NCBI GenBank assembly: GCA_001829005.1
Contig: MIAG01000001.1
Coordinates: 709,007-773,006 of the forward strand
Origin: Sphingobacteriia bacterium RIFOXYC2_FULL_35_18
GTDB taxonomy: Bacteria > Bacteroidota > Bacteroidia > Chitinophagales > Chitinophagaceae
Reading direction: 5' to 3'
DNA: 64,000 bases
The notes beneath the pieces are model-generated. The model made no database searches and was not told the origin of the DNA. It worked only from the letters and a program-made list of their open reading frames with translations. Within the stretch, counting starts at the first letter, position 1. Each line of letters starts with the position of its first letter. Below, piece after piece: positions 1 to 64,000 of the stretch. Both the position numbers and the translations under genes were made by a program.

Positions 1-762
1 GCTAAGCAGTGGTGTGTACTCTGCTTAATGGTACAGGCTGTTTTATTGGCTGAAGGAATATTGGTTATAACAAATAACAGTTTTTCATTTTCTGAGACAA
101 AGGAAGCATTTGCAAACAATTTTATTTTGGCGCTATACGCTTTATTAATACCATCAATATCTTGGTTTTTGGTAAAGCCTTTGTTAAAAAGATTGCAGGT
201 AGCTAAGTACGAAAAGAGAAGTTATTCAATGCTAAAGTTTAACGATCAAGTATTTTGGTCATTGCTTAAAACTCAGCCATCCATTGTTGATCATTCTACA
301 AGTGAATTGGGTATAACTATTGGTAACCCCAATGCAAAACATACTATTATCAAAGTTTGCAATCCTTATTGTGGCCCTTGCGCAACAGCACATCCTGAGT
401 TAGAGAAAATTATTGAACTAAACCATGATGTAAAAGCACAAATCATTTTTACAGCAACTAATCAGGAGAATGATAGAGGTGCAAAACCAGTTAAACATTT
501 ATTAGCTATTGCTGAAAAAGGCAATGAACATATTACTCATAAAGCATTAGATGATTGGTATTTAGCTAAAGAAAAGAATTATGATGTTTTTGCCAACAAA
601 TACCCAATGAATGCAGAACTAGATAAACAAACAGACAAAATCAATCAAATGAAAGATTGGTGTGAAAAGGTGAAAATCGAATACACTCCAACTATTTTTA
701 TTGATGGTTTTCTATTACCAAAAGGATATCAAATAAAGGACATTAATTATTTTCTTTCATGA
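1..762 (+). CDS. VKOR-thioredoxin fusion protein, C-terminal part (5' end lies outside the window); paralog of 2752..4356
   Basis: Frame 1 is open from nt 1. It starts AKQWCVLCL (the VKOR CXXC helix), followed by one more hydrophobic helix and a thioredoxin/DsbA-like domain with CNPYCGPC. By eye there are about 30 substitutions over about 253 aligned residues against the C-terminus of 2752..4356. Confidence 0.85.
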   Translation, partial: AKQWCVLCLMVQAVLLAEGILVITNNSFSFSETKEAFANNFILALYALLIPSISWFLVKPLLKRLQVAKYEKRSYSMLKFNDQVFWSLLKTQPSIVDHSTSELGITIGNPNAKHTIIKVCNPYCGPCATAHPELEKIIELNHDVKAQIIFTATNQENDRGAKPVKHLLAIAEKGNEHITHKALDDWYLAKEKNYDVFANKYPMNAELDKQTDKINQMKDWCEKVKIEYTPTIFIDGFLLPKGYQIKDINYFLS

Positions 763-885
763 AAAAGAAAAAACATATTTCTTTTCGACTAGTACCCGAA
801 AAGAAAAGCCAAATGGTACTACACTTTATCGCGAATGAGTGGTTTGGCAAGCCAATAATCTGCTGATGCTTAAAGCTGCAGAAAC
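763..885 (+). repeat. Duplicated intergenic element, copy A (between the VKOR-fusion stop and the precursor gene)
   Basis: Aligns with 4357..4478. Two near-identical blocks (cgactagtacccgaaaagaaaNgccaaatggtactacactt and agtggtttggcNagccaataatctgctgatgct) flank a diverged patch. It contains inverted repeats TAGTACC(790..796)/GGTACTA(815..821) and TTGGC-N2-GCCAA (844..855). Confidence 0.5.
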
Positions 886-935
886 TCTTTATGTAACCGC
901 TATTTATAAAATAAAAATAGCATAAAATTTAATTT

Positions 936-1115
936 ATGAAACAGAAAGTCGAAAATTTAGGCTTCCTTTTACCTAAGAATGCTCAGAAGAAAATTTTAGG
1001 TGGGAATATTGAAGATGAAACAACACAATGCTATGAATGTACTGCAGGAGAAAAAGAATGGGGATTCGGTTGCCCTAGTCCATTGAGATCTGATTGTAAA
1101 TGCGAGAAGTGTTAG
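936..1115 (+). CDS. Double-glycine-leader Cys-rich peptide precursor P1 (59 aa), absent from the ORF track
   Basis: Hand translation gives MKQKVENLGFLLPKNAQKKILGG/NIEDETTQCYECTAGEKEWGFGCPSPLRSDCKCEKC*. The 23-aa leader aligns with those of 4507..4731 and 10400..10636. The core has 6 Cys. It occupies the same cassette position as P2. Confidence 0.8.
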   Translation: MKQKVENLGFLLPKNAQKKILGGNIEDETTQCYECTAGEKEWGFGCPSPLRSDCKCEKC

Positions 1116-1139
1116 GGGTTGATTTATAAGAATTTTCAT

Positions 1140-1184
1140 AATCAAAAATGATATAAGTGAAGAATACTTATATCATTTTTGATT
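1140..1184 (+). terminator. 19-bp perfect A/T-rich hairpin directly after precursor P1 (partial terminator or processing site)
   Basis: aatcaaaaatgatataagt-gaagaat-acttatatcatttttgatt. It ends in a T-rich run 14 nt before the ATG of 1199..2266. Confidence 0.5.
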
Positions 1185-1198
1185 TTAAATAAAATTTC

Positions 1199-2266
1199 AT
1201 GAATTTCATTATTGCTTTTTTAATGGTTTTGTTTACTAATTTTTCATTGTACTCACAAACCACAGATATTTCGATAAGTGGTAAAATTAATGGCACATAC
1301 CCTGATAAAATATTTTTATTTTTTGATGGAAATATAAATGCTAAAGATAGTCTAAGTTCAGTAATTGCAAATGGGCACTTCCAGTTTAATCTAAAAACAA
1401 AACTTCCAATATTATGTAGATTACATTTTAGCGAAAACACTAATATAGTTGAATTTTATATCGATAACCCAACTACATTAATTTACTTGAATAGTAAAAT
1501 TGAAACCAATAGTGAGAATAAAACAAAACGTACATATTTTGAACTTGACAGTATTAAGGGATCAGTTATCGAAGTCAATAGGCAGTTATTCGAAAAATCC
1601 TTAGCGAAAGTAGAAACACTTAATATTTCTACTATAGAAAAAAGAAATTTGCATTATAATTTATTAGATAGTTTTATCACAAAAAATCCTAAAAGCAAAC
1701 TTGCACTATACTTTTTGGCAACAAATAAAATTCTTTCTTTAAATCAAATTAACCTTCTAAAATCAAATTTTGATACTAGTCTTTTATCATCTTATGAAGG
1801 ACAAAAACTAAATCGATCAATAATATCGCTATTGCGCTTAAAAAATAGATTGATAGGAGAGCAATTTCACCATGTTAGTCTTCCAGATAAATTTGGAAAA
1901 AAGATTGAAACTTCAATATATGCTGGTAAAATTGTTTTAATAAATTTTTGGGCTTCCTGGTGCGCTCCATGTAGGGAAAAGCATCCAGAAGTAGTCAAAT
2001 TATTTAATTCTTATAAAAGATCTCAATTTGATATTATTGGTATTTCCTTTGATGATAATCTAGAATATTGGAGAGCAGCTGTAGTAAAGGATAAGATAAA
2101 ATGGTTACAGTTAATTGACACGAAATATACATATGGTACACTTTCTTCCTATTATGATATAAAAGGAGTGCCATCAAATATCCTTATTAATAGAGATGGA
2201 AAAATTTTGGGCTTTGATTTAACAAATCAAGAAATCAAAAAATTTACTGATGATAATCTTAAATAA
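1199..2266 (+). CDS. Secreted TlpA/redoxin-like thioredoxin-fold protein with an N-terminal DUF4369-like domain
   Basis: Signal-like N-terminus MNFIIAFLMVLFTNFSLYSQ. The C-terminal thioredoxin fold has NFWASWCAPC and the cis-Pro loop GVPSNILI. Confidence 0.85.
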   Translation: MNFIIAFLMVLFTNFSLYSQTTDISISGKINGTYPDKIFLFFDGNINAKDSLSSVIANGHFQFNLKTKLPILCRLHFSENTNIVEFYIDNPTTLIYLNSKIETNSENKTKRTYFELDSIKGSVIEVNRQLFEKSLAKVETLNISTIEKRNLHYNLLDSFITKNPKSKLALYFLATNKILSLNQINLLKSNFDTSLLSSYEGQKLNRSIISLLRLKNRLIGEQFHHVSLPDKFGKKIETSIYAGKIVLINFWASWCAPCREKHPEVVKLFNSYKRSQFDIIGISFDDNLEYWRAAVVKDKIKWLQLIDTKYTYGTLSSYYDIKGVPSNILINRDGKILGFDLTNQEIKKFTDDNLK

Positions 2267-2423
2267 TAGAACAGAATATTAATAACAAAGTCCTTCTAGT
2301 TAGAACCTAGCGTTTTTGGTTAATACTGAGGTTGAATTGTAAGTCCCCCAAATATTAAACAGTTTTATTTAGAGTGTAGTCATTTTTAGTATGGTTGGAT
2401 TTTTTTAAAATCATATTACTATT

Positions 2424-2577
2424 GCGCCCCCACCTGCCTCTATATGATAAGTAGGTACTATGGTCGTGTGTTAATTTTCAAACATCTGGGTTAAAGTTGA
2501 GTTTTGAAAAACTAATAGAAGAAGCTCCAAAGCCTGTAAATCTTCATTGGGGTTTAAACATTCAATTGTTTAGCAAA
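2424..2577 (+). pseudogene. Decayed remnant of the 5' end (C39 domain) of a second ABC exporter gene
   Basis: Nucleotide similarity to 6180..6405 (tatatgataagtaggtaYtatggtcgtgtg...ttttcaaacatctgggttaaagttRagttttgaaaaa...gaagaagc). There are internal deletions and a frameshift leading to a stop. A short stretch just after it resembles the HlyD 3' end. Confidence 0.7.
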
Positions 2578-2616
2578 TGTTCATTATATGAAATTTAATA
2601 GTTGCAGAATTGCTAG

Positions 2617-2632
2617 GGGGTATTTTTACCCC
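2617..2632. repeat. GGGGTA-TTTT-TACCCC hairpin (variant/inverted copy of the locus-specific hairpin element)
   Basis: It has the same stem as the elements at 2675 and 9743, but the loop is the complement (TTTT versus AAAA). Confidence 0.5.
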
Positions 2633-2674
2633 TTGATTTGATTTTTACATCTGAAAATAGCTTTCAATAATCAT

Positions 2675-2714
2675 CGGGGGGTAAAAATACCCCCCGCTGA
2701 TTTTTTTTATTTTG
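2675..2714 (+). terminator. Rho-independent terminator-like hairpin CGGGGGGTA-AAAA-TACCCCCCG plus T-tract
   Basis: 9-bp G/C-rich stem followed by ctgattttttttatttt. It is nearly identical to the element after the HlyD gene at 9743. Confidence 0.6.
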
Positions 2715-2751
2715 AAAATTATAATTGATGTTTACTGCATAATTAGAAATT

Positions 2752-4356
2752 ATGTTAACTGGTGTTTTATTTAATAGTTTACATGAAAATCAACCATTAA
2801 TTGTTGCCGCTTTATTAAAGGGATTAAAAGTGAACGTAAGCATGGAAACGATTAATGATACATTACAATCGCATCCCGACTATCCAAGCTTTTTATCTAT
2901 TTCAGATTCATTGAATAATTGGAAGGTTGAAAATCTGGTTATTCAAACTTCGGTAGAAAAATTATCAGAGATTCCCACACCATTTATTACAAGCTTTAAA
3001 AAAGGTGTTTTTGTAGGAGTATTAGAAGTTCTAGAAAATGAGCTAGTTATTGTAAACCAACAAGGCAAAAAAGAAACGATTGCTAAAAATGTATTTTTAT
3101 CTCAATGGACTGAAAACTTCTTAGTTGCTGAAGCAAATGAGTTTTCTGGAGAAATCAATTACCAACAAAAGATTAATGCTACTAGTGTAAAAACGGTTGT
3201 TTATAGTTTAATCCCACTAGGAATTTTGACTTCTTTATTCATTCCATACTTGAATGGTTCCATTACCCTTTTGCCCACATTGTATTTATTGGTGAAGTTA
3301 ATAGGTTTAACTGCATCTGTACTACTACTATGGTATGATATAGATAAAGGCAACCCTTTATTAAAACAAATCTGTTCAGGTATACAAAAAGCCAATTGCA
3401 GTGCTGTCTTAAATACCAAAGCTGCATCGCTAGGGGGCATAGTAACGTGGAGTGAAGTTGGCTTTGTATATTTTGCAGGGTCATTATTATTCTCAGCGAC
3501 CTCTGGTATTAGTAAGGTATTGCCTGTTTTAAGTATAATCTCCTTATTAGCCCTGCCTTATATCATTTTCTCTATTTATTACCAGTGGAAAGTAGCCAAG
3601 CAGTGGTGTGTACTCTGCTTAATGGTTCAGGCTGTTTTATTGGCTGAAGGAATATTGGTTATAGCAAATAACAGTTTATCATTTTCTGAGACAACAGCAG
3701 CATTTGCAAACAATTTCATTTTTGCACTTTACGCTTTACTCATTCCCACAATATTTTGGTTTTTATTAAAGCCATTGTTGAAAAGATTACAGATTGCTAA
3801 GTACGAAAAGAGAAGTTATTTAATGCTTAAGTTTAACGATGATGTATTTTGGTCATTGCTTAAAAATCAGCCATCTATTGTTGATCATTCTACAAGTGAA
3901 TTGGGTATAACTATTGGTAACCCCAATGCAAAACATACTATTATCAAAGTTTGCAATCCTTATTGTGGGCCATGTGCAACAGCACATCCTGATATTGAAA
4001 AGATTATTGAGAGTAATCCAGAGGTTAAAGCTCAAATTATTTTTACTACAACAAATCACGAGAATGACCGTGGTGCAAAACCTGTTAAACATTTATTAGC
4101 TGTATCTGAAAAAGGAGATGAAAATCTCACCAAAAATGCGCTTGACGATTGGTATTTGGCTAAAGAAAAAAGTTATGATGTTTTTGCCAACAAATACCCA
4201 ATGAATGGAGAAATAGATAAACAAACGGACAAAATCGACCAAATGAAAGAATGGTGTGAAAAAGTGAAAATTGAATACACTCCAACTATTTTTATTGATG
4301 GTTTTTTATTACCAAAAGGATATCAAATAAAGGACATCAATTATTTTCTTTCATGA
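2752..4356 (+). CDS. Three-domain fusion: non-catalytic C39-like domain + VKOR (vitamin K epoxide reductase family) + thioredoxin/DsbA-like domain
   Basis: The N-terminal ~130 aa align with the C39 domain of 6103..8391 (ISDSLNNWKVENLVIQTSVEKLSEIPTPFITSF vs ISDAAEKIGFQTSGLKLSFEKLIEEAPKPAILHW) but lack the catalytic Cys and His. The VKOR loop Cys pair is CSGIQKANC and the membrane CXXC is WCVLC. The C-terminal domain has CNPYCGPC. Confidence 0.85.
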   Translation: MLTGVLFNSLHENQPLIVAALLKGLKVNVSMETINDTLQSHPDYPSFLSISDSLNNWKVENLVIQTSVEKLSEIPTPFITSFKKGVFVGVLEVLENELVIVNQQGKKETIAKNVFLSQWTENFLVAEANEFSGEINYQQKINATSVKTVVYSLIPLGILTSLFIPYLNGSITLLPTLYLLVKLIGLTASVLLLWYDIDKGNPLLKQICSGIQKANCSAVLNTKAASLGGIVTWSEVGFVYFAGSLLFSATSGISKVLPVLSIISLLALPYIIFSIYYQWKVAKQWCVLCLMVQAVLLAEGILVIANNSLSFSETTAAFANNFIFALYALLIPTIFWFLLKPLLKRLQIAKYEKRSYLMLKFNDDVFWSLLKNQPSIVDHSTSELGITIGNPNAKHTIIKVCNPYCGPCATAHPDIEKIIESNPEVKAQIIFTTTNHENDRGAKPVKHLLAVSEKGDENLTKNALDDWYLAKEKSYDVFANKYPMNGEIDKQTDKIDQMKEWCEKVKIEYTPTIFIDGFLLPKGYQIKDINYFLS

Positions 4357-4478
4357 GAAAGAATAATCATATTTTTTTCGACTAGTACCCGAAAAGAAAT
4401 GCCAAATGGTACTACACTTGGTGATCAACAAGTGGTTTGGCGAGCCAATAATCTGCTGATGCTATAAGCTGCAGAAAC
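4357..4478 (+). repeat. Duplicated intergenic element, copy B
   Basis: Aligns with 763..885. It includes TTGGC-N2-GCCAA at 4437..4448. Confidence 0.5.
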
Positions 4479-4506
4479 ATTATTAATAAATTTAATTTTT
4501 TTAAAA

Positions 4507-4731
4507 ATGAAACTGAAATTCGGAAATTTCGGAACTTTACTCACTAGATCACAAGCGAAAAGTATTATTGGTGGATATATGGTAGAAGATCCTAGCTCAT
4601 GTACTGTAGATTGTACTGGATGTCCGCCATATAAATGTACTTCAAATTGCGAAGCAATGAAGAACGGTGAATCTGTAACTTGTGATGGAGTTACCAAAAA
4701 ATGTAAAGCTTACCCAACATGTTGGGAATAA
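4507..4731 (+). CDS. Double-glycine-leader Cys-rich peptide precursor P2 (74 aa)
   Basis: MKLKFGNFGTLLTRSQAKSIIGG/YMVEDPSSCTVDCTGCPPYKCTSNCEAMKNGESVTCDGVTKKCKAYPTCWE. The leader is 23 aa and the core has 8 Cys. Confidence 0.85.
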   Translation: MKLKFGNFGTLLTRSQAKSIIGGYMVEDPSSCTVDCTGCPPYKCTSNCEAMKNGESVTCDGVTKKCKAYPTCWE

Positions 4732-4735
4732 TTTT

Positions 4736-4766
4736 ATGCCGACTATTTTAGTCGGCATACTTTTTT
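4736..4766 (+). terminator. Rho-independent terminator directly after P2
   Basis: atgccgacta-ttt-tagtcggcat followed by acTTTTTT, 5 nt after the stop codon. Confidence 0.75.
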
Positions 4767-4777
4767 AAAACTTTAGA

Positions 4778-6049
4778 ATGTTTAAAATAGTAATATACTT
4801 TTTAATTTTAACGGGTTTTACTCCTTGCTTCTCACAATTTGATAAGGTGAATCTATCTGTTAAGCCTGGGAAAAATGAATTTGATTTTAGTACTTTCAAT
4901 TTTCATTTATCCAAACAAGATATTAATAGTTTTGTAATCCCTCCTTTAAAGTATCTTTTAATTTTTGATTCTTATACAAACGATAATAAATTATTCTACT
5001 TTAATTACAAGAATGGTATTGTACCTGATTCCATTTTTACATTAATTAAAAGCAAAAGAAGTCTTGATTCTGACGATTTTCTTGTCTTAGATAATGATGA
5101 TATTTTAGAAGTATTAGTTGGCATTGACTCATTAGATAATTTAATAATAATCCCTAATGCTAACAATAATAAATCATTTACTGACGACTCTGTTTATGTC
5201 TTTAAAAGAAGTTTACAACAAACTAATCAGTTTGAAATAAGTAATGTTGAATTTAAGAATATCGATTATCGGATAGGTAATAATAGTTCTAACTTGAAAA
5301 CTTACTATAAATTAAAGATAGAAGTTGATTTTGATAGTTTTGACAAGCTAAAAGTAATGTCAACAAATATTTCTTTTTATGAAGGAGTTATAATGATTGA
5401 TAATAATAACTTTATTTTAAAAATTCAATTAAGTGGAACAGGATTAGATTTTAAATATAAATATGGAATTTACTATAAACTCATAAGCCCAATTTTAAAT
5501 ACTGCTGTAAATTTAGTTCCCGAAAGAGAAATCAAGAAAAGCTCAACATTGGAAAAATATACGTTTACCCTAGATAGTGTAAGTCTTTTTGGTGATGTTG
5601 CTTATGTAAAAGTTAAAAAAAATAATAAAATCTTTAGTGAAACTTCTTTTATAAATAATCTTGAAGGTTTTAATTTATTAAATAATTCAACTTTTAAATT
5701 CCTCAATAATAGTTATTATAAAGTCCTTGACTTTTGGGCTTCTTGGTGCTTACCATGTTTGTCAGACCATAAACTATTAATGAATGATATTTTTAAAATT
5801 CAAGCTAAAAATGTATTATTCTTTGGTGTTATTAACGATGAGAATGATTTAATGAATTCAAAAAAATACTTATTAAATTCAAATTATTTATGGAAAAATT
5901 ATTTTATTAAATCCAAAAAGCATATCGAATATTTTAATGTCAAATCATTTCCAACTTATATTGTTTTATCAAAATTTAATCAAATTATTCTCAGAACTAA
6001 TAGTTATCAAGAATTAATGAATTTCATTAACCAATTAGATGTAAAATAA
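4778..6049 (+). CDS. Secreted protein with a large unknown N-terminal domain and a C-terminal TlpA/redoxin-like thioredoxin fold
   Basis: Signal-like MFKIVIYFLILTGFTPCFSQ. The C-terminal ~110 aa contain DFWASWCLPC and the cis-Pro loop SFPTYIVL. The gene is very A+T rich. Confidence 0.8.
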   Translation: MFKIVIYFLILTGFTPCFSQFDKVNLSVKPGKNEFDFSTFNFHLSKQDINSFVIPPLKYLLIFDSYTNDNKLFYFNYKNGIVPDSIFTLIKSKRSLDSDDFLVLDNDDILEVLVGIDSLDNLIIIPNANNNKSFTDDSVYVFKRSLQQTNQFEISNVEFKNIDYRIGNNSSNLKTYYKLKIEVDFDSFDKLKVMSTNISFYEGVIMIDNNNFILKIQLSGTGLDFKYKYGIYYKLISPILNTAVNLVPEREIKKSSTLEKYTFTLDSVSLFGDVAYVKVKKNNKIFSETSFINNLEGFNLLNNSTFKFLNNSYYKVLDFWASWCLPCLSDHKLLMNDIFKIQAKNVLFFGVINDENDLMNSKKYLLNSNYLWKNYFIKSKKHIEYFNVKSFPTYIVLSKFNQIILRTNSYQELMNFINQLDVK

Positions 6050-6102
6050 TTTTTATTGGACTAATTATGATTAACCGCTGCTGAGATTTTTAGCTCCTTT
6101 TA

Positions 6103-8391
6103 GTGAAAACATATATTAACTCAAGCTTTATTAAACAAAACTTCTTTTTCTACCCTCAACAAAACCAAATGGACTGCGGTCCTACTTGTTTGTATATGAT
6201 AAGTAGGTATTATGGTCGTGTGTTTGCATTAGAGAAGCTAAGGGAGTTAACAGAGATAGGTAAGGAGGGTGTTAATTTATTAGGTATTAGTGATGCTGCT
6301 GAAAAGATAGGTTTTCAAACATCTGGGTTAAAGTTAAGTTTTGAAAAATTAATTGAAGAAGCGCCAAAACCCGCAATACTGCATTGGGGGCAAAACCATT
6401 TCATTGTTTTACCACCACAAAAGAGGGCTTTTTTTTCAAAGCCAAAAAACATAATAATAGCTGATCCCGCTAAAGGGATTATTACCATCAGCAAAGAGCT
6501 GTTCTTACAAAAATGGATAAGTGATAAAAATGAGGATGGGGAGTCTACCGGTATTGCCTTAATTCTAGAGCCTGGACAAAACTTTTATAATGCCAATTAC
6601 GGGCATGATTTTAAAGAGTTAACAAACAACCATGCTAACCAACTTTGGGGTTATATAAAGCCACATAAAAAACTGGTATTCCAACTTTTCTTAGGGGTCA
6701 TGCTGGGTAGTTTATTGCAATTGGTATTTCCTTTTCTCACACAAAGTGTAGTTGATGTTGGTATCAACACTCAAAATATTCAATTTGTATATATTGTTTT
6801 ATTAGCTCAACTGGCTTTGTTTATTGGGCGTTTGGGAGTAGAATTTATTCGCAGTTGGATTTTATACCATATCAGTAGTCGAATCAATATTTCTATTCTT
6901 ACGGGTTTTTTGATAAAGCTGATGAAATTGCCATTGGCTTATTTTGATAGCAAAAAAACAGGGGATATTCTTCAAAGAATGAATGACCATAAACGCATTC
7001 AAAATTTCTTGACTGGAACTTCACTTAGTACTTTGTTTTCTCTATTCAATTTATTGGTTTTTTCTGTTGTGTTGCTTAATTATAGTGTACTCATTTTTGG
7101 TGTTTTTACAGCTGCTAGTGTGCTATACATTTTATGGATTTTAATCTTCTTAAAGAAAAGAAAAGAGCTTGATTACCAGCAGTTTGATATTGCTGCTGCA
7201 GAACAGAGCAGTACCATTCAATTGGTACAAGGTATGCAGGAGATTAAGTTGCATGGTAGTGAAAAACAACAAAGATGGCAATGGGAACATTTACAAGCAT
7301 CACTATTTAGGGTAGGAATGAAAGGGCTTGCATTAAATCAATGGCAACAAGCGGGTGCTTTCTTTATTAACGAGGGCAAAAATATATTCATCACATTTGT
7401 GGCAGCAACAGCAGTGATCCAAGGACAAATAACCCTTGGCGCAATGCTTGCAATTCAATATATCATTGGGCAATTAAACTCCCCAATTGAGCAAATGATT
7501 GGGTTCGTTCAAAATTGGCAATTGGCTAAAATTAGTCTGGAAAGATTGAATGAAATACATCAATTGGCCGATGAAGAACAGTTCAATTTGAACAGTGATG
7601 CTTCTTCAGCCTTGGTTACAGAGTTGCCTCAAAACCGATCTATACACCTTCAAAATATCAGCTTTACCTATCCAGGCGCTGGTAATGAGCCTGTACTTAA
7701 AAATATTTCCATGCAAATACCACAAGGAAAAGTAACAGCGATTGTAGGGTCTAGTGGCAGTGGTAAAACCACCTTACTAAAATTATTGCTCAAATTTTAT
7801 GAAGCGAAGTCTGGGGATATATATATTGGTGATCAGGCAGAATCAGCAGGTTTAAATTTGTCAAATATTAGCCATCGTGCTTGGCGTAAACAGTGTGGTG
7901 TAGTAATGCAAGACAGCTTTATTTTTTCTGATAGTATTGCTAAAAATATAGCTGTTGGGGAAGATTATCCCGATAAGGCAAGGTTAAGATATGCTGCAAA
8001 AATTGCCAATATCACTTCGTTTATCGAAAGTTTACCACTGGGTTATAATACCAAAATTGGTGCAGAAGGCACGGGGGTAAGTGCAGGGCAAAGACAAAGG
8101 ATCTTAATTGCTAGAGCTGTTTACAAAAACCCGGATCTAATTTTATTAGATGAAGCTACCAACGCATTAGATTCTAATAATGAAAGTACTATTTTAAAAA
8201 ACTTAAACTTGTTTTTTGAAGGTAAAACAGTTGTAGTGGTAGCACACCGCTTAAGCACTGTTCGTAATGCTGACCAAATAGTGGTATTACACAATGGGGT
8301 GATTACCGAGCAAGGTACACATGCTAAATTAACAGCAATGAAGGGTGAATATTTTACTTTGGTTAAAAATCAATTAGAATTAGGTGATTAA
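6103..8391 (+). CDS. Peptidase C39 domain-containing bacteriocin-type ABC exporter
   Basis: GTG start. C39 motifs QMDCGPTCLYM and NHFIVL. A six-helix membrane domain. Walker A GSSGSGKTT, signature VSAGQRQR and Walker B LILLDEAT. Confidence 0.93.
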   Translation: MKTYINSSFIKQNFFFYPQQNQMDCGPTCLYMISRYYGRVFALEKLRELTEIGKEGVNLLGISDAAEKIGFQTSGLKLSFEKLIEEAPKPAILHWGQNHFIVLPPQKRAFFSKPKNIIIADPAKGIITISKELFLQKWISDKNEDGESTGIALILEPGQNFYNANYGHDFKELTNNHANQLWGYIKPHKKLVFQLFLGVMLGSLLQLVFPFLTQSVVDVGINTQNIQFVYIVLLAQLALFIGRLGVEFIRSWILYHISSRINISILTGFLIKLMKLPLAYFDSKKTGDILQRMNDHKRIQNFLTGTSLSTLFSLFNLLVFSVVLLNYSVLIFGVFTAASVLYILWILIFLKKRKELDYQQFDIAAAEQSSTIQLVQGMQEIKLHGSEKQQRWQWEHLQASLFRVGMKGLALNQWQQAGAFFINEGKNIFITFVAATAVIQGQITLGAMLAIQYIIGQLNSPIEQMIGFVQNWQLAKISLERLNEIHQLADEEQFNLNSDASSALVTELPQNRSIHLQNISFTYPGAGNEPVLKNISMQIPQGKVTAIVGSSGSGKTTLLKLLLKFYEAKSGDIYIGDQAESAGLNLSNISHRAWRKQCGVVMQDSFIFSDSIAKNIAVGEDYPDKARLRYAAKIANITSFIESLPLGYNTKIGAEGTGVSAGQRQRILIARAVYKNPDLILLDEATNALDSNNESTILKNLNLFFEGKTVVVVAHRLSTVRNADQIVVLHNGVITEQGTHAKLTAMKGEYFTLVKNQLELGD

Positions 8392-8400
8392 AGACGAATT

Positions 8401-9738
8401 ATGCCTCAACAAGAAGAATCATATAGTTTAGATGCAATGCTCGAAGCGGCTAATATTGAACGGTTAGATGAGGCAGATCGTATTTATAGCCATGAGGTTC
8501 GCGAAATCATTAGCAGTAAACCTGTATGGATAGTAAGAAATGGCATTGCAATGTTTTTTGGCATTATTGGTTTGTTATTTACGTTAACTTTTTTTATTCA
8601 ATACCCAGATATCGTTAAAGCACCTGTAAAAATTGTTGGGGATAATTTGCCAAAACAAATTATTAGTAAATCTGAAGGACGAATTGTTTATTTAAATGCA
8701 CTTGAAAATAAAAAAGTAATTGTTGGTGACGTTTTAGCCATTTTACAAAGTAATGCAGATTACAAACAAGTGCTGTTGTTTAAAAAATGGATTGATCAAA
8801 CTGAACTTGATTTAAAAGGAAATAATTGGAATGCGATTAGCCAGTTAGCAACACTCAATCAATTGGGAGATTTACAAAAAAATTATCAAGATATTGCCCA
8901 ACAAATCTATCAACTCTCTTGGGCAAAGACTAAAGGGTACTTTAACCAAAAACGTGATGCCATTGCTCAAGACATTAGGCTGATTAATCTGTCTAAGGAG
9001 AACGCGAATAATCAAAAGCAATTGATTCTTCAAGATTTAGCAATGCAACAAGGAGTATTGGACATTAATGAAAAACTGGCTAATGAAAAAGTGATTGCAC
9101 CGCTTGATTTAATTAAGGATAAATCAACCGTATTATCTAAGAAACAACAATTAGTTCAAGTTGATGCTGCGGATATTAATCAGTCTGCTAATATTGTTGC
9201 CAAACAAAAAGAATTATTGGAAATTGAAAAGCTAAATGCGGATATCCAACAAAACTTTATTGCAGCTCTCTTTAATGCCAAAAGTGCATTGACCGAATGG
9301 TCAAATCGATACATATTAGTTGCCAGTGAAACAGGTACTTTACAATTTGCCAGTTACTTTCAAGAGAATAGTTGGATCAAAACGGGTCAAGAGCTCTTTT
9401 ATATTATTCCGAAACAACCCACCTATTTTGCAGAGCTGATTGCATCCCAACAGAATTTTGGCAAATTAAAGCAAGGTCAACAGGTGAATATTGCACTTAA
9501 TAGTTATCAACGAAATGAATTTGGTGTGTTACAAGGAACTATCATTAATATTCCGCAAGTTCCCTATAAAGACACTAGTTTCTTAATTAAGGTTAAGCTA
9601 ACTAAAGGTTTGCAAACAAATTATCAAAAGCCCATCCATTTTAGTAATAGTTTGACTGGCACTGCAGATGTCATTACAGCGGAAGCTAGTTTAGCCGATC
9701 GGTTATTGTATCAATGGAGGGGTTTGTTTGCAAGATAA
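8401..9738 (+). CDS. HlyD-family secretion adaptor (membrane fusion protein)
   Basis: Single N-terminal TM helix, a long coiled-coil middle region and a C-terminal beta domain. It lies directly after the ABC exporter gene (9-nt gap). Confidence 0.85.
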   Translation: MPQQEESYSLDAMLEAANIERLDEADRIYSHEVREIISSKPVWIVRNGIAMFFGIIGLLFTLTFFIQYPDIVKAPVKIVGDNLPKQIISKSEGRIVYLNALENKKVIVGDVLAILQSNADYKQVLLFKKWIDQTELDLKGNNWNAISQLATLNQLGDLQKNYQDIAQQIYQLSWAKTKGYFNQKRDAIAQDIRLINLSKENANNQKQLILQDLAMQQGVLDINEKLANEKVIAPLDLIKDKSTVLSKKQQLVQVDAADINQSANIVAKQKELLEIEKLNADIQQNFIAALFNAKSALTEWSNRYILVASETGTLQFASYFQENSWIKTGQELFYIIPKQPTYFAELIASQQNFGKLKQGQQVNIALNSYQRNEFGVLQGTIINIPQVPYKDTSFLIKVKLTKGLQTNYQKPIHFSNSLTGTADVITAEASLADRLLYQWRGLFAR

Positions 9739-9742
9739 TTTT

Positions 9743-9774
9743 CGGGGGGTAAAAATACCCCCCGGTATTATTTT
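9743..9774 (+). terminator. Rho-independent terminator CGGGGGGTA-AAAA-TACCCCCCG plus T-rich tail
   Basis: Begins 4 nt after the HlyD stop. It is the same element as at 2675. Confidence 0.7.
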
Positions 9775-9791
9775 GGGCTTGATATTAGAAT

Positions 9792-10382
9792 ATGTATGTT
9801 CACGGTATGAACTTATCTATAAAATGGTATATTTTTTTTATTCTTTGTTCCTTCGTAGTTAAAAATTCTTTTTCTCAACAACAATACGAGAATAAAAAAA
9901 TAAAATTTATTGAATCAGTAACTGAATATTCAACTCTGGAAGAATTTTTGTCAAGACCAATTTATAAAGATAAAATTGTTTACATCGATCTTTGGGGTAC
10001 CACTTGTTTACCTTGCCTCAGAGAATTTAAGTATATGAACACATTAAAGAAAAAGCTAAAAAATTATGATATTAGTTTCCTCTTTATATGTCAGAATACC
10101 CAAGGTGATACCAATAATGAGTGGAAACGAAAATGGAAATCAATAGTGAATAAATATCAGTTAGAAGGTACACATATATATACCTACTTAAAACCCCCTG
10201 ATAAATTCGTGCATGAAAAAATTGACTTTGAGTACATGAAAAAAAATATTAATGAACCGTTAGGTTATGGTATACCAAGGTATCTCATTGCCAAAGGCGG
10301 GAAAATATTAATCTATAATGCATACAAGCCTAGTGATGTTTTTAAATTAACACACCAAATAGATTCATTAAATCTTTTTTAA
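9792..10382 (+). CDS. Secreted small TlpA/redoxin-like thioredoxin-fold protein
   Basis: Signal-like MNLSIKWYIFFILCSFVVKNSFSQ (an alternative start at 9807 is plausible). Active site LWGTTCLPC and cis-Pro loop GIPRYLI. Confidence 0.8.
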   Translation: MYVHGMNLSIKWYIFFILCSFVVKNSFSQQQYENKKIKFIESVTEYSTLEEFLSRPIYKDKIVYIDLWGTTCLPCLREFKYMNTLKKKLKNYDISFLFICQNTQGDTNNEWKRKWKSIVNKYQLEGTHIYTYLKPPDKFVHEKIDFEYMKKNINEPLGYGIPRYLIAKGGKILIYNAYKPSDVFKLTHQIDSLNLF

Positions 10383-10399
10383 AAATCAATTTAAGTAAA

Positions 10400-10636
10400 A
10401 TGAAACAAAACTTATCAAAAATCGGAAATGCCCTTTCAAGGCAAATGCAAAAAAGTATTGTAGGTGGTATTGAGTCTGGTTCATGGTTATGTACATTTAC
10501 ATACACAAATGGCTTAACATTGACTCAGGTTTTTACTGAGCCAAATGGAAATGCAGCTCAATGTGCGGCTGATTATGTTTGTTGGTCTGATAATACTTGC
10601 ACAAATGCTGATTGTGCTGGTTCTGGCGAGTGTTAA
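10400..10636 (+). CDS. Double-glycine-leader Cys-rich peptide precursor P3 (78 aa)
   Basis: MKQNLSKIGNALSRQMQKSIVGG/IESGSWLCTFTYTNGLTLTQVFTEPNGNAAQCAADYVCWSDNTCTNADCAGSGEC. The leader is 23 aa and the core has 6 Cys. Confidence 0.85.
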   Translation: MKQNLSKIGNALSRQMQKSIVGGIESGSWLCTFTYTNGLTLTQVFTEPNGNAAQCAADYVCWSDNTCTNADCAGSGEC

Positions 10637-10660
10637 AATCTAATCATTGTCAAAAAAATA

Positions 10661-11143
10661 ATGCAAACAAAGCAGGGACACCATAATAGTACCTATATTC
10701 GGAAATACTATACTGTAAAATCCCGCAATCGTTTGTGTTGTTTTTTTGAGAAGCGGTATGTTGTCAAAAGCATATTTGCTTTATTGTGCTTCTACTTTTT
10801 TAGTTGCCGTTCAAGCCAATACAAAAAAGACTATATCAATAAAAGAGGTGAACGAGTTTTTACTGATTACAATAATAATCGTACAATTATATTTTCAGGC
10901 GAAGCTGCAAAATTAAATGCCATACTACGGAAAGATCAATTTCTTGATACTGTTTCCTTTCGGGAATTGAAAAAAAGAATCAATGTATACGAACGATTTA
11001 TTGCTTTACATCCTGACTCAATTATTGTAAGACAAACTGACTTTCCTCAGAAATTAACTCAGATTGACTCGTTTTATGTAAACAAGTATAAAATAAAGTA
11101 CTTAAAACGAAATAAGATTACATCTCCAAATATTCATTTCTAA
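10661..11143 (+). CDS. Hypothetical protein (possible membrane-anchored or lipoprotein; start uncertain)
   Basis: 160-aa ORF with a hydrophobic segment SIFALLCFYFFSC near the N-terminus. I recognise no family. Confidence 0.45.
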   Translation: MQTKQGHHNSTYIRKYYTVKSRNRLCCFFEKRYVVKSIFALLCFYFFSCRSSQYKKDYINKRGERVFTDYNNNRTIIFSGEAAKLNAILRKDQFLDTVSFRELKKRINVYERFIALHPDSIIVRQTDFPQKLTQIDSFYVNKYKIKYLKRNKITSPNIHF

Positions 11144-11177
11144 GTTCAAATAAATAGTGCCTGCGTGAAAAACTTTT

Positions 11178-12398
11178 ATGTTAAAAACGATAATTAGCAA
11201 ATTAAGAATTAGTATTATAACTTCAGTTCTCTTGCTAATTAATTCAGTATTCCTTCAATTAGCTGTAAAGGGAAATCCTATCAATGTATACAATAATTCA
11301 CTTTTGAATAAAAATTGTGTATCACAGGATAGTCTTATTTATTTTAAAATCATTGATTCTATTTCAAAGGAAACTATTCCATTTGCAACAATCATTTTTA
11401 TTGAGAATGACACAAATAAAATGTCTATTGTTTCAAATGAAGATGGCTCATTTTCTATTCCCAATTCAAGCTTCCCCAAAAAGGTAAAAATTTCTGCAGT
11501 TGGTTATGAAGAACAACTGTTTTATTTGTTTCATGTTAATCGGTTGCTTTTGAAGCCATTAAAGAGCTTATTACCTGAAATTATCGTTAGAAGTAAGGCA
11601 ATGAAATCAAGGAGCGCAAACGCAATAATTAAACAGGTAGCTAATCGCTTTGAGGATAACTATGGCAATTTTTCTTTTAGTCAAAATTTAAAATTTTCCT
11701 CAGTAATTTATAATTACGACACTTTAAAAGAAAAGGCTGAAGAATTTGTAAAGGTATATTATCGAAATGCTGATAAAAGCATGAAATCTCCAAATTGGAT
11801 TAAAGACACTTTATATCAGGATAAACTTTTCACCAATTTTATTGGAGTTTCCCGATTATGTACAGGTGATATTATTCCATGGTTTGATATGCTGCGAAAA
11901 GGGTTGCCAATTGACGGAAATAATAATAAAGGATTAGACTTTAAACTTATTTCCAAATACAAGGATGAAAAATATGGTCTTGTTTATATTGTAAGTTTCA
12001 TGCCAAATAAATCTTTTAAAGATTCATTTTTAGGTCGAACTGTTGGAGGATTAGCAAGAGGATACCTGAAAGGAGAAATCAGGATAAGAGAATTAGATTA
12101 TTCAATTATTAGATTGAAGTATGTCTGGGAAATGAAAGTTGAATCTCTCAATAGAGGTACAACCAATTTATTTCATACTAAAACATGGAAAGCAAATCGT
12201 GTTACAAAAATGATATCAGATAAAATATTTTACAAGTATGATTATATGTATTATAAGGATGTTCATACTGGTAAATACTTTATTGACTCAATCAATGCGG
12301 AATGCTTTAATTCAGGATATCAAATCGAAACTAATCGCAACTTACTTTTAAACATAAAATTTAATGTTAGTAATAATGGAATTGAGATAGATAAATAA
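11178..12398 (+). CDS. Hypothetical secreted/membrane protein with a carboxypeptidase-regulatory-like (CarboxypepD_reg) beta-sandwich domain
   Basis: N-terminal hydrophobic helix. The segment FKIIDSISKETIPFATIIF...DGSFSIP...ISAVGYEE is typical of CarboxypepD_reg domains. Confidence 0.6.
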   Translation: MLKTIISKLRISIITSVLLLINSVFLQLAVKGNPINVYNNSLLNKNCVSQDSLIYFKIIDSISKETIPFATIIFIENDTNKMSIVSNEDGSFSIPNSSFPKKVKISAVGYEEQLFYLFHVNRLLLKPLKSLLPEIIVRSKAMKSRSANAIIKQVANRFEDNYGNFSFSQNLKFSSVIYNYDTLKEKAEEFVKVYYRNADKSMKSPNWIKDTLYQDKLFTNFIGVSRLCTGDIIPWFDMLRKGLPIDGNNNKGLDFKLISKYKDEKYGLVYIVSFMPNKSFKDSFLGRTVGGLARGYLKGEIRIRELDYSIIRLKYVWEMKVESLNRGTTNLFHTKTWKANRVTKMISDKIFYKYDYMYYKDVHTGKYFIDSINAECFNSGYQIETNRNLLLNIKFNVSNNGIEIDK

Positions 12399-12414
12399 GC
12401 CTAAAACCATAATT

Positions 12415-13605
12415 TTAATACATAAACCCAAATAGCCATAACGGAATTTTGGTTCCAATTCCTATTTCAATTTCATCTGCTACAATGATGTGTTTTTCAG
12501 TTGCTTTCACTTGTTTAGCCGTTTTATTTTTTCCGCCTACTTCTATATGATAGCCTTCTGTCAAGAAATCACCTTCTTTAGGCGCAGATACAACCAAACC
12601 AGCATTTTGCAATTGATTAAAGAGAAATGTCTCCCTTAAATTACCTATATCTGGGGAACTCGTTAATGCGTATGATAGATTCGTATTCTCTAAATAGATC
12701 TTTTCCGGTTTTTGCAAAGTTGAAATTCCTTTCCCCGAGGCTTGTAAGGTGTTGATTATTCTTGCCTGTGTTAGTTGAGATATATAAGTATAAAGACTGT
12801 CTCTACTTATGTCTAATTTTTGCGCTAATGCACTAATATTTGGTTTGAATGGAATCGACTCTGCAATTACAGCAATTAATTTTTTCACTTTTAGCGCAGT
12901 GCCTGGTCCATAAGATGCAATAAATGCTAAATCTGTTTCAATTACTGCATTGATGATTTGATTCAGCTTTATAGGATATTCTTTTTCACCTTCCGCTGTA
13001 ATGGGCAAATAACCATACTGTAAATATTTTTTGAATAGCGGTAGGGGGTGTAGGTCTTCTGTTATTTTAACTGCTATTTGGTGATGATTTTTTAGTAAGT
13101 CTTTAAACGAATAAGCTTTTAATTTTTGTTGTGTTGAAAACTCTATGAACTCTCTAAATGATAATCCTGCTAAACTATAATGAATCACTCTTCTGCTTAA
13201 ATCGGCTTCTCCTCTATATATATCTAGTGCACTTGAGGCGGAGAATATTATTTTTAAATCGGCAAACCCATCATAAATATTTTTTAATTCTCTTGACCAA
13301 TTCGGATACTTATGAACTTCGTCAATTATTAAAATACGCCCTCCCAATTTATACCAATCTTCTGCAGTTTCTAGTAAAGAGTGATTATAAAACCATGTAT
13401 GATCTGCTGTTACATACAGCGCATTTGCTGGTTGTTTTAAATCAAATTTTAAATATTGTAGTAATAAGGTTGTTTTGCCAGAACCCCTTGGGCCTTTAAT
13501 ACCAATCATTCGTTGGTTCCAATTAATATTGGCATGTAGGTACCTGCGAAAATTATTGTGAATGCCTTTTAATAAGCCAGCCTGAAAACTAAATAGGGTT
13601 TCCAT
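12415..13605 (-). CDS. AAA-family ATPase (AAA_14/DUF4143-type ATP-binding protein)
   Basis: Walker A GPRGSGKTTLL and Walker B ILIIDEVH. The size and C-terminal region are typical of DUF4143 proteins. Confidence 0.8.
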   Translation of the reverse strand: METLFSFQAGLLKGIHNNFRRYLHANINWNQRMIGIKGPRGSGKTTLLLQYLKFDLKQPANALYVTADHTWFYNHSLLETAEDWYKLGGRILIIDEVHKYPNWSRELKNIYDGFADLKIIFSASSALDIYRGEADLSRRVIHYSLAGLSFREFIEFSTQQKLKAYSFKDLLKNHHQIAVKITEDLHPLPLFKKYLQYGYLPITAEGEKEYPIKLNQIINAVIETDLAFIASYGPGTALKVKKLIAVIAESIPFKPNISALAQKLDISRDSLYTYISQLTQARIINTLQASGKGISTLQKPEKIYLENTNLSYALTSSPDIGNLRETFLFNQLQNAGLVVSAPKEGDFLTEGYHIEVGGKNKTAKQVKATEKHIIVADEIEIGIGTKIPLWLFGFMY

Positions 13606-13608
13606 AAA

Positions 13609-13659
13609 TGTCGTTTGTATTCGACAAATATACTATTAAAATGTCGAATACAAACGACA
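13609..13659. repeat. Perfect 18-bp inverted repeat with a 15-nt spacer (probable metH terminator, or an operator of the ATPase gene)
   Basis: TGTCGTTTGTATTCGACA (13609..13626) and TGTCGAATACAAACGACA (13642..13659). It fills the gap between the metH stop and the ATPase start. Confidence 0.6.
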
Positions 13660-13666
13660 AAAATTC

Positions 13667-16372
13667 TTACATTATAGGCCTCAACCATTTCTCCGCTGTG
13701 GCTTCGTCCATGCCTTTGCGGGCAGCATAGTCTTTAAATTGGTCTTGCTCAATTTTGCCAATTCCAAAATACTGACTCTGCGGATGCGAAAAATACCAAC
13801 CACAAACTGATGATGCTGGATACATGGCCAAGCTTTCCGTTAAAGAGATGCCCGCATTGTCTTGTGCGCTTAACAAATCGAATAACTTGTATTTCTCTGT
13901 ATGATCAGGGCAAGCTGGATAGCCTGGTGCGGGGCGTATGCCCTTGTATTGTTCTTTAATTAATTCTTCTGGGCTTAATTGTTCTTGTGCGTCATAGCCC
14001 CAATATTCTTTACGTGTATGCAAGTGCAACGCTTCTGCAAATGCTTCTGCAAATCGATCGGCCAATGCTTGCAACATAATTTTATTGTAGTCGTCGTGTG
14101 CCGCTTCAAATTTTTCTAAATGTGGTTCTATGCCATGAATGCTTACCGCAAATGCACCAATATGATCTTTTTTATTGGCAGTTGCTGGGCTGATAAAATC
14201 GGCTAAAGATAAATTAGGTTGTCCGGGTGCTTTCTTGATTTGTTGGCGATGAAAACTCAATTGCACTTTGTTATTTCCTGTACGTACTTCTACATCGTCA
14301 TGGTTGCTGGCTGCTTCCCAAAATCCTATCACACCTTTTGCCGTTAACCATTTTTCTGCAATGATTTTATCTAACAAAGCATTGGCATCATTGTACAATT
14401 TGGTGGCTTCTGTTCCTACCACTTCATCGGTTAAGATGGCTGGAAAATTGCCATGCATTTCCCATGTGATGAAAAACGGTTTCCAATCTATGAATGTTCT
14501 TAACTCATTCAAATCGTAATTATCAAATACTTTGGTGCCTGTAAAGCTAGGCGTAGGGGGAGTATAACTGTCCCAATCAATGGCCACTTTATTTTTCAAT
14601 GCCTCTGCATAGGGTAGGTATTGCTTTACGGATTTTTTGTTGTCGAATCCTTCTTTTAGTTTGCTATACTCTTGTACTAATTCATCTAAGAATGGGGTCT
14701 TTAGCTCTTTATTCAATAATGATCCTGCTACTGTTACACTTCTAGATGCATCTAGTACATGCACTACACCATTTTGGTATTCTGGCGCAATCTTAACAGC
14801 TGTATGCATTCTAGATGTGGTAGCACCTCCAATTAATAAGGGCTGTTTCATATTCCTGCGCTTCATTTCTCGCGCTATATGTACCATTTCATCTAAGGAT
14901 GGCGTAATCAATCCACTCAATCCAATGATATCTGCTTTCTCTCTTTCTGCGGCTTCTAAAATCTTATCTGCTGGTACCATTACCCCCATGTCTACTATAT
15001 CATAGCCATTACAACCTAGTACAACACCCACAATATTTTTTCCAATATCGTGTACGTCTCCTTTAACAGTGGCCAATAATATTTTTGCAGCACCAGCGGT
15101 TTCTTCATTCACTGTTCCTGCTGCCAAGTGTGCTTGTTTTCTGTCTTCTTTTTCTTGCTCTATATATGGGGTTAAAATAGCTACACTCTTCTTCATTACG
15201 CGGGCACTCTTTACCACTTGTGGTAAAAACATTTTGCCTGCTCCAAATAAATCGCCTACGATATTCATGCCATCCATCAACGGGCCTTCTATCACATCCA
15301 ATGGTCTTGGATATTTTTGTCTGGCTTCTTCTGTGTCTTCGTCTATATAATCGGTAATACCATTGATTAATGAATGTGCCAATCTTTTTTCTACTGGCTC
15401 TTTTCTCCAGGCTTCATCTTTTACTTCTACTTTGCCCTTGGCCTTAACGGTTTCTGCGTGTTGGATTAATTTTTCTGTGGCTTCATTGTTGTCGTTGTTT
15501 CTATTCAAGATCACGTCTTCACATAAAGCCCTTAGGGTGGGTTCTATTTCATCGTACACTACTAACTGCCCAGCGTTTACAATCCCCATATCCATACCCG
15601 CTTTAATGGCGTGTAATAAGAATACTGAATGGATGGCTTCTCTTACATGGTCGTTGCCTCTAAACGAAAAAGACACATTCGATACACCTCCTGAAACCTT
15701 TGCCAATGGCATCAATCGCTTGATTTCTCTGGTGGCTTCTATAAAATCTACTGCATAGTTATTGTGTTCTTCTATACCTGTTGCAATCGCAAATATATTC
15801 GGGTCGAATATGATGTCTTGTGGATCAAACCCTACTTGCTCCGTTAATATCTTGTATGCGCGATGACAGATTTCTATTTTTCTCTCCTTGGTATCTGCTT
15901 GGCCTACTTCATCAAATGCCATTACAATGACTGCTGCTCCAAAAGATTTACAAATGAAAGCTTGCTCAATGAATTTTTCTTCTCCTTCTTTCATAGAGAT
16001 GGAGTTTACAATACATTTTCCTTGCACACATTTTAATCCTGCTTCTATGATCTCAAACTTTGAGCTATCAATCATGATGGGAATGCGTGCAATATCTGGT
16101 TCACTTTGTAACAGATTTAAATAAGTGGTCATGGCACTTACGCCTTCTAACAAAGCGTCGTCCATGTTCACGTCTAATATTTGCGCGCCGCTTTCTACCT
16201 GTTGTCTAGCAACAGATAATGCTTCTTCAAATTTATTTTCTCTGATTAAGCGTGCAAATTTTTTTGAACCTGTTACATTGGTTCTTTCACCTACGTTTAC
16301 AAAATTGGTCTCTGGTCTAATAACCAAAGGTTCTAATCCGGCAAGCCTTAAATATGGTTTGATTGTACTCAT
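13667..16372 (-). CDS. metH: Methionine synthase, cobalamin-dependent (pterin-binding, B12-binding and AdoMet-activation domains)
   Basis: [11 protein letters not shown] pterin-domain start, B12 motif [11 protein letters not shown] and a C-terminal activation domain. 901 aa. Confidence 0.93.
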
Positions 16373-16375
16373 TGT

Positions 16376-17407
16376 TTAAATGGTTGTTTCAACCACAGGT
16401 AATTGTCTGGGTTGCATTTTTCTTACGTTGTCTGCAATATGTTTAATATGATCGGGTGTTGTTCCGCAACAACCACCTACAATATTCACGAAACCTTCTT
16501 TGGCCCACTCTTCAATAAAATGTGCTGTTTCATGTGGGGCTTCATCGTATTCTCCCATGGCATTCGGTAACCCTGCATTGGGATAGGCCGATGTATAACA
16601 GGCTGCTATTTGTGATAACTCTTCTATATGACTTCTCATTTCTGCTGCACCCAATGCGCAGTTCAATCCAATGCTGATGGGGTTGGCATGTAATACCGAT
16701 GTGTAAAATGCTTCTAGTGTTTGTCCACTCAGGGTTCTGCCCGATGCATCGGTAATGGTTCCGCTGATCATGATGGGTAATTCTGGTATGCCCTTGTCTC
16801 TGAAATATTTTTTGGCTGCGTAAATGGCGCCCTTTGCATTCAGTGTATCAAATATGGTTTCAATTAATAGTATGTCTACACCACCATTAACCAATCCATC
16901 TATTTGTTCGTAATAGGCATTGGCTACTTCGTCAAATGTAACTGCTCTAAATCCTGGATTGTTTACATCGGGTGATAAGCTCAATGTTTTGTTCAATGGG
17001 CCTATGGCTCCTGCAACAAATTTGGGTCCTGTACCTGGATGTTTTTGCATGAACTCCGCTACTGCTTCGCGGGCACATTTAGCGGCGGCTACGTTCAACT
17101 CATAAGCCAAACTTTGCATATCGTAGTCTGCCATAGCAATGGTAGTACTACTGAATGTATTGGTTTCAATAATGTCTGCACCTGCTTCTAAATACAACAA
17201 GTGGATACCCTTAATAATTTGTGGTTGGGTGATGCAGAGTAAATCATTGTTACCCTTTACATCTAAATGCCAGTCTTTAAATTGCTCACCTCTGTAATCG
17301 GCTTCTGTTAATTGATGCCTTTGAATCATCGTGCCCATGGCACCATCTATTACAAGGATTCTTTTCTGGAGTTCTTCTTTTATTAGCATAGCTATTGGTT
17401 CAAACAC
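16376..17407 (-). CDS. Homocysteine S-methyltransferase domain protein (N-terminal module of a split MetH)
   Basis: [13 protein letters not shown] and [11 protein letters not shown] motifs. The track start is GTG at 17407, and an ATG at 17389 is an alternative start. Confidence 0.9.
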
Positions 17408-17607
17408 TTTTAGTGATTAATTAACCAATAAACGCCAGAATGTGTGGGGGAGGTCACTTCAAACGTTTATTAGTTCTAAAAACTAACCCATAGCGGTATA
17501 GTACCGTATTGGCTAGGACCTTGGCTGAACAATAAACAAATCCACCAAAGTCGGTGCAAAGATACACCCATATTGTATTCTAGCAAAATATAGCCCTTCG
17601 TAAATGG

Positions 17608-18129
17608 CTATTGATACACTGCATTGATGTCTGCATTCACTTTTTCTGTAACTGCTGATGCATCAATATTAAAGTCTTTCATTACAATCGGAAATTTTCC
17701 TGTTGCTGAAACCTTGCCTGCTTTCAAAGTGATTAAACCGTTTACTGTTAAAGGTTTAGTTACGCCGTGTAGCGTAAGTGTTCCTTTTACAACCACTTTG
17801 TAAGTTCCATCTTTGGTAAAGTTGACTTCTTTGATATTGCTGATATTTCCTTTGAATTCTGCTCTTGGAAATTTATTGCTCTCTGCATAATCGTTGTTGA
17901 ACTTCTCTTGCATTTCTGCATACTCAAACTTAAACCCTTTAATGAGTAAGCTAAAACTCAATTGTCCATTATCGGATAATCTGCTGGCCACTTCATTGTT
18001 CACTGCTTTTACGTCTTCGTCATTGGTGGCAATGAAACTTACTTTTGCGTTGCGCGTTCCAAATAGTTTTTGTGCGTATAATTGAGTAAATCCGATGGCT
18101 AATGCGGCGAGTAATATTATTTTTTTCAT
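17608..18129 (-). CDS. YceI-family periplasmic protein
   Basis: Signal peptide plus a ~150-aa YceI-like beta-barrel sequence (TLTLHGVTKPL). Confidence 0.8.
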   Translation of the reverse strand: MKKIILLAALAIGFTQLYAQKLFGTRNAKVSFIATNDEDVKAVNNEVASRLSDNGQLSFSLLIKGFKFEYAEMQEKFNNDYAESNKFPRAEFKGNISNIKEVNFTKDGTYKVVVKGTLTLHGVTKPLTVNGLITLKAGKVSATGKFPIVMKDFNIDASAVTEKVNADINAVYQ

Positions 18130-18174
18130 ATCATCTAATTTGTTGGGGTTATTAATTTTTTGCGAAATGGGTGA

Positions 18175-18591
18175 TTACGGTACGAGTACCCCTTCGTTAA
18201 TTACTACATTCGCATCTGGTATATAGCCAGTACAAATTCCTTTGAAACGGATGGTAGTGCCGGGTTTCAGCTCTCCGGGGTTGGTTTTAAACGTACAGTT
18301 AATAACAAAAAATGCATCGTCTGTTTTAAAATTCACCACCGATTGTCCATCTTGATTGGTGCTCTGGTCTAGTACTTCTCCCTCTATTTCAATGGCTTTG
18401 TCTAGGTATTTTGTGTTGGCTGCCGCTTCATCATTTTTAAATGCTTCAAATAATGCTTGTGCCTTGATGGCTATTGCTTTTTCGGTGGTTACGTCACGGT
18501 GCGGCTTGGTGAATATTCTGTAAACGATGATCCCGCCGGTAACGGCGCCCACCAATACCAGGGTTAATATGATTTTAGTCCACTTTTTCAT
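18175..18591 (-). CDS. OB-fold (tRNA_anti-like) membrane-anchored protein
   Basis: N-terminal TM helix. The pattern AEALFEAF..DEAAAN.KYLDKAIEIEGEV is typical of the Bacteroidota tRNA_anti-like family. Confidence 0.65.
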   Translation of the reverse strand: MKKWTKIILTLVLVGAVTGGIIVYRIFTKPHRDVTTEKAIAIKAQALFEAFKNDEAAANTKYLDKAIEIEGEVLDQSTNQDGQSVVNFKTDDAFFVINCTFKTNPGELKPGTTIRFKGICTGYIPDANVVINEGVLVP

Positions 18592-18655
18592 GTGTCTGCT
18601 ATTTTAATGTTTAAACAAAGAAGTTAGGTTTTTGTTTGGAATTGGCTTTCAAAAC

Positions 18656-19270
18656 TTACTGCACATACTGCTGAACCGGTAATCGATTGGCGATGCTGCG
18701 GGCCAATGTCATTTCATCTGCATATTCCAACTCTCCCCCAAATGCTATGCCACGTGCGATGGTAGTGACTTTACATTTTAAATGGGCAATCTTTTTCTGT
18801 ATAAAATAAATGGTGGTATCCCCCTGAATATTGGGGCTAAGTGCAAATACCAGTTCATCTACTTGTTCATGGGTAATTCGGTTCACGAGCAACTCAATGC
18901 TCAACTGATCGGGGCCAATTCCATCCAAGGGCGATATAATCCCCCCCAACACATGATATGTTCCATTGAATTGCTGGGTACTTTCGATGGCTATTACATC
19001 TCTGATATTTTCTACTACACAAATGATTTGTTGATTGCGCATGGTATTGGCGCAAATGGAACAGGTTTCGCCATCACTTACATTGTTGCAGCGTTTGCAA
19101 AATTGTATATCCCTTCTCATTTTTGCAATCGTGTCTCCAAACAATGCTACATCGTTGATGTCTTGTTTTAATAAATGTAGCACCAGTCTTAACGCCGTTT
19201 TTTTTCCAATGCCGGGGAGCTTAGAAAATTGTGCTACTGCATTTTCTAATAAGGTTGATGGGAGTTGCAT
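18656..19270 (-). CDS. recR: Recombination protein RecR
   Basis: HhH LPGIGKKTA, a Cys4 zinc finger CKRCNN...CSIC and a Toprim domain. Confidence 0.92.
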   Translation of the reverse strand: MQLPSTLLENAVAQFSKLPGIGKKTALRLVLHLLKQDINDVALFGDTIAKMRRDIQFCKRCNNVSDGETCSICANTMRNQQIICVVENIRDVIAIESTQQFNGTYHVLGGIISPLDGIGPDQLSIELLVNRITHEQVDELVFALSPNIQGDTTIYFIQKKIAHLKCKVTTIARGIAFGGELEYADEMTLARSIANRLPVQQYVQ

Positions 19271-19313
19271 TATGTAAAGATAATCGGTTTACTTTGTGCT
19301 TTAGATTTTGTAT

Positions 19314-20384
19314 ATGAAGCTGCATAATTTTAATTCTGGTCCTTCCATTTTACCTCAACCCGTTTTAACCCAAGCGGCTGAAGCCGTTTTGAATTATAAT
19401 AATACTGGTTTGTCTTTGTTAGAAATTGGCCATAGAACGGCTTGGTTTCAAGAAATTTTACAAGAAGCCAAAGATTCGGTGAAGCAATTAATGGAGTTAG
19501 ACGACTCCTATGAAATCCTTTTTTTACACGGGGGAGCAACAACGCAGTTTATGCAAGTGCCTATGAATTTGCTCGACACCCATGCTACCGCAGCGTATTG
19601 CGACCATGGTGTTTGGGGCAACAAGGCTTGGAAAGAAGCCAGCTTATTTGGGAAAGTGAAAGTGGTGGCCGATAGCAGTGATCAACAATATCGTTATATT
19701 AATAAAGGGTTCGATATTCCTTCCGATGCTGCTTATTTGCATTTGACTTCTAACAATACAGTAGAAGGTACGCAGTGGCATAATTTTCCTGAAACTGCCG
19801 TGCCATTGGTGGCCGATATGAGTAGTGATATTTTTAGTAGGCCTGCCAACTACAATCGCTTCAGTTTAATTTATGCGGGTGCGCAAAAAAATATGGGTGC
19901 TGCTGGTGTGAACTTGGTGGTGGTTAAAAAAGAGATCCTAGGAAAAGTAGCGCGTACCATCCCAACGATAATGAATTATCAGAAACATATTGAAGCGGGT
20001 TCTTTAATGAATACGCCTCCTGTGTTTGCAGTTTATGTGAGTATGCTTACCCTTCGTTGGATTATTCAAGAAGGTGGGTTAGATGCAATGGGTATTCGCA
20101 ATCAAAAAAAATCATCTTTATTATACGATACCATTGATGCCAATCCTTTATTTGATGCACCGGTTGCGGTTGAAGATCGGAGTCAAATGAATGCGGTGTT
20201 CTTTTTAAAAGACCATGCATTGGAAGCGCCGTTTTTAGACCTTTGTAAAAAAGAAGGCATGATTGGTGTGAAAGGATATAGAACGGTAGGGGGTATTAGG
20301 GTGAGCATGTACAATGCTTTACCTATTGAAAGCGTAACCAGTTTTTGTGACTTGTTGCATTTCTTTACCCAAAAGCATGGGTAA
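19314..20384 (+). CDS. serC: Phosphoserine aminotransferase
   Basis: MKLHNFNSGPSILP... N-terminus and a full-length SerC-like sequence. The track ORF starts at a TTG at 19308. Confidence 0.9.
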   Translation: MKLHNFNSGPSILPQPVLTQAAEAVLNYNNTGLSLLEIGHRTAWFQEILQEAKDSVKQLMELDDSYEILFLHGGATTQFMQVPMNLLDTHATAAYCDHGVWGNKAWKEASLFGKVKVVADSSDQQYRYINKGFDIPSDAAYLHLTSNNTVEGTQWHNFPETAVPLVADMSSDIFSRPANYNRFSLIYAGAQKNMGAAGVNLVVVKKEILGKVARTIPTIMNYQKHIEAGSLMNTPPVFAVYVSMLTLRWIIQEGGLDAMGIRNQKKSSLLYDTIDANPLFDAPVAVEDRSQMNAVFFLKDHALEAPFLDLCKKEGMIGVKGYRTVGGIRVSMYNALPIESVTSFCDLLHFFTQKHG

Positions 20385-20436
20385 TATCCGATTATCATAA
20401 CTTTTCATTTAAGAATATATCACCGATATTTGCCCA

Positions 20437-21672
20437 ATGGCAATTATTAAACCTTTCAAGGCATTAAGACCTCAACCTCAACTTGCTAAACAAGTTGCGA
20501 GTTTACCTTATGATGTATTAAATAGTGTAGAAGCTAAATTGGCTGCTCAAGGAAATTCTTATTCTTTTTTGCATATCACTAAAAGTGAAATTGATTTATC
20601 GGATAAAATTGATATTCATGCACTTGAAGTATATGCACAAGCAAAAGATAATTTAGATGCTTTTATTAAGCGTGATGTATTATTTAGAGAATCTAAAGAC
20701 TGCTATTATATTTATCAGTTGGTAATGAATGGTAGAAGTCAAACGGGTTTGGTTTGTGTGAGTAGTGTGGATGATTATGAAAATGATATCATTAAAAAAC
20801 ACGAGTTTACCCGTCCTGAAAAAGAACAAGATCGCATCAATCATATTAAAACTACGGGCGCTCAAACGGGCAATGTATTTTTAGCTTATCGCAATCACGC
20901 TGCGGTGGATGCCATTATTGATCATTGGAAACAAGCCAAGTCTCCTGTGTATGATTTTACTGCTGAAGATGGTATTCAGCACAGTATTTGGATTGTAAGT
21001 GATTCTGAAATTGTTGCTTCAATAACGGCTGCATTTGAGAAAGAAATTCCTTGCACATATATTGCCGATGGTCACCATAGAGCGGCTTCTGCTGCTAAAG
21101 TGCGTCAACAAATGCAGGAGAAAGCACCTGCTGGAGCTAGTTATTTTTTAACCACCCTCTTTCCTTCGAATCAGTTGCATATCATGGATTACAACAGAGT
21201 GGTAAAAGACTTGAATGGATTATCTGTTTCGGATTTTTTAGCTGCTTTAGGAAAATCATTTGAAGTGAGTTTAGTAGGTAAACAAATGGTGAAGCCCGAA
21301 GAAATTCATACCATGGGTTTATATGTAGATGGTCAATGGTATAAACTTACTGCAAACGAAGGCACTTATTCGAATGACCCAATTGGCGTATTAGACGTAT
21401 CTATTTTACAAGAACAAATTTTGGGTCCTATCTTAGGAATTATGGATCAGCGTACCGATAAAAGAATTGATTTTGTAGGTGGTATTCGTGGTTTGGGTGC
21501 ATTAGAACAAAGAGTAGACAGTGGTGAAATGGCTGCTGCTATTAGTTTGTATCCTGTTACGATTGATCAACTTTTTGCTATTGCAGACAGTGGCAATGTA
21601 ATGCCACCGAAAAGTACTTGGTTTGAACCTAAATTAAGAGATGGTTTATTAACGCATTTAATTGCAGATTAA
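20437..21672 (+). CDS. DUF1015 domain-containing protein
   Basis: MAIIKPFKALRP start and the IADGHHR motif, both characteristic of DUF1015. Confidence 0.85.
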   Translation: MAIIKPFKALRPQPQLAKQVASLPYDVLNSVEAKLAAQGNSYSFLHITKSEIDLSDKIDIHALEVYAQAKDNLDAFIKRDVLFRESKDCYYIYQLVMNGRSQTGLVCVSSVDDYENDIIKKHEFTRPEKEQDRINHIKTTGAQTGNVFLAYRNHAAVDAIIDHWKQAKSPVYDFTAEDGIQHSIWIVSDSEIVASITAAFEKEIPCTYIADGHHRAASAAKVRQQMQEKAPAGASYFLTTLFPSNQLHIMDYNRVVKDLNGLSVSDFLAALGKSFEVSLVGKQMVKPEEIHTMGLYVDGQWYKLTANEGTYSNDPIGVLDVSILQEQILGPILGIMDQRTDKRIDFVGGIRGLGALEQRVDSGEMAAAISLYPVTIDQLFAIADSGNVMPPKSTWFEPKLRDGLLTHLIAD

Positions 21673-21678
21673 TTAAGC

Positions 21679-22695
21679 ATGAAAAAATTATTCTTTATCC
21701 TTTTTGCCTTGGTGCTGGCTGTTGGCGTAAACGCGCAAACGCCTACTGTTAAAAAGTTTCAGGAGTCTGCCATGGCACTGATGCAACAAGGTGATTTTAC
21801 CAATGCCATGGTTGCACTTGAAAAAGCCAAAGCCATTGAGCCGCAAAATTTAGAGACGATCAAGAATATTTCTTTCTGTTTTTATTTACAACGGGAATTT
21901 GCGCAAGCAATTGATGCGGGTAAAATTGCCATTGAATTACCCAATGCAGATCAGCAAAGTTTTCAAATTTTAGGATTGTCTTATAAGTCTATTGCAGACT
22001 ATTCCGCGGCCAATAAAATCTACAAACGTGCATTGAAAAAATTTCCGGATGGGGGAGTGATTTACAGTGAATACGGGGAAAGCTTATTGCAAGAAAACAA
22101 AAAAGACGAAGCCATTGCAACCTGGGAAAAAGGGATAGAATTAGCTCCTTCTTATAGCGGTAATTATTACAATGCGGCTAAATATTATTATAAAGAAATG
22201 AATTGGATCAGGGTATTGATTCATGGAGAACTATTTGTGAATTTGGAGAGTTACTCTGCTAGAACCAATGAGGTAAAAAAAGCCATGTTGGATGCCTATA
22301 AAAATATGTTAAGGCCCATTGTTAAAACGCCTTACCATTTGATTCCTAAATATGCCGATTTTGAAAAGAAGCAATTGGATATTTATGAAAAGACCAAGCA
22401 ACAAGTAGCAGAAGGGTTAACCATTGATCATATTGGTAGTATTAGAACCCGTTTGCTCATGGAATGGATGTCGGACAATGCTAAACTCTATCCTTATCAA
22501 TTGTTCTCGCACTGGCAACATATGATTAGAGAAGGCATTTTTGAAGCCTATAATCAATGGTTATTTGGAGCTTCTTTTGGTGAAGAAGCTTACCAAAAAT
22601 GGCTTAGTACACATGCGGAAGAAGCCAAAAAATTTACGGATTTTCAGCAAAGCAGAATTTATCGACAGCCAGGCGGTCAGTATTATTTAAACTAG
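21679..22695 (+). CDS. Secreted TPR-repeat protein
   Basis: Signal peptide followed by TPR-like repeats (AMALMQQGDFTNAMVALEKA...). Confidence 0.7.
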   Translation: MKKLFFILFALVLAVGVNAQTPTVKKFQESAMALMQQGDFTNAMVALEKAKAIEPQNLETIKNISFCFYLQREFAQAIDAGKIAIELPNADQQSFQILGLSYKSIADYSAANKIYKRALKKFPDGGVIYSEYGESLLQENKKDEAIATWEKGIELAPSYSGNYYNAAKYYYKEMNWIRVLIHGELFVNLESYSARTNEVKKAMLDAYKNMLRPIVKTPYHLIPKYADFEKKQLDIYEKTKQQVAEGLTIDHIGSIRTRLLMEWMSDNAKLYPYQLFSHWQHMIREGIFEAYNQWLFGASFGEEAYQKWLSTHAEEAKKFTDFQQSRIYRQPGGQYYLN

Positions 22696-22713
22696 TTATT
22701 CAAGATAGTTGTT

Positions 22714-22740
22714 AAGCCAGTGCAAACTGGCTTTTTTATT
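22714..22740 (+). terminator. Rho-independent terminator
   Basis: aagccagt-gcaa-actggctt followed by TTTTTaTTTg. Confidence 0.75.
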
Positions 22741-22801
22741 TGTTTTTATTTGCCTAATTTGACTGTCTAAATAAAGTGAATTCACTTTAAACGATTGCAT
22801 T

Positions 22802-24586
22802 ATGAATACGAAGCGTTTATTTGATGCGGTGGCTCATCAGTTGGAAAATTTTCCTAAGAATGATATGTTGGCTGCCAAAGAAAATGGGAAATGGAAAACC
22901 TATAGTACCCAACAAGTAGCGGATACAGTTAATAAATTAAGTGCTGGTTTGGTTTCATTGGGTGTTAAAGCCAATGATTTTACTCCTGAGTCGAGCGATA
23001 AAATTGCTATTATCAGCAATAATAGACCTGAGTGGGTTTTTACAGATCTGGCTGTTCAGCAAGTAGGGGGCATATTGGTTCCTGTTTATCCTACAACCAA
23101 TCCCAACGAATTGGCGTTTATTTTAAATGATGCTGCTGTTAAATTCATCTTTGTAAGTAGTGAAGATTTATTGTTGAAAGTGCAAAGCATTATCGATAAA
23201 GTTCCCTCTATTCAAGGGATTTACACTTTTGATAGTATTGCTGGTGCAAAGCATTGGACCGAAGTAACTGCATTAGCAACCGATGAATTATTGGCTCAAG
23301 TGGATACTATAAAAAAACAAGTTCCTGCTGAACAGTTGGCTACCATTATTTATACTTCTGGTACTACAGGTACTCCTAAAGGGGTAATGCTGTCCCATTC
23401 TAATATTTACACGAATGTGCAGTTTAGTAAAAAGAGTTTTCCTTTTAATGATGCACCTGAATCTAAAGTGCTTAGTTTCTTACCCTTGAATCATATTTTT
23501 GAAAAGACCTGTACCTATATCTACTTATACAGCGGCATCAGTATTTATTATGCGGAAAGCCTTGAAACCATTGGTGATAATTTAAAAGAAATTAAGCCCA
23601 ATGGATTTACTACGGTTCCTCGATTACTTGAAAAAGTGTTCGAAAAAATCATGGCAAAGGGTAGTGAGTTAACTGGCACCAAACGAAAATTGTTTTTCTG
23701 GGCAGTTGACTTAGCAGAAAAATACGATAACAGAGTAAGTGGAGGTGCTTGGTATAATTTACAATTGGCCATTGCCAATAAATTGATCTTCTCTAAATGG
23801 AGAGAAGCATTGGGTGGTAATATTTCCTTTATAATTACTGGTGGTGCTGCCTGTCAGGTAAAACTGTTGCGCATTTTTAATGCTGCGGGAGTGCCTGTTT
23901 ACGAAGGATATGGTCCAACAGAAAACAGTCCAGTTATTTGTGTAAACAGACAAGAGAAAGGCGGAACCAAATTTGGAACAGTAGGGCCTCCAATTGAAGG
24001 CATTCAAGTGAAGTTGGCTGAAGACGGTGAAATCATGGTAACAGGTCCTTGTGTAATGAAGGGGTATTATAAACGCCCAGATCTTACGGCAGAAACCATG
24101 AAAGATGAGTGGTTACTTACAGGTGATATTGGTGTATGGGATGAAGGCAAATTTTTAAAAATAACCGACCGTAAAAAAGAACTCTTTAAAACCAGTGGTG
24201 GCAAATATGTTGCGCCTCAACCCATTGAGAATAAATTAAAAGAGAGTCCATTTGTAGAGCAAGTAATGGTGGTGGGATCGGAGCGCAAGTTTGTTGGAGC
24301 ACTAATTGTTCCTTCTTTTGCTACGCTTAAAGAATGGATGCGCGAGAAAGGTATTCCTTATACTACCAATGAAGATGTGATTCATCATCCTAAAGTATTA
24401 GAACTCTATCGTGAATTGGTAGAGAGCTTTAATAAATTCTTTAATCATGTTGAACAGATTAAGAAGTTTGAATTATTGCCAAGAGAATGGACAGTAGACA
24501 CAGGAGAAATGACACCTAAATTAAGTTTGAAGCGAAAAGTAGTGAATGAGAAATTTAAAGACGCCATAGAAAGAATCTATGCCTGA
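22802..24586 (+). CDS. AMP-dependent synthetase / long-chain-fatty-acid--CoA ligase
   Basis: AMP-binding motif IYTSGTTGTPKGVMLSH plus the GYGPTE and TGDIG motifs. Confidence 0.88.
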   Translation: MNTKRLFDAVAHQLENFPKNDMLAAKENGKWKTYSTQQVADTVNKLSAGLVSLGVKANDFTPESSDKIAIISNNRPEWVFTDLAVQQVGGILVPVYPTTNPNELAFILNDAAVKFIFVSSEDLLLKVQSIIDKVPSIQGIYTFDSIAGAKHWTEVTALATDELLAQVDTIKKQVPAEQLATIIYTSGTTGTPKGVMLSHSNIYTNVQFSKKSFPFNDAPESKVLSFLPLNHIFEKTCTYIYLYSGISIYYAESLETIGDNLKEIKPNGFTTVPRLLEKVFEKIMAKGSELTGTKRKLFFWAVDLAEKYDNRVSGGAWYNLQLAIANKLIFSKWREALGGNISFIITGGAACQVKLLRIFNAAGVPVYEGYGPTENSPVICVNRQEKGGTKFGTVGPPIEGIQVKLAEDGEIMVTGPCVMKGYYKRPDLTAETMKDEWLLTGDIGVWDEGKFLKITDRKKELFKTSGGKYVAPQPIENKLKESPFVEQVMVVGSERKFVGALIVPSFATLKEWMREKGIPYTTNEDVIHHPKVLELYRELVESFNKFFNHVEQIKKFELLPREWTVDTGEMTPKLSLKRKVVNEKFKDAIERIYA

Positions 24587-26420
24587 ACCTAATGCTTTAT
24601 TATGTATTCTGATTGTAGAAGATAATCCTGCAGATTTATTTGTATTAGAGGGACTCTTGTGGAAAACAAGATTACCTATTGGGCAAATTGTAAAAGCGAA
24701 AAGCAATGAAGAGGCAGACTCTTTACTAAAAAAAGAAAAGCCCAACTTAATCTTACTGGATCTTTCTTTACCAGACAGTGTAGGGATTGAATCGTTTAAG
24801 CATATCAATAATATAGCGCCCAATATTCCCATCATAGTCTTAACAGGATTGTCTGATATGGACATGGCCCTTGAAACCATGGCAGCTGGTGCGCAAGATT
24901 ATTTGGTTAAAGCAGAGTTTGATGAAAAGTTGCTTTCTAAATCTATTCAATACAGTATTGAACGTAAACGCAATTTAGAAAATACTCGAGTGAGTAATGA
25001 GCGTTACAATATTGTAGTAAAAGCAACCAATGATGCAGTTTGGGAAATGAATTTAGCAGATCAAACAGTTTTATGGGTCGGCGATAATTTCAAGAAGACA
25101 TTTGGTTACGATTTAGTAGATGTATATGTAGATGCCAACGATTGGATTTATAAAATTCACCCTGAAGATAGAGACCGAGTACAGCAAAGTATTACGGACA
25201 CTTATACAAAATCGGGGAGCCCTTATTGGAAAGAAGAATACCGGTTTTTAAAATCGAATGGTCAATATGCTTATGTACTTGATAGGGGCTATATCATTTA
25301 TGAAAATGAGCAGCCAACAAGAATGATTGGGGCCATGCAAGATATTACCGAGCGAAAGGAAAATGCGGAGATGATTTTGCTTTCCGAAAAAAGGTATCGT
25401 AGTTTGTTCTATTACAATCCCATGGCCATTTTTATTTGGGATTTGCAATCGCACCAAATTGTAGAAGTGAATGATATGGCCGAGAAAGAATACGGCTATA
25501 CCCGCGACGAGTTTGTGCAATTGACTTTGTGGGATCTAAGATCTCCAGATAATTTTGGTAAGCTGAAATTATTTATTGAACATATCGCAACCTCTGATGA
25601 AATGGATTCTGGAGGAACCTGGGAACATATTACCAAAACTGGGGAGCGAATATTCATGAATATTTTTTCGCATCGCATTCAATACAATGGTAAAGATGCG
25701 GTGATGGCCATTGCACAAAATGTAACTGGTAAATTATTGTTGGAGAAAAAATTGGAAGAGGAACGCTTGATCAAGCAAAAAGAAATTGCCGAAGCAGTTA
25801 TTAATACACAAGAGACGGAACGTCACGATATTAGCAGAGAACTGCATGATAATGTAAATCAACAATTAACTGTTGCTATGATGTATATCGCTTCTGCCGA
25901 AAAGAAACAGCAACCTGGATCAGATTTACTTCGTCAATCGGCCGATTTTATTTTACATGCGATTGAGGAAATTAGAAGACTTTCTAAAGGATTGGTTACG
26001 CCGTTAATTAAAGATTTTGGATTGGTAAAAGCGATTGAAAGTGTACTGGAAGACTTGTCTGCAGTGAACGATATGAAGATTGATTTTGTTTCAGATACTT
26101 TTTTTGAAGACGATATCCATTATGATTTTAAGCTCAGCATTTTTAGAATTGTTCAAGAGCAAGTGAACAATGTATTAAAACATTCAGGTGCTACTGAGTT
26201 AAAAATTGATTTGGGTAGAAATAGGAATAGTATTTATTTATCCATTTACGATAATGGGGTAGGCTTTGATTTGGCAGTTCAAAAAAAGGGGATTGGTTTA
26301 TACAATATCACCAGTAGGGTAGAACTGTTTAATGGAACCATCAGCATTCATACTGCACCTACTTCTGGTTGTGCCATGCATATGAGTTTCCCTATCACTC
26401 AGGACATTATGCGTCACTAG
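24579..26420 (+). CDS. Hybrid signalling protein: receiver domain + two PAS domains + HisKA_3/HATPase kinase
   Basis: REC domain (ILIVEDNPAD...DLSLPD), PAS regions, H-box SRELHDNVNQ and the ATPase G-boxes. The ATG overlaps the upstream stop by 8 nt. Confidence 0.85.
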   Translation: MPEPNALLCILIVEDNPADLFVLEGLLWKTRLPIGQIVKAKSNEEADSLLKKEKPNLILLDLSLPDSVGIESFKHINNIAPNIPIIVLTGLSDMDMALETMAAGAQDYLVKAEFDEKLLSKSIQYSIERKRNLENTRVSNERYNIVVKATNDAVWEMNLADQTVLWVGDNFKKTFGYDLVDVYVDANDWIYKIHPEDRDRVQQSITDTYTKSGSPYWKEEYRFLKSNGQYAYVLDRGYIIYENEQPTRMIGAMQDITERKENAEMILLSEKRYRSLFYYNPMAIFIWDLQSHQIVEVNDMAEKEYGYTRDEFVQLTLWDLRSPDNFGKLKLFIEHIATSDEMDSGGTWEHITKTGERIFMNIFSHRIQYNGKDAVMAIAQNVTGKLLLEKKLEEERLIKQKEIAEAVINTQETERHDISRELHDNVNQQLTVAMMYIASAEKKQQPGSDLLRQSADFILHAIEEIRRLSKGLVTPLIKDFGLVKAIESVLEDLSAVNDMKIDFVSDTFFEDDIHYDFKLSIFRIVQEQVNNVLKHSGATELKIDLGRNRNSIYLSIYDNGVGFDLAVQKKGIGLYNITSRVELFNGTISIHTAPTSGCAMHMSFPITQDIMRH

Positions 26421-27966
26421 TTCTTTTGGTGGCTGCTATAAATTTTTGACGAATAATACTTTGAACTGGTTTGCGTTGAATTTTACTTTCAAGCCAAGAA
26501 ATGAAATCGAGGTACATAAATGCCCTGGTTTCCATTCTATCGTTGGCCATTCCTTTAAGTTCGGTTAATAAATTTTGAAACAATGGTTTTACTTTATTGG
26601 GAGAACTATGAAAGGATTGTTTTAAGAAACTAAACACTGCTTCTTCCGCAGCGCTTAAGTTTTGCATTTTTGCCATGAATCGATAAACCGATTTCAGCAA
26701 GTATTTCAATAAGTCAAAATTACCCATTTCGTAATGTGCAATCATATGCAAGAGTCGGGCATAACATTGTAAATCTGTTCTCAAATCTACTTTTAAGTTG
26801 ATGATCTTATTTAAGTAATCAATACTCTTTTCTGCGTCGCCACTTCCAAAATACAAAGAAGCTATTTTGTAGTAAAATACCAATGTTCTGTGTCGGTCTA
26901 AATAAACTTCGTATTCTAATAATCGTTCTTCAATTTCTGGAACCAAGGATAATCCTTTTGTAAATGTTCCTTCCATGAAGTGCTTGTTTAATTTTGCGGT
27001 ATATAAATAAGTAAAGCACTGTACTTTGTTATTGATATTGTTTTGAACCACCGGTGTTTCTATAAACGCTTCAAATTCTTTGATGGTTTCATTAAATTTT
27101 CTATAGTTTCTTAAATCAAAATGTGCTCCCAATAAATTATGCATCCCCTTGATATAATGGGCTGTTTCAATTTCGATCATCTTGGGTTCTGCCTTAAATA
27201 GTTCTGTCCATTTAATACAGTATCGGTAATACATTAAAAATTCTTGGGTAATAAATGCATACCAACAAAAACATTGGTACAAATAGAGTTTTTCATAAAA
27301 TCCTTTTCCTTGCTCACTCTCATGTAAAATTGGATGATTAAAATAAACATCCAATGATTTTTTATCTTCCTCATTTCGAGCATGCCCATTTCTAATATAC
27401 CACTCATACAAAAGCAAAGACAAATTAGATAGGGTGCTGATATTGACCAATCTTTCGTTGGTTTCATTAGATTCGGCACATAATTTTTCTGCCCTATCCT
27501 GCATACTTCTGGTGATATGCAAAGACTCAATTTTTTTCTCCAAAAAAAGCACTTGTTGAATATAAGTCACTTGATTATTGGCTTTGGCCAATTCTTTTAC
27601 CTTGTCTAATATTTTTAAGCTTTGAATATTCAGTCCTTTGTTATACAAGATTCTGGCGAAGTCTAATTGTTCATGTAATTGTAGGTCTATATTTTCCTCT
27701 TGCTTCAATAAACGAACACTTGCTAGTATTTCTTGGTATAAATGTGCTTTTAGGTTAGAGAGTTGTTGCTTTTGTATGCTGGGTGTTTTCTTCAATAAAA
27801 CGGCTTCATCGTATTGAGCCATTTTATCTAATGCATCAAATAGTTGAACCACTTTTAAGTTGCCTGTTCCCGTATTCCGGGTCATATATAGTTTGAAATT
27901 GCGCTTTTCGGCCCTTTCAAGCGATTGAATTAATTGAAATAAGGGGTCTATTGTTCGGTTGGGCAT
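26407..27966 (-). CDS. Hypothetical protein (helical-repeat-like)
   Basis: Long 519-aa ORF with coding-like composition. I recognise no family. Confidence 0.6.
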   Translation of the reverse strand: MPNRTIDPLFQLIQSLERAEKRNFKLYMTRNTGTGNLKVVQLFDALDKMAQYDEAVLLKKTPSIQKQQLSNLKAHLYQEILASVRLLKQEENIDLQLHEQLDFARILYNKGLNIQSLKILDKVKELAKANNQVTYIQQVLFLEKKIESLHITRSMQDRAEKLCAESNETNERLVNISTLSNLSLLLYEWYIRNGHARNEEDKKSLDVYFNHPILHESEQGKGFYEKLYLYQCFCWYAFITQEFLMYYRYCIKWTELFKAEPKMIEIETAHYIKGMHNLLGAHFDLRNYRKFNETIKEFEAFIETPVVQNNINNKVQCFTYLYTAKLNKHFMEGTFTKGLSLVPEIEERLLEYEVYLDRHRTLVFYYKIASLYFGSGDAEKSIDYLNKIINLKVDLRTDLQCYARLLHMIAHYEMGNFDLLKYLLKSVYRFMAKMQNLSAAEEAVFSFLKQSFHSSPNKVKPLFQNLLTELKGMANDRMETRAFMYLDFISWLESKIQRKPVQSIIRQKFIAATKRTSDA

Positions 27967-28092
27967 CGTAATTCGGTTGGGCTATAATTCAATACTGTAT
28001 TGAATTTTATGGTTTTTGAAGGGCTTTACACAGCGTAAAATCACCTTCGTTTTGTTTCAGAACTAAAGATAAGGCAATCTAAATTCGAATAC

Positions 28093-28153
28093 GACAGGCC
28101 GTACTGTTGTTATTAAAGGCAATCAATAGCAATAGCTACGCGCCTGTCTTTTT
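28093..28153 (+). promoter_or_regulatory. Orphan intrinsic-terminator hairpin in the leuA leader (candidate attenuator)
   Basis: A ~22-bp imperfect stem (g28093..t28114 pairs with a28125..c28148, with two 1-nt bulges) and a 10-nt loop, followed by TTTTT. It lies 22 nt upstream of the leuA ATG in a divergent intergenic region where no gene ends. Confidence 0.55.
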
Positions 28154-28174
28154 ATATTAAAAATACCATTGAAT

Positions 28175-29341
28175 ATGGCTGAAAAGATTCACATTTTTGA
28201 TACAACCCTAAGAGATGGGGAACAAGTACCTGGTTGTAAACTGAATACCAAAGAAAAATTGGGCCTGGCTTTACAGTTAGAAGAATTGGGTGTAGATATT
28301 ATTGAAGCAGGATTTCCTGTATCTAGTCCGGGCGATTTTGAGTCGGTTACCCAAATTGCTAAGCATATTAAAAATGCCACTGTTTGTGGGTTAACTAGAG
28401 CAGTTCAAAAAGATATAGAAGTGGCCGCACAAGCGTTAAAATATGCTGTAAGACCAAGAATTCATACCGGTATAGGCACTTCTGATTTTCATATCAAAGC
28501 CAAGTTCAATTCTACACAAGATGAAATTTTAGCAAGAGCCATTCAATGTGTAAAATGGGCCAGGAATTTTACGGATGATGTAGAGTTTTATGCTGAAGAC
28601 GCAGGTAGAACAGACAACGAATATTTAGCCAGAGTGGTGGAAGCAGTCATTGCTGTTGGAGCAACTGTTGTGAATATTCCAGATACAACGGGTTATTGTT
28701 TACCCCATCAGTATGGAGAAAAAATTGCTTTCTTAAGGAACAATGTTTCCAATATAGACAAAGCCATTCTTTCTTGTCATTGCCATAATGATTTGGGTTT
28801 GGCTACAGCTAATTCAATTAGCGGGGTAATGAATGGGGCACGTCAAATAGAATGTACCATTAATGGTTTAGGGGAACGTGCAGGCAATACATCATTAGAA
28901 GAAGTAGTGATGATTATTGCTCAACACAAGCAATTGAATCTATATACCAATATCAATACTCAAATGTTGAATCCATTGAGCAGAGAAGTGTCTGATATAA
29001 TGCGCATGCCTGTTCAACCCAATAAAGCCATTGTAGGTTCTAATGCATTTTCACATTCATCGGGTATTCACCAAGATGGTTTCTTAAAGTCTGCAGAAAC
29101 CTACGAGATCATTAATCCTGAATTGGTTGGTGCCGAAGGGAGCAAAATCGTGTTGACAGCAAGAAGCGGAAGAAGTGCGCTGGCCCACCGTTTTCAAAAG
29201 TTGGGATATGAATTTAATAGAGATGATATAGATGCTTTATACGAAAACTTTTTATTGGTGGCCGATGGCAAAAAAGAAGTAGTAGAAGCCGATTTACAAC
29301 ATTTAGCCACTAACTATAATAAAGTAAGGGCAATAGCATAA
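28175..29341 (+). CDS. leuA: 2-isopropylmalate synthase, short form (no C-terminal LeuA regulatory domain)
   Basis: [11 protein letters not shown] and HCHNDLGLA motifs. 388 aa from the ATG at 28175 (the track starts at a TTG at 28169). Confidence 0.85.
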
Positions 29342-29350
29342 TTAAGAAAA

Positions 29351-30760
29351 ATGGCACAAACATTATTTGATAAAATTTGGGATGCACATGTGGTAGAAAA
29401 AATACCAGACGGTCCTTCTGTTTTATATATAGATAAACATTTTATTCATGAAGTTACCAGTCCTCAAGCTTTCAAGGGAATTGAAAAGCGAGGACTTCCT
29501 TTATTCAGACCAAAGCAAACTATTGCAACAGCAGACCACAATGTGCCTACATTGAATCAGCATTTACCTATTAAAGACCAGCTGAGTAAAATGCAGGTTG
29601 ACCAATTAATTGAGAATTGTGAAAAACATGGGGTTGAATTATATGGACTAGGACATCCTTATCAAGGGATTGTACATGTGATTGGTCCAGAGTTGGGAAT
29701 TACACAACCAGGAATGACCATTGTTTGTGGAGACAGTCATACCAGTACTCATGGAGCATTTGGCACCATTGCATTTGGAATTGGAACCAGTGAAGTGGAA
29801 ATGGTATTTGCTTCACAATGTGTGTTGCAAACCAAGCCCAAAACCATGCGCATCAATATTGAGGGCAATTTGCCAAATGGGGTTGTTTCAAAAGATATTA
29901 TTTTATACATCATTGTTAAAATTTCTGCCAGTGGTGCAACAGGATATTTTGTGGAGTATGCAGGTAGTACCATTCGCTCACTTTCTATGGAAGCTAGAAT
30001 GACCATTTGCAATATGAGTATTGAAATGGGCGCTAGGGGTGGAATTATTGCACCAGATGAAATCACTTTTAATTATATTAAAGGAAGAACCTATGCACCA
30101 AAGGGTGCAGATTGGGATAAGCAATTAGCCAATTGGAAAAAATTGTATTCGGATCAAGACGCAATATTTGATGCAGAAATAAATATTAATGCTGCTGAAA
30201 TTGCTCCGATGATTACCTATGGTACCAATCCAGGATTGGGTATGGCCATTGATGGAAATATTCCATTGACAGAATCAATTCCAAATCCAGGAGAAAAGAA
30301 AAACCTAGAACATGCACTAACTTATATGGGTTTAAACAGTGGTGCGGCTTTATTGGGAATGCCTATTCAGCATGTGTTTATAGGAAGTTGCACCAACTCT
30401 AGAATCGAAGACCTGCGATTGGTGGCCGAATTAGTAAAAGGCAGAAAGAAACACGACTCAGTAAAAGTGATGATTGTACCTGGTTCTCAACAAGTAGCTA
30501 AACAAGTACATGCAGAAGGATTAGATCGAATTTTTGCTGAAGCGGGTTTTCAAATAAGGCAAGCAGGTTGTAGTGCTTGTTTGGGAATGAATGAGGATAA
30601 AATTCCAGCCGGCGAATATTGTATTAGTACCAGTAATAGAAATTTTGAAGGCAGGCAAGGTGCAGGTGCAAGAACATTATTGGCGAGTCCTTTAACAGCA
30701 GCTGCTGCTGCTATTACTGGTGTAGTAACAGATGTAAGAGAATTAATTAATCATAATTAG
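29351..30760 (+). CDS. leuC: 3-isopropylmalate dehydratase large subunit
   Basis: Aconitase-family motifs (VCGDSHT, GSCTNSR, ACLGMN). Confidence 0.93.
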
Positions 30761-30773
30761 TAGTAAATAAAGT

Positions 30774-31358
30774 ATGCAAGCTTTACAGCAAATAAAAAGT
30801 TCTTTTGTTCCACTGCCCATTGAAAATGTGGACACGGACCAAATTATTCCAGCTCGATTTTTAAAAGCAACCACCAGAGATGGATTTGGTAAAAATCTAT
30901 TTAGAGATTGGCGATATGAACAAGACGATGAAACAAAACCCAAGCCTGATTTTGTATTAAATCAAAAAGTATTTTCTGGAGAAATATTAGTGGCTGGTAA
31001 AAATTTTGGATGTGGTTCTTCACGAGAACATGCTGCATGGGCTTTATTGGATTATGGTTTTAAAGCAGTGGTCTCTAGTTTTTTTGCAGACATTTTTAAA
31101 AACAATGCATTAAATAATGGAGTGTTGCCAGTGATTGTATCGGATGATTTTTTAGCGCAAATTTTTGCACTAACTGCCACAGATACCCTTACTATTGATG
31201 TGGCTGCACAAACCATCACGATTGATTCTACGGGCGCAGCAACTTCTTTTGAACTAAACCCGTACAAAAAAACCTGCTTATTAAATGGATACGATGATAT
31301 TGATTTTTTAATCAGTCAAAAACAATCCATTGAAAAATTTGAACTAGAAAAAGTGTAA
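30774..31358 (+). CDS. leuD: 3-isopropylmalate dehydratase small subunit
   Basis: [13 protein letters not shown] motif. It follows leuC. Confidence 0.92.
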
Positions 31359-31359
31359 T

Positions 31360-32472
31360 ATGGAAAAGAAAATAGCAGTCATAAATGGGGATGGAATTGG
31401 CCCAGAAGTAACCGCACAATCCATTAAAGTACTCAATGCAATAGCAGAAGAGTTTGGTCACCAGTTTACTTATACGCATGGATTAATGGGCGCGGTTTCC
31501 ATTGATGCTACTGGATCTGCATTGCCTGAGGAAACCTTGGCAATATGTAAGGAAAGTGATGCCATATTATTTGGCGCCATTGGTCATCCTAAATTTGATA
31601 ATGATCCCTCTGCTAAAGTGAGACCAGAACAGGGTTTATTGCAATTACGCAAAGAGTTGGGGCTATTTGCAAATATTCGTCCAATCAATACTTATCGCTC
31701 TTTACATCATTTGTCTCCTTTAAAAAGCAAACAATTAGAAGGGGTTGATTTTATTATTTTCAGAGAATTAACAGGCGGTATTTATTTTGGTAAACGTACA
31801 CTTACTGAAGATAAAACCTATGCCACTGATGAATGTGCTTACCATGAATTAGAAATTGTTCGGGTTTCTAAAATGGCTTTTCAATATGCACAAAAAAGAA
31901 GAAAAAAATTAACATTGATAGACAAAGCCAATGTGTTGGAAACTTCTAGGCTTTGGCGCAGGATAGTGCAGGCAATGGCCATGCAATTTCCTGAAGTATC
32001 CGTAGATTATATGTTTGTAGACAATGCTGCTATGCAGATCATTGTTAATCCAGCCCAGTTTGATGTGGTACTCACTGAGAATATGTTTGGAGACATTATT
32101 AGTGATGAAGCCAGTGTATTAAGCGGTTCTTTAGGCTTATTACCCTCTGCATCTGTTGGTAAAACAGTAGCTATGTTCGAGCCCATTCATGGATCTTATC
32201 CGCAAGCTGCTGGAAAAGATATTGCCAATCCGTTGGGTTCTGTTTTATCTGCTGCAATGATGCTAGACCATTTTGGATTAGTAGCAGAAGCCAATGCGGT
32301 AAGAGAGGCAGTGAATTGGACACTTACACATGCGTTTGTAACAAAAGATATTGACCCAATTAATAATTATGGTACAGAAGCTGTGGGTGATTTATTAGCC
32401 GATTATATTAGAAAGAAGCATGAAACCAATGAAGGCAACAATGCTTCTTTGAATGCTTCTACTATTATTTAA
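31360..32472 (+). CDS. leuB: 3-isopropylmalate dehydrogenase
   Basis: GDGIGPEV and NMFGDIISDEAS motifs. Confidence 0.93.
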   Translation: MEKKIAVINGDGIGPEVTAQSIKVLNAIAEEFGHQFTYTHGLMGAVSIDATGSALPEETLAICKESDAILFGAIGHPKFDNDPSAKVRPEQGLLQLRKELGLFANIRPINTYRSLHHLSPLKSKQLEGVDFIIFRELTGGIYFGKRTLTEDKTYATDECAYHELEIVRVSKMAFQYAQKRRKKLTLIDKANVLETSRLWRRIVQAMAMQFPEVSVDYMFVDNAAMQIIVNPAQFDVVLTENMFGDIISDEASVLSGSLGLLPSASVGKTVAMFEPIHGSYPQAAGKDIANPLGSVLSAAMMLDHFGLVAEANAVREAVNWTLTHAFVTKDIDPINNYGTEAVGDLLADYIRKKHETNEGNNASLNASTII

Positions 32473-32515
32473 ACCAATCCTTTGTAAAGTCCTTTCCTAT
32501 TTTAAATCAACTGAA

Positions 32516-33397
32516 ATGCATTATTATCAAGCCGATACCATTATATATCACAACGGAACATTTGTAAAAGCAACCGACGCAAAAATGGATTTATATAGCC
32601 AATCACTGCATTATGGCTATTCTGTATTTGAAGGTATTCGTTCATATAAAACGACCAATGACTCTACGGCCATTTTTAAAGCAGTAGAACATTTTGAGCG
32701 TTTGAAAATTTCTGCTGAGTCCATCAATCTTCCTTATTCTTTTAATACACAAGAATTAATTGATGCAACTTACGAAGTACTCAAACAAAATAAGTTGGGT
32801 GATGCTTATATACGACCAGTCGTATATGCTCCTGCGAATATGAGTTTTGCTCGCAATACTGAATCTTATGTTTTTATTGAAGCATGGGAAATGGCGCCTT
32901 TTTTAGGCGATCAATTATTGCGCATTATGACTTCTTCTTTTCAAAGACCGAATCCCAAAGCATTTAAAATTCATGCTAAAGCAGCAGGGCACTATGTCAA
33001 CTCCATATTAGCTAGTCAGGAAGCTAAAGACAAAGGGTATGATGAAGCATTTTTATTAGACATGAATGACCATGCGGCTGAAGGCCCTGGTGCCAATGTA
33101 TTTTTTGAAAAAGACGGTGTATTGCATACGCCTCAAGCCGGTCATATTTTAGCGGGAATCACAAGGGCTACTGTTTTAGAACTTTGTTCGCAATTGAATA
33201 TTGAAGTAAAAGAAGGGGTGTTTTCAATTGATGATATTAAGCAGGCTGATGCTGCTTTTTTCTGCGGCACAGCTGCAGAAGTGATTGGTTGGAAGTCTTT
33301 GGATGAATATGTATTTCCTAAAGCTTGGAATGAAACCAATAGTTATAAAGTACAGCAAGCCTATAAACAGTTAGTAGTAAAACCCTTGTCTGCTTAA
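32516..33397 (+). CDS. ilvE: Branched-chain amino acid aminotransferase
   Basis: Class IV aminotransferase sequence (HYGYSVFEGIR). The ATG at 32516 is preferred over the track start, which overlaps leuB. Confidence 0.88.
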   Translation: MHYYQADTIIYHNGTFVKATDAKMDLYSQSLHYGYSVFEGIRSYKTTNDSTAIFKAVEHFERLKISAESINLPYSFNTQELIDATYEVLKQNKLGDAYIRPVVYAPANMSFARNTESYVFIEAWEMAPFLGDQLLRIMTSSFQRPNPKAFKIHAKAAGHYVNSILASQEAKDKGYDEAFLLDMNDHAAEGPGANVFFEKDGVLHTPQAGHILAGITRATVLELCSQLNIEVKEGVFSIDDIKQADAAFFCGTAAEVIGWKSLDEYVFPKAWNETNSYKVQQAYKQLVVKPLSA

Positions 33398-33413
33398 TTA
33401 AATAGCAATTATT

Positions 33414-35093
33414 ATGGAGTTAAATAAATATAGTAAGACCATTACACAAGATCCAACACAGCCTGCTGCACAAGCCATGTTTTATGGGATTGGATTAACC
33501 GATGCCGATTTAAAAAAAGCTCAAGTAGGTATTGTGAGCATGGGGTATGATGGCAATACTTGCAATATGCATTTAAATGATTTAGCAAAGCTGGTAAAGA
33601 AAGGCGTTTGGGACAATGATTTGGTGGGATTGATTTTTAATACCATTGGAGTTAGTGATGGAATGAGTAATGGAACACCAGGTATGCGTTATTCTTTGGT
33701 GAGTAGAGATATTATTGCAGACTCTATTGAGACGGTATGTGGCGCACAGTATTACGATTCAATTATTGCAATACCAGGATGTGATAAAAATATGCCTGGG
33801 GCTTTAATTGCTATGGGTAGATTGAATAGACCTTCTATAATGGTGTATGGTGGTACCATTGCGCCGGGTCATTATAAGGGGCAAGATTTAAATATCGTTT
33901 CTGCTTTTGAAGCACTAGGCCAAAAATTGGCAGGGCAATTAGACGAGAATGATTTTAAAGGGATTATTCAACACGCTTGCCCGGGTGCAGGTGCTTGTGG
34001 TGGAATGTACACGGCCAATACCATGGCTTCTGCTATAGAAGCATTGGGAATGAGTTTACCTTTTTCTTCTTCTAATCCTGCGTTGAGTATAGAGAAGCAA
34101 CAAGAATGTTTGAATGCAGGAAAAGCCATTCAAATTTTGATGGAAATGAATATTCTTCCTTCCGATATCATGACACGAAAAGCATTTGAGAATGCGATTA
34201 CGATTATCATGGTATTGGGCGGTAGCACCAATGCGGTGTTGCATTTGATTGCTATGGCCAAGAGTGTGGGTGTTGCTTTAACACAAGATGACTTTCAAAC
34301 TATTTCGGATAGGGTTCCTGTGCTTGCAGATTTTAAACCAAGTGGTAAATATTTAATGCAAGACTTACACCAATATGGTGGGGTACCTGCTGTAATGAAA
34401 TATCTTTTGTCTAAAGGATTATTACACGGGGATTGTTTAACTGTAACAGGAAAAACCGTTGCTGAAAATTTAGTGAATGTTCCCGATTTAGATTTTGATC
34501 AACAAAAAATAATTCTACCAGTTGAAGCGCCTTTAAAAGCAACCGGCCATTTGCAAATACTTTATGGCAATTTAGCCACAGGTGGTAGCGTGGCAAAAAT
34601 TAGTGGTAAAGAAGGGGAATTGTTTGAAGGTCCTGCAAGAGTTTTTGATGGAGAATTTGAACTAATTGAAGGCATTAATAGCGGTAAAATAAAAGCGGGC
34701 GATGTGGTAGTTATTAGAAATGTTGGTCCTGTTGGTGCTCCTGGAATGCCAGAAATGTTGAAGCCAACATCCGCCATTATTGGCGCAGGTTTAGGTAAGT
34801 CTGTTGCACTCATTACAGATGGTCGTTTTAGTGGAGGAACCCACGGATTTGTTGTGGGTCATATCACCCCAGAAGCGGTAAATGGGGGTTTAATTGGATT
34901 GGTACAAGACGATGATGTAATTGAATTGAATGTGGCTACTAAAAAAATGACTTTGAAAGTTTCTGATGAAATCATTGCTGCACGTAGGGCTCAGTGGGTT
35001 AAGCCTGCTTTGAATGCAACCAAAGGCGTTTTGTTTAAATATGCTAAATCTGTTAAAGATGCTTCTGAAGGTTGTGTAACCGATGAAGCTTAA
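33414..35093 (+). CDS. ilvD: Dihydroxy-acid dehydratase
   Basis: IlvD/Edd motifs ([18 protein letters not shown]). Confidence 0.93.
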
Positions 35094-35104
35094 ATATTTT
35101 TTGT

Positions 35105-36865
35105 ATGAGTACAATCGTTAAAGAATCCAATCAAAAAGACATTGTTGTTCAACTTACAACTGATATAGCTGTAACTAAAGAATTGTCTGGATCGCAGGCA
35201 GTGCTTGAAGCTTGTATTGCAGAAGGAGTAGACACGATATTTGGTTATCCAGGTGGAGCCATCATGCCCATTTATGATGCTTTATACGATTATAATGATC
35301 GTTTAAAGCATGTACTAGTAAGGCATGAGCAAGGGGGAATTCATGCAGGTCAAGGTTATGCAAGAAGTAGTGGCAAAGTAGGTGTAGTGTTTGCTACTAG
35401 TGGCCCTGGGGCAACCAATCTGGTTACTGGTTTAGCAGATGCAATGATAGATAGTACTCCATTGGTTTGTATTACCGGACAAGTATTTGCTCATCTATTA
35501 GGAACAGATGCTTTTCAAGAAACTGATGTGATTAATATTACGACTCCTGTTACTAAATGGAATTATCAAATAACCGATGCGACCGAAATTCCACATATAT
35601 TATCAAAAGCATTTTATATAGCAGGTTCAGGAAGACCAGGCCCTGTATTAATTGATATTAGTAAGAATGCCCAAATTCAAAAATTTAACTACGAAGGATA
35701 TACTAAGTGCAATCATATCAGAAGTTATAGACCAAAGCCAATTGTTCGAAAAGAATATATAGAAGCGGCGGCTCAATTAATTAATGAAGCAAAAAAACCA
35801 TTTGTCATTTTTGGTCAGGGTGTAATACTTGGAAGGGCAGAAAAAGAATTTAAAGCATTTATTGAAAAAGGCGGATTGCCTGCAGCTTGGACCATATTGG
35901 GGTTAAGTGCTTTGCCTACTGATCATCCGCAAAATGTGGGTATGTTAGGCATGCATGGCAATTATGGCCCGAATGTATTAACCAACGAATGCGATGTATT
36001 GATTGCGGTAGGAATGCGTTTTGATGACCGTGTAACAGGAAGATTAGATAAATATGCCAAGCAAGCAAAAATTATTCATCTAGATATTGATCCTGCAGAA
36101 ATTAATAAGAATGTAACTGCAACTATTCCAGTATGGGGCGATTGTAAAGAAACATTGCCCATGCTTACTCAATTGATTCAAGAAAAGCAGCACAAAGAAT
36201 GGCTGGCTTTGTTTAATCAATATACCAAGGACGAACACGATGCAGTCATTAACGCAGAATTGCATCCAACCAAAGGGGAGTTGACCATGGGAGAAGTGAT
36301 TCATTTATTAAATGAATTAACGGGTGGAAATGCAATTGTTGTAACAGATGTAGGTCAACACCAAATGGTAGCATGTAGGTATGCAAAGTTTAATGAAACC
36401 AAAAGCAATATTACTTCTGGTGGATTAGGAACCATGGGCTTTGCATTGCCAGCAGCAATTGGGGCAAAGTTTGGTGCACTTGATAGAACTGTTGTTGCAG
36501 TAATTGGTGATGGTGGATTTCAAATGACTTTACAAGAGTTGGGCACTATTATGCAAACAGGCTTGAATGTAAAAATCTTGATTTTAAATAATCGCTTTTT
36601 AGGAATGGTACGTCAATGGCAAGAACTTTTCAATGATAGAAGATACTCTTTTGTAGATATACAAAGTCCTGATTTTGTTCAGTTGGCAAAAGCTTATGGT
36701 ATTGATGGGGCATCTGTAGATGATAGAAAACTACTAAAAAATGCTTTACAAACCATGTTAGATCATGATGGGTCTTATTTGTTGGAAGTAATGGTGGGAA
36801 AAGAAAACAATGTATTCCCAATGGTGCCTCAAGGTTGTAGTGTTTCTGAAATCAGGTTAAAATAA
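35105..36865 (+). CDS. ilvB: Acetolactate synthase large subunit
   Basis: ThDP-enzyme motifs (GYPGGAI, GDGGFQM). Confidence 0.92.
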   Translation: MSTIVKESNQKDIVVQLTTDIAVTKELSGSQAVLEACIAEGVDTIFGYPGGAIMPIYDALYDYNDRLKHVLVRHEQGGIHAGQGYARSSGKVGVVFATSGPGATNLVTGLADAMIDSTPLVCITGQVFAHLLGTDAFQETDVINITTPVTKWNYQITDATEIPHILSKAFYIAGSGRPGPVLIDISKNAQIQKFNYEGYTKCNHIRSYRPKPIVRKEYIEAAAQLINEAKKPFVIFGQGVILGRAEKEFKAFIEKGGLPAAWTILGLSALPTDHPQNVGMLGMHGNYGPNVLTNECDVLIAVGMRFDDRVTGRLDKYAKQAKIIHLDIDPAEINKNVTATIPVWGDCKETLPMLTQLIQEKQHKEWLALFNQYTKDEHDAVINAELHPTKGELTMGEVIHLLNELTGGNAIVVTDVGQHQMVACRYAKFNETKSNITSGGLGTMGFALPAAIGAKFGALDRTVVAVIGDGGFQMTLQELGTIMQTGLNVKILILNNRFLGMVRQWQELFNDRRYSFVDIQSPDFVQLAKAYGIDGASVDDRKLLKNALQTMLDHDGSYLLEVMVGKENNVFPMVPQGCSVSEIRLK

Positions 36866-36870
36866 TTGCT

Positions 36871-37458
36871 ATGAAAAAAGAATATACCATTACTGTTTAT
36901 ACGGAGAACCAAGTTGGGTTGCTCAACCGTATTGCGATTATTTTTTCTAGAAGAAAAATCAATATAGATAGTTTGAATGTTTCTCCTTCTGAAGTAGAAT
37001 CTATACATCGCTTTACTATTGTTATTAATGAAACTGTAGAAGTAGTAAGAAAACTCTGCTTGCAAATTGAAAAGCAAGTGGAAGTGCTGAAAGCTTATTA
37101 TAATACCAATGATGAAATCATTTGGCAAGAAATGGCTTTATACAAAGTACCTACCGATGCAGTTGCAGAAAAACTACAAGTAGAACGTTTGCTCAGAGAG
37201 TATGGTGCAAGGGCTGTAGTAATTAGAAAAGATTATACCATTTTTGAAACTACAGGACATAGAGAAGAAACCGATCGATTAATCCAATTTTTAGAACCTT
37301 ATGGGTTGATTGAATTTGTACGCACTGCTAGAATCGCAATCATTAAAGCCAGTAGTGGATTCCATGAAAAGATTCGTGAGTTTGAAGCTGTTGAGCCAGC
37401 AGAAGAACTCATTGAAAATGAATTTCTAGATAAGGGTCAGGCTGTTTTTACTATGTAA
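36871..37458 (+). CDS. ilvN: Acetolactate synthase small (regulatory) subunit
   Basis: ACT-domain start YTITVYTENQVGLLNRI. It sits directly after ilvB. Confidence 0.88.
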   Translation: MKKEYTITVYTENQVGLLNRIAIIFSRRKINIDSLNVSPSEVESIHRFTIVINETVEVVRKLCLQIEKQVEVLKAYYNTNDEIIWQEMALYKVPTDAVAEKLQVERLLREYGARAVVIRKDYTIFETTGHREETDRLIQFLEPYGLIEFVRTARIAIIKASSGFHEKIREFEAVEPAEELIENEFLDKGQAVFTM

Positions 37459-37490
37459 TCTAAATTTTAAAAAATATCAAATTAAACAAT

Positions 37491-38975
37491 ATGGCAAACT
37501 ATTTCAATTCTCTACCGCTACGTGAACAGCTTAATCAATTAGGCGTTTGCGAATTCATGGACCAATCTGCTTTTACAGATGGAATCAATGCATTGGTTGG
37601 GAAAAAACTAGTGATTATTGGATGTGGTGCACAAGGGTTGAATCAGGGATTGAATATGCGTGATTCAGGTTTAAACATTGCTTATGCCTTGCGCAAAGAA
37701 GCCATTGAACAGAAACGTGCTTCTTATATTAGTGCAACTGAGAATAATTTTGCAGTTGGAACATATGAGGAATTAATTCCCCAAGCAGATGTGGTAATCA
37801 ACCTAACTCCAGATAAACAACATAGTTCGGTTATTAATGCAGTAATGCCTTTGATGAAAAAAGGTGCAACCCTTTCTTATTCACACGGGTTCAATATTGT
37901 GGAAGAAGGCATGCAAATCAGAAACGATATTACGGTAATTATGGTTGCCCCAAAATGCCCAGGAACGGAAGTGCGTGAAGAATACAAAAGAGGATTTGGG
38001 GTGCCTACTTTAATTGCGGTTCATCCTGAAAATGATCCGGAAGGAAAGGGCTGGGATTATGCCAAAGCTTATTGTGTAGGAACTGGTGGTCATAAAGCAG
38101 GTGTATTAAAATCTTCTTTTGTTGCCGAAGTGAAGTCAGACTTAATGGGTGAGCAAACCATTCTTTGTGGGTTACTACAAACCGGTTCTATTTTATCATT
38201 CAATAAAATGATTGAAAAAGGAATAAATGCCGGATATGCTGCAAAACTAATTCAATATGGATGGGAAGTTATTACCGAAGCCCTTAAACAGGGTGGTATT
38301 ACTGCAATGATGGACCGATTATCTAATCCTGCAAAGTTGAAAGCTTTTGAATTATCTGAAGAGTTAAAACAAATCATGCGTCCTTTGTTTCAAAAACACC
38401 AAGACGATATTATGAGTGGTGCTTTTTCATCTGGAATGATGGAGGATTGGGCCAATGGAGATAAAAAATTATTGACTTGGAGAGAAGCAACTGGTGCAAC
38501 TGCTTTTGAAAAAACAGCACCAGGTACAATGAAAATTGCAGAGCAAGAATTTTTTGACAATGGGCTTTTGTTGGTTGCTTTTGTAAGATCAGGTGTTGAA
38601 TTGGCATTTGAAACAATGGTAGAAGCGGGGATTAAAGAAGAGTCTGCTTATTATGAATCATTGCATGAAACACCATTAATTGCCAATACCATTGCCAGAA
38701 AGAAATTGTACGAAATGAATCGGGTTATTTCTGATACGGCGGAATATGGATGTTATTTATTTGACCATGCTTGTAAACCGCTATTGGCAGGCTTTATGGA
38801 AAAAATTGGCACAGATACTATTGGTAAAAATTTTAATGAGGGGAAAGACAATGGAGTAGATAACAAAACTTTAATAGCGGTAAACGCGGTTATTCGTTAT
38901 CATCCTGTTGAGATTGTAGGTGAAAAATTAAGACAAGCAATGACCGATATGAAAACCATTGCAACAAACCTTTGA
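37491..38975 (+). CDS. ilvC: Ketol-acid reductoisomerase (long, class II type)
   Basis: MANYFNSL..., [17 protein letters not shown]. 494 aa. Confidence 0.92.
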
Positions 38976-40249
38976 TTCAATCAATCATGATAGGGAACCA
39001 TACAATAAAACAATCTTTTGGTTTAGATATTGAAGCAGCTAGTATAAAACTACGTCAAGTGGTAAAACATACGCCATTAATCTTTAATGCTTCATTGTCT
39101 AAAAAATATGATTGTACTGTTTATCTGAAAAGAGAAGATTTGCAGATTGTGCGATCGTATAAGTTGCGTGGTGCCTACAATATGATTAGTAGTTTATCCG
39201 AAACAGAAAGACTCAACGGAGTTGTTTGTGCAAGTGCGGGAAATCATGCGCAGGGTTTTGCTTATAGTTGTAAACTACTCAATATTAAAGGGGTAGTTTT
39301 TATGCCCATTATTACCCCCAATCAAAAAGTTACACAAACAAGAATGTTTGGAGATGGACATATTGAAATTAAACTAGTGGGTGATACTTTTGATGATTGT
39401 GCTACTGCCGCAAAAGCATTTACAGAAGCCAATGGAATGACTTTTATTCCTCCATTTGATGATGTTAAAATTATTGAGGGTCAAGCAACTGTAGGAGTTG
39501 AAATTTTAGAAGAACTGAAAAAGATTGATTATTTATTTGCGCCTGTGGGTGGGGGTGGATTGATTGCTGGCGTGGGTGCTTATTTTCATGATCAATCTCC
39601 ATCTACTCAAATAATTGGTGTAGAACCTGAAGGCGCACCTTCTATGACAGAAGCCTTAAAAGCGGGTCATCCAATTAAGCTAGATAATATTGATCCCTTC
39701 GTGGATGGTGCTGCAGTTAAAAGAGTGGGAGATGCACCTTTTGAAATTTGTAAGGAAGTAATTGATCAAATGGTATTGGTAAATGAAGGAAAAGTATGTT
39801 CCACAATCTTGAAATTGTATAATGAAGATGCCATCGTAGTTGAACCTGCAGGTGCTTTATCTATAGCCGCATTGGATGATTTTGCTGCTGCAATAAAAGG
39901 TAAAACTGTGGTTTGTATTGTAAGCGGAAGCAATAATGATATTGATCGGATGCAAGAAATCAAAGAACGTTCATTACAATTTGAGGGGCTGAAACATTTC
40001 TTTTTAATCAGATTCGCACAAAGACCTGGTGCTTTAAAAGAATTCGTTAATCATGTTCTTGGGCCTACTGATGATATTGTTCGTTTTGAGTATATGCAAA
40101 AACACAATAAAGAAACGGGTCCAGCTTTGGTAGGAATTGAAATGCAAGACAAAGCAGATTATGAGCGATTGTTAGCAAATATGAAAGAATACCATATCAA
40201 CTTTACCCCTATTAACAAGAATGATAATTTATTTGGGTACTTAATTTAA
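38972..40249 (+). CDS. ilvA: Threonine ammonia-lyase (biosynthetic threonine dehydratase, short form)
   Basis: PLP motif [15 protein letters not shown], and a single C-terminal regulatory domain. Confidence 0.88.
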
Positions 40250-40260
40250 TAACAATTTAT

Positions 40261-42699
40261 ATGCAGGTATTGAAATTTGGGGGGAGTTCTGTAGCCAACG
40301 CAGAAAATATAAGCAAGGTTGCAGTGATTGTTTCAAAAGCGATTCAGAAAGAAACTACGATTCTGGTAGTGTCTGCATTGGGTGGAGTGACCGATCAATT
40401 AATTGAAATCGGAATTAAAGCTGCTACTGGAAACGAAAGTTATAAAGAACAAATTCAATTGCTCGAGCATAAGCATTTAGAAACGGTACGCGCTTTATTG
40501 CATATACAAAACCAAAGTGCAACACTAAGTTGGGTAAAGCAGCAACTCAATGAATTGGAAAGAGTATGTGATGGTATTTTTTTATTAGGAGAATTGTCTG
40601 CTAGAATTAAAGACCGTTTAGTAAGCTATGGTGAATTGTTGTCGTCTTATATCATTACCGCAAAATTGGCGGAAATGAGTTTGCAGCCAGTTTGGACAGA
40701 TTCAAGACAGCTGATATTAACCAATGAACAATATGGCAATGCAACGGTTCAATTAGAAAAAACCTATGCCAATATTGACAGTTTTTTAGCAAGACACCCT
40801 GCACAATTATATGTAGCGCCTGGTTTCATTGCTTCGAATGATAAAAAGTATACGACTACTTTGGGTAGAGGTGGGTCTGATTATACAGGAGCTATTTTTG
40901 CAGCAGCCACCAATGCAAGCACACTTGAAATTTGGACAGATGTGACTGGTATGATGACTGCTGATCCAAGATTGGTACAAAATCCAAAGCCTATAGAAGC
41001 CATTTCTTATCAAGAAGCCATGGAGCTTTCTCATTTTGGGGCAAAAATTATTTATCCGCCTACGATACAACCGGTAATGAAAAAAAATATTCCGGTTTGG
41101 GTGAAGAATACCTTTGAACCTGATGCTGCTGGAACTGTAATTCAACAACATGCAGTTGCCAATAATGATATTGTTCGCGGTATATCTAGTATCAATAAAA
41201 TTGCTTTACTCAGTTTAGAGGGAAGTGGAATGATAGGTATACCAGGCTTTAGTAAGCGATTGTTTGAAGTGCTGGCCATGCGAAATATCAATGTTATTTT
41301 AATTACACAAAGTTCTTCAGAGTATTCTATTTGTGTGGCAATTAACGAAGCAGATGCTTCCCTTGCACAACAATCTATAGATGCTTTCTTTGCTTATGAA
41401 ATAGAAAACGGGAAAGTAAATCCAGTATCGGTAGAAACCAACTTGAGCATCATTGCAGTAGTAGGTGAACAAATGAAGAGTCATCCAGGCATTAGTGGAA
41501 AAATGTTTGGGGGCTTGGGTAGGAATGGCATTAATGTTCGTGCAATAGCTCAAGGTTCTTCAGAAAAAAATATTTCTGCTGTTATAGCAGCTGCTGACGT
41601 TAAAAAAGCCATCAACGTATTACATGAAGATTTTTTTGAAACAACCTATAAGCAGCTAAATGTTTTTATTGCAGGTGCAGGAAATGTAGGTGGAAAATTA
41701 TTGAGTCAATTGCATCAGCAAATGCAATACTTAAAAGAGCATATGCGATTGCAAATACAAGTAGTTGGAATTGCAAATAGCAGAAGAGTGATTTTGGATG
41801 ATGCAGGAATTGACTTAACCAATTGGAAATCTTTATTAGATCAAGCTCCTGAAGCCAATATTCATTCCTTTGTAGCGTCGATTGTTGAAAAAAACTTGCG
41901 CAATAGTGTTTTTGTTGATGTAACTGCTAACGATACAGTTGCATTGGTGTATGGTAGTTTACTATCGAAGAGTATTGCAGTGGTAGCTTGTAATAAAATT
42001 GCTTGTTCAGCATCTTATGCAGATTATAAAAAGCTGAAATCATTAGCCAGAACATTCAATACCCAGTTTTTATATGAAACCAATGTAGGAGCAGGCTTGC
42101 CTATCATTGGAACCTTGAATGATTTACTAAGAAGTGGCGATAAAATCAATAAGATTCAAGCAGTATTATCGGGTACTTTAAATTTTGTTTTTAATCAGTA
42201 TAATGGAACCATTCCTTTTGCACAAGTTGTAAAGCGTGCACAAGAGGAAGGTTATACAGAACCAGATCCAAGATTAGATTTAGGGGGTACAGATGTTATG
42301 CGTAAAATCATGATCTTAGCAAGAGAAGCGGGTGAACCAATGGAAATGAATCAAATTACCAATGAGGCATTCTTGCCAGCTAGTTGTTTTGAGGGCTCTG
42401 TGGAGGATTTTTATGCAGAGATGGAAAAACAAGAACCGCATTTTAAGCAATTATATGAAGCGGCTCAATTAAAAAATGCAAAATTAAAATTTGTTGCTGA
42501 GTTTGATAAAGGACTTGCCAAAGTAGGTTTACAACATATACCCGCTGATTCTGATTTTTATCATTTGTACGGCAAAGACAATTTGGTTTTGTTTTATACT
42601 GAGCGTTATCCAGAACAGCCCTTGGTGGTTAAGGGTGCAGGTGCTGGAGCAGAAGTAACTGCATCTGGTGTATTTGCTGATATTATTAGAGTAGCATAA
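40261..42699 (+). CDS. thrA: Bifunctional aspartokinase / homoserine dehydrogenase
   Basis: MQVLKFGGSSV kinase start, ACT region and a C-terminal homoserine dehydrogenase domain. 812 aa. Confidence 0.92.
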   Translation: MQVLKFGGSSVANAENISKVAVIVSKAIQKETTILVVSALGGVTDQLIEIGIKAATGNESYKEQIQLLEHKHLETVRALLHIQNQSATLSWVKQQLNELERVCDGIFLLGELSARIKDRLVSYGELLSSYIITAKLAEMSLQPVWTDSRQLILTNEQYGNATVQLEKTYANIDSFLARHPAQLYVAPGFIASNDKKYTTTLGRGGSDYTGAIFAAATNASTLEIWTDVTGMMTADPRLVQNPKPIEAISYQEAMELSHFGAKIIYPPTIQPVMKKNIPVWVKNTFEPDAAGTVIQQHAVANNDIVRGISSINKIALLSLEGSGMIGIPGFSKRLFEVLAMRNINVILITQSSSEYSICVAINEADASLAQQSIDAFFAYEIENGKVNPVSVETNLSIIAVVGEQMKSHPGISGKMFGGLGRNGINVRAIAQGSSEKNISAVIAAADVKKAINVLHEDFFETTYKQLNVFIAGAGNVGGKLLSQLHQQMQYLKEHMRLQIQVVGIANSRRVILDDAGIDLTNWKSLLDQAPEANIHSFVASIVEKNLRNSVFVDVTANDTVALVYGSLLSKSIAVVACNKIACSASYADYKKLKSLARTFNTQFLYETNVGAGLPIIGTLNDLLRSGDKINKIQAVLSGTLNFVFNQYNGTIPFAQVVKRAQEEGYTEPDPRLDLGGTDVMRKIMILAREAGEPMEMNQITNEAFLPASCFEGSVEDFYAEMEKQEPHFKQLYEAAQLKNAKLKFVAEFDKGLAKVGLQHIPADSDFYHLYGKDNLVLFYTERYPEQPLVVKGAGAGAEVTASGVFADIIRVA

Positions 42700-42701
42700 T
42701 T

Positions 42702-43631
42702 ATGGCTAATAAAATTACCATACATAGTCCTGCTACTGTTGCCAATATGGTTTGTGGCTTTGATGTATTAGGATTTGCAGTGAATGATCCCTTTGATATC
42801 ATGTATATTGAATTCAAAGTCGAGCCAGGTATTACCATTGTAAATGAAGACGACTTCAACTTGCCTACAGATCCACAACAAAATGTAGCGGGTGCCGCTT
42901 TATTGGCGCTGATGGAAGCTTACGAGAAACCAGTTGGCTTCAAACTCACCATTAATAAACAAATTAAACCTGGTAGTGGAGTAGGGTCAAGTGCAGCCAG
43001 CTCAGCAGGTGCAGTTGTTGGTGCAAATGCCATTTTGGGAAATCCCTTTTCAAAAGAAGACTTGGTACGATTTGCGATGAATGGTGAAAAACTGGCTTCA
43101 GGGGTAAAACATGCAGACAATATTGCTCCCTGTATTTATGGTGGTGTTACTTTAATTCGTTCTGTATTTCCACTAGATATTATTAAACTTACTGTACCTG
43201 ATTTATATGTAACAATTGTACATCCGCAAATTGAAGTGAGAACTGCTGATGCAAGAAGCATTTTGAAACAGCAAATTTTATTGAAAGATGCTATTAAGCA
43301 ATGGGGGAATATCGCAGGTTTAGTTGCTGGTTTAGAACAAGGCAATTATGAGTTGATTGGGAGATCTTTAGAAGATGTTTTGATAGAACCTACCCGGAGT
43401 ATTTTAATTCCTGCTTTTGATCAAGTAAAAAAAATCAGTAAAGAGTTAGGGGCTTTAGGTGGAGGTATATCGGGTTCTGGACCATCTATATTTATGTTGA
43501 GCACCAATGAATTTACTGCTAAGTCTGTTGAAATAGCAATGGGTCAAATTTATGATTCCATAGGTTTAAGTTATCATACTTATGTAACTACCATTAATAC
43601 CAATGGTATTCAATTAATGGAAGCGTCATGA
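42702..43631 (+). CDS. thrB: Homoserine kinase
   Basis: GHMP kinase motif PGSGVGSSAAS. Confidence 0.9.
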   Translation: MANKITIHSPATVANMVCGFDVLGFAVNDPFDIMYIEFKVEPGITIVNEDDFNLPTDPQQNVAGAALLALMEAYEKPVGFKLTINKQIKPGSGVGSSAASSAGAVVGANAILGNPFSKEDLVRFAMNGEKLASGVKHADNIAPCIYGGVTLIRSVFPLDIIKLTVPDLYVTIVHPQIEVRTADARSILKQQILLKDAIKQWGNIAGLVAGLEQGNYELIGRSLEDVLIEPTRSILIPAFDQVKKISKELGALGGGISGSGPSIFMLSTNEFTAKSVEIAMGQIYDSIGLSYHTYVTTINTNGIQLMEAS

Positions 43632-44923
43632 AATATTTTAGTTTAAATAAGCAATCGCCCATAGTCAATTTTAAAGAAGCTACTATACTAGGACAAGCAC
43701 CTGATAAGGGTTTGTATTTTCCTGAACGTATTCCTATTCATACTCCTGATTTTATTGGTCAACTTCAACAACTATCAAAAGAAGATATTGCTTTTCGAGT
43801 GATGGAACCATTTGTGGGCGACACTATACCTGCAGATGAATTATACCGAATTGTTAGTGAAACGGTTAACTTCCCTTTTCCTTTAAAATTGATTAACACT
43901 ACTATAGCATCACTTGAATTATACCATGGTCCTACTTTTGCATTTAAAGATGTAGGTGCCCGATTCATGAGTAGGTGCCTATCCTATTTCTCCAAAAATC
44001 AATCCAACAAGATTACTATTTTGGTGGCTACTTCTGGGGATACAGGTGGAGCAGTAGCTAATGGTTTTTTTGGTGTTGAAGGAATTGAGGTGGTTATCTT
44101 GTACCCATCTGGCAAAGTAAGCCCAGTTCAAGAACTACAGTTGACTACATGTGGAGAAAATATTACTGCTTTAGAAGTTGAAGGAAGTTTTGATGATTGT
44201 CAGGCAATGGTTAAAATGGTATTTGCAGATAAAGACATCAATGACCGGATGCAGTTGTGTTCTGCTAACTCTATTAATGTTGCCAGATGGCTTTCGCAAC
44301 AGATATATTATTTCTTAGCCTATCAACAATGGGAGGATCAAACTGCTCCTGTGATTTCAGTTCCTAGTGGAAATTTTGGAAATCTTTGTGCAGGTATTAT
44401 GGCGTATAAAACAGGGCTGCCTGTCAAACATTTTATTGCTGCTTGTAATGTAAATGATGCCGTGCCTGATTATTTGCTAACAGGTATTTTTAAAACAAAG
44501 CCAACTACTCCTACTATTTCAAACGCAATGGATGTAGGCAATCCTAGCAATTTTGTTAGAATATTGGCTTTAATGAATCAAGATTATACTTCTTTTAGTT
44601 CTTTAGTTTCTGGTTATACTATTTCCGATGAAGTTACCATTGAAACCATAAGAGAGGTGCATCAACAATATGATTATCTATTAGATCCACACGGGGCAGT
44701 GGCATATGCAGCATTAAAACAGTACCAACAATTTCATGATGATGCTAAAGGATATATTGTAGAAACAGCTGACCCTGTAAAATTTCCCGATGCAATTAAA
44801 ATGGCTATTGGTTCGGAGCCCTTAATCCCGCTTGCGGCAATGGAATTATTTGCCAAAGAAAAAAGAAGCATACCCATGTTAAACGAATATGCTTCTTTTA
44901 AAGAGTATTTATTAAGTAGGTGA
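43628..44923 (+). CDS. thrC: Threonine synthase
   Basis: PLP lysine motif TFAFKDVG. It overlaps the thrB stop by 4 nt. Confidence 0.9.
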   Translation: MKYFSLNKQSPIVNFKEATILGQAPDKGLYFPERIPIHTPDFIGQLQQLSKEDIAFRVMEPFVGDTIPADELYRIVSETVNFPFPLKLINTTIASLELYHGPTFAFKDVGARFMSRCLSYFSKNQSNKITILVATSGDTGGAVANGFFGVEGIEVVILYPSGKVSPVQELQLTTCGENITALEVEGSFDDCQAMVKMVFADKDINDRMQLCSANSINVARWLSQQIYYFLAYQQWEDQTAPVISVPSGNFGNLCAGIMAYKTGLPVKHFIAACNVNDAVPDYLLTGIFKTKPTTPTISNAMDVGNPSNFVRILALMNQDYTSFSSLVSGYTISDEVTIETIREVHQQYDYLLDPHGAVAYAALKQYQQFHDDAKGYIVETADPVKFPDAIKMAIGSEPLIPLAAMELFAKEKRSIPMLNEYASFKEYLLSR

Positions 44924-44924
44924 T

Positions 44925-46385
44925 TTAGTCTCTATAATTCAGTGCTGGTTTTCTATCACCTAGCAATGGCTTGTATTTATAATCGCCAACGCTTTTTATA
45001 AATTCTTCTTTTGCCTTAACAATCACAGCAGGTTTACTAAATAAATCAATTGCAGTAAGTGCCATTGTTTTTGATGCAACCAACATTCCTTTGGTACCAA
45101 TTTCAGTACCGCCACATGCAACCGCTTGCCAGCTATGGGCTGATGTTCCAGGAATCCAAGTAGCCGCTTCCAATCCTACTGTTGGAACTACATAGCTTAC
45201 ATCACTCACATCACTTGAACCACCACCCGCATCAATTTCTTTTTGTAATGGTTGAATGGTACTAGCTTCTTCTATTGCAGGGGCTTTATTAAAAAAGCTT
45301 GCTTGTATTTTTTTCCCAAATGCTTTTTCTTCTTCTGTATACACGACCCCACCTACTTTTTCAAGATTTGCTTGCATTAGGGAAGCCAATGTTTTATTAA
45401 TTAATAAGTCATGTGTTCCTCCCACTATTTCAAATTTCATGGTGGTGCCAGTACCCAATGCTGCTCCTTCTGCTGCTTTGGTGATTCTATCAAATACATC
45501 AACTGCAACTTCTCTTTTTGGATGGCGAACATAATAATAGACTTCTGCATAATCGGGAACCACATTGGGTGCTTTACCTCCATTGGTAATTACATAATGT
45601 ATTCTGGTTTCCTGAGGAATATGTTCGCGCATCATATTGGCCATATTATTCATTGCTTCAACCGCATCTAAAGAAGAACGTCCGTTCTCTGGAGACATAG
45701 CAGCATGAGAGGATATTCCATAAAATTTAAATTTAGCAGACTTGTTGGCAATAAAACTGGTCATGATTGTTTCGTTTTGGTTGCCCGGATGCCAATGGAT
45801 TACTGCATCTACATTATTGAATAGTCCTTCCCGAACCATATATACTTTACCACTACCACCTTCTTCAGCTGGGCAACCATACACTTTAATAGTGCCACTG
45901 ATTTTTTTCTCTTCCATCAATTTCTTTATAGCGATGCCTGCAGAAACAGATGCCGTCCCAAATAAATGGTGACCACATCCATGCCCTCCTGCTTTTCCTT
46001 CAATGGATTTCTTTTCTGCAATGGCTTCCTGCGCTAATCCTGGCAATGCATCATATTCTGCTAGTATGCCAATCACTGGGCTACCTGTACCATAAGTGGC
46101 TACAAATGCTGTGGGTATACCAGCCACACCTGTTTCTACGCTAAACCCTGCTTCTTTAAGGTTTTGAACATGCAATGCTGCACTCTTGGTTTCCTTATAA
46201 CCCAATTCGGCGTAATCCCATATTTGTAAGGCGGTCCGCTTATCAGCGGGATATGATCCCTCCAAAAACTGAAGTGTAGACGCTTTTAAATTACTTAAAG
46301 CGGTTTCAGCTTGATTCGGGACCGTTTTCTTTTGAGCGTAACTATTGACAGCAATGAATAATAGTAAAGTAGTAAATCTTTTCAT
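44925..46385 (-). CDS. Secreted M20-family amidohydrolase (AbgB-like)
   Basis: Signal peptide, with the motifs GHGCGHHLFG and GCPAEEGG. Confidence 0.82.
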   Translation of the reverse strand: MKRFTTLLLFIAVNSYAQKKTVPNQAETALSNLKASTLQFLEGSYPADKRTALQIWDYAELGYKETKSAALHVQNLKEAGFSVETGVAGIPTAFVATYGTGSPVIGILAEYDALPGLAQEAIAEKKSIEGKAGGHGCGHHLFGTASVSAGIAIKKLMEEKKISGTIKVYGCPAEEGGSGKVYMVREGLFNNVDAVIHWHPGNQNETIMTSFIANKSAKFKFYGISSHAAMSPENGRSSLDAVEAMNNMANMMREHIPQETRIHYVITNGGKAPNVVPDYAEVYYYVRHPKREVAVDVFDRITKAAEGAALGTGTTMKFEIVGGTHDLLINKTLASLMQANLEKVGGVVYTEEEKAFGKKIQASFFNKAPAIEEASTIQPLQKEIDAGGGSSDVSDVSYVVPTVGLEAATWIPGTSAHSWQAVACGGTEIGTKGMLVASKTMALTAIDLFSKPAVIVKAKEEFIKSVGDYKYKPLLGDRKPALNYRD

Positions 46386-46448
46386 GAAGTGAATTTCGTT
46401 TTGTTCAGCATTTAATAAATGAATATATTACTTTTTATAAAGCTTGCT

Positions 46449-47759
46449 ATGAATAATAAATTAGCCATTTGGTCTATCACCGTTGGGTTAGGAGGATTTT
46501 TATTTGGTTTAGATGTTGCTGTAATCTCAGGAGCTGAACAAGCCATACAAGAATTATGGTCATTGTCAGATTGGATGCATGGAACAGCAATTGCCATGGC
46601 ATTATATGGCACTGCTTTTGGTGCAGCATTGGGAAATATTCCTGCCAATAAAATGGGTAGAAAGCAAACCCTGATCTGGATAGGTATTCTATTCTTAGTT
46701 ACTTCTGTAGGGGCAGCATTGTCTACTAATGTATATCTATTTATGTTTTTCCGTTTTGTAAGCGGACTAAGTATTGGAGCATCTTCAGTAGTTGCACCTG
46801 TTTATATCTCTGAAATAGCACCACCAAAGTACAGAGGGCGAATGGTGATTTCTTTTCAATTAAATGTGGTAGCGGGTATCTTGATTGCGTATTTTTCTAA
46901 TTATTTGTTAGCAGGTGTGGGCGGAGAAAACGATTGGCGTTGGATGTTAGGAGTAGTTGCTATCCCTTCTTTATTTTTCTCATTGTTAATGTTGATTACA
47001 CCCGAAACCCCAAGATGGTTGGTACTATTCAAAAAAGATGATGCTGCAGCAGCAAAGGTATTGGCATTAACTGGGGAAGACGCACCTAAAGTAATTGCAG
47101 ATATTAAAGCTTCTGTTGGTAAAACGAATACGGAACCACTCTTCAATAAGAAATTTTTCAAGCCCTTGCTACTCGCTTTTTTAATAGCTTTTTTTAACCA
47201 ATTATCAGGTATTAATGCCATTATCTATTTTGCACCCAAAGTATTTGAAATGGCAGGTATTGGCCGTGAAGGCGCATTGCTTTCTACTGTTGGAATTGGG
47301 GTTATGAACTTAATCTTTACCATTGCAGGTTGGTATTTAATTGATCGATTTGGAAGAAGAGTTTTGATGTTTATTGGTTCAGTTGGGTATATTTTTTCTT
47401 TAACTATGATTGCTGTTTCTTTTAATAGTACCGATCAAAGTATGGTAGTATACTATGTGTTTGTATTCATTGCAGCACATGCTGTTGGGCAAGGTGCAGT
47501 TATTTGGGTTTTCTTATCTGAACTTTTCCCTAATTCTGTTAGAGCAAGTGGTACTTCTTTTGGCTCTCTAGTACATTGGGTATTTGCTGCATTAATTGCA
47601 CAAGTGTTCCCTTATTTTGCTGCCAATATATCGGGTACCATCATTTTTGGTTTCTTTGCATTGATGATGGTTTTACAATTATTATATGTTTGGAAAATGA
47701 TGCCAGAAACAAAGGGGGTTGCTTTAGAAGATATGGGAGACACAATCATCTTACACTAA
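46449..47759 (+). CDS. MFS transporter, sugar porter family
   Basis: GRKQTL, PETPRWL and multiple TM helices. The ATG at 46449 is preferred over the track start at 46419. Confidence 0.85.
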   Translation: MNNKLAIWSITVGLGGFLFGLDVAVISGAEQAIQELWSLSDWMHGTAIAMALYGTAFGAALGNIPANKMGRKQTLIWIGILFLVTSVGAALSTNVYLFMFFRFVSGLSIGASSVVAPVYISEIAPPKYRGRMVISFQLNVVAGILIAYFSNYLLAGVGGENDWRWMLGVVAIPSLFFSLLMLITPETPRWLVLFKKDDAAAAKVLALTGEDAPKVIADIKASVGKTNTEPLFNKKFFKPLLLAFLIAFFNQLSGINAIIYFAPKVFEMAGIGREGALLSTVGIGVMNLIFTIAGWYLIDRFGRRVLMFIGSVGYIFSLTMIAVSFNSTDQSMVVYYVFVFIAAHAVGQGAVIWVFLSELFPNSVRASGTSFGSLVHWVFAALIAQVFPYFAANISGTIIFGFFALMMVLQLLYVWKMMPETKGVALEDMGDTIILH

Positions 47760-47769
47760 AATTATTGTC

Positions 47770-48429
47770 ATGAAAAAAATCATTATTGCTTTAGTAAGTT
47801 TCTTGTGTTTACATTCTGCCTTTGCACAAGAGGGATTGTATTTGAGAACTCAATTCTGGGGAGGGGGTAGTTTAGATATCAGCTGGTTGTATTTTACAAA
47901 AGATGGAGTAATCTGTAAAAATCCAACTTATGGCATTAATCCCTTCAACTTGCAAAAGGAATTGGAATTAAATAAAGCCAATACTGGTAAATTTAGTATG
48001 GCTGCCAATAAAATGAATATTAACTGGAGTAGTGGTAAATCACAATCTATAAAAGCAGAATTTAATGGTGCATTATTGAAAGGATTAGATGGGGGTATTT
48101 GTACAAAAGCGAAGCCCTTTGCTGCAAAATCTTTGGCTGGTAAAACCTATAGCGGTTATGCTTCTGCAGGTTCAGTGTCTCAATCAACCGTAATTGAGTT
48201 TAAAGAAGACGGCACTTTTATAATGTATAAAAGAGGCGCCATAACGGGTTCCGGAAATATTAGTGGTTCTGCAAGTTCACAAGGAACTAAAACAGGAAAA
48301 TATACGGTAACAGGCAATACCATTGTTTTTAATTACGATGATGGTACAGAATGGAGAACACTGGCACAGCCTTATGACTTAGGTAAAGACGAAATTATTT
48401 TAAATGATAAATTGTTTAGGAAGAAATAA
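47770..48429 (+). CDS. Hypothetical secreted protein
   Basis: Signal peptide MKKIIIALVSFLCLHSAFAQ. I recognise no family. Confidence 0.6.
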   Translation: MKKIIIALVSFLCLHSAFAQEGLYLRTQFWGGGSLDISWLYFTKDGVICKNPTYGINPFNLQKELELNKANTGKFSMAANKMNINWSSGKSQSIKAEFNGALLKGLDGGICTKAKPFAAKSLAGKTYSGYASAGSVSQSTVIEFKEDGTFIMYKRGAITGSGNISGSASSQGTKTGKYTVTGNTIVFNYDDGTEWRTLAQPYDLGKDEIILNDKLFRKK

Positions 48430-48990
48430 CTAATCTTTCCATCCCCATGGTGCTAATTGTGTTTCTATTGGCTGCTTTAAGTTGAAGGAAACGGTAAATA
48501 ATCTATCTGATCCAATTCTTCTTAAGTTATAAGTAAAACTACTGTCGTTAATAGTAATCCACCATACATTAGAAGCTGCAGCGGGGATTGTTTTTTGCGT
48601 TTGTAGATCTGCAGGGAATATTTGCATATTCGAAAAACCTTCATTGGTTGATGTTCCGCCGTATTGAGTTACTGTATCTTCAGAGCCATCTTCATGACGA
48701 TGATCGTGTTTTAGTGTTATGCTTGATTTCTTTTTGGTAAGCACCCATGTTCTAGATCGATTATCACCTACATTAAATGGTATACGAATCCGATTTTCTT
48801 CGCAGGCTTTTACATACATCACGAGTTGTTTGTCTTTGAAATCTGCAGTTGCGCCACTAATAATTATACCTTCATAAGCTTTGCCACAATGCTGTTGAAG
48901 CGCCGTCCAAAAACTATCTAATTTGGTAATCGGTTTTTGTGCAAATCCATTGAGTGAAATTAACAATGCTATAAACGGTATATATTTCAT
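48430..48990 (-). CDS. Hypothetical secreted protein
   Basis: Signal peptide MKYIPFIALLISLNGFAQ (internal ATG of the track ORF). Its stop codon abuts the stop of 47770..48429. Confidence 0.6.
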   Translation of the reverse strand: MKYIPFIALLISLNGFAQKPITKLDSFWTALQQHCGKAYEGIIISGATADFKDKQLVMYVKACEENRIRIPFNVGDNRSRTWVLTKKKSSITLKHDHRHEDGSEDTVTQYGGTSTNEGFSNMQIFPADLQTQKTIPAAASNVWWITINDSSFTYNLRRIGSDRLFTVSFNLKQPIETQLAPWGWKD

Positions 48991-49027
48991 TTTCTTTTTT
49001 GAAACAATATACAGCATCTGTACTCAA

Positions 49028-50443
49028 TTAAAACAAATACCCATAAATCTCATTTCTGAAAATATAGTTCAACCAAACAACGTCATTAATACTCATGATG
49101 GCAAATACTTGATATTGATTGTTTCCTAATAATGCATCTTTTTTATATTGTAGTACATGCAACTTGCCTGCTGAAATATTTCTTGGTTCACTTAAATAGA
49201 ACTCAATGGGTTCATCACCTGGTTTTAAAGCAATATTTGCTTCTTTTGCAACTTGCAATGCCAACTGATATGCTGTTTGTTCGGCATCAAAACGATTAAT
49301 ACTTTTTTCTAGAGGAACCATTAATTGATAAGTGCCCAATTTGTCTTTGCGATGAATAATTTGACCAGCTGCTTTTGGGTCAAGTACGTATAAGTTCGTT
49401 GGAATCATAGAGCCATTTGCATTTACATCCCAAGTACTACCGGGTTTGTAAAGACTCTTAAAGTCTCGGTCTTCAGCATATGCAATCATTCCTTTGCGCA
49501 TCACTTCTATGATATTTTTGATCCTGAAATCTTTAGGAGGTTTGTTTTCTGCCCAGGTGATATAATTACTGTCGTTTTGAATTGTATAGTATAGGTCATG
49601 GTTGGGTATGAATCCGAATTGCGGGAAGATGGCTGCATTCTCTTTCGCGGGTATTCTAATATACAAGTACTCTTGATTCTTTTCCCAAAAGTTAAACAAA
49701 TAATAGGCTTTTAATTTTTTTAAATCTTCTGTACTCAGTGTAGTAATACCTCTAGGCCAAACATTGGCATTTTCAGTTCTAAGCAGCTCTAATGAATCAA
49801 TCTGAAAATTTTTTTTCATCCTGGCTGTTTTTATTTCCTTGGCCGGCAGAAAAGAAGAGAAGCTGGAATTATTTGTATACGTTGATAGTTTATTTAATTG
49901 AACAGGATATTTGGTATATGCCTGCATTTTTTTGATGGAAGTGCTCGTGTCTGCCGTTTGCTGAATTTTTTTATAACTAGTACTTAAAACAACAAAATAG
50001 TGCTCAACTACTAAGCAAAATGGCTTTTTAAATTGATACTGTTCAGGTATATGCTGATTTGAATGCGGATAGAATTCTAAAACCTGATATTCTTTCGTTA
50101 ATGCTTCAACACTCCATCCATTTAAACTTTGAATAATTTCCTCTTCGGCTTCACTAATACCGTCTTGAATCCATAATGGTTGCCCTTCTTTTTCAAGTCC
50201 ATTTAACACTCGTTTTGCAGCAGATGCTGGGAAACCCCATCCTTCTTGTAGGCTATTATTATAACGCTTCCTTGTTTCTTTGTCTTTTACCATGGGGGCA
50301 TCTAATACAATTCCTTTAGAACTGAGTATGCGTAACCGATTAATATAATTTTCAGTTTCGATCCAATTTTTTGCTGTAGCATTTTTACCAATACAAACTG
50401 AAAGGAGAATCAATATTAAATAGAAGGAATATTTAGTAGTCAT
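49028..50443 (-). CDS. Hypothetical secreted protein
   Basis: Likely start MTTKYSFYLILILLSVCIGKNATA. Long ORF with no family I recognise. Confidence 0.6.
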   Translation of the reverse strand: MTTKYSFYLILILLSVCIGKNATAKNWIETENYINRLRILSSKGIVLDAPMVKDKETRKRYNNSLQEGWGFPASAAKRVLNGLEKEGQPLWIQDGISEAEEEIIQSLNGWSVEALTKEYQVLEFYPHSNQHIPEQYQFKKPFCLVVEHYFVVLSTSYKKIQQTADTSTSIKKMQAYTKYPVQLNKLSTYTNNSSFSSFLPAKEIKTARMKKNFQIDSLELLRTENANVWPRGITTLSTEDLKKLKAYYLFNFWEKNQEYLYIRIPAKENAAIFPQFGFIPNHDLYYTIQNDSNYITWAENKPPKDFRIKNIIEVMRKGMIAYAEDRDFKSLYKPGSTWDVNANGSMIPTNLYVLDPKAAGQIIHRKDKLGTYQLMVPLEKSINRFDAEQTAYQLALQVAKEANIALKPGDEPIEFYLSEPRNISAGKLHVLQYKKDALLGNNQYQVFAIMSINDVVWLNYIFRNEIYGYLF

Positions 50444-50526
50444 ATAAATGATTATTAAATAGTAAAAATAAGTTCCATTAACTTTATTCAAGTACCGTTA
50501 ACACGGTATAATAAATCAATCATTTT

Positions 50527-52944
50527 ATGGGAAAATTGTATCAACGGGCAGTATTCATTGCATTGATGTTTTCTAATGGACTACTCTATGCACAAACCAA
50601 CACCAATATCACCATTGCCTCCCTTTTTAAAGTAGCTCCATTTCTGAAAGGGAAGACTTCATTCTTAGGAACTCCTTTTAATACGGCAGGAGACAAATTA
50701 TATATGATTGGCCATCAGGATGGTAGTTTCCCCGATTTAGGTTGGCATGTAAAAGATGAAATGGGAGGCATTTGGCATCATCCAATTAAATTAATGGATG
50801 GTTTTAATGCGAGTATTAAAGTAGGAAAAAAAGCGTATGTTTTAGATAAAGCTATTGGGTTTGTTAATTATCCTTTTGGCAATAAACATATTTATACGGT
50901 GGGATCAACACCGCTGAATATTGAGCGGTATCAGTTTGTTCCAGACCAATTACCAGGCCTGCAGATTGAATATGCAATCAAAAACACCAGTAATCAATCG
51001 ATTCAAATTGAATTTAATATTGAAGCTGTTTCAAATTTAATGCCTGTATGGTTGGGTGAAAGAACGGGAATGATTAACTCCAAGGATCTAGCCAGCTTTG
51101 ATCCCTCCAATAACAGATGGATGGTAAAAGATTCATTGAACCCTTGGTATGTTGTTTATGGTTCTACTGTTAAAGGGGAAGCAAGCAAAATGGTTTTTTC
51201 AAAAACAAATAAGCCCAATACAGCTGTCTCGAATACCACTTACAAAATTGAGATTAAACCCAATGCTGTTTATTATTTACCATTCACTATTGCGGGTTCG
51301 GCTAAGTCTAAAGAACAAGCGATGAGCAGTTATAATCAAATCAAAAATGCAGCTGCTTCCTTACTTGCTATAAAGAAAAAACGGGTATTGAATTTGAATC
51401 AATATTCTACTTTGACTTTAAATGACAATGCAATTGCAACCAGTTTTGAATGGTTGAAGTATAACAGTGATTGGTTAACACAAGATGTTGAAGGAATTGG
51501 CAAAGGGGTAGTTGCTGGATTGCCAGATTATCCTTGGTGGTTTGGCGGCGATATGGTGTACACTTTAAAGGGATTGATTGCAATGGGCAGAAAGGATTTG
51601 GTTTATAGTACCATTGACTTGGTACATGGTATTTCTGAAAAAACAAATGGAAATGGGCGTATTGTTCATGAAGTGTCTACCAATGGTGCTGTTTTTAATC
51701 CTGGTAACGTAAACGAAACTCCTCAGTTTGTCTCTTTAATTTGGGACGTTTTTTGTTGGACAGGTGATACACTGTTTTTACAAAAATATTTTCCTTCAGT
51801 AGTGAAAGGATTGAATTGGGTATTAACCGAAAATGATTCGGATGGTAATTTGTTGCCAGATGGTGCAGGCATGATGGAAATTCATGGATTAACTTCTGAA
51901 ATGATTGATGTTGCTGCTTATACACAGAAAGCTTTTGCCGATGCGGCTAAAATGGCATCGTACTTAAAACAAGAATTATTAGCTAAAGACTATCAACAAA
52001 AAGCAGATTTATTAAAGGTTAAAATCAATACTCAATTTTGGGTAGAGAAAGATCACTCATATGCTGATTTTATTGCTACTAAACAGCAGGCTCTGCACTT
52101 AATGGAAGATGCAATTGTAAGGGCTGATACTTTGGGAAATGGATGGGCTGTTAAAGAATTGACTAAGATGAAAGCTGCAACCGTCTTGGATACTACAAGC
52201 AAGAACAAAGGCTTTGTAATGCACCATAATTGGGTAGTGAATACCCCGCTTGAAACAGGAGTTGCTGAAAATGATCAAGCCATTAAAGCATTAAATACCG
52301 CCAAAAGATTTTCTAATGGGTTCGGAATGTATGTAACGGGAATTGATAAAAATGAAAAAAGAGACATGCAAGAGTATTCATATGCGGCTAGCGTAGGAAA
52401 AAATGATTTTACCTATACTGGTACGGTAATGACTTTACCTACGGCGGTGCAAATTATTGCTGAGAATAATTATGGAAGGCCTGATGAAGCATATGATTTA
52501 TTGAAAAAAGTAAATAAGACTTTTGGATATGCGCTACCCGGTTCCATGTATGAAGTATCTCCCGATTATGGTATGATGACACAAGCCTGGAATGTATATG
52601 CTTATGGAGAGCCAATTGTAAAACAGTTTTTTGGAATTAGACCTTACGCGTTTAAAAAACAAGTAATTATTTCACCACAATTGCCTGCTGCGCTAACTCA
52701 TGGAAGTATTGAACATGTAGTGATAGGCGATAACCAAGTTTCGGTTTCATTTAAACAAGTACAAAACGGTATTGAATTTACCATCACTCAAAAGTCGAAT
52801 GATTGGAATCTTTTATTTCAACAACCCAAAGGAAAGTTTAAAAATTGGAAATTGAATGGAGCAGCTATTAAGCCAGTTATACTAGGAGATATGGAACAAG
52901 TCGAAATATTTATGCAAAAAGCAATTATATCGCTTAATAATTAA
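50527..52944 (+). CDS. Secreted six-hairpin glycosidase-like protein (glycogen-debranching GDE_C-like)
   Basis: Signal peptide. The segment GLPDYPWWFGGDMVYTLKGL resembles amylo-alpha-1,6-glucosidase-type domains. Confidence 0.55.
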   Translation: MGKLYQRAVFIALMFSNGLLYAQTNTNITIASLFKVAPFLKGKTSFLGTPFNTAGDKLYMIGHQDGSFPDLGWHVKDEMGGIWHHPIKLMDGFNASIKVGKKAYVLDKAIGFVNYPFGNKHIYTVGSTPLNIERYQFVPDQLPGLQIEYAIKNTSNQSIQIEFNIEAVSNLMPVWLGERTGMINSKDLASFDPSNNRWMVKDSLNPWYVVYGSTVKGEASKMVFSKTNKPNTAVSNTTYKIEIKPNAVYYLPFTIAGSAKSKEQAMSSYNQIKNAAASLLAIKKKRVLNLNQYSTLTLNDNAIATSFEWLKYNSDWLTQDVEGIGKGVVAGLPDYPWWFGGDMVYTLKGLIAMGRKDLVYSTIDLVHGISEKTNGNGRIVHEVSTNGAVFNPGNVNETPQFVSLIWDVFCWTGDTLFLQKYFPSVVKGLNWVLTENDSDGNLLPDGAGMMEIHGLTSEMIDVAAYTQKAFADAAKMASYLKQELLAKDYQQKADLLKVKINTQFWVEKDHSYADFIATKQQALHLMEDAIVRADTLGNGWAVKELTKMKAATVLDTTSKNKGFVMHHNWVVNTPLETGVAENDQAIKALNTAKRFSNGFGMYVTGIDKNEKRDMQEYSYAASVGKNDFTYTGTVMTLPTAVQIIAENNYGRPDEAYDLLKKVNKTFGYALPGSMYEVSPDYGMMTQAWNVYAYGEPIVKQFFGIRPYAFKKQVIISPQLPAALTHGSIEHVVIGDNQVSVSFKQVQNGIEFTITQKSNDWNLLFQQPKGKFKNWKLNGAAIKPVILGDMEQVEIFMQKAIISLNN

Positions 52945-53055
52945 TACTTGAAATTTAATAATTGATATTTTGAAGCCATTTAAGGTATTTAGCATCTATG
53001 AGCTGTGACGTATTTTTGTAAGAATCCATCTCCTATGAATACCTTATAGCCAATC

Positions 53056-54459
53056 ATGCATACTTATTTTCAATATTTCAATGTAATCGCAATTTCATTT
53101 TCACTCTTTTGTTTGATCATAGTTCTTACAAAAGGAACAAGGAAATTGCCTATGGTTTATTTGTTTATCTCCAACACTATTTTGATTTTAACTTCAATAC
53201 TTTATTGGTTATTTTCGACAAAATTAATTTTTCAATACCCACATTATTTAAGAGTTCCCGGCCCCTTTTTTTATTTAACAGGTCCAAGTATGTTCTTATT
53301 TGTTCGGACATTGCTTTATAGGGAAACTCATTTTAGAAAAAATGATTGGTTGCACACTATTCCTTTTGTAATAAGTGTTATTGAGTTGATACCCTTTTAT
53401 TTTAGTGGAGCAGAACATAAATTGGGAATTCTTCAAAATAGTGATTTAGATTTTGCTACCCATATTACCAATTTCAATGAAGGGTTTATTGGTAAAGATT
53501 TGCATTACTTGTTTAAAGCAGGCAGTTGGGCTATTTATTTTTATTTCTCTCTAAAAGTTTATTTTACTTTTAGAAAGAAAATTAAAACTGATATTATTTC
53601 TGATTACAATAGAAAATTTGCTTTTTTACGATTTTTTTTATTGACTAAGGTAATTGGCTTTTTTCTTTTAAATATAACAACGTTGTTTGCGCATAGCAAT
53701 CAATTATATACAAGCATTTTAATTGCTAGTAATTTCATCAGCTTAATCAATATATTTCTTTTGGCTTTTGAATATCCTGAAATGATATATGGGAAAGACT
53801 TTTACTCTGTCACTGAAAATAATAGAGAGAACTTAATGAAGATTGTGATGAGTCAAACTGAAAACTTGAAGTTTTTAGAAAACAGCAGACACGAGGCAAA
53901 TATTCTATTAGATGTAAATTATAGAGTTATCTATTTTAACAAGTTAGCTGAGATCAAATTTTGTGAACTTTACAATCATTCATTACAATTGAATGACAAT
54001 TTTACGGATTATCTTGATCCGGTTTCTAAGGATAATTTTTTTACGTATTTCCAACAATCCTTGCAGGGGAAAACCATACAGGCAGAAGAAAAATTCATGT
54101 TACATAATGAATCAAACTTTACTTGGTTACAAATTAGTTTTACTGCTCATTATGCTGAAAATGGTAAATTGATTGGTGTTTCTATTGGTGCAACAACTAT
54201 TGATGCAAAAAGAAAAATGGAGCAACTACAAGCTAAATATTTGCAGAGTCTTGATGAGTTGGCATGGAACAGTTCTCATATACTTAGAGCCCCTGTTGCA
54301 AATATGATGGGAATACTTCAACTTTTACAAGAAACCAATATTAGTTTAGACGAAACAGAAAAATCTCATTTTCTGAAACACTTATCTAGCGAGGTAAAAG
54401 GGTTAGATACAGTTATTAAAGATATGGTAGGAAAAGCTAGAAAGGATTTAGATAATTAG
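53056..54459 (+). CDS. Multi-pass membrane sensor with a PAS-like region and a HisKA-like domain, but no ATPase domain
   Basis: About 6-7 hydrophobic helices in the first 250 aa. There is an H-box-like SSHILRAPVANMMG, and the protein ends about 60 aa later without N/G1/G2 boxes. Confidence 0.65.
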   Translation: MHTYFQYFNVIAISFSLFCLIIVLTKGTRKLPMVYLFISNTILILTSILYWLFSTKLIFQYPHYLRVPGPFFYLTGPSMFLFVRTLLYRETHFRKNDWLHTIPFVISVIELIPFYFSGAEHKLGILQNSDLDFATHITNFNEGFIGKDLHYLFKAGSWAIYFYFSLKVYFTFRKKIKTDIISDYNRKFAFLRFFLLTKVIGFFLLNITTLFAHSNQLYTSILIASNFISLINIFLLAFEYPEMIYGKDFYSVTENNRENLMKIVMSQTENLKFLENSRHEANILLDVNYRVIYFNKLAEIKFCELYNHSLQLNDNFTDYLDPVSKDNFFTYFQQSLQGKTIQAEEKFMLHNESNFTWLQISFTAHYAENGKLIGVSIGATTIDAKRKMEQLQAKYLQSLDELAWNSSHILRAPVANMMGILQLLQETNISLDETEKSHFLKHLSSEVKGLDTVIKDMVGKARKDLDN

Positions 54460-54510
54460 TATGCCAATTAACTAGTTTAAGATAAAATTAATTAATCTGT
54501 ATATTTGGCT

Positions 54511-54714
54511 ATGCTTGAAATAAAATTAGATAGAAGTAGTTTTAAGGCCCAGAATGCAATTATGGCTTCTAGTCATGCCCAATACTACAAAAATCTGAGT
54601 TGGGTTCAGCGCTTAGAAATCGCCAATTATCTAAATAGTGTTGCATATAATTACCCCTTAAATAATCCACCTAAAATGGATAAATTTAAATTCTCGAGTC
54701 GTTCAATTAAATGA
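54511..54714 (+). CDS. Small hypothetical protein, translationally coupled to the downstream nucleotidyltransferase-like gene
   Basis: 67 aa from the ATG at 54511. Its stop is 1 nt before the next ATG. Confidence 0.45.
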   Translation: MLEIKLDRSSFKAQNAIMASSHAQYYKNLSWVQRLEIANYLNSVAYNYPLNNPPKMDKFKFSSRSIK

Positions 54715-54715
54715 C

Positions 54716-55168
54716 ATGGCTAATATTTTTAATAATGACTTTAGGGATTTTATTTCAGCACTTAATAATCAATCAGTAAAGTATATTTTGGTTGGTGGAT
54801 ATTCAGTCATTCTTCATGGCTATCCCCGAACAACGGGTGATATGGATATTTGGGTTGAACGAACCTCTGAAAATTATCAAAAAATCAAAAATGCTTTTCA
54901 GCAATTTGGAATGCAAGTATTTGATATGACTTTAGATAATTTTCTTTCACATCCCAATTGGGACGTTTTTACTTTTGGAACACCTCCTGTTGCTATTGAT
55001 TTAATGGTGCAAGTTGAAGGTCTAGATTTTGCATTAGCCTACGAAAAGTCGATATACTTTGAAGATGATGGTTTGTCTATACGAACAATTCATAAAACCG
55101 ATCTCATTCAGACTAAACAGGTAGTTAACCGCCCCAAAGATCAAGATGATTTATTGAATCTTGTATAA
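54716..55168 (+). CDS. Minimal nucleotidyltransferase-fold protein (MNT/AbiEii/DUF6036-like)
   Basis: VGGYSVILHGYPRTTGDMDIW fits the G[GS]-x(9-13)-DxD nucleotidyltransferase signature. Confidence 0.6.
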   Translation: MANIFNNDFRDFISALNNQSVKYILVGGYSVILHGYPRTTGDMDIWVERTSENYQKIKNAFQQFGMQVFDMTLDNFLSHPNWDVFTFGTPPVAIDLMVQVEGLDFALAYEKSIYFEDDGLSIRTIHKTDLIQTKQVVNRPKDQDDLLNLV

Positions 55169-55260
55169 GCCAAGATTGTCCCCACATTTCAGGTGCCAAG
55201 ATTGGCGGCTTTGCTCCGCAAGCCAAGATTGGCGGTCTGCGACCGCCTTCTTCCCGTATT
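55169..55260 (+). repeat. Three tandem ~27-nt units starting GCCAAGATTG; the last two carry small hairpins
   Basis: GCCAAGATTG occurs at 55169, 55195 and 55222. The latter two extend to GCCAAGATTGGCGG. There is a GGCGGTC-tgc-GACCGCC hairpin at 55231..55247. Confidence 0.6.
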
Positions 55261-55280
55261 GAACTTACTCAAAGCCCCAC

Positions 55281-55312
55281 GGCAACCAAAGGTTGCCTGG
55301 TCTTTTTATTTT
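55281..55312 (+). terminator. Rho-independent terminator for the 54511..55168 unit
   Basis: ggcaacc-aaa-ggttgcc followed by tggtcTTTTTaTTTT. Confidence 0.7.
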
Positions 55313-55350
55313 CGTCAACTTACGAACGCAAGCGCTCGACGTTGCCTAAA

Positions 55351-55376
55351 ACAAAAAGACCGCAGCTGTCGCTGCG
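55351..55376 (-). terminator. Rho-independent terminator downstream of the tRNA
   Basis: On the minus strand, CGCAGC-gaca-GCTGCG is followed by gtcTTTTTgt. Confidence 0.65.
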
Positions 55377-55384
55377 AGGGTTTG

Positions 55385-55456
55385 TGGTCTCGCCAAGAAT
55401 CGAACTTGGATCTAGAGTTTAGGAAACTCCTATTCTATCCATTGAACTACGAGACC
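55385..55456 (-). tRNA. tRNA-Arg (anticodon CCT)
   Basis: Minus-strand sequence GGTCTCGTAGTTCAATGGATAGAATAGGAGTTTCCTAAACTCTAGATCCAAGTTCGATTCTTGGCGAGACCA. It folds as a cloverleaf: 7-bp acceptor stem GGTCTCG/CGAGACC, T-arm CCAAG-TTCGATT-CTTGG and anticodon loop TTCCTAA. CCA is not encoded. Confidence 0.9.
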
Positions 55457-55510
55457 ATGATTCAATTATTCCAAAATGCTGGGGTAGAATCGGCGCAAAA
55501 GTAATAGAAA

Positions 55511-57091
55511 TTATTTTACACCCGGTTGCTTTAACTGCCAACCTGTTTTCTTTTTTTCTGCATCCACCATTTCTTTTACATCGGCTAATAATTTCTTAGC
55601 ATCATAAACAATTCCGTCTTTGATGGTGTAGACTACTCCGCCTTTACGAATGATTTCATTCTGGTCATTTAATTCAATAGCTCCTGTGCCATAGAAGTAT
55701 TGTAAATTCTTTAAAGGGTTACCATCTACCACACATAAGTCTGCTAACTTGCCTGGCTCTATCGTTCCTAATTCTTTGTCTACTCCTAATGCTTGTGATG
55801 CGTGCATGGTTGCAGCGCGTATCACTTCTAGCGGCTGAAATCCCGCTTCGCGTAACAATTCTAATTCTCTAACAAATCCAAATCCATACAATTGATAAAT
55901 GAATCCATTGTCTGATCCAGCTGTAACTCTTCCACCTCTATTTTTATATTCATTAATAAATGTCATCCACAATTTGTAATTGTTTTTCCATTCTATTTCT
56001 TGTTCTGTTCCCCAGCTATGCCAATATGATCCGTGTGACACCCTGCTTGGTTCATAAAATTTCCAAAGAGAAGGGAGTGTATAATCTTCGTGCCATTCTG
56101 CTCTACGCGCACGCATCAAATCTCTATTGGCTTCATAAATATTCATCGTAGGATCTAATGTGAAGTCTGCAGCAATTAATTCATTCATTACTTTATTCCA
56201 TTTCTCGCTATAAGGCGCTGCTGCTTGTTTCCACAGCTTTCCTGCTTCTTCAAAACGATGTTGTTCGTTATTGTAATTATAATCGGCTGGATAGTTTTGC
56301 AATGTGCCATTTTCTAACATGGCTTCTGGTAAACCATACCAATGTTCCATGCTGGTCATACCTGCTTTTGCAGACTGTACTACATTCCATCTTGCTACAT
56401 CTAATTGTGCATGATGCGCTGTACTTCTTAATCCCAATTTTTTATTTTCTCTTATTGCTGCATCCATCACTTCTGGCGATGCGCCAAAAAATTTAATTCC
56501 ATCTGCACCTTTTGCTGCATTATCATTTACCCATGCCTTTGCTTGTTCGGCATTGATGATGGGGCTTTTGCTACCTTGTCCAAAAGCAGTATATGCATGA
56601 ATACGCGGTGCAGTAATGCTATTGGCTGCACTTTTCTTTTTATGGTCTAATACCCATTCCAATCCATTACCAGCAGATGGGTCACGTATAGTAGTAATTC
56701 CGTGCGCCATCCATAATTTAAACACATATTCTGCTGGGGTGCCTTGGGCTCTGCCTCCAATATGACCGTGCATATCAATTAACCCTGGTAAAACATATTT
56801 GCCACTGCAATCAATTTCTTTTCCTCCTGCTTTAAGTGCAGGTCTAGATTTAGGGTCTATAGGCATGCCTGGATTACCTACATTGGCAATACGAACAATC
56901 TTATTATTCTCAATGATAATATCAACAGGCCCATAGGCAGGGGATCCAGTACCATTAATCACCATTGCCCCTCTTAAAATCAATTGGGTATAAGGACCCT
57001 GACCCTCTTTAACCAAGGGTGAAGGGGTAATTTGGGCGCCGACTGTAGTCATGAACAATAGACTCAAAATGGCAAGCAGCATTTTTTGCAT
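55511..57091 (-). CDS. Secreted amidohydrolase-family metallohydrolase
   Basis: Signal peptide from MQKMLLAILSLLFMTTVGAQ (internal ATG of the track ORF) and the metal motif GLIDMHGHIGG. Confidence 0.82.
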   Translation of the reverse strand: MQKMLLAILSLLFMTTVGAQITPSPLVKEGQGPYTQLILRGAMVINGTGSPAYGPVDIIIENNKIVRIANVGNPGMPIDPKSRPALKAGGKEIDCSGKYVLPGLIDMHGHIGGRAQGTPAEYVFKLWMAHGITTIRDPSAGNGLEWVLDHKKKSAANSITAPRIHAYTAFGQGSKSPIINAEQAKAWVNDNAAKGADGIKFFGASPEVMDAAIRENKKLGLRSTAHHAQLDVARWNVVQSAKAGMTSMEHWYGLPEAMLENGTLQNYPADYNYNNEQHRFEEAGKLWKQAAAPYSEKWNKVMNELIAADFTLDPTMNIYEANRDLMRARRAEWHEDYTLPSLWKFYEPSRVSHGSYWHSWGTEQEIEWKNNYKLWMTFINEYKNRGGRVTAGSDNGFIYQLYGFGFVRELELLREAGFQPLEVIRAATMHASQALGVDKELGTIEPGKLADLCVVDGNPLKNLQYFYGTGAIELNDQNEIIRKGGVVYTIKDGIVYDAKKLLADVKEMVDAEKKKTGWQLKQPGVK

Positions 57092-57188
57092 ACAAAAGAT
57101 TTTGATGAAGTTAAGGCGCAAAAGCCAATTGCTAATCACTCTTGCCCAATGGGTGATAAGGCTTATCTTTGCCCCCCAAATTAAATAC

Positions 57189-57839
57189 ATGAAGTTTTAT
57201 AATACTATTATCAAGTATCGTTTCTGGCTAAGCCTTTTGGCCTTGGTTGCTGCTGCAGGGGTCAATTATTCAAGTGGTTTTTGGCCTGCTTTCATCCTTT
57301 ATTTTGTTGGGGTGATTGGATTAGCCAGCCATTTTTTCATCGGCCCTTTGCGTTTGATTCAAGAACCAATGGAAAGAGGGGATATGGAAGAAGTAGAGCG
57401 TATCCTCAACACAGTTTGGTACCCTAATTTATTGTACAAGCCTGTACGTTCAACTTATTATACCATCAAGGGCAATATGGCCATGATGAAGCAAGATTTT
57501 GATAGTGCCGAAAAGCATTTGAAAAAAAGTTCTGAGTTAGGATCACCCATGCCTGAAGCAGAAGGTGCAAACAAACTTCAATTAGGAATGATGAGTATGC
57601 AACGTGGTGACCTTAAGCAAGGGGAAAGCTATATTAGGGCTGCTATTAGAGCAGGTATTGCAGACAAAGAAAGTGAAGCGGTTGCATACATTAGTATGTG
57701 TCAAATCTTTATGAATAAGAGAGAATTCAGGGCTGCAAAAGATTATTTTAGAAGAGCAAAAGCTTGCAAGCCTACCACTAAACAAGTGGTTGATCAAATT
57801 AAAGAAGTAGAGAAATATATTTCTCGCATGCCAGGATAA
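57189..57839 (+). CDS. Membrane protein with a TPR-like C-terminal region
   Basis: Start MKFYNTIIKYRFWLSLLALVAAAG (internal ATG of the track ORF), then two TM helices and helical repeats. Confidence 0.65.
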   Translation: MKFYNTIIKYRFWLSLLALVAAAGVNYSSGFWPAFILYFVGVIGLASHFFIGPLRLIQEPMERGDMEEVERILNTVWYPNLLYKPVRSTYYTIKGNMAMMKQDFDSAEKHLKKSSELGSPMPEAEGANKLQLGMMSMQRGDLKQGESYIRAAIRAGIADKESEAVAYISMCQIFMNKREFRAAKDYFRRAKACKPTTKQVVDQIKEVEKYISRMPG

Positions 57840-57841
57840 TC

Positions 57842-58315
57842 ATGCTTCAAATAAAACATATTACAACAGAGGGTGCCGAGCTGGAAACAGCCCGGCATTT
57901 GTTTAAAGAGTATTCCGATGAATTGGCTGTAGATCTTTGTTTTCAAAGCTTTGACGCTGAGTTGAAAGATCCATTAAAAAAATATGGCCAACCACATGGC
58001 AGTCTTTTATTAGCCTATTTCAATGGTGTTGCTGTTGGCTCTGTTGCATTACAGCAACTACCTGAGGAAGGCGCTTGTGAAATGAAAAGATTGTATGTAC
58101 AACCAGCATTTAGAAAATATAAAATTGGAGATGCATTGGTAGCAGAAATAGTCAAAGAAGCAAAAAGAATGGGCTATTCAAAAATGAAATTAGATACTTT
58201 AGAAAGATTACAAGCTGCCATTCATTTATACCTTAAACATGGGTTTGAAATCACTACTGCCTATTACCACAATCCCTTGCCTGAAGTGGTTTACATGGAA
58301 AAAGTACTAAGCTAA
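57842..58315 (+). CDS. GNAT-family N-acetyltransferase
   Basis: An acetyl-CoA-binding-like segment (RLYVQPAFRKYKIGDALV) in a 157-aa protein. Confidence 0.8.
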   Translation: MLQIKHITTEGAELETARHLFKEYSDELAVDLCFQSFDAELKDPLKKYGQPHGSLLLAYFNGVAVGSVALQQLPEEGACEMKRLYVQPAFRKYKIGDALVAEIVKEAKRMGYSKMKLDTLERLQAAIHLYLKHGFEITTAYYHNPLPEVVYMEKVLS

Positions 58316-58879
58316 TTTTTTTAACAAATTCTCAATCACCACAGGAAAATGCACGTGCTCCAATGCATGAATTTTAGTAGCTAAACTAGATGGGGTATCC
58401 GTAGGTTCTATGCTGCATTTGGCTTGAAAAATTATATCGCCTTCATCATAATGTGCATCCACATAATGTATAGTTATACCACTTTCTTTTTCTCCTGCTG
58501 CAATCACCGCTTCATGCACAAAATTTCCATACATGCCTTTGCCCCCGTAATTGGGTAATAATGCAGGATGTATATTAATGATTCGATTGGGGTATGCTTC
58601 AATCAGTGTTTCAGGAATTTTCCAAAGAAATCCAGCCAGTACAATAAAATTAATTCCTCTCAATTTGAGTTCGTTCACACAATCTTCCGTTTCGTAAAAG
58701 CTATTTCGATTAATAAGCAGGGTGTCTATATGAGCGGCGGCTGCAATCCCCAAAACCCCTGCTTCTTTTTTATTTGAAACAATTAGGTTGATCATAACTG
58801 CCTTGTTACTGGCAAAATGTTCAATTATTTTGGCTGCATTAGATCCTGCACCTGATGCAAAAATGGCCAGTTTTACCAT
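58307..58879 (-). CDS. purN: Phosphoribosylglycinamide formyltransferase
   Basis: FASGAGSNA and INIHPALLP motifs. Confidence 0.9.
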   Translation of the reverse strand: MVKLAIFASGAGSNAAKIIEHFASNKAVMINLIVSNKKEAGVLGIAAAAHIDTLLINRNSFYETEDCVNELKLRGINFIVLAGFLWKIPETLIEAYPNRIINIHPALLPNYGGKGMYGNFVHEAVIAAGEKESGITIHYVDAHYDEGDIIFQAKCSIEPTDTPSSLATKIHALEHVHFPVVIENLLKKLA

Positions 58880-58883
58880 GTTT

Positions 58884-59165
58884 TTACTGCTTTTTGGTCA
58901 TTTTTTCCTTGATTCTGCCTAAATATCGCTTGAAAAAGCTGAATTGGCCAAATGGCACACTTACCAGTAAAACGCAGAATGGCCAAAGAATGGTTACTAC
59001 AATTATGTAAATGATAAAGTAGATGATGCCTCGCTCTAAACTGGTAAAAGAAAGCAATTGTCTTCCTAAGTAACCGCATAAGCTGCCTCCTAATGCAAAT
59101 GTGGTAAAGATGAGTGTAAACTGAAGCCAGCTTACTTGCCATTTATTTTTTAAACGATGCAGCAT
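58884..59165 (-). CDS. Small two-to-three-helix membrane protein
   Basis: 93-aa hydrophobic ORF directly upstream of purN on the same strand. The overlapping 58873..59142 ORF is judged a frame shadow. Confidence 0.55.
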   Translation of the reverse strand: MLHRLKNKWQVSWLQFTLIFTTFALGGSLCGYLGRQLLSFTSLERGIIYFIIYIIVVTILWPFCVLLVSVPFGQFSFFKRYLGRIKEKMTKKQ

Positions 59166-59351
59166 GGCTGCAAAAGTGCTTTAAATTTTCCATTTCATGA
59201 CAATTGAAATCGCCTGATTTGTTGAACTCATTGAAAATTAAGTGGCATATAGATAAAAAAATTTTTTCCCTATTGCGTAATTGTCACAATCCTATCATAT
59301 TTTTGCTTCCGTTTAAGGATATTTTTCCACACCAGAACCATCGTTGTGCAT

Positions 59352-60608
59352 ATGATATTGTCTAGATCCATAGCAAAAGCCAGCATTGCCGCTTTTTTAT
59401 TTTTTGTGAGTCTGAGTTTCAGTGTAGCCGCCAATGCTCAGGACGGTAAGGCGCTTTTCAGCGCCAATTGTGCGTCTTGTCATGCTCCACATAAGAAATT
59501 GGCTGGTCCTGCCCTTGCAGGTGTAGAGTCTCGTTGGTCCAGTAAGGAAAACTTATACTCCTGGATTAGAAACAGCGCAGCTTTCCTTAAAACAGGAGAT
59601 GCCTATGCAAATAACTTGTACAATGAGTACAATAAAATTGCAATGAACGCTTTCCCTACCTTAAAGGATGCGGAAATTGATGCGATTCTGACTTACATTA
59701 ATAGCGTACCTGATCCTTCTAAAGCACCTGTTGCTGGTGAAGGCGCTGGAGCTGCTGCTAATGTTGAGGCAGACAATTCTTTACTATTTGGTATTTTAAC
59801 CTTGATTTTAGCTGTTGTTGCTCTAATCATGTTACAGGTTAATTCTAATCTTAAAAAATTAGCCGACGATAAAACTGGCCAACCTGCTTTAGAGCCAATC
59901 CCATTCTGGAGAAACAAAGCGTATATCGCAATGGTTACTGTTGTATTATTTGTAGTGGGTGGTTATTTAACTACAAAAGGTGCAATGGCTTATGGTAGAA
60001 GCCAAGATTATCAACCAGAACAACCTATTTATTACTCTCACGCAGTGCATGCTGGTACCAACCAAATCAACTGTCAATATTGTCATACAGGTGCTGCTCA
60101 AGGAAAGCAAGCAACTATTCCTTCTGTTAACGTTTGTATGAACTGTCACCAAGCCATCAACGAGTACAAAGGAGAAAAAATGTACAATGAAGCGGGCGAA
60201 GAAGTAGATGGTACTGCAGAAATCAAGAAATTATACAAATACGCTGGTTTTGAAGAAGGTAAACCTTGGGATCCTAGTAAGGCCAAACCAATTGAGTGGG
60301 TTCGTATCCACAATTTACCTGATCACGTTTATTTCAACCACGCTCAACACGTAAAAGCAGGCCAAGTTGCTTGTCAAACTTGTCATGGTGAAATTCAGAA
60401 AATGGGTGAAGTAAAACAATTTACCGACCTAAGCATGGGCTGGTGTGTAAACTGTCACCGCGAAACCAAAGTTCAATTCAAAGACAATGGTTTTTATAGC
60501 ATCTACGAAAAATACCATGCAGATTTAAAGAGTGGTAAAATTGATAGCACCAAAGGAATCACTGTTGAAAAAATTGGTGGTACCGAGTGTCAGAAGTGTC
60601 ACTACTAG
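59352..60608 (+). CDS. actA: Alternative complex III ActA-like multihaem cytochrome c with an extra N-terminal monohaem domain
   Basis: Six CXXCH motifs (CASCH, CQYCH, CMNCH, CQTCH, CVNCH, CQKCH) with a TM helix between the first domain and the rest. The track start is a GTG at 59346. Confidence 0.8.
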   Translation: MILSRSIAKASIAAFLFFVSLSFSVAANAQDGKALFSANCASCHAPHKKLAGPALAGVESRWSSKENLYSWIRNSAAFLKTGDAYANNLYNEYNKIAMNAFPTLKDAEIDAILTYINSVPDPSKAPVAGEGAGAAANVEADNSLLFGILTLILAVVALIMLQVNSNLKKLADDKTGQPALEPIPFWRNKAYIAMVTVVLFVVGGYLTTKGAMAYGRSQDYQPEQPIYYSHAVHAGTNQINCQYCHTGAAQGKQATIPSVNVCMNCHQAINEYKGEKMYNEAGEEVDGTAEIKKLYKYAGFEEGKPWDPSKAKPIEWVRIHNLPDHVYFNHAQHVKAGQVACQTCHGEIQKMGEVKQFTDLSMGWCVNCHRETKVQFKDNGFYSIYEKYHADLKSGKIDSTKGITVEKIGGTECQKCHY

Positions 60609-60692
60609 TTCTTAAAAGTTTAAAAAGGGTTGTTTAAATATATCATTCGAACGTGGAGTCCGCTCGCGGTTTCCAACTGTTAATCAATAATT

Positions 60693-63600
60693 ATGGAGCA
60701 AAAAAAGCACTGGCAAAGTTTTGGAGAGCTGAATCAGTCTGCAGCGTTTAACAAGGATGTAAAAGACGAATTCAATGAAGAACTACCTATTGTAGAAGAT
60801 GAAAGCAAAAGCTTTCTCGAAGCAAAGGCTCCCCGTCGCGACTTCTTGAAATATTTAGGTTTTAGTACAGCCGCCGCAGCTGCAGCAGCAAGTTGTGAAA
60901 TGCCTGTAAAAAAGGCCATTCCATTTGCCAATAAGCCTGAAGACGTTGTGCCTGGTATTTCTAAATACTATGCAACCACATATGTACAAGATGGAGATAC
61001 CGTTAGTATCTTGGCTAAAGTACGTGATGGTCGCCCTATAAAAATTGAAGGAAACGATCTTTGTCCTATTACCAAAGGAGGTACTTCTGCTCGTGTTCAA
61101 GCATCGGTACTTGATTTATATGATACTTCACGTTTACGTTTCCCTACCATTGATGGTAAGGAAGTAACTTTTGAAGCTGCTGATAAAGCAGTTGCTGCAC
61201 AAATGGGCGGTAATATTGTTTTATTAACTAGCACAATTAATTCTCCATCAACACAAGCAGTGATTGCACAATTCTTGGCTAAATATCCAGGAAGCAAACA
61301 TGTTACGTATGATGCGGTTTCATACAGCGCCATGTTATTGGCCAATGAAGCTACTTATGGTGTTCGTGGAATTCCTTCTTACCATTTTGAAAATGCAAAA
61401 GCAATTGTAAGCTTAGGTGCAGATTTCTTAGGTACTTGGTTAAATCCAGTTGAGTTTTCTAGACAGTATGCTACTGGTAAAAAATTAGACGAGAAGAATC
61501 CTAGCATGAGCAAGCATATTCAATTCGAATCTGTTGCTTCATTAACTGGGTCTAACGCAGATGAAAAATATTTACACCGTCCTTCTGAAACCCTTGCTAT
61601 TGCTGCTGCTTTATTGAGTGCAGTAAATGGTACTGGAGTTACTGGTATTGCAGATGCAAAATTGAAAGCAGGTGTGGAAGCTGCTGCAAAAGCATTGAAT
61701 GCACATAAGGGTGCGGCATTAGTTGTTGCTGGAAGCAATGATGTAAATGTTCAAATAATTGTAAATGCAATTAACAACGCCATTGGTGCTGGTGGTTCTA
61801 CCATCAACTGGGGTGTTTTATTAAATACACGCGCTGGTGTTGATGCCAATTTTGCTCAACTAGTAGCCGATATGAATGCAGGTTCTGTTGGAACTTTATT
61901 GATTCACGGTGCAAACCCTGCTTATAGCTGGTTTGCGGCTGATCAGTTTAAAGCTGGTTTAGCAAAAGTGAAGACGACTGTATCTTTTTCAGGTAAAGTA
62001 GACGAAACTGCTGAATTATGTAAGTTCGTTTTACCTGACAATCATTTCTTAGAAAGTTGGGGTGATGCGGAAGCAAAAACTGGTCACTTCTCTTTTATAC
62101 AACCTACTATTTATCCTTTATTCAAAACACGTCAGTGGCAAGACAGTCTATTAAAGTGGAGTGGTGCTACTGAAGATTATTTAGCTTATTTAAAGAATTT
62201 CTGGTCAGCTAAATTAGGCGGTGTTAATGGTTGGGATAAAGCTTTGCAAGATGGTGTTGTTGCCTTAGGTGAATCAGCTACTAAACCTGGAACCTTTAAT
62301 GGCACTGCAGTTGCGGGTGCATTGGCAGCTGCTTCTTCTGCTAAGAAAGGTGGTAAAGTAGAATTAGTATTATATGAAAAAGTGGGGATTGGTGCTGGTC
62401 AAGGTGCAAGTAACCCATGGTTACAAGAATTACCTGATCCTGTAACTAGAGCTACTTGGGATAACTATTTAGTTGTTTCTCCAGCAATGGCTAAAACTTT
62501 ATTAGGTATTGATATCAGCAACGGTGGTCAAGCGGATGCTTATGAGGTTAACCCTCCTAAGAAGGTCGTGAAGATTACTGTTGGTCAAAAATCAATTGAA
62601 TTACCTGCCCTAATTGTACCAGGTACACACCCTGAAACAGTAGGTATTGCAGTAGGTTACGGCCGCAGCGAAAAAGTAGGTAAATCTGCAGCTGGTGTAG
62701 GTAAGAATGCTTTTGCTTTGGCATCTTTAAGTGGTTCTTCTGTTAACTTCTCTAATGGTGAAGTAAGCTTAACACTTACTGAAGAAACTTATCCTGTTGC
62801 ATTAACTCAAACACATAGCCGTTATGATACTGAACAAGGTAATCGTACGGAAGTTGTAAAAGAATTAAGCTTAGCTGCATATAAACATCACCCAACTGAA
62901 ATTCGCGATGAGCGTGACAAGGAATTAAAACCTTGGGGTGGTTTAGAAAAATTTGAATCTCAAGGAACCTTATATCCTGTATTTGAAAGACCTGGAATTA
63001 AATGGGGAATGAGTGTAGACTTAAATACTTGTACTGGTTGTGGTGCTTGCGTAGTAGCATGTAACGCAGAAAACAACGTTTCAGTTGTGGGTAAGCCAGA
63101 AGTATTACGTGGTCATGAAATGCATTGGTTGCGTATTGATCGTTACTACAGTGGCGATTTAGAAAATCCAAATGTAGTTTTCCAACCATTAATGTGTCAG
63201 CATTGCGACAACGCTCCTTGCGAAAACGTTTGTCCGGTAGCTGCTACCAACCACAGCAGTGAAGGATTAAACCAAATGACTTATAACCGTTGTATTGGTA
63301 CAAGATATTGCGCCAACAACTGTCCTTATAAAGTACGTCGTTTTAACTGGGCCGATTACACAGGTTCTGATAGCTTTGGTGATAACCAAAAAGGTATCGT
63401 TAACGATGTTGTTTTAGATATGAACGACGACTTAACTAGAATGGTGTTGAATCCAGATGTTACTGTTCGTGCTAGAGGAGTTATTGAAAAATGTTCTTTC
63501 TGCGTTCAGCGTTTACAAGAAGGTAAGTTAAAGGCGAAGAAAGACAGTCGTCCATTAAGCGATAGCGATGTTAAAGTGGCTTGTCAACAAGCTTGCCCTA

Positions 63601-63803
63601 CTAATGCGATTACTTTCGGTAACGCCAACAGCAAGGAAAGTGCTATCACCATTGCAAGACAAGAAAATCCGAATCGTCAGTTCTATGTGTTAGAAATGTT
63701 GCACGTATTACCAGGAGTTACTTATCTAGCTAAAGTGAGAAACACCGATGATATGCCTCATCACGAAGATGCTGAAGCAAAAACAGAAAAAGCACACGGA
63801 TAA
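60693..63803 (+). CDS. actB: Alternative complex III ActB (molybdopterin-oxidoreductase-like + 4Fe-4S ferredoxin domains, Tat signal)
   Basis: Tat motif RRDFLKYLGF and C-terminal Cys clusters CTGCGACVVAC, CQHCDNAPC and CIGTRYCANNCP. Confidence 0.85.
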   Translation: MEQKKHWQSFGELNQSAAFNKDVKDEFNEELPIVEDESKSFLEAKAPRRDFLKYLGFSTAAAAAAASCEMPVKKAIPFANKPEDVVPGISKYYATTYVQDGDTVSILAKVRDGRPIKIEGNDLCPITKGGTSARVQASVLDLYDTSRLRFPTIDGKEVTFEAADKAVAAQMGGNIVLLTSTINSPSTQAVIAQFLAKYPGSKHVTYDAVSYSAMLLANEATYGVRGIPSYHFENAKAIVSLGADFLGTWLNPVEFSRQYATGKKLDEKNPSMSKHIQFESVASLTGSNADEKYLHRPSETLAIAAALLSAVNGTGVTGIADAKLKAGVEAAAKALNAHKGAALVVAGSNDVNVQIIVNAINNAIGAGGSTINWGVLLNTRAGVDANFAQLVADMNAGSVGTLLIHGANPAYSWFAADQFKAGLAKVKTTVSFSGKVDETAELCKFVLPDNHFLESWGDAEAKTGHFSFIQPTIYPLFKTRQWQDSLLKWSGATEDYLAYLKNFWSAKLGGVNGWDKALQDGVVALGESATKPGTFNGTAVAGALAAASSAKKGGKVELVLYEKVGIGAGQGASNPWLQELPDPVTRATWDNYLVVSPAMAKTLLGIDISNGGQADAYEVNPPKKVVKITVGQKSIELPALIVPGTHPETVGIAVGYGRSEKVGKSAAGVGKNAFALASLSGSSVNFSNGEVSLTLTEETYPVALTQTHSRYDTEQGNRTEVVKELSLAAYKHHPTEIRDERDKELKPWGGLEKFESQGTLYPVFERPGIKWGMSVDLNTCTGCGACVVACNAENNVSVVGKPEVLRGHEMHWLRIDRYYSGDLENPNVVFQPLMCQHCDNAPCENVCPVAATNHSSEGLNQMTYNRCIGTRYCANNCPYKVRRFNWADYTGSDSFGDNQKGIVNDVVLDMNDDLTRMVLNPDVTVRARGVIEKCSFCVQRLQEGKLKAKKDSRPLSDSDVKVACQQACPTNAITFGNANSKESAITIARQENPNRQFYVLEMLHVLPGVTYLAKVRNTDDMPHHEDAEAKTEKAHG

Positions 63804-63868
63804 TTTTTTAAGAAATTGAAATAACCAGATGCTGCTCTCGGGCAGATCAAGGACCAAAATAAGAACAG

Positions 63869-64000
63869 ATGCATTTAAAGTACGAATCACAGCTCAGGGA
63901 ACCACTGGTGTATGGAGATAAAACATACAAGCAGGTAACAGAAGACATAGTTCGCCCTATTGAAGCCAAGCCTACCAAATTATGGTATGTAGGTTTTTAT
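63869..64000 (+). CDS. actC: Alternative complex III ActC (NrfD/PsrC-like membrane subunit), 5' part only
   Basis: Hand translation gives MHLKYESQLREPLVYGDKTYKQVTEDIVRPIEAKPTKLWYVGFY, open to the window end. Its position after actB fits the ACIII gene order. Confidence 0.65.
   Translation, partial: MHLKYESQLREPLVYGDKTYKQVTEDIVRPIEAKPTKLWYVGFY

Follow-up and report, generated by a model that had tools for sequence, protein, structure and literature searches.

A locus at the left end of a 64,000-nucleotide stretch of DNA (the window) very probably carries out the dedicated oxidative folding of the peptides that it encodes. Its gene set, all on the forward strand, comprises three Cys-rich peptides with double-glycine (GG) leaders, a C39-ABC exporter, a HlyD adaptor, three TlpA-like proteins and two paralogs of a fusion protein that joins, from N- to C-terminus, a C39-like, a VKOR and a DsbA-like domain. 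We propose that the peptides are bacteriocin-like, of class II type, with disulfide bonding as their sole modification; a preliminary description of this DNA had reported RiPP tailoring enzymes to be absent, and a Pfam search of every ORF of 1-13.6 kb returned no Lan, radical-SAM or YcaO domain.

Gene content, layout and conservation of the locus

All ORFs of the preliminary description were recovered at the same coordinates. The precursor peptides, whose leaders and cysteine counts it had given correctly, lie at 936..1115 (core of 36 aa, 6 Cys), 4507..4731 (51 aa, 8 Cys) and 10400..10636 (55 aa, 6 Cys), each with a 23-aa leader ending in GG, and none of them matched a curated family; the knotted shape that it gave them is conjectural. 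That these small ORFs are conserved as coding holds for peptides 1 and 3, which are kept in related loci with their cysteines aligned: peptide 1 is 97-98% conserved in loci L007, L013 and L020, and peptide 3 shares 49% identity, with all six cysteines aligned, with the ORF at 4566-4802 of locus L050. For peptide 2 it holds for the leader alone, the core having no close homolog among 78 loci. The exporter (6103..8391) is a peptidase-containing ABC transporter (PCAT) in which Pfam recognizes Peptidase_C39, ABC_membrane and ABC_tran domains and whose top matches in NCBIfam are the models NHLM_micro_ABC1 and bacteriocin_ABC; its intact C39 triad (Cys25, His99, Asp121) recurs in 47-48 of 48 co-located exporters. 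The adaptor that follows it (8401..9738; HlyD_3 in Pfam, type_I_hlyD in NCBIfam) has an N-terminal TM anchor, and both genes are thus as originally assigned.

The three TlpA-like proteins had been described as secreted WCxPC proteins, and all do carry signal peptides, but the motif stands in only the first two. TlpA-like protein 1 (1199..2266; signal peptide ..YS|Q) joins an N-terminal DUF4369 domain to a C-terminal thioredoxin fold that carries WCAPC, matches Thioredoxin_8 (8.9e-20), Redoxin, AhpC-TSA and DUF4369 in Pfam, and finds its best NCBIfam matches in ResA/TlpA. Protein 2 (4778..6049; ..FS|Q) combines a large N-domain with a C-terminal thioredoxin fold carrying WCLPC, and protein 3 (9792..10382; 196 aa; ..FS|Q) carries TCLPC. 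The Thioredoxin_8 match of protein 2 and the Redoxin match of protein 3 are weak, their Thioredoxin/Redoxin scores falling under the Pfam gathering scores; CxPC motifs and BLAST matches to a common family back both assignments, next to ResA/DsbE matches for protein 2 and a ResA match (1.5e-7) for protein 3.

The locus is the product of a tandem duplication of a module, with an exporter remnant left behind. This remnant (2423..2559) consists of pseudogene fragments from the N-terminal part of another C39-ABC exporter, with 84-85% identity to 6175-6224 and 6312-6396, segments that lie inside the intact exporter gene. Downstream, a GC-rich hairpin terminator (2675..2696) is a copy of the hairpin terminator found 3' of HlyD (9742..9765; 10-bp stem, 7 GC pairs) and so shows where the decayed first module ends. 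A conserved intergenic stretch 5' of peptide 1 (779..885) recurs 5' of peptide 2 (4372-4478; 88% identity) and is probably a peptide promoter or regulatory region. Directly 3' of peptide 2, an 11-bp stem followed by CTTTTTT (4735..4759) is likely an attenuator or terminator, which would keep the precursor transcript above the level of the downstream genes.

A relative of the fusion is encoded in 324 species genomes, and the cluster is kept across many Bacteroidota. In the 78 related loci that we fetched, on which all linkage counts are based, synteny is near-universal across genera, nearly every locus showing the one-strand order fusion, peptide, TlpA-like protein, exporter and HlyD (F-p-T-A-H). 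Of the 66 loci with enough sequence, 63 have a Cys-rich ORF with a leader at most 1.5 kb 3' of the fusion gene, and the C39-ABC exporter and HlyD come next in 43 of 46. Counting GG-leader ORFs that have 4 or more Cys gives 150 on the fusion strand and 8 on the opposite one; of the 120 peptides found with an HMM built on the leader alone, 119 lie on the fusion strand and 1 opposite. Given this strand bias and synteny, the linkage of the fusion to leader peptides is beyond chance. The commitment of the redox genes to GG-leader peptides that the preliminary description had put forward is thereby borne out, and the contrary outcome named there, a lack of enrichment among fusion homologs, is decisively contradicted. 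Across these loci the leader is conserved and the cores vary; the 120 peptides have an even number of cysteines in 109 cases (6 in 71, 8 in 32). A TlpA-like gene directly follows 75 of 116 peptides. Seven loci lack it altogether (order F-p-A-H), so the fusion suffices as oxidase there, and the TlpA-like proteins are dispensable in some lineages.

Domains and predicted membrane orientation of the fusion protein

The 534-aa fusion paralog B (2752..4356) is defined by Pfam matches, invariant cysteines, an AlphaFold model (pLDDT 87.7) and fold matches. Pfam places Peptidase_C39 at residues 18-128 (E 3e-8), VKOR at 178-302 (52.3 bits, above the cutoff of 27.5) and Thioredoxin_4 at 383-518. The C39-like domain (nt 2803-3135) is followed by an extra helix, TM0 (residues 149-167, nt 3196-3252), which precedes the Pfam VKOR start, by the VKOR core (nt 3283-3657), with loop cysteines Cys208 and Cys216 and a CxxC at residues 286-289 (3607-3618), by TM5, and by the DsbA-like domain (nt 3898-4305), whose CGPC occupies residues 405-408 (3964-3975) and whose fold resembles DsbA, ScsC and BdbD in structure comparison. 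C208, C216, C286, C289, C405 and C408 are invariant among 60 homologs. Two such fusions had been reported in the window. Paralog B is confirmed by Pfam, but paralog A (1..762) extends past the left window edge, and its last 253 codons, the part inside, encode the end of the VKOR membrane domain and a DsbA-like thioredoxin domain (VKOR-region HMM, E 8.7e-18; Thioredoxin_4, E 1.5e-11); we infer its C39 part from the 90% nucleotide identity of nt 1-300 to 3595-3894 of paralog B and from the syntenic locus L007.

The fusion C39 domain is, judged by its residues, catalytically dead: both the catalytic Cys and the catalytic His are missing from all 60 homologs (0/60 each), and both are kept in 48 of 48 neighbouring exporters. 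Given this loss, the domain is a candidate binding module with no peptidase function. Its fold matches the peptidase domains of ComA, LahT150 and PCAT1, with target-normalised TM-scores of 0.75-0.76 against ComA-PEP and leader-bound LahT150 (0.76 for the leader-bound protease, 6MPZ), and this fold, together with conservation, points to leader binding. When homologs were grouped by leader type, the between/within identity ratios were 0.82, 0.90 and 0.97, the C39-like domain diverging more than the other domains, which is a weak sign, confounded by phylogeny and domain-specific rates, that its divergence tracks leader type.

Six hydrophobic helices, including TM0, are predicted in the fusion from hydropathy, charge bias, AlphaFold secondary structure and homology. 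With TM0 added ahead of the VKOR core, the VKOR cysteines would share one membrane side with the C39-like and DsbA-like domains. The K+R count on this domain-bearing side is 17.3 against 0.7 on the opposite side, a bias found in 60 of 60 proteins, and the charge pattern of the short loops is the reverse of that in Synechococcus and human VKOR; the long VKOR loop is K/R-rich also in the outward-facing human VKORC1 and is alone not diagnostic. Alignment with PCAT1 pairs the C39-like domain, the linker and TM0 with residues 79-181, which span its cytoplasmic peptidase domain and the beginning of TM1. The co-encoded exporter has 0 K+R in its TM1-TM2 and TM3-TM4 short loops, which we take to be periplasmic in this exporter type, and as far as its sequence tells the positive charge rule holds for it. 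The charge bias and the homology to the exporter's cytoplasmic N-terminus thus predict that the domain side is cytoplasmic, and we consider it likely that the redox sites of the fusion face the cytoplasm. Precedents exist in an inward-facing VKOR from Aeropyrum (PMC13486548) and in an engineered inverted VKOR that made disulfides in the cytoplasm of E. coli (PMC5471842). The preliminary description had joined VKOR and the secreted thioredoxins in one apparatus; both are present, but with redox sites predicted to be cytoplasmic by the six TM helices and reversed charge bias on the one hand and TlpA-like signal peptides on the other, the fusion and the TlpA-like proteins are probably in separate compartments.

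Proposed order of folding and export, and its alternatives

In the scheme that we propose, the locus would act as a production line for secreted peptides modified by disulfides alone. Each precursor would be made with its 23-aa GG leader and would meet the fusion as its dedicated oxidase, in which the non-cutting C39 domain would hold the leader, the DsbA-like domain would pass disulfides to the substrate and the VKOR core would pass the electrons to membrane quinone. From the dead C39 domain, the one-sided arrangement brought about by TM0 and the predicted cytoplasmic location of leader holder and redox domains alike, we infer that the leader-bearing precursor would receive its disulfides under leader guidance, ahead of export. 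The intact C39-ABC exporter would then cut the leader and, with HlyD, export the folded peptide. In the periplasm, the TlpA-like CxPC proteins, usually one per peptide gene, may proofread or isomerise the product or may protect the producer reductively. We judge this full cytoplasmic, leader-guided scheme to be somewhat favoured. Against it, the cytoplasm is reducing, type I secretion substrates are usually unfolded in transit, and the CGPC active site of the DsbA-like domain is a thioredoxin-type motif. The TlpA-like proteins of the operon are moreover predicted to be periplasmic, and their bacteroidetocin homolog is needed for production, not immunity (PMC6671954), which periplasmic oxidation would fit more simply.

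The TlpA-like proteins might instead be peptide-specific immunity proteins, periplasmic reductants that open the disulfides of re-entering or leaked peptides, with the fusion alone responsible for folding. Classically, immunity to a class II bacteriocin is encoded directly 3' of its gene, and a TlpA-like gene after the peptide is the rule here; the CxPC motifs are typical of the reducing TlpA/ResA/CcmG group, the N-domains are divergent, and the fusion is kept where the TlpA-like gene is missing. This conjectural reading, which we regard as rather doubtful, has to accommodate that no DsbD/CcdA-type electron supplier was found in the locus and that the bacteroidetocin homolog gave no protection (PMC6671954).

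A canonical outward-facing pathway, the model implicit in the preliminary description, would release cleaved peptides into the periplasm, where a periplasm-facing VKOR-DsbA fusion would oxidise them directly or re-oxidise peptide-specific TlpA-like proteins that serve as oxidases or isomerases. The C39 domain, dead as a protease, would be put to another use such as docking. Such a pathway would unite all redox parts in one compartment; it agrees with the outward orientation of all bacterial VKORs characterised so far (PMC13486548), with the TlpA-like signal peptides and the adjacency of these genes to peptide genes, and with the requirement for a TlpA-type protein in bacteroidetocin production (PMC6671954). 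We nonetheless consider it unlikely, because a 148-aa charged N-terminal domain would have to be translocated with no signal peptide, some 13 K+R in short flanks would be periplasmic against 0.7 cytoplasmic in 60 of 60 proteins, TM0 is homologous to a PCAT1 helix, TM1, that runs in-to-out, and a leader-binding fold would be placed where the leader is already gone. HlyD is also near-universal in these loci, and adaptors of this family usually connect to an outer-membrane channel, bypassing the periplasm. That the cysteines serve another use such as metal binding, or that the small ORFs are silent and the redox genes are nearby envelope housekeeping, draws on the lack of curated families matching the peptides and is very improbable in view of the 119-to-1 strand bias, the synteny across genera, the even cysteine numbers, the conserved leader with varying cores, the coding conservation of peptides 1 and 3, and conserved partners that are all thiol-disulfide enzymes or GG-leader exporters.

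Relation to known systems

The closest characterised system is that of the bacteroidetocins, which come from Bacteroidales and have been proposed as class IIf bacteriocins; genetics shows that toxin activity depends on their dedicated AhpC/TlpA-type thiol oxidoreductase (Coyne et al. 2019; PMC6671954). The earlier claim that no characterised system has this composition was therefore too strong. Both belong to the same phylum and share a GG-leader Cys peptide followed by an AhpC-TSA/Thioredoxin_8-type oxidoreductase and a C39-ABC exporter, with a membrane protein gene 5' of the peptide gene. Bacteroidetocin loci differ in having no VKOR, DsbA-like domain, dead C39 domain or HlyD, and in their unrelated peptides (15-aa leader, core with 4 Cys), a Bd-A search giving just 10 close relatives. 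Their membrane protein, which has 5 TM helices and neither CxxC nor Pfam match, was rejected as a counterpart of the VKOR fusion (hhalign probability 0.4%).

Canonical VKOR-thioredoxin fusions (Synechococcus, PDB 3KP9/4NV2; M. tuberculosis VKOR) share with the present fusion the four-helix core with loop Cys pair and CxxC, the fifth helix, the fused thioredoxin-fold electron partner and the flow of electrons to quinone. They have 5 TM helices, with a cytoplasmic N-terminus and an extracytoplasmic thioredoxin domain, whereas here the added TM0 and the reversal of the charge bias speak for an opposite predicted orientation, the partner is DsbA-like (Thioredoxin_4) and a C39-like domain is added at the N-terminus. 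The sublancin cluster (B. subtilis SPbeta sunA-sunT-bdbA-sunS-bdbB) and PedC, a pediocin accessory protein, likewise combine a GG-leader peptide, a C39-ABC exporter and dedicated thiol-disulfide oxidoreductases. These are Gram-positive systems with extracytoplasmic oxidation, in which the oxidase is of DsbB type (BdbB) or a membrane-anchored thioredoxin (PedC) rather than VKOR and has no leader-binding domain; sublancin is also S-glycosylated. The C39 fold is shared with LahT150 (PDB 6MPZ) and with the CLD of HlyB-type ABC transporters, which has lost the catalytic Cys and binds its substrate without cutting it; there the domain is part of an exporter, and here it is joined to a redox enzyme, with a putative binding role. 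Finally, ApVKORi of Aeropyrum pernix (PMC13486548) and the inverted VKOR/DsbB of CyDisCo (PMC5471842) are quinone-linked oxidases with cytoplasm-facing cysteines that make cytoplasmic disulfides. The former serves general cytoplasmic disulfide formation in an archaeal hyperthermophile, the latter is artificial, and neither has substrate targeting, whereas the fusion described here, in its predicted orientation, would be dedicated to a peptide family in a mesophilic bacterium.

Gene content and build of the cluster

All ORFs named in the preliminary description were found. The complete fusion gene, paralog B (2752-4356, 534 aa), encodes Pfam Peptidase_C39, VKOR and Thioredoxin_4 domains, and paralog A, which ends at 762, has only its final 253 codons inside the window. 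The exporter (6103-8391) combines C39, ABC_membrane and ABC_tran domains, the HlyD adaptor (8401-9738) matches HlyD_3, and TlpA-like protein 1 (1199-2266) carries DUF4369 and Thioredoxin_8/Redoxin domains. TlpA-like proteins 2 and 3 (4778-6049 and 9792-10382) have weaker Pfam thioredoxin/Redoxin matches, and their assignment is backed by CxPC motifs and NCBIfam ResA/TlpA matches. The claim that RiPP tailoring enzymes are absent held up, in that Pfam searches of the ORFs between 1 and 13.6 kb identified no lanthipeptide, radical-SAM or YcaO enzyme; the same searches found no DsbB or glycosyltransferase domain in any of these ORFs.

The cluster has arisen through tandem duplication of one module. 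Two pairs of stretches (1-300 and 3595-3894; 779-885 and 4372-4478) share 88-90% identity, and the 485-bp gap separating TlpA-like gene 1 from fusion B (2267-2751) holds a degenerate copy of the exporter N-terminus (2423-2559), in two fragments at 2423-2472 and 2475-2559, together with a second copy (2675-2696) of the hairpin terminator that follows HlyD (9742-9765). These exporter fragments and the terminator copy indicate that an exporter-HlyD pair was deleted from the duplicated module. The closest protein matches are from Sediminibacterium (Chitinophagaceae): a partial MAG protein that is 100% identical over its length, and the S. salmoneum ortholog at 92%. A sigma-70 promoter scan, which is ill-suited to Bacteroidota promoters, gave no enrichment (66 observed versus 66.2 expected).

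Two ORFs of unknown function follow the third precursor peptide gene, one of 160 aa that has no Pfam match (10661-11143) and one of 406 aa (11178-12398) that has a hydrophobic segment near its N-terminus and matches a CarboxypepD_reg-like domain weakly. Both are probably not core parts of the cluster because their BLAST matches are confined to Sediminibacterium-clade loci (L001-L008 and L019). Beyond about 12.4 kb, the rest of the window is made up of housekeeping genes (metH, recR, leucine genes), with an AAA_14/DUF4143 ATPase gene (12415-13605, minus strand) between the cluster and metH. Methionine synthase (13667-17407, minus strand) is encoded by two neighbouring ORFs 3 nt apart, the first with a homocysteine S-methyltransferase domain and a GTG start (16376-17407) and the second of 901 aa (13667-16372), so that metH is either split or interrupted by a stop codon in frame.

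Precursor peptides and their linkage to redox and export genes

The three small ORFs of the cluster, pep1 (936-1115), pep2 (4507-4731) and pep3 (10400-10636), each encode a 23-residue leader with a terminal GG, as first described, and all three thus belong to the GG-leader precursors (a class whose leaders run to about 15-30 aa and end in GG, GA or AG). Their cores of 36, 51 and 55 residues contain 6, 8 and 6 cysteines, respectively. Three further genomes also keep pep1, a pep3 homolog at 49% identity has all six cysteines in register, and the pep2 core is unique among the 78 loci compared. No curated family matches the window peptides and NCBIfam has no model for them; leader resemblances to leader_Chryseo, TIGR04149, lant_leader_L1b and Bacteroid_pep were all sub-threshold. 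Two pep1-like ORFs (L003:6511-6687 and L008:6510-6686, about 70% identity to pep1) have DW in place of GG and have lost the first core cysteine, which gives them the look of precursor genes in decay.

The fusion family is large, with matches at E<1e-5 to at least 1578 database clusters and a relative encoded in 324 species-representative genomes. We compared 78 loci, mapping homologs of the window proteins in each, and found a recurrent single-strand order of fusion, short gap, one to several TlpA-like genes, C39-ABC exporter and HlyD that ranges across Chitinophagaceae, other Chitinophagales/Sphingobacteriia-labelled MAGs and one Bacteroidales MAG. On shorter contigs (Paludibacter, Gillisia, Saprospiraceae) we found the fusion gene, plus peptide and TlpA-like genes where sequence allows. 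A profile HMM of the leader alone identified 120 peptides in the 78 loci, 119 of them on the fusion strand and some with leader ends of the ..IMAG type, and loci seemingly devoid of a peptide hold a second leader type, MKTxKMSLANIQGKLSRxEMKNIMAG. In 63 of 66 loci, the first 1.5 kb after the fusion gene include a peptide gene. Downstream sequence extended to 9 kb or more in 46 loci, of which 43 had the exporter and HlyD and 39 had a TlpA-like gene. ORFs that combine a GG leader with four or more cysteines number 150 on the fusion strand versus 8 on the opposite strand. After the leader, 71 peptides carry six cysteines and 32 carry eight, and the count is even in 109 of the 120, which is what full pairing of all cysteines would predict. 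No unfused VKOR was found in the window or the related loci. The linkage is thus clearly enriched in this neighbourhood survey, and synteny and leader counts strongly support the original proposal that the redox genes are committed to the exported peptides.

In 17 related loci the cluster strand also encodes a DUF6625 protein (about 283 aa, with an N-terminal CWYGxYPWY motif; for example L033:5114-5965, also L032, L061 and others), in two copies in some. The gene, which is absent from the window, sits between the peptide/TlpA genes and the exporter in the loci inspected, and its product may be an extra tailoring enzyme. A LuxR/NarL-type response regulator (Response_reg and GerE domains) occurs in 27 loci, and of its 28 copies 24 are encoded on the opposite strand; the L002 copy (6986-7621, minus strand) is about 2.4 kb upstream of the fusion gene. 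This regulator may control the cluster, and the window's counterpart of the region lies beyond the left edge.

An N-terminal hydrophobic signal sequence is present in 90 of 102 TlpA-like proteins, and those of the window end at an S-Q junction, the Bacteroidota signal-peptidase pattern. CxxC motifs, nearly all of them CxPC, occur in 83 of the 102, and a peptide gene is followed by a TlpA-like gene in 75 of 116 cases. The signal sequences and the pairing with peptide genes suggest that these proteins are periplasmic and probably peptide-specific. They could act as isomerases or in proofreading, or else in reductive self-protection, and they are dispensable in seven loci that comprise fusion, peptide, exporter and HlyD and have no TlpA-like gene. 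The exporter possesses the C39 triad Cys25, His99 and Asp121, conserved in 47-48 of 48 co-located exporters, and by sequence is a PCAT with an intact C39 peptidase, predicted to couple leader removal to export.

Domains and predicted topology of the fusion protein

Current annotation of the fusion family goes no further than 'vitamin K epoxide reductase family protein' or 'thioredoxin domain-containing protein', NCBIfam has no curated model for the fusion, and the literature searched contained nothing on C39+VKOR fusions or on VKOR in bacteriocin loci. The VKOR domain spans residues 178-302 (PF07884, 52.3 bits against a cutoff of 27.5), and the VKOR loop pair (C208, C216), the TM4 CxxC (C286, C289) and the thioredoxin-fold CGPC (C405, C408) are invariant in 60 homologs. 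In a confident AlphaFold model (pLDDT 87.7, pTM 0.66), the predicted fold of the C-terminal domain matches the DsbA-family proteins ScsC, alpha-DsbA2 and BdbD, and that of the N-domain matches the ComA peptidase domain, leader-bound LahT150 and PCAT1. Because its catalytic columns, aligned with the C39 domains of the 48 co-located exporters, contain Cys in 0 of 60 and His in 0 of 60 homologs, the N-domain is a conserved yet catalytically dead C39 domain. Ratios of between- to within-group identity by leader type (C39-like 0.82, VKOR 0.90, DsbA-like 0.97) weakly suggest that the C39-like domain varies with leader type more than the VKOR and DsbA-like parts do, with phylogeny and rate differences as confounders. 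Besides CGPC, the DsbA-like domain has invariant C401 and H412 and a nearly invariant C502 (motif CNPYCGPCxxxH; window 3952-3996 and 4255-4257), which could form a structural disulfide or a metal site.

Hydropathy and the AlphaFold model agree on six membrane helices, with an extra helix, TM0 (149-167), before the start of the Pfam VKOR match (178), so that the C39-like domain, both VKOR cysteine pairs and the DsbA-like domain share one side of the membrane. Loops and flanks on this side contain 17.3 Lys and Arg per protein (12.8 in short regions alone) versus 0.7 on the opposite side, a bias true of 60 of 60 homologs in an analysis whose controls, human VKORC1, a Synechococcus VKOR fragment and the co-encoded exporter, are partial. 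Searches for a canonical VKOR control, one of PDB sequences with the VKOR region and one of proteins with the Synechococcus VKOR fragment, gave no match. The Synechococcus and human enzymes, which face outward, have a basic TM2-TM3 loop and a non-basic TM3-TM4 loop, whereas the fusion family shows the opposite pattern (0.12 in TM2-TM3 versus 1.93 in TM3-TM4). The co-encoded exporter obeys the charge rule, in that its TM1-TM2 and TM3-TM4 short loops, which are periplasmic in this exporter type, have no Lys or Arg. Moreover, a profile spanning the C39-like domain, the linker and TM0 matches residues 79-181 of PCAT1, comprising the cytoplasmic peptidase domain and the beginning of the in-to-out TM1, and no signal peptide precedes the 148-residue N-domain. 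Based on the charge bias, loop pattern, exporter control, PCAT1 alignment and lack of a signal peptide, the domain-bearing side is predicted to be cytoplasmic, and the fusion VKOR probably has the opposite orientation to every bacterial VKOR characterised so far. Published examples of VKORs that face inward are limited to a few Crenarchaea, among them Aeropyrum pernix (PMC13486548), and an engineered inverted VKOR can drive disulfide formation in the E. coli cytoplasm (PMC5471842). With the fusion predicted to face the cytoplasm and the TlpA-like proteins predicted to be periplasmic, the picture of a redox apparatus in a single compartment, implicit in the preliminary description, is probably wrong.

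A proposed folding route and comparison with known systems

We tentatively propose, with somewhat less than even confidence, that a naturally inverted quinone-linked VKOR-DsbA oxidase, recruited by a dead C39 domain, crosslinks leader-bearing precursors in the cytoplasm. The dead C39 domain would grip the GG leader there, the neighbouring DsbA-like domain would oxidise the core, and VKOR and quinone would re-oxidise the DsbA-like domain. The intact PCAT would strip the leader and the small folded peptide would leave with HlyD by a type I route that skips the periplasm; the PCAT1 cavity is reportedly roomy enough to hold folded proteins of small size. In the periplasm, the TlpA-like reductants paired with the peptides would provide peptide-specific proofreading or reductive self-immunity. 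Such a scheme would explain both the 3-4 disulfides in peptides exported past the periplasm and the joining of a leader-binding fold to an oxidase.

Alternatively, the fusion could face outward and the redox genes act in the periplasm, an arrangement that runs against the predicted topology and that we consider unlikely. It stays alive because the homologous oxidoreductase of the bacteroidetocin system is required for toxin activity and gives no immunity (PMC6671954), which is the main tension with an inward-facing fusion and which, by analogy, argues for a production role of the TlpA-like proteins.

If the fusion does crosslink precursors in the cytoplasm, leader-peptide recognition, the organising principle of RiPP biosynthesis, would extend to oxidative folding, and the fusion, from a mesophilic bacterium, would be without precedent both as a leader-guided disulfide 'tailoring enzyme' and as a bacterial VKOR that faces inward. 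This topology would solve the long-standing puzzle of disulfides in Gram-negative type I-secreted peptides that bypass periplasmic Dsb, and would offer a natural, substrate-targeted counterpart to the engineered cytoplasmic disulfide systems of biotechnology. Disulfide-rich peptides are prized as stable drug scaffolds, and to our knowledge bacteria have not been regarded as a rich genetic source of them; the 78 loci hold more than 100 different cores with six or eight cysteines, and each core comes with its own portable set of leader, oxidase and exporter.

The initial view that no characterised system is analogous was overstated, as the bacteroidetocins come close. Their locus comprises a membrane protein, a GG-leader Cys peptide, a thiol oxidoreductase and a C39-ABC exporter, and these four genes are enough for E. 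coli to produce the toxin (PMC6671954), so the general idea that a GG-leader peptide can have its own thiol-disulfide enzyme has already been established by experiment in Bacteroidota. In this closest characterised system, as in the window, an AhpC/TlpA-type oxidoreductase follows the peptide gene and a C39-ABC exporter comes next. The oxidoreductase of bacteroidetocin A (Bd-A) in L079 is a membrane-anchored AhpC-TSA/Thioredoxin_8 protein of 171 aa with a CDFC motif, from the superfamily of the window TlpA-like proteins. Bacteroidetocin leaders are 15-16 aa and mature peptides 42-53 aa, compared with the 23-aa leader of the window peptides. A database search with the Bd-A precursor returned only 10 close relatives, and none of the window peptide type was among the matches listed. 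In the three Bd-A loci, which are human-gut metagenome contigs (L079-L081), the gene-called Bd-A product has 79 aa and exceeds the published precursor of 57 aa by 22 residues; its ORF overlaps the end of the upstream gene for a 5-TM protein, a conserved feature of bacteroidetocin loci. This 222-aa protein is genetically required for toxin activity yet has only scattered cysteines, no CxxC and no Pfam or other family match; a hidden VKOR was ruled out, as the protein shows no resemblance to the fusion (hhalign probability 0.4% against the fusion profile).

Gram-positive parallels are sublancin and pediocin PedC. The sublancin cluster has a DsbB-type oxidase (BdbB) and an S-glycosyltransferase (SunS), whereas the ORFs of 1-13.6 kb encode neither. 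Canonical VKOR-Trx proteins of Synechococcus and M. tuberculosis have five TM helices, a cytoplasmic N-terminus, and catalytic cysteines and thioredoxin outside; the fusion departs from them in its six predicted helices and opposite charge bias. The HlyB-type CLD, like the fusion N-domain, is a C39 fold that lacks the catalytic cysteine, and in HlyB this domain binds substrate; it forms the N-terminus of an ABC exporter, whereas the fusion N-domain is joined to VKOR-DsbA. Relative to these systems, the novelty lies in the C39-like/VKOR/DsbA-like fusion and its predicted orientation, and in how large and varied the repertoire of 6- and 8-Cys peptides is.

Follow-up and report, generated by a model that had tools for sequence, protein, structure and literature searches.

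P1, a small gene of Sediminibacterium (family Chitinophagaceae, phylum Bacteroidota), is a real gene that probably encodes the precursor of a secreted peptide, most likely one of the several bacteriocins encoded at its locus. In the window considered here, i.e., the whole stretch of DNA analysed (64,000 nucleotides), the P1 reading frame is conserved and under selection at the protein level, begins with a leader typical of its family and belongs to a conserved module successively composed of an RNA motif, the precursor gene, a hairpin and a gene for a TlpA-like protein. The gene itself is organised as follows:

936..1115, + strand: P1 open reading frame (ORF), ATG start and TAG stop, 59 aa, namely MKQKVENLGFLLPKNAQKKILGG followed by NIEDETTQCYECTAGEKEWGFGCPSPLRSDCKCEKC
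936..1004, + strand: P1 leader, 23 codons with Gly22-Gly23 at the end; the leader HMM aligns with positions 1-23 from end to end
1005..1115, + strand: P1 core and TAG stop, 36 codons, six Cys

The initial annotation had described a 180-nt ORF opening at the ATG in position 936 and encoding 59 aa, i.e., a leader and a 36-aa core with six Cys, which proved exact on re-reading, with the Cys at core positions 9, 12, 23, 31, 33, and 36. It had also ascribed the absence of P1 from the ORF track to a size cut-off, rightly so because the default cut-off is 60 aa. The view of a "hidden" gene, probably missed by automated annotation, has to be abandoned, as NCBI (OHC86580.1 and OHC88605.1), MGnify and IMG already list the identical 59-aa protein (21 contigs), called by independent pipelines, and as gene callers detected the gene in every related contig retrieved. 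Variants differing by one or two residues are present in RefSeq (WP_026750414.1 and WP_324485563.1; 56 and 41 contigs, respectively) and, like P1 itself, are all named "hypothetical protein"; what annotation misses is the function of P1, not the gene. Of note, some members of the P1 cluster are 71 aa long and would result from a read-through of the stop codon; these were rejected as real alleles, since, for one and the same core, Q as well as L occurs in place of the stop, while every DNA allele retrieved has the TAG; most likely, such members stem from gene prediction with alternative genetic codes. By homology search, only relatives with at least 80% identity were recovered for P1, all from Sediminibacterium-like contigs, and a metagenome pattern scan gave at least one locus among the matches listed.

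P1 is one cargo of a tandem array, in which a gene for a C39-like/VKOR/thioredoxin fusion protein, a precursor gene and a gene for a TlpA-like oxidoreductase follow one another, and which is served by a peptidase-containing ABC transporter (PCAT) together with a HlyD-family adaptor. This array comprises the following elements:

1..762, + strand: 3' part of the fusion gene of cassette 1 (C39-like/VKOR/thioredoxin), 5' end outside the window; direct repeat D1
1199..2266, + strand: TlpA-like oxidoreductase 1, DUF4369 and Thioredoxin_8, WCAPC motif, N-terminal segment resembling a signal peptide
2423..2559, + strand: pseudogene fragment left from the 5' end of a gene for a peptidase-ABC transporter, repeats D3 and D5, 84-85% identical to 6175-6396
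2752..4356, + strand: full C39-like/VKOR/thioredoxin fusion of cassette 2, Pfam Peptidase_C39, VKOR and Thioredoxin_4 above gathering scores
4507..4731, + strand: P2 precursor, 74 aa, eight Cys in the core
4778..6049, + strand: TlpA-like oxidoreductase 2, unrelated to oxidoreductase 1 beyond the WCxxC motif
6103..8391, + strand: PCAT, catalytic Cys motif QMDCG
8401..9738, + strand: HlyD-family periplasmic adaptor (TIGR01843, E = 1e-19)
9792..10382, + strand: TlpA-like oxidoreductase 3
10400..10636, + strand: P3 precursor, 78 aa, six Cys in the core

The partial fusion of cassette 1 matches residues 291-534 of the copy at 2752..4356 with 87% identity over 244 aa, and the gene of TlpA-like oxidoreductase 1 adjoins P1 in all related contigs. 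The transporter, named "peptidase domain-containing ABC transporter" by NCBI, matches TIGR01193 and TIGR03796 (E 1e-115 to 1e-128) and exhibits the QMDCGPTC motif of C39 exporters with a catalytic Cys. The cassette position initially assigned to P1, i.e., after a VKOR fusion gene and a duplicated intergenic element (779-885 and 4372-4478, 88% identical) and before a hairpin and a TlpA-like gene, was recovered in full. No other modification enzyme was found near the locus, the flanks of which consist of housekeeping genes. Related loci begin with a gene for a LuxR/GerE-type response regulator. Sediminibacterium sp. C3 and S. salmoneum NBRC 103935 are among the strains that harbour related loci.

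That the P1 frame is more than chance, and a real gene, is apparent from its conservation. Eight distinct DNA alleles all possess the 59 codons and the TAG; frameshifts and stops, for which the initial annotation proposed that orthologous loci be inspected along with indels and dN/dS, are absent from all eight, with zero indels and zero internal stops. For residues 32-59, pS ranges from 0.13 to 0.37 vs. 0.015 to 0.044 for pN (dN/dS 0.03-0.3; Fisher p 1e-4 to 4e-3), which is a coding pattern, and this Cys-rich part of P1 is under purifying selection. Residues 24-31 are hypervariable, and among related loci the P1 coding sequence diverges more than its flanks. Only one decaying lineage lacks the full set of six Cys, which all other alleles retain; in alleles L002-L005, GG is changed to DG and Cys32 to Arg, and the P1 gene therefore decays in some lineages. 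A chance open frame, or a non-coding intergenic stretch owing its conservation to RNA or DNA, is hardly credible in view of the intact frame, the synonymous excess in residues 32-59, the retention of the Cys just mentioned, a match to the leader profile that spans exactly Met1 to Gly23, and an RNA covariance model (see below) that stops 51 nt upstream of the ATG, even though the ORF is short, lies between two strongly structured nucleic-acid elements and has flanks at least as conserved as itself. At the local composition, the chance of 59 stop-free codons is about 0.026.

The P1 leader ends with GG directly before the core, in line with the double-glycine pattern of PCAT substrates (about 15-30 aa). 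In P1, P2, and P3 alike, the leader is 23 aa long and has M1, K2, G9, L12, K18, I20, G22, and G23 in common, a likeness that can be read directly from the sequences as initially reported. Double-glycine leaders generally conserve hydrophobic residues at positions -4, -7, -12, and -15 from the cleavage site. In P1, Ile occupies -4 and Leu -12; Gln is found at -7, next to Ala at -8, and Gly at -15, between Leu at -16 and Phe at -14. A leader HMM, built from 32 peptides of other genera each adjoining a fusion protein at most 69% identical, singled out P2, P1, and P3, and nothing else, from the window's 1235 frames, at E-values from 4e-9 to 1e-6 (2e-7 for P1 and 4e-9 for P2); the next frame, an unrelated one, has E = 2.1. 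The leader HMM, the intact orthologues and the cassette position thus agree with the assignment, already suggested, of P1 to the precursor genes with leaders of the P2/P3 family. This family, as delimited here, is characterised by (i) a leader of the type MK.K..N.G..LSR...K.I.GG, ending in GG or AG, (ii) a Cys-rich core, (iii) a gene located 3' of a C39-like/VKOR/thioredoxin fusion, and (iv) RNA motif R1 ahead of it, and P1 exhibits all of these traits.

With a profile of 32 members (E <= 0.01), at least 810 protein clusters of precursors were found among 5.8 billion sequences, and the family of the fusion protein comprises at least 1578 clusters; both are mostly from Chitinophagaceae and relatives in soil and fresh water, and their named members are nearly all "hypothetical protein." Of 70 fusion-family loci, drawn from many genera, 54 have the fusion gene followed by a small Cys-rich ORF whose leader is of the GG or AG type. 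All family cores inspected are Cys-rich, with an even number of Cys in P1, P2, P3, and most others, and the Cys frameworks are many and different. Outside Sediminibacterium, neither a homology search nor a comparison with about 200 family peptides gave a significant relative of the P1 core; a Ferruginibacter peptide shares GFG(T)CP...C.C..K(K)C with it, but at E = 6. A search of solved structures with P1 returned solely the fungal defensin micasin (2LR5) at chance level (E = 2.8). AlphaFold2 predicted the leader as helical with low confidence, and with eight sequences (pLDDT 47.5) the fold of P1 could not be predicted.

Against NCBIfam and Pfam, P1 and P2 gave no match at E <= 1 and no curated model was reached by precursors of the P1/P2/P3 type. 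Relatives of P1 match TIGR04149, NF047798, and NF047792 weakly and below cut-off (E 3e-4 to 0.2), as does P3 with PF14406 (Bacteroid_pep; E 0.34), and the curated cut-offs of these four models and of PF10439 are reached neither by P1 nor by its relatives. The leader consensus of TIGR04149 (GG_sam_targ_CFB), NF047798 (leader_Chryseo), NF047792 (CCPGW), and PF14406, of the type ...LSRxEMKxIxGG, does resemble that of the P1 family, but the rSAM or ATP-grasp partner genes of those families are missing here. The sub-threshold matches of relatives to TIGR04149 (leader of rSAM-modified RiPPs) and to lanthipeptide leader models, could evoke the precursor of a heavily modified RiPP, e.g., a lanthipeptide or a radical-SAM product, for which the enzymes would be encoded elsewhere. 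This is nonetheless very improbable, as P1 itself has none of these matches, as no rSAM, LanB/C/M or YcaO gene is present in the locus, the flanks or the listed related loci, and as the co-occurring accessory genes all encode thiol-disulfide enzymes.

Among these enzymes is the fusion protein. Its VKOR domain (PF07884) scores 52.3 bits vs. a cut-off of 27.5, and the two Cys pairs by which a VKOR is recognised, i.e., the loop Cys and the CxxC motif of the last core helix (C208, C216, C286, and C289), show no variation among 15 homologues. Its N-terminal domain scores 34 bits with PF03412 vs. a cut-off of 22 and matches PCAT1 chains (4RY2 and related entries); the catalytic Cys of a C39 domain was sought, and there is no Cys in residues 1-150 nor any conserved in this region in the 15 homologues, so this is a C39-like domain and not a peptidase. 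HlyB-type exporters carry a catalytically dead C39-like domain, and the fusion is comparable to them in this respect. By sequence, the transmembrane/VKOR stretch matched no VKOR among solved structures, and no paper describing a VKOR/C39 fusion architecture was found in the literature. With the Synechococcus VKOR-thioredoxin fusion (PDB 3KP9, 4NV2, 4NV5, and 4NV6), the present fusion has in common the VKOR core with its loop Cys pair and CxxC, one additional transmembrane helix and, at the C-terminus, a thioredoxin-like domain with CGPC; it is new in having a C39-like domain at its N-terminus and six hydrophobic segments, the sixth being an addition. Respective to the positive-inside heuristic, K+R in short loops amounts to 10.4 on the side of the redox sites vs. 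0.59 on the other, and this bias is found in 108 of 108 homologues. Since it is the reverse of that of human VKORC1 and of the Synechococcus VKOR, an opposite membrane orientation is predicted, where the redox sites of the fusion would face the cytoplasm. In the VKOR family, the active-site Cys and the partner thioredoxin domain are expected at the periplasmic (extracytoplasmic) face.

Upstream and downstream of P1, the module contains several nucleic-acid elements:

775..885, + strand: RNA motif copy 1, three hairpins and a pseudoknot, 130 bits with covariance model R1
4369..4478, + strand: RNA motif copy 2, 123 bits with R1
897..921, + strand: fourth small hairpin (GCTATTT...AAATAGC), between the RNA motif and the start codon of P1
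1140..1184, + strand: 20-bp A+U-rich hairpin between P1 and the TlpA-like gene, repeat I6
4735..4759, + strand: terminator-like hairpin after P2 (z = -6.2)

The RNA motif is a well-supported new class of structured RNA tied to the precursor genes. About 110 nt long, it lies 23-62 nt upstream of a precursor gene in 58 of 63 instances, 95.8% of its positions predicted to pair do so, 31 of 36 pairs are changed on both sides, and RNAalifold recovers the structure independently. A search of window positions 1-12000 and of six distant loci with Rfam returned no family for it, nothing relevant on an RNA motif linked to Bacteroidetes bacteriocins was found in the literature, and the R1 search found no copy upstream of P3. 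A hammerhead-like reading of CUGAUG...GAAAC in hairpin 3 was discarded, no Rfam ribozyme model matching. An apical loop of about 10 nt contains a 6-nt palindrome, which stays palindromic while its sequence changes, suggesting that the motif may dimerise through this self-complementary loop. The nearest analogy is the kissing loop of HIV-1 dimerisation initiation, from which the present motif differs in being the leader of a bacterial mRNA and in its fold of three hairpins plus pseudoknot. In the copy upstream of P1, the pseudoknot joins TAGTACC to GGTACTA, and the palindrome through which dimers would form reads UCGCGA. The hairpin at 897..921 is 94% paired, with two pairs showing compensatory change among loci of the Sediminibacterium group. 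As for the hairpin at 1140..1184, its centroid structure has -20.8 kcal/mol (z = -5.1), a value that none of 200 shuffled sequences attained, and it is possibly a partial terminator or an mRNA stabiliser. A scan for sigma-70 promoters was uninformative (59 sites vs. 59 expected).

The path from precursor to product, including the point at which the leader is cut, the oxidation of the Cys, secretion and any killing of bacteria, is inferred as follows. The ABC exporter (6103..8391) would, through its C39 peptidase domain, recognise the leader and cut after Gly22-Gly23, and the 36-aa core would leave the cell by this exporter together with the HlyD adaptor (8401..9738). The six Cys would be converted into three disulfides by the redox proteins of the cassette itself, namely the putatively quinone-linked fusion upstream and a presumably peptide-specific TlpA-like oxidoreductase downstream; the product predicted with three disulfides is 4052.6 Da (monoisotopic). 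A locus with multiple cassettes would in this way make several bacteriocins, in the manner of bacteroidetocins.

Bacteroidetocins, which are bacteriocins of Bacteroidales for which a class IIf has been proposed (Coyne et al., 2019; PMC6671954), would be the closest characterised system to the P1 array when both are set side by side by description. Their loci encode a membrane protein, the peptide, a thiol oxidoreductase and a PCAT, where both accessory genes are needed for activity, the leader being of 15-16 aa and the mature peptide of 42-48 aa with typically four similarly placed Cys (PMC6671954). Like P1, they are ribosomal peptides of Bacteroidota that start with a GG leader and have their Cys in even number, and the gene order recurs at the P1 locus (fusion, P1, TlpA-like gene ... 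PCAT). Bacteroidetocins are known to kill Bacteroidales by way of BamA. P1 falls outside their dimensions, with its 23-aa leader and its 36-aa core with six Cys, and its locus differs in several features: a fusion of three domains (C39-like/VKOR/thioredoxin) serves as the membrane protein, a HlyD adaptor is also encoded, the cassettes occur as tandem repeats, and the peptide gene is preceded by a structured RNA. With class II double-glycine bacteriocins and other PCAT substrates, P1 shares a short leader ending in GG, predicted with low confidence to be helical, and a co-located ABC exporter with the C39 Cys; its leader has hydrophobic residues at -4 (Ile) and -12 (Leu), but Gln at -7 and Gly at -15, and its core differs by being anionic, Cys-rich and lineage-specific.

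This charge (about -4, computed pI 4.4) counts against a bacteriocin as it is unlike that of most pore-forming bacteriocins, and so does the lack of an evident immunity gene, none being recognised at the P1 locus. Both points would suit a secreted peptide processed and exported in the same way without being a toxin, which might act as a pheromone or quorum-sensing signal, bind metals or have some other effect outside the cell, especially as P1, P2, and P3 all have anionic cores (pI 4.0-4.9) and as a response regulator gene opens related loci. Such a role is nevertheless rather unlikely, considering that several hypervariable cores per locus in conserved flanks are the usual picture for competition toxins, that the family displays so many Cys frameworks, and that the sole characterised system of the same gene order makes toxins, in loci also devoid of a recognisable immunity gene (PMC6671954). 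Another point against the bacteriocin scheme is mechanistic, in that export by PCAT and HlyD, if it spans both membranes, would leave the access of a periplasmic TlpA-like protein to the peptide unexplained.

More tentatively, and with somewhat doubtful odds, P1 could be the cargo of an undescribed leader-guided system of disulfide maturation, with a new RNA element on each precursor mRNA. The catalytically dead C39-like domain would then bind the GG leader, the fused VKOR and thioredoxin redox sites would face the cytoplasm, unlike in characterised bacterial and human VKORs, and the three disulfides would be set on the leader-bound precursor before cutting and export by the PCAT. The pseudoknotted 5' RNA, with its kissing-type loop, would for its part control the stability, translation or dimerisation of the mRNA.

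Taken alone, P1 is an ordinary small gene, already deposited, which gains a probable function as the precursor of a secreted, disulfide-rich, bacteriocin-like peptide, while its family would constitute a reservoir of diverse Cys-knotted peptides. The fusion protein joins a domain of the leader-recognition type to what is probably a quinone-linked disulfide generator and, if it indeed faces the cytoplasm, would represent a natural intracellular route to disulfide-rich peptides, with a bearing on RiPP enzymology and peptide production. As for the RNA motif, it offers a testable cis-regulatory element in a phylum where translation signals are poorly understood.

The 59-aa reading frame P1 (ATG at 936 to TAG at 1115, + strand) is well supported as a peptide precursor gene, on the grounds of sequence comparison. 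As described in the initial annotation, its translation comprises a 23-aa leader, MKQKVENLGFLLPKNAQKKILGG, followed by a 36-aa core, NIEDETTQCYECTAGEKEWGFGCPSPLRSDCKCEKC, containing six Cys. These Cys occupy positions 9, 12, 23, 31, 33, and 36 of the core. Its absence from the ORF track has, as had been presumed, a size cutoff as its sole reason, namely the default minimum of 60 aa of the ORF lister. The positions M1, K2, G9, L12, K18, I20, G22, and G23 are indeed common to the leaders of P1 and of the two further precursors of the window, P2 and P3, and a pattern scan of ATG-initiated frames of 30-130 aa returned P1, P2, and P3 as the only genuine cases in the 64-kb window. The initial 12 kb of the window is taken up by a tandem cassette array with the following features:

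1-2266, cassette 1: fusion gene 3' part, intergenic element, P1, 20-bp hairpin, and TlpA-like gene
1..762, 3' part of the fusion gene (C39-like/VKOR/thioredoxin protein)
1140-1184, 20-bp hairpin after P1 (z = -5.1)
1199..2266, TlpA-like thiol-disulfide oxidoreductase gene of cassette 1
2752..6049, cassette 2, repeating the order of cassette 1
2752..4356, full fusion gene of cassette 2
4507..4731, P2 precursor gene: 23-aa leader ending in GG, Cys-rich core with 8 Cys
4735-4759, terminator-like hairpin after P2
4778..6049, second TlpA-like gene (cassette 2)
6103..8391, peptidase-containing ABC exporter (PCAT), motif QMDCG
8401..9738, HlyD adaptor gene
9792..10382, third TlpA-like gene, followed by P3
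10400..10636, P3 precursor gene: 23-aa leader ending in GG, Cys-rich core with 6 Cys

The order of fusion gene, intergenic element, precursor gene, hairpin, and TlpA-like gene is found twice, P1 holding the same cassette position as P2. While the two fusion copies are 87% identical, the TlpA-like proteins of cassettes 1 and 2 have just the WCxxC motif in common, so that the fusion looks like a generic component and the TlpA-like partner like a peptide-specific one. Housekeeping genes (MetH, RecR, and others) follow from about 12.4 kb onward, and neither radical-SAM, lanthipeptide, nor YcaO enzymes are present in the scanned locus and its flanks. Between the cassettes lies a PCAT pseudogene remnant (2423-2559; 84-85% identical to the PCAT 5' end at 6175-6396), the equivalent place being taken by longer PCAT fragments in three of the related loci fetched from other genomes or contigs (L007, L009, and L017); these fragments suggest that the array expanded through duplication of whole units. 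At unit boundaries (2675-2696 and 9742-9765) stand G-rich terminator hairpins of almost the same sequence, CGGGGGGTAAAAATACCCCCCG followed by a run of T, and the same hairpin is found ahead of the fusion start region in L008, L012, and L020. Directly 3' of a precursor gene, a conserved ORF of 130-160 aa (10661-11143, + strand; L008:3548-3940) shows a lipoprotein-like N-terminus (FYFFSC and FLTFSC, respectively) and no Pfam match; it could encode an immunity or accessory protein.

The kinship of the P1 leader with those of P2 and P3 is borne out by an independent profile. Scanning one genome per species for fusion relatives yielded 78 loci, with fusions 40-92% identical; where downstream sequence sufficed (70 loci), a small ORF encoding a GG- or AG-type leader and a Cys-rich core lay 3' of the fusion gene in 54. 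Loci with a fusion no more than 69% identical to that of the window were the sole source of the 32 leaders behind a leader HMM, which, searched over the full set of 1235 stop-to-stop frames in the window, retrieved P2 (E = 4e-9), P1 (2e-7), and P3 (1e-6), the alignment spanning Met1 to GG in each, with the next frame at E = 2.1. Searched in 5.8 billion sequences with a limit of E <= 0.01, a profile of 32 full precursors matched 810 or more protein clusters; the best 120 of these are all 58-104 aa long, lack any Pfam domain, and are named 'hypothetical protein' except for one 'natural product precursor' and two apparent mis-annotations. The fusion family itself comprises at least 1578 clusters, going in NCBI by the names 'vitamin K epoxide reductase family protein' or 'thioredoxin domain-containing protein.'

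The initial annotation was mistaken in considering P1 as hidden and likely to escape automated annotation. The exact protein is deposited in NCBI (OHC86580.1 and OHC88605.1, labelled 'hypothetical protein,' Sphingobacteriia bacterium RIFOXY...), MGnify, and IMG (21 contigs), variants with one or two residue changes have RefSeq accessions in Sediminibacterium (56 and 41 contigs), and pipelines called P1 in every related contig fetched, as a 59-aa product or, in alleles with Val5 -> Met, as 55 aa from an internal Met. Frameshifts and stops, looked for in orthologous loci, are absent from the eight distinct DNA alleles, each keeping 59 codons plus TAG with zero indels. Coding-type constraint is seen in the Cys-rich residues 32-59 (pS 0.13-0.37 vs pN 0.015-0.044; dN/dS 0.03-0.3; Fisher p 1e-4 to 4e-3 over four non-independent pairs); residues 24-31, from GG to the first Cys, are hypervariable with dN > dS, and the leader is intermediate. 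Comparing 936-1115 with L003, L012, and L017, the non-coding flanks are often better conserved than the CDS, e.g., 109/110 positions identical upstream vs 158/177 in the CDS, which suggests a diversifying cargo, or recombination, inside conserved cassette borders.

In the L002-L005 lineage, the P1 allele has GG replaced by DG and the first Cys (Cys32) by Arg, and L002 (allele at L002:466-642) has, in addition, a changed start codon and an adjoining TlpA-like gene cut down to 104 aa; because of these changes, this P1 copy looks to be decaying, in L002 precursor and partner together. The 71-aa members of the P1 cluster (P0002, P0006, P0011, P0013, and P0014) were rejected as read-through alleles; since every fetched DNA allele has TAG, they look like gene calls under alternative genetic codes, and the TAG position reads Q or L, both for one and the same core.

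The duplicated intergenic element (779-885 and 4372-4478) is kept in other loci despite differing cores. A structured RNA motif supported by covariation is located there, upstream of the precursor genes:

775-885, + strand, copy 1 of the RNA motif (about 110 nt; three hairpins plus a pseudoknot)
827-836, hairpin 2 apical loop of copy 1, TATCGCGAAT
4369-4478, + strand, the same RNA motif, copy 2
about 4421-4430, hairpin 2 apical loop of copy 2, GGTGATCAAC

In a MAFFT alignment of 13 sequences, a hand-drawn structure with the three hairpins and pseudoknot is 94% paired, with 17 pairs altered on both sides vs 5.6 in shuffles and 2-6 when slid. R1, a covariance model of the three hairpins, searched in 44 sources, i.e., the window and 43 fetched loci, gave 63 matches at E < 1e-5, all on the gene strand, of which 61 lie outside the window (L008-L095) and extend to genera with fusions only 40-47% identical. 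In the R1 alignment, 95.8% of cells pair and 31/36 pairs are altered on both sides, double-sided changes amounting to 404 cells, compared with 114 after shuffling and 30-59 after sliding. Though left out of R1, the pseudoknot (TAGTNCC with GGNACTA) covaries (AU 31, UA 27, and GC 1 at one pair; UA 54 and CG 7 at another). When RNAalifold is given an independently made MAFFT alignment of 23 diverse copies, hairpins 1 and 2 reappear along with the inner helix of hairpin 3, and 18/25 of its pairs show compensatory change. No family of Rfam 15 matches the motif.

A leader-HMM ORF starts 23-62 nt (median 34) 3' of the motif in 58 of the 63 instances; among the other five, two have visibly decayed precursor genes and a third too little downstream sequence. 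In distant loci, the last codons of the fusion (YFLxE) form the 5' strand of hairpin 1, with the stop codon in the loop, and the RNA element therefore lies inside the operon transcript; in L012, P1 lacks an upstream fusion gene through an internal deletion that left the start and end of the fusion. As a best guess, the motif is a putative cis element governing how the precursor mRNA is processed, stabilised or translated; a weaker alternative is that it acts as single-stranded DNA when cassettes recombine. At the tip of hairpin 2, 26/40 distinct apical loops contain a perfect 6-nt palindrome, with nine different palindromes (shuffled loops: mean 4.3, maximum 14), which suggests dimerisation by kissing loops or a protein partner that is itself dimeric.

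The fusion protein matches Peptidase_C39 (34 bits), VKOR (52 bits), and Thioredoxin_4 (42 bits), all above Pfam gathering scores. Its N-terminal C39-like domain has zero Cys, and none is conserved across 15 homologues; without Cys, this domain, from its sequence, cannot be a peptidase and resembles the substrate-binding C39-like domains that HlyB-type exporters possess. The match of the fusion-family profile to PCAT1 chains covers the peptidase domain's C-terminal half and runs on into transmembrane segment 1. Averaged hydropathy of 108 homologues reveals six hydrophobic segments, and the C39-like domain, loop Cys pair, CxxC, and thioredoxin domain must therefore share one membrane side. This side bears a mean of 10.4 Lys+Arg in membrane-flanking segments (15.0 including the long loop) vs 0.59 on the opposite side, a bias found in 108/108 homologues. 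In human VKORC1 and Synechococcus VKOR, on the contrary, the short-loop charge bias is opposite, with RTRWAS and VKRWRW on the cytoplasmic side and VLYDF and RQF ahead of the CxxC. By the positive-inside rule, a heuristic, the C39-like domain, both redox Cys pairs, and the thioredoxin domain are predicted to face the cytoplasm, i.e., an inverted VKOR, the reverse of characterised ones; VKOR and DsbB, naturally and artificially inverted, are reportedly known from Hatahet and Ruddock. Such an inverted fusion would place a leader-binding-type domain where leaders exist and would make disulfide installation possible ahead of export. As the TlpA-like partners bear signal peptides, some of the redox chemistry is argued to be periplasmic.

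Against NCBIfam and Pfam, P1 and P2 gave zero matches at E <= 1 and P3 reached E 0.34 with PF14406. Sub-threshold matches to GG-leader models of Bacteroidota (TIGR04149, NF047798, and NF047792), as well as to PF10439, are seen in more typical family members. Among characterised systems, the bacteroidetocins come closest; in their loci, a thiol oxidoreductase and a PCAT are encoded along with a five-TM protein and a GG-leader peptide bearing 4 Cys, both accessory genes are required for activity, and there is no immunity gene (PMC6671954). While this locus architecture is common to both, the P1 leader is 23 aa vs 15-16 aa long, and its core is 36 aa with 6 Cys vs 42-48 aa with 4 Cys. Since P1 falls outside the bacteroidetocins in size and Cys number and yet has the architecture, it is assigned to a broader kind, i.e., the GG-leader, disulfide-bonded, otherwise unmodified peptides of Bacteroidota.

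Once the P1 precursor is translated, PCAT would recognise the leader, cut after Gly23, and export the core together with HlyD, the predicted product having a mass of 4052.61 Da, a pI of 4.4, and a net charge of about -4. The VKOR/thioredoxin fusion, a putative quinone-linked oxidase, would make three disulfides, the TlpA-like protein serving in this as a specific isomerase, reductase or helper. The hairpin after P1 may serve as a partial terminator or 3' stabiliser, raising precursor mRNA over enzyme mRNA, as such hairpins commonly do in bacteriocin operons. Typical bacteriocins are cationic, whereas the predicted mature peptides of P1, P2, and P3 are all acidic (pI 4.0-4.9, net charge -2 to -6); because the P1 core is negatively charged and an immunity gene is missing at the locus, room is left for a non-toxin role. 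The end of a Ferruginibacter peptide (ORF downstream of L095:5671-5788; also P0299), ...GFGTCPGDPGGRCTCDEKKC, resembles that of P1, ...GFGCPSPLRSDCKCEKC; the likeness is not significant (E about 6), but the peptide and the P1 core may be distantly related.

P1 itself adds to an already known kind of peptide gene. The specialist interest resides in the leader-domain/VKOR/thioredoxin fusion with its predicted inverted topology and in the new RNA motif, both of which are family-wide.

Follow-up and report, generated by a model that had tools for sequence, protein, structure and literature searches.

A putative Bacteroidota peptide toxin locus in which multi-disulfide peptides are paired one to one with predicted exported thioredoxin-fold proteins

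Dedicated oxidoreductases are known from Gram-positive bacteriocin operons, such as BdbA/BdbB of sublancin, PedC of pediocin and BlpG-St of thermophilin, in which the locus encodes a protein of thioredoxin fold or DsbB type that secures the correct disulfide bonding of an exported double-glycine (GG)-leader peptide. These systems resemble the locus described here in that respect, but they use one enzyme per locus rather than one per peptide, have no hypervariable recognition domain and encode a separate, non-redox immunity protein. DsbB/VKOR-DsbA oxidation coupled with DsbD-DsbC isomerization is similar in that an oxidase and a reduced CxxC partner serve peptides with several non-consecutive disulfides; DsbC, however, is a dimeric generalist served by a reductant of its own, DsbD, whereas the present locus has a partner for each peptide family and lacks a reductant gene. 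Cone snail venom offers a further parallel, its PDI paralogues diversifying alongside hypervariable cysteine-rich toxins. Orphan immunity arrays (pneumococcal blp loci, CDI and T6SS islands) are alike in another way: partners outnumber toxins and are kept after toxin loss, and cassettes are shuffled between conserved flanks. The thioredoxin-fold proteins of the locus have their best structural matches among TlpA, ResA and CcmG (DsbE), with which they share the fold, the W-C-x-P-C motif, a cis-proline, an acidic residue after the motif and, by prediction, export; TlpA, ResA and CcmG are membrane-anchored single domains that serve cytochrome and copper-center maturation, whereas the proteins of this locus have N-domains that are both large and variable, and their genes are linked to those of peptides.

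The likeness to the bacteroidetocins (class IIf; Coyne et al. 2019, PMC6671954; Matano et al. 2021, PMC8546649) is one of gene order: both loci encode a membrane protein, a GG-leader cysteine-containing peptide, a thioredoxin-fold CxxC thiol oxidoreductase (exported, by prediction in the present locus) and a C39-peptidase ABC exporter, and the leaders are alike in their ..LSR....GG flavor. When the thiol oxidoreductase of a bacteroidetocin locus is deleted the toxin is attenuated, whereas expressing the enzyme in trans does not protect (PMC6671954); the producers intoxicate themselves (PMC6671954, PMC8546649). We fetched the bacteroidetocin B locus from gut metagenomes by means of a published primer sequence and compared it with the locus here. 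Its membrane protein (221 aa, 5 TM) has no Pfam VKOR match and aligns with the VKOR fusion described below at an hhalign probability of 0.2%; its oxidoreductase (173 aa, CDLC, no N-domain) has no BLAST match to Tlp3 and is a remote thioredoxin-fold relative of the Tlps (hhalign probability 89.7%, E 2e-6). The bacteroidetocin B leader is shorter, at 15 aa (family criterion 15-16 aa) as opposed to 23 aa in the present locus, its mature peptide carries 4 Cys where those here carry 6-8, and the HlyD gene present here is missing there. The cores here have no evident similarity to bacteroidetocins, in a comparison that stops short of a formal search against all 19 peptides, and the multi-cassette arrays and orphan partners seen here have not been described for bacteroidetocins. 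Membership in the bacteroidetocin family was rejected on the comparison of leader, membrane protein and oxidoreductase. We found no published account of the present system in the literature on VKOR/C39 or TlpA bacteriocins, DUF4369 and thioredoxin-like bacteriocin immunity.

The locus lies in the first 12.4 kb of the window, by which we mean the whole 64-kb stretch of DNA that was analyzed. Three GG-leader peptides with 6-8 Cys (P1-P3) each adjoin a different gene for a predicted exported CxxC thioredoxin-fold protein (Tlp1-3), and the open reading frames that the original prediction had placed beside each precursor are present at the expected positions and sizes (Table 1). Judged from comparative sequence analysis, this is probably a Bacteroidota class-II-type (bacteroidetocin-like) peptide toxin locus, in all likelihood that of a Sediminibacterium, in which the variable unit is a two-gene cassette consisting of a GG-leader multi-disulfide peptide, presumably a toxin, and its cognate, predicted periplasmic Tlp.

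Table 1. Features of the peptide/Tlp locus, with positions in the 64-kb window.
Feature	Positions	Strand	Remarks
C39-like-VKOR-thioredoxin (DsbA-like) fusion gene, first copy	1..762	+	3' part, cut by window edge; Pfam Thioredoxin_4
Cassette header, copy 1	780..885	+	~100 nt, conserved (promoter, operator or 5' UTR)
Precursor P1, 59 aa	936..1115	+	23-aa GG leader + 36-aa core, 6 Cys; 84 nt upstream of Tlp1
Hairpin between P1 and Tlp1	1140..1184	+	20 bp, attenuator- or processing-like; -22 kcal/mol, z-score -4.9
Tlp1, 355 aa	1199..2266	+	Pfam, AF2 model, Foldseek, 53-sequence alignment
ABC/C39 exporter gene remnant (5' end)	2423..2571	+	84-97% identical to 6175-6409
Terminator hairpin copy	2667..2707	+	88% identical to 9735-9774, the original 3' of hlyD; terminator-like
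C39-like - VKOR - Thioredoxin_4 fusion, 534 aa	2752..4356	+	Pfam
Cassette header, copy 2	4373..4478	+	conserved
Precursor P2, 74 aa	4507..4731	+	8 Cys in core; 47 nt upstream of Tlp2
Hairpin between P2 and Tlp2	4735..4759	+	11 bp, GC-containing, followed by U run; z-score -6.0
Tlp2, 423 aa	4778..6049	+	predicted signal peptide, ~280-aa N-domain, thioredoxin domain with W-C324-L-P-C327
C39-peptidase ABC exporter (PCAT)	6103..8391	+	Pfam Peptidase_C39, ABC_membrane, ABC_tran
HlyD-family membrane fusion protein	8401..9738	+	Pfam HlyD_3
Tlp3, 196 aa	9792..10382	+	predicted signal peptide, bare thioredoxin domain, active site T-C-L-P-C
Precursor P3, 78 aa	10400..10636	+	6 Cys; 18 nt downstream of Tlp3
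orf160	10661-11143		likely lipoprotein, conserved
orf406	11178-12398		conserved

Tlp1 comprises a predicted signal peptide (residues 1-20), a DUF4369 beta-sandwich (22-120), a helical bundle (123-217) and a TlpA/ResA-like thioredoxin domain (220-355) with the active site W254-C255-A-P-C258 and cis-Pro325, and a 53-sequence alignment shows invariant columns. Thioredoxin_8 gives the best Pfam match; it scores 71.3 bits, followed by 58.7 and 56.3 bits for Redoxin and AhpC-TSA, where the cut-offs are about 26-27, and DUF4369 matches residues 25-102 (27 bits, cut-off 25). An AF2 model (pLDDT 88.5) reproduces the DUF4369, helical linker and thioredoxin architecture, with a helix at the N-terminus; Foldseek matches it to 3fw2, 3fkf, ResA and TlpA, and its CxxC-bearing thioredoxin fold can be overlaid at 1.7-2.4 A on 3fw2, 3fkf and ResA. 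The fold is TlpA/ResA/CcmG-like. Tlp1 falls within the Bacteroidota DUF4369 + TlpA-domain family, with 167 full-length relatives, whereas Tlp2 (no Pfam N-domain) and Tlp3 (no N-domain) fall outside it, and DUF4369 is carried by 8 of 26 partner representatives. On the NCBIfam scale Tlp1 scores 56.0 against a cut-off of 230 for TlpA (NF047696) and 62.6 against 170 for ResA (NF002854), with Tlp2 and Tlp3 much lower, and the three proteins are relatives rather than orthologues of TlpA and ResA.

The N-domain of Tlp2 belongs to a rare family, with 7 matches in 5.8e9 proteins and 16 representatives in 1.84e9, and all of its full-length relatives carry WCxPC; an AF2 model from a 7-sequence alignment gave no usable fold (pLDDT 40, N-domain <50). 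Tlp3 likely starts at Met6, which leaves a bare thioredoxin domain. The Pfam thioredoxin-fold matches of Tlp2 (21.7 bits) and Tlp3 (22.4 bits) lie just below gathering scores, and a local thioredoxin HMM confirms both (E 1e-12 and 8e-06, respectively), the alignment bringing both cysteines and the cis-proline into register. Because BLASTP among Tlp1-3 finds just 16-32 residues around the CxxC motif, their common ground is the thioredoxin fold only, as had been proposed. The original prediction of a WCxPC motif in all three holds for Tlp1 (WCAPC) and Tlp2 (WCLPC) but not for Tlp3 (TCLPC); similarly, the N-terminal domains diverge between Tlp1 and Tlp2, as it stated, but Tlp3 has essentially no such domain. 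The N-termini of all three are hydrophobic and end in ..SQ; Bacteroidetes signal peptidase I substrates as a rule begin with Gln, so that these N-termini fit such substrates, and the Tlps are presumably periplasmic. Among 26 Tlp partners with a mean identity of 15%, both active-site cysteines are invariant and the cis-proline is nearly so, and 25 match Redoxin/Thioredoxin_8, a pattern that points to redox catalysis as the conserved core of these proteins.

The full-length fusion gene upstream of P2 encodes a C39-like part without the catalytic Cys, a VKOR domain of 5 TM with a CxxC and loop Cys, and a Thioredoxin_4 domain with CGPC. The catalytic cysteines of the VKOR and DsbA-like domains are all conserved in the alignment, 27 related genomic loci were found for the fusion, and we presume it to be the dedicated oxidase of the locus. 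The product of the first, truncated copy is 87% identical to the C-terminus of this protein and the DNA from 1-885 matches 3595-4478 at 89%; between these 89%-identical flanks the cassette content is wholly different. The earlier statement that no CcdA/DsbD gene is present extends to the whole 64-kb window, where the other multi-TM ORFs outside the locus are only a sugar/MFS transporter and a histidine kinase.

We tentatively favor, at somewhat less than an even chance, the explanation that each Tlp serves its own peptide as an oxidoreductase or isomerase in concert with the VKOR oxidase, which is in keeping with the chemistry. The C39-peptidase ABC exporter would recognize the conserved leader of the precursor and cleave it at GG, and the core, once outside the cytoplasm, would have disulfides injected by the membrane C39-like-VKOR-thioredoxin fusion. 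The soluble Tlp, a signal-peptide-exported TlpA/ResA-type CxxC protein, would then bind its own peptide core via the variable N-terminal domain and transfer or reshuffle disulfides to yield 3-4 bonds in the native pattern, thus acting as a peptide-dedicated isomerase or oxidoreductase-chaperone; both peptide binding through the N-domain and the direction of electron flow are what we infer for the Tlp/peptide system. Conservation of the redox site among such divergent partners is consistent with maturation, as is a locus that supplies an oxidase, VKOR together with a DsbA-like domain, but no other isomerase for its 6-8-Cys peptides. It is less easily reconciled with the lack of a reductant gene in the window, and general isomerases such as DsbC and PDI need no enzyme per substrate, so that diversification as extreme as this is more suggestive of an interface in a conflict.

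A possible but somewhat less likely explanation is reductive immunity, in which a peptide-specific Tlp, kept reduced by housekeeping CcdA/DsbD, captures the cognate toxin in the periplasm via its N-domain. The disulfides of a toxin that re-enters or comes from a neighbor would then be reduced, leaving it unfolded and inactivated or degraded. With similar reservations, the Tlps might constitute a new class of bacteriocin immunity factor that disarms incoming multi-disulfide toxins, and arrays of orphan Tlps a stockpile against neighbors' peptides. The WCxPC or TlpA/ResA type is reductive in characterized relatives, and the contrast between hypervariable partners and a highly conserved exporter (ABC dN/dS about 0.05) also fits immunity. 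The original prediction that the locus holds no other immunity candidate overlooks orf160 and orf406; both of these are conserved, and a variable candidate is not found elsewhere in the locus, which again favors the Tlps in this role. On the other hand, the literature searched offers no earlier case of a bacteriocin immunity protein with a thioredoxin fold. To our knowledge no immunity protein described so far is a redox enzyme of this fold, and protection by the Tlps is putative. Nor could a periplasmic reductase help against toxins whose target lies on the outer surface, such as bacteroidetocin A with BamA, and unless it were kept apart from the co-encoded oxidase the two would work against each other in a futile cycle.

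The bacteroidetocin precedent, with its attenuated toxin on deletion of the thiol oxidoreductase (PMC6671954), supports maturation, and the lack of protection by its thioredoxin-fold gene, together with self-intoxication of producers (PMC6671954, PMC8546649), argues against reductive immunity. As support for maturation it transfers only partly and is the weaker because the bacteroidetocin B locus is without a VKOR and its oxidoreductase is only a remote thioredoxin-fold relative; the oxidase there is probably the small CDLC protein. Being the only candidate oxidase there, required for activity and distantly related to the Tlps (hhalign probability 90%), that protein lends some weight to an improbable third explanation, a terminal shuttle in which the VKOR-thioredoxin fusion oxidizes a soluble DsbA-like Tlp that passes disulfides to its own peptide. 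In favor of such a shuttle, the DsbA-like domain is fused to VKOR and so cannot diffuse. This scheme is a sub-variant of maturation, its redox direction being opposite to that of a TlpA-type reductant. It sits poorly with the WCxPC motif and its nearby acidic residues, since the closest structures, ResA, TlpA and CcmG, are all reductants, and it leaves the specificity and the orphan pattern unexplained.

The cassettes also carry noncoding elements. Near-identical copies of the cassette header lie ahead of both peptide genes and orphan Tlp genes, in the window as well as in five related loci (L001, L005, L006, L007 and L009). An Rfam search of 1-12.5 kb gave no match at E <= 1, and the header does not qualify as an RNA element, as RNAalifold predicts stems with only one compensatory pair and little covariation. 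Strong hairpins part each peptide from its Tlp (Table 1), an arrangement that would suit sub-stoichiometric Tlp expression and hence a catalytic partner needed at a lower amount, in keeping with maturation.

Some 30 loci of Sediminibacterium and further Bacteroidota were compared, L005 being from Sediminibacterium salmoneum NBRC 103935 and L011 from Sediminibacterium sp. C3. A thioredoxin-fold neighbor lies beside 37 of the 44 assessable peptides and no ORF outside 1-12.4 kb of the window matches the thioredoxin HMM; the adjacency is therefore not due to chance. The remaining seven peptides have non-thioredoxin neighbors in the same slot, which weighs against maturation, whereas a slot that sometimes holds unrelated secreted proteins resembles one for diverse immunity genes. 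A hidden divergent thioredoxin domain in these partners was considered and rejected, as the HMM search with --max was empty and Pfam gives other domains or none. Peptide-core families and partner families co-vary one to one. P1 orthologues (63-98% identity) always adjoin Tlp1 orthologues, the P1 and Tlp1 pair recurring in L001, L011 (at 97-98% identity), L023 and L054; an identical P2 and Tlp2 pair is present in L034 and L035; and in L017 the Tlp3-P3 order recurs, a 45% Tlp3 orthologue preceding a 54% P3 orthologue. Other pairings are consistent, with core family C01 accompanied by partner family T02 in three genomes and C02 and C06 by distinct T00 subgroups; L006 and L007 both have a C02 peptide. 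The slots vary, lying after VKOR, after another Tlp or after HlyD, and the pairs move as cassettes between the conserved oxidase fusion gene and the C39-peptidase ABC exporter/HlyD pair.

Comparative genomics thus strongly backs the suggestion that cognate pairs with divergent partners resemble toxin-immunity or substrate-chaperone pairing, and both the co-variation of core and Tlp clusters and the conservation of their adjacency across genomes are as that suggestion anticipated. One-to-one pairs recurring in different slots and genomes are consistent with maturation, and the gene order of a classical bacteriocin-immunity pair combined with this co-variation is equally what immunity would predict. 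Maturation gains from recurrence of the VKOR-peptide-TlpA module in other Bacteroidota, on Emticicia and Parabacteroides plasmids and in Flavobacterium; one P. distasonis plasmid match (H7) was rejected as the same module because its context is unrelated and its C39 and VKOR-thioredoxin are split. The strict co-variation and joint travel of the pairs, together with the excess of thioredoxin-fold neighbors over other window genes, already contradict the idea that the Tlps are ordinary DUF4369/TlpA housekeeping paralogues with incidental adjacency and no peptide-specific role, which we regard as very improbable. The Tlp1 family is indeed very large, with relatives at 30-37% identity in unrelated contexts (L003, L040 and L042), but the Tlp2 and Tlp3 families are tiny and found only in such peptide loci.

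The balance of gene loss is more readily explained by immunity. Typical genomes have 1-2 intact peptides and 4-6 Tlp genes, so that Tlp genes outnumber intact peptides, and 18 intact Tlp genes without an intact cognate peptide still lie behind the conserved cassette header. A cognate peptide elsewhere was sought with tblastn of all cores, confined to the loci, and none was found. In a tally over the related loci the peptide was lost and the Tlp kept about 11-12 independent times, compared with a single reverse case, an intact peptide with a broken Tlp, although the Tlp is a 5-6 times larger mutational target. This asymmetry favors reductive immunity and counts against maturation, since a maturase without a substrate should decay and some of the orphans are under purifying selection. 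The timing of peptide loss relative to orphan divergence is uncertain, however, and short repeats may have allowed recurrent deletion.

Pairwise Nei-Gojobori estimates, each from few sequences, point in both directions. The T00-397 orphans (dS 0.26-0.37, dN/dS 0.13-0.14; L009 carries one) and T03 orphans (dN/dS 0.19-0.21) look constrained with no hidden peptide in the locus, in support of immunity. Tlp2 orthologues without P2 look relaxed (dN/dS 0.9-1.0 versus 0.24-0.28 overall), which speaks against immunity and, along with the frameshift of Tlp1 in L010, suggests dependence on the peptide, as maturation would require. The dN/dS argument is therefore not clean.

Bacteroidota genomes contain dozens of TlpA-like paralogues each, with roles that are essentially unknown, and the subset here is tied one to one to hypervariable, secreted, knottin-like peptides, which provides a concrete, testable function. 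With leader, exporter and oxidase held constant, the locus amounts to a natural collection of peptides matched with their redox partners, which should be useful for heterologous production of disulfide-rich peptides and for studying the evolution of oxidative-folding specificity. If the Tlps do act in immunity, enzymatic reduction would be a new biochemical principle of bacteriocin self-protection and would account for the ability of Gram-negative bacteria to make disulfide-rich peptides without harm to themselves; in a lesser form, the huge Bacteroidota DUF4369/TlpA family would be in part a repertoire for peptide defense or peptide handling.

Comparison of related loci indicates that the pairing between each double-glycine (GG) leader, Cys-rich precursor peptide (P1–P3 in the window) and its adjoining thioredoxin (Trx)-fold CxxC protein (Tlp1–Tlp3) is real, specific and modular. 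We scanned genomes with the VKOR fusion (C39-like–VKOR–Thioredoxin_4, the last domain DsbA-like), which gave 27 loci, mostly from Sediminibacterium or other Chitinophagaceae; further loci were added from context look-ups and plasmids, and all were annotated by local BLAST and HMMs. The window fusion and its S. salmoneum counterpart share 92% identity. Gene order is near-universal: VKOR fusion, GG peptide, Trx-fold protein of 190–500 aa, C39-peptidase exporter (ABC), its membrane fusion partner HlyD, then more peptide/Tlp units. Leaders are conserved (MKxKxxNLGxxLSRDAQKKxxGG) and cores, with 4–10 Cys, are hypervariable. A Trx-fold CxxC gene adjoins 37 of the 44 peptides with an assessable neighbour, and cores and partners clustered separately correspond one to one: P1-type cores with Tlp1-type partners (window, L001, L011, L023, L054), C01 cores with T02 partners (L005, L009, L010), C02 and C06 cores each with distinct T00 subgroups, and P2 with Tlp2 (window, L034, L035); Tlp3 lies upstream of P3 in both the window and L017. 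One and the same pair can occupy varied slots, after VKOR, another Tlp or HlyD. Adjacency and co-variation together support the one-to-one cognate pairing of the original prediction, and the notion that peptide and Tlp are neighbours by accident is so improbable that we effectively reject it. The module also occurs in Cytophagales (three units on Emticicia plasmid L037), Flavobacterium (L030) and Bacteroidales. The last case, P. distasonis plasmid L036 (NZ_OY725766.1), is a modified-peptide variant in a gut member of the Bacteroidales. There the VKOR fusion is accompanied by a Cys-rich peptide with a GG/AG leader and by a DUF4369-Trx protein with the motif YCSSC; a protein of the LanC family, a pair of glycosyltransferases and a C39 ABC exporter come next.

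Features of the window locus (coordinates without prefix) and of related loci (L prefix)
Feature	Position	Strand	Remarks
VKOR fusion gene	1-762	+	3' part only
Header element, window	780-885; 4373-4478
P1	936-1115	+	leader 23 aa with GG, core 36 aa, 6 Cys
Hairpin P1/Tlp1	1140-1184		20-bp AU-rich stem, z-score -4.9
Tlp1	1199-2266	+
ABC/C39 gene remnant	2423-2571	+	from the gene's 5' end; downstream of Tlp1
Post-hlyD terminator copy	2667-2707	+	downstream of Tlp1
VKOR fusion gene	2752-4356	+	complete, 534 aa
C39-like domain of the fusion	2752-3150		N-terminal ~130 aa
P2	4507-4731	+	8 Cys
Hairpin P2/Tlp2	4735-4759		11-bp stem and U run, z-score -6.0
Tlp2	4778-6049	+
C39-peptidase ABC exporter	6103-8391	+
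HlyD-family protein	8401-9738	+
Tlp3	9792-10382	+
P3	10400-10636	+	6 Cys
orf160	10661-11143	+	conserved ORF
orf406	11178-12398	+	conserved ORF, 406 aa
Header element, relatives	L007 8262-8372; L009 16945-17055; L006 17204-17310; L005 11623-11730; L001 3963-4068
Decaying peptide genes	L007 6511-6690; L012 6510-6689; L010 7178-7417; L007 ~13450-13545		beside intact Tlp
Non-Trx partner family	L015 12121-13929; L018 17478-19313 and 20293-21513		slot after Cys-rich GG peptides
LuxR-type response regulator	L009 9169-9804	-	Response_reg and GerE
ATP-grasp cluster	L039 27-3710		with Tlp1 relative
Module on P. distasonis plasmid	L036 6980-14793

The genes of the window's first 12.4 kb form a single plus-strand cluster. 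Positions 1-885 and 3595-4478 are 89% identical in DNA, the match ending just 5' of each peptide gene, and both copies have the same flanks around a wholly different peptide and Tlp. Taken with the remnant of ABC and the copied terminator, this repeat shows a tandem duplication of a VKOR-[peptide+Tlp]-ABC-HlyD module whose first copy then lost ABC-HlyD. S. salmoneum (L005) carries four to five tandem VKOR-peptide-Tlp modules with ABC remnants between them. Upstream of every cassette (a peptide with its own Tlp), and of orphan Tlp genes, which have no intact cognate peptide, is a highly conserved element of ~100 nt (…TAGTACCCGAAAAGAA.AGCCAAATGGTACTACACTTAATCGCGAATAAGTGGTTTGGCGAGCCAATAATCTGCTGATGCTTAAAGCTGCAG…); it has four predicted stems with almost no covariation and no match in Rfam, and might act as a common promoter or operator, or else as a 5' UTR and an anchor for recombination. 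The VKOR-fused C39-like domain belongs to a protein with zero cysteines before residue 208 and therefore lacks the catalytic Cys of exporter C39 (QMDCGPTC). In place of catalysis it probably binds the leader or the exporter, coupling oxidation to export. At the 3' end, orf160, a likely lipoprotein with an internal start and an ..FFSC lipobox, and orf406, with a CarboxypepD_reg-like domain, are kept in many relatives and are not variable; they possibly have a general immunity, export or receptor role. A candidate regulator of the locus, the LuxR-type response regulator, sits immediately 5' of the first VKOR gene, in divergent orientation, in L009 and correspondingly in most Sediminibacterium loci; for the window this place falls past its left end.

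The positions, sizes and precursor adjacency originally given for the three Tlps are all correct. A WCxPC motif had been assigned to each, which is true of Tlp1 and Tlp2; Tlp3 has TCLPC, and is also without the N-terminal domain attributed to every Tlp. That they share only the Trx fold agrees with BLASTP, which aligns just 16–32 residues around CxxC, and the reported absence of CcdA/DsbD extends to every ORF of the 64-kb window; a Trx HMM found no further match among the remaining window ORFs. All three begin with a hydrophobic stretch that ends in ..SQ, as signal peptidase I substrates of Bacteroidetes typically do. The thioredoxin fold is clear for Tlp1 (Thioredoxin_8, 71 bits), which also has an N-terminal DUF4369 domain; Tlp2 and Tlp3 fall slightly below Pfam cut-offs, and in the alignment their two Cys and cis-Pro line up. 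In a set of 26 representative partners sharing 15% identity on average, neither active-site Cys ever varies and the cis-Pro hardly does; Redoxin/Thioredoxin_8 is matched in 25 and DUF4369 is recognisable in eight.

An AlphaFold2 model of Tlp1 (alignment of 53 sequences, pLDDT 88.5) predicts a signal helix (1–14), a beta-sandwich (22–120, DUF4369), a helical bundle (123–217) and a Trx domain (220–355). Solved structural relatives exist for the Trx domain only, the nearest being 3fw2, 3fkf and 4grf, C-terminal domains from Bacteroides 'thiol-disulfide oxidoreductases', followed by ResA, CcmG and TlpA. The Bacteroidota family to which Tlp1 belongs is very large; NCBIfam scores far under the cut-offs reject it as a TlpA or ResA orthologue. 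Among Tlp1 orthologues the beta-sandwich is conserved best: against L001, identity is highest there (65%), then in Trx (57%) and the bundle (42%), and the P1 Cys framework is retained together with the beta-sandwich. In L039 a Tlp1 relative (34% identity) sits in another, peptide-like cluster with a 42-aa ORF, an ATP-grasp gene (MvdD/RimK-like) and an 80-aa ORF, hinting that peptide pathways of other kinds have recruited DUF4369-TlpA proteins as well. The Tlp2 N-domain is rare (seven matches among 5.8e9 proteins in a word-indexed search; 16 among 1.84e9 representatives in an exhaustive HMMER scan), and every full-length relative has a WCxPC Trx domain at its C-terminus. Tlp3 has one full-length database relative (a 98%-identical cluster), one short partial match, and a 45%-identical orthologue in L017.

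The best-supported reading, which we advance tentatively, is that each Tlp is a dedicated periplasmic thiol-disulfide oxidoreductase of the adjoining peptide. It would act downstream of the exporter, beside the VKOR-DsbA-type oxidase, and ensure that the three to four disulfides form correctly, its variable N-domain recognising the leaderless core. Strong hairpins between P1 and Tlp1 and between P2 and Tlp2 resemble attenuators, by which the ratio of peptide to partner expression would be set; they suggest that the partner is made at a lower level, as would fit a catalyst. In bacteroidetocin loci, as described, a 5-TM protein is encoded together with a GG peptide, a thiol oxidoreductase and a C39 ABC exporter, a layout that the window's system resembles. 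Loss of the oxidoreductase gene weakens the toxin (PMC6671954); supplying it in trans gives no immunity, and producers self-intoxicate (PMC6671954; PMC8546649). We retrieved bacteroidetocin B loci from gut metagenomes via a published primer sequence (peptide MKKVSNKVLSRAFGG followed by KMFGSKTECERWEGGCRCRQVYYTFWVKSYGAWNPAADWQCN). Unlike the window's VKOR fusion, their TM protein (221 aa) has no VKOR signature, and the two show no similarity; the oxidoreductase (173 aa, CDLC, no N-domain) is related to the Tlps only remotely, through the Trx fold (hhalign 89.7%; no BLAST match). Membership of the window system in the bacteroidetocin family was rejected on these differences. The precedent transfers only in part, because the Trx protein of that system, which lacks VKOR, probably serves as the oxidase. 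A variant reading that makes the Tlps shuttle oxidases seems improbable.

The main rival, that the Tlps confer specific immunity by reduction, is only somewhat less likely. It has no known precedent, and the sole related experiment speaks against it. It accounts more naturally for the extreme Tlp diversification and for the occasional filling of the slot by non-Trx proteins. After seven of the peptides comes some other secreted protein; one is TonB-dependent-receptor-like (937 aa) and three form a secreted family of 406–611 aa, mutually 25–33% identical, with no Trx domain or Pfam match. Reductive immunity is also the more natural account of the surplus of partner genes over peptide genes and of the asymmetry of loss. 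Eighteen intact Tlp genes have no adjacent intact peptide; the reverse, an intact peptide with a broken Tlp, occurs just once (L005 7293). Tlp2 orthologues (81–82% identity) in L007, L012, L032 and L033 begin immediately downstream of the conserved ~100-nt element, those of Tlp1 in L007 and L012 adjoin a decayed P1 (GG to DW, first Cys to Arg), one T02 copy follows a leader-only stump, another a C01 peptide whose ATG has become ATA, and T00-397, T00-384 and T03 copies stand without any peptide. Searching orphan-Tlp loci by tblastn with every core revealed no hidden peptide copies. Constrained orphans, likewise, are more naturally explained by immunity. Pairwise dN/dS (Nei-Gojobori) is 0.17–0.33 for Tlp1 overall and, between orphans, 0.13–0.14 for T00-397 (dS 0.26–0.37), 0.19–0.21 for T03 and 0.9–1.0 for Tlp2, against 0.24–0.28 between the window Tlp2 and the orphans. 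From these values, selection appears to maintain some orphan Tlps, with at least one orphan family drifting.

Bacteriocin loci with dedicated Trx-fold genes are already known. We did not find described the combination seen here: an oxidase built as a VKOR fusion, a separate hypervariable TlpA-type partner for each peptide, cassettes shuffled between flanks that stay constant, and orphan partners in arrays. The two functional readings of the Tlps, maturation and immunity, are separable by specific experiments.
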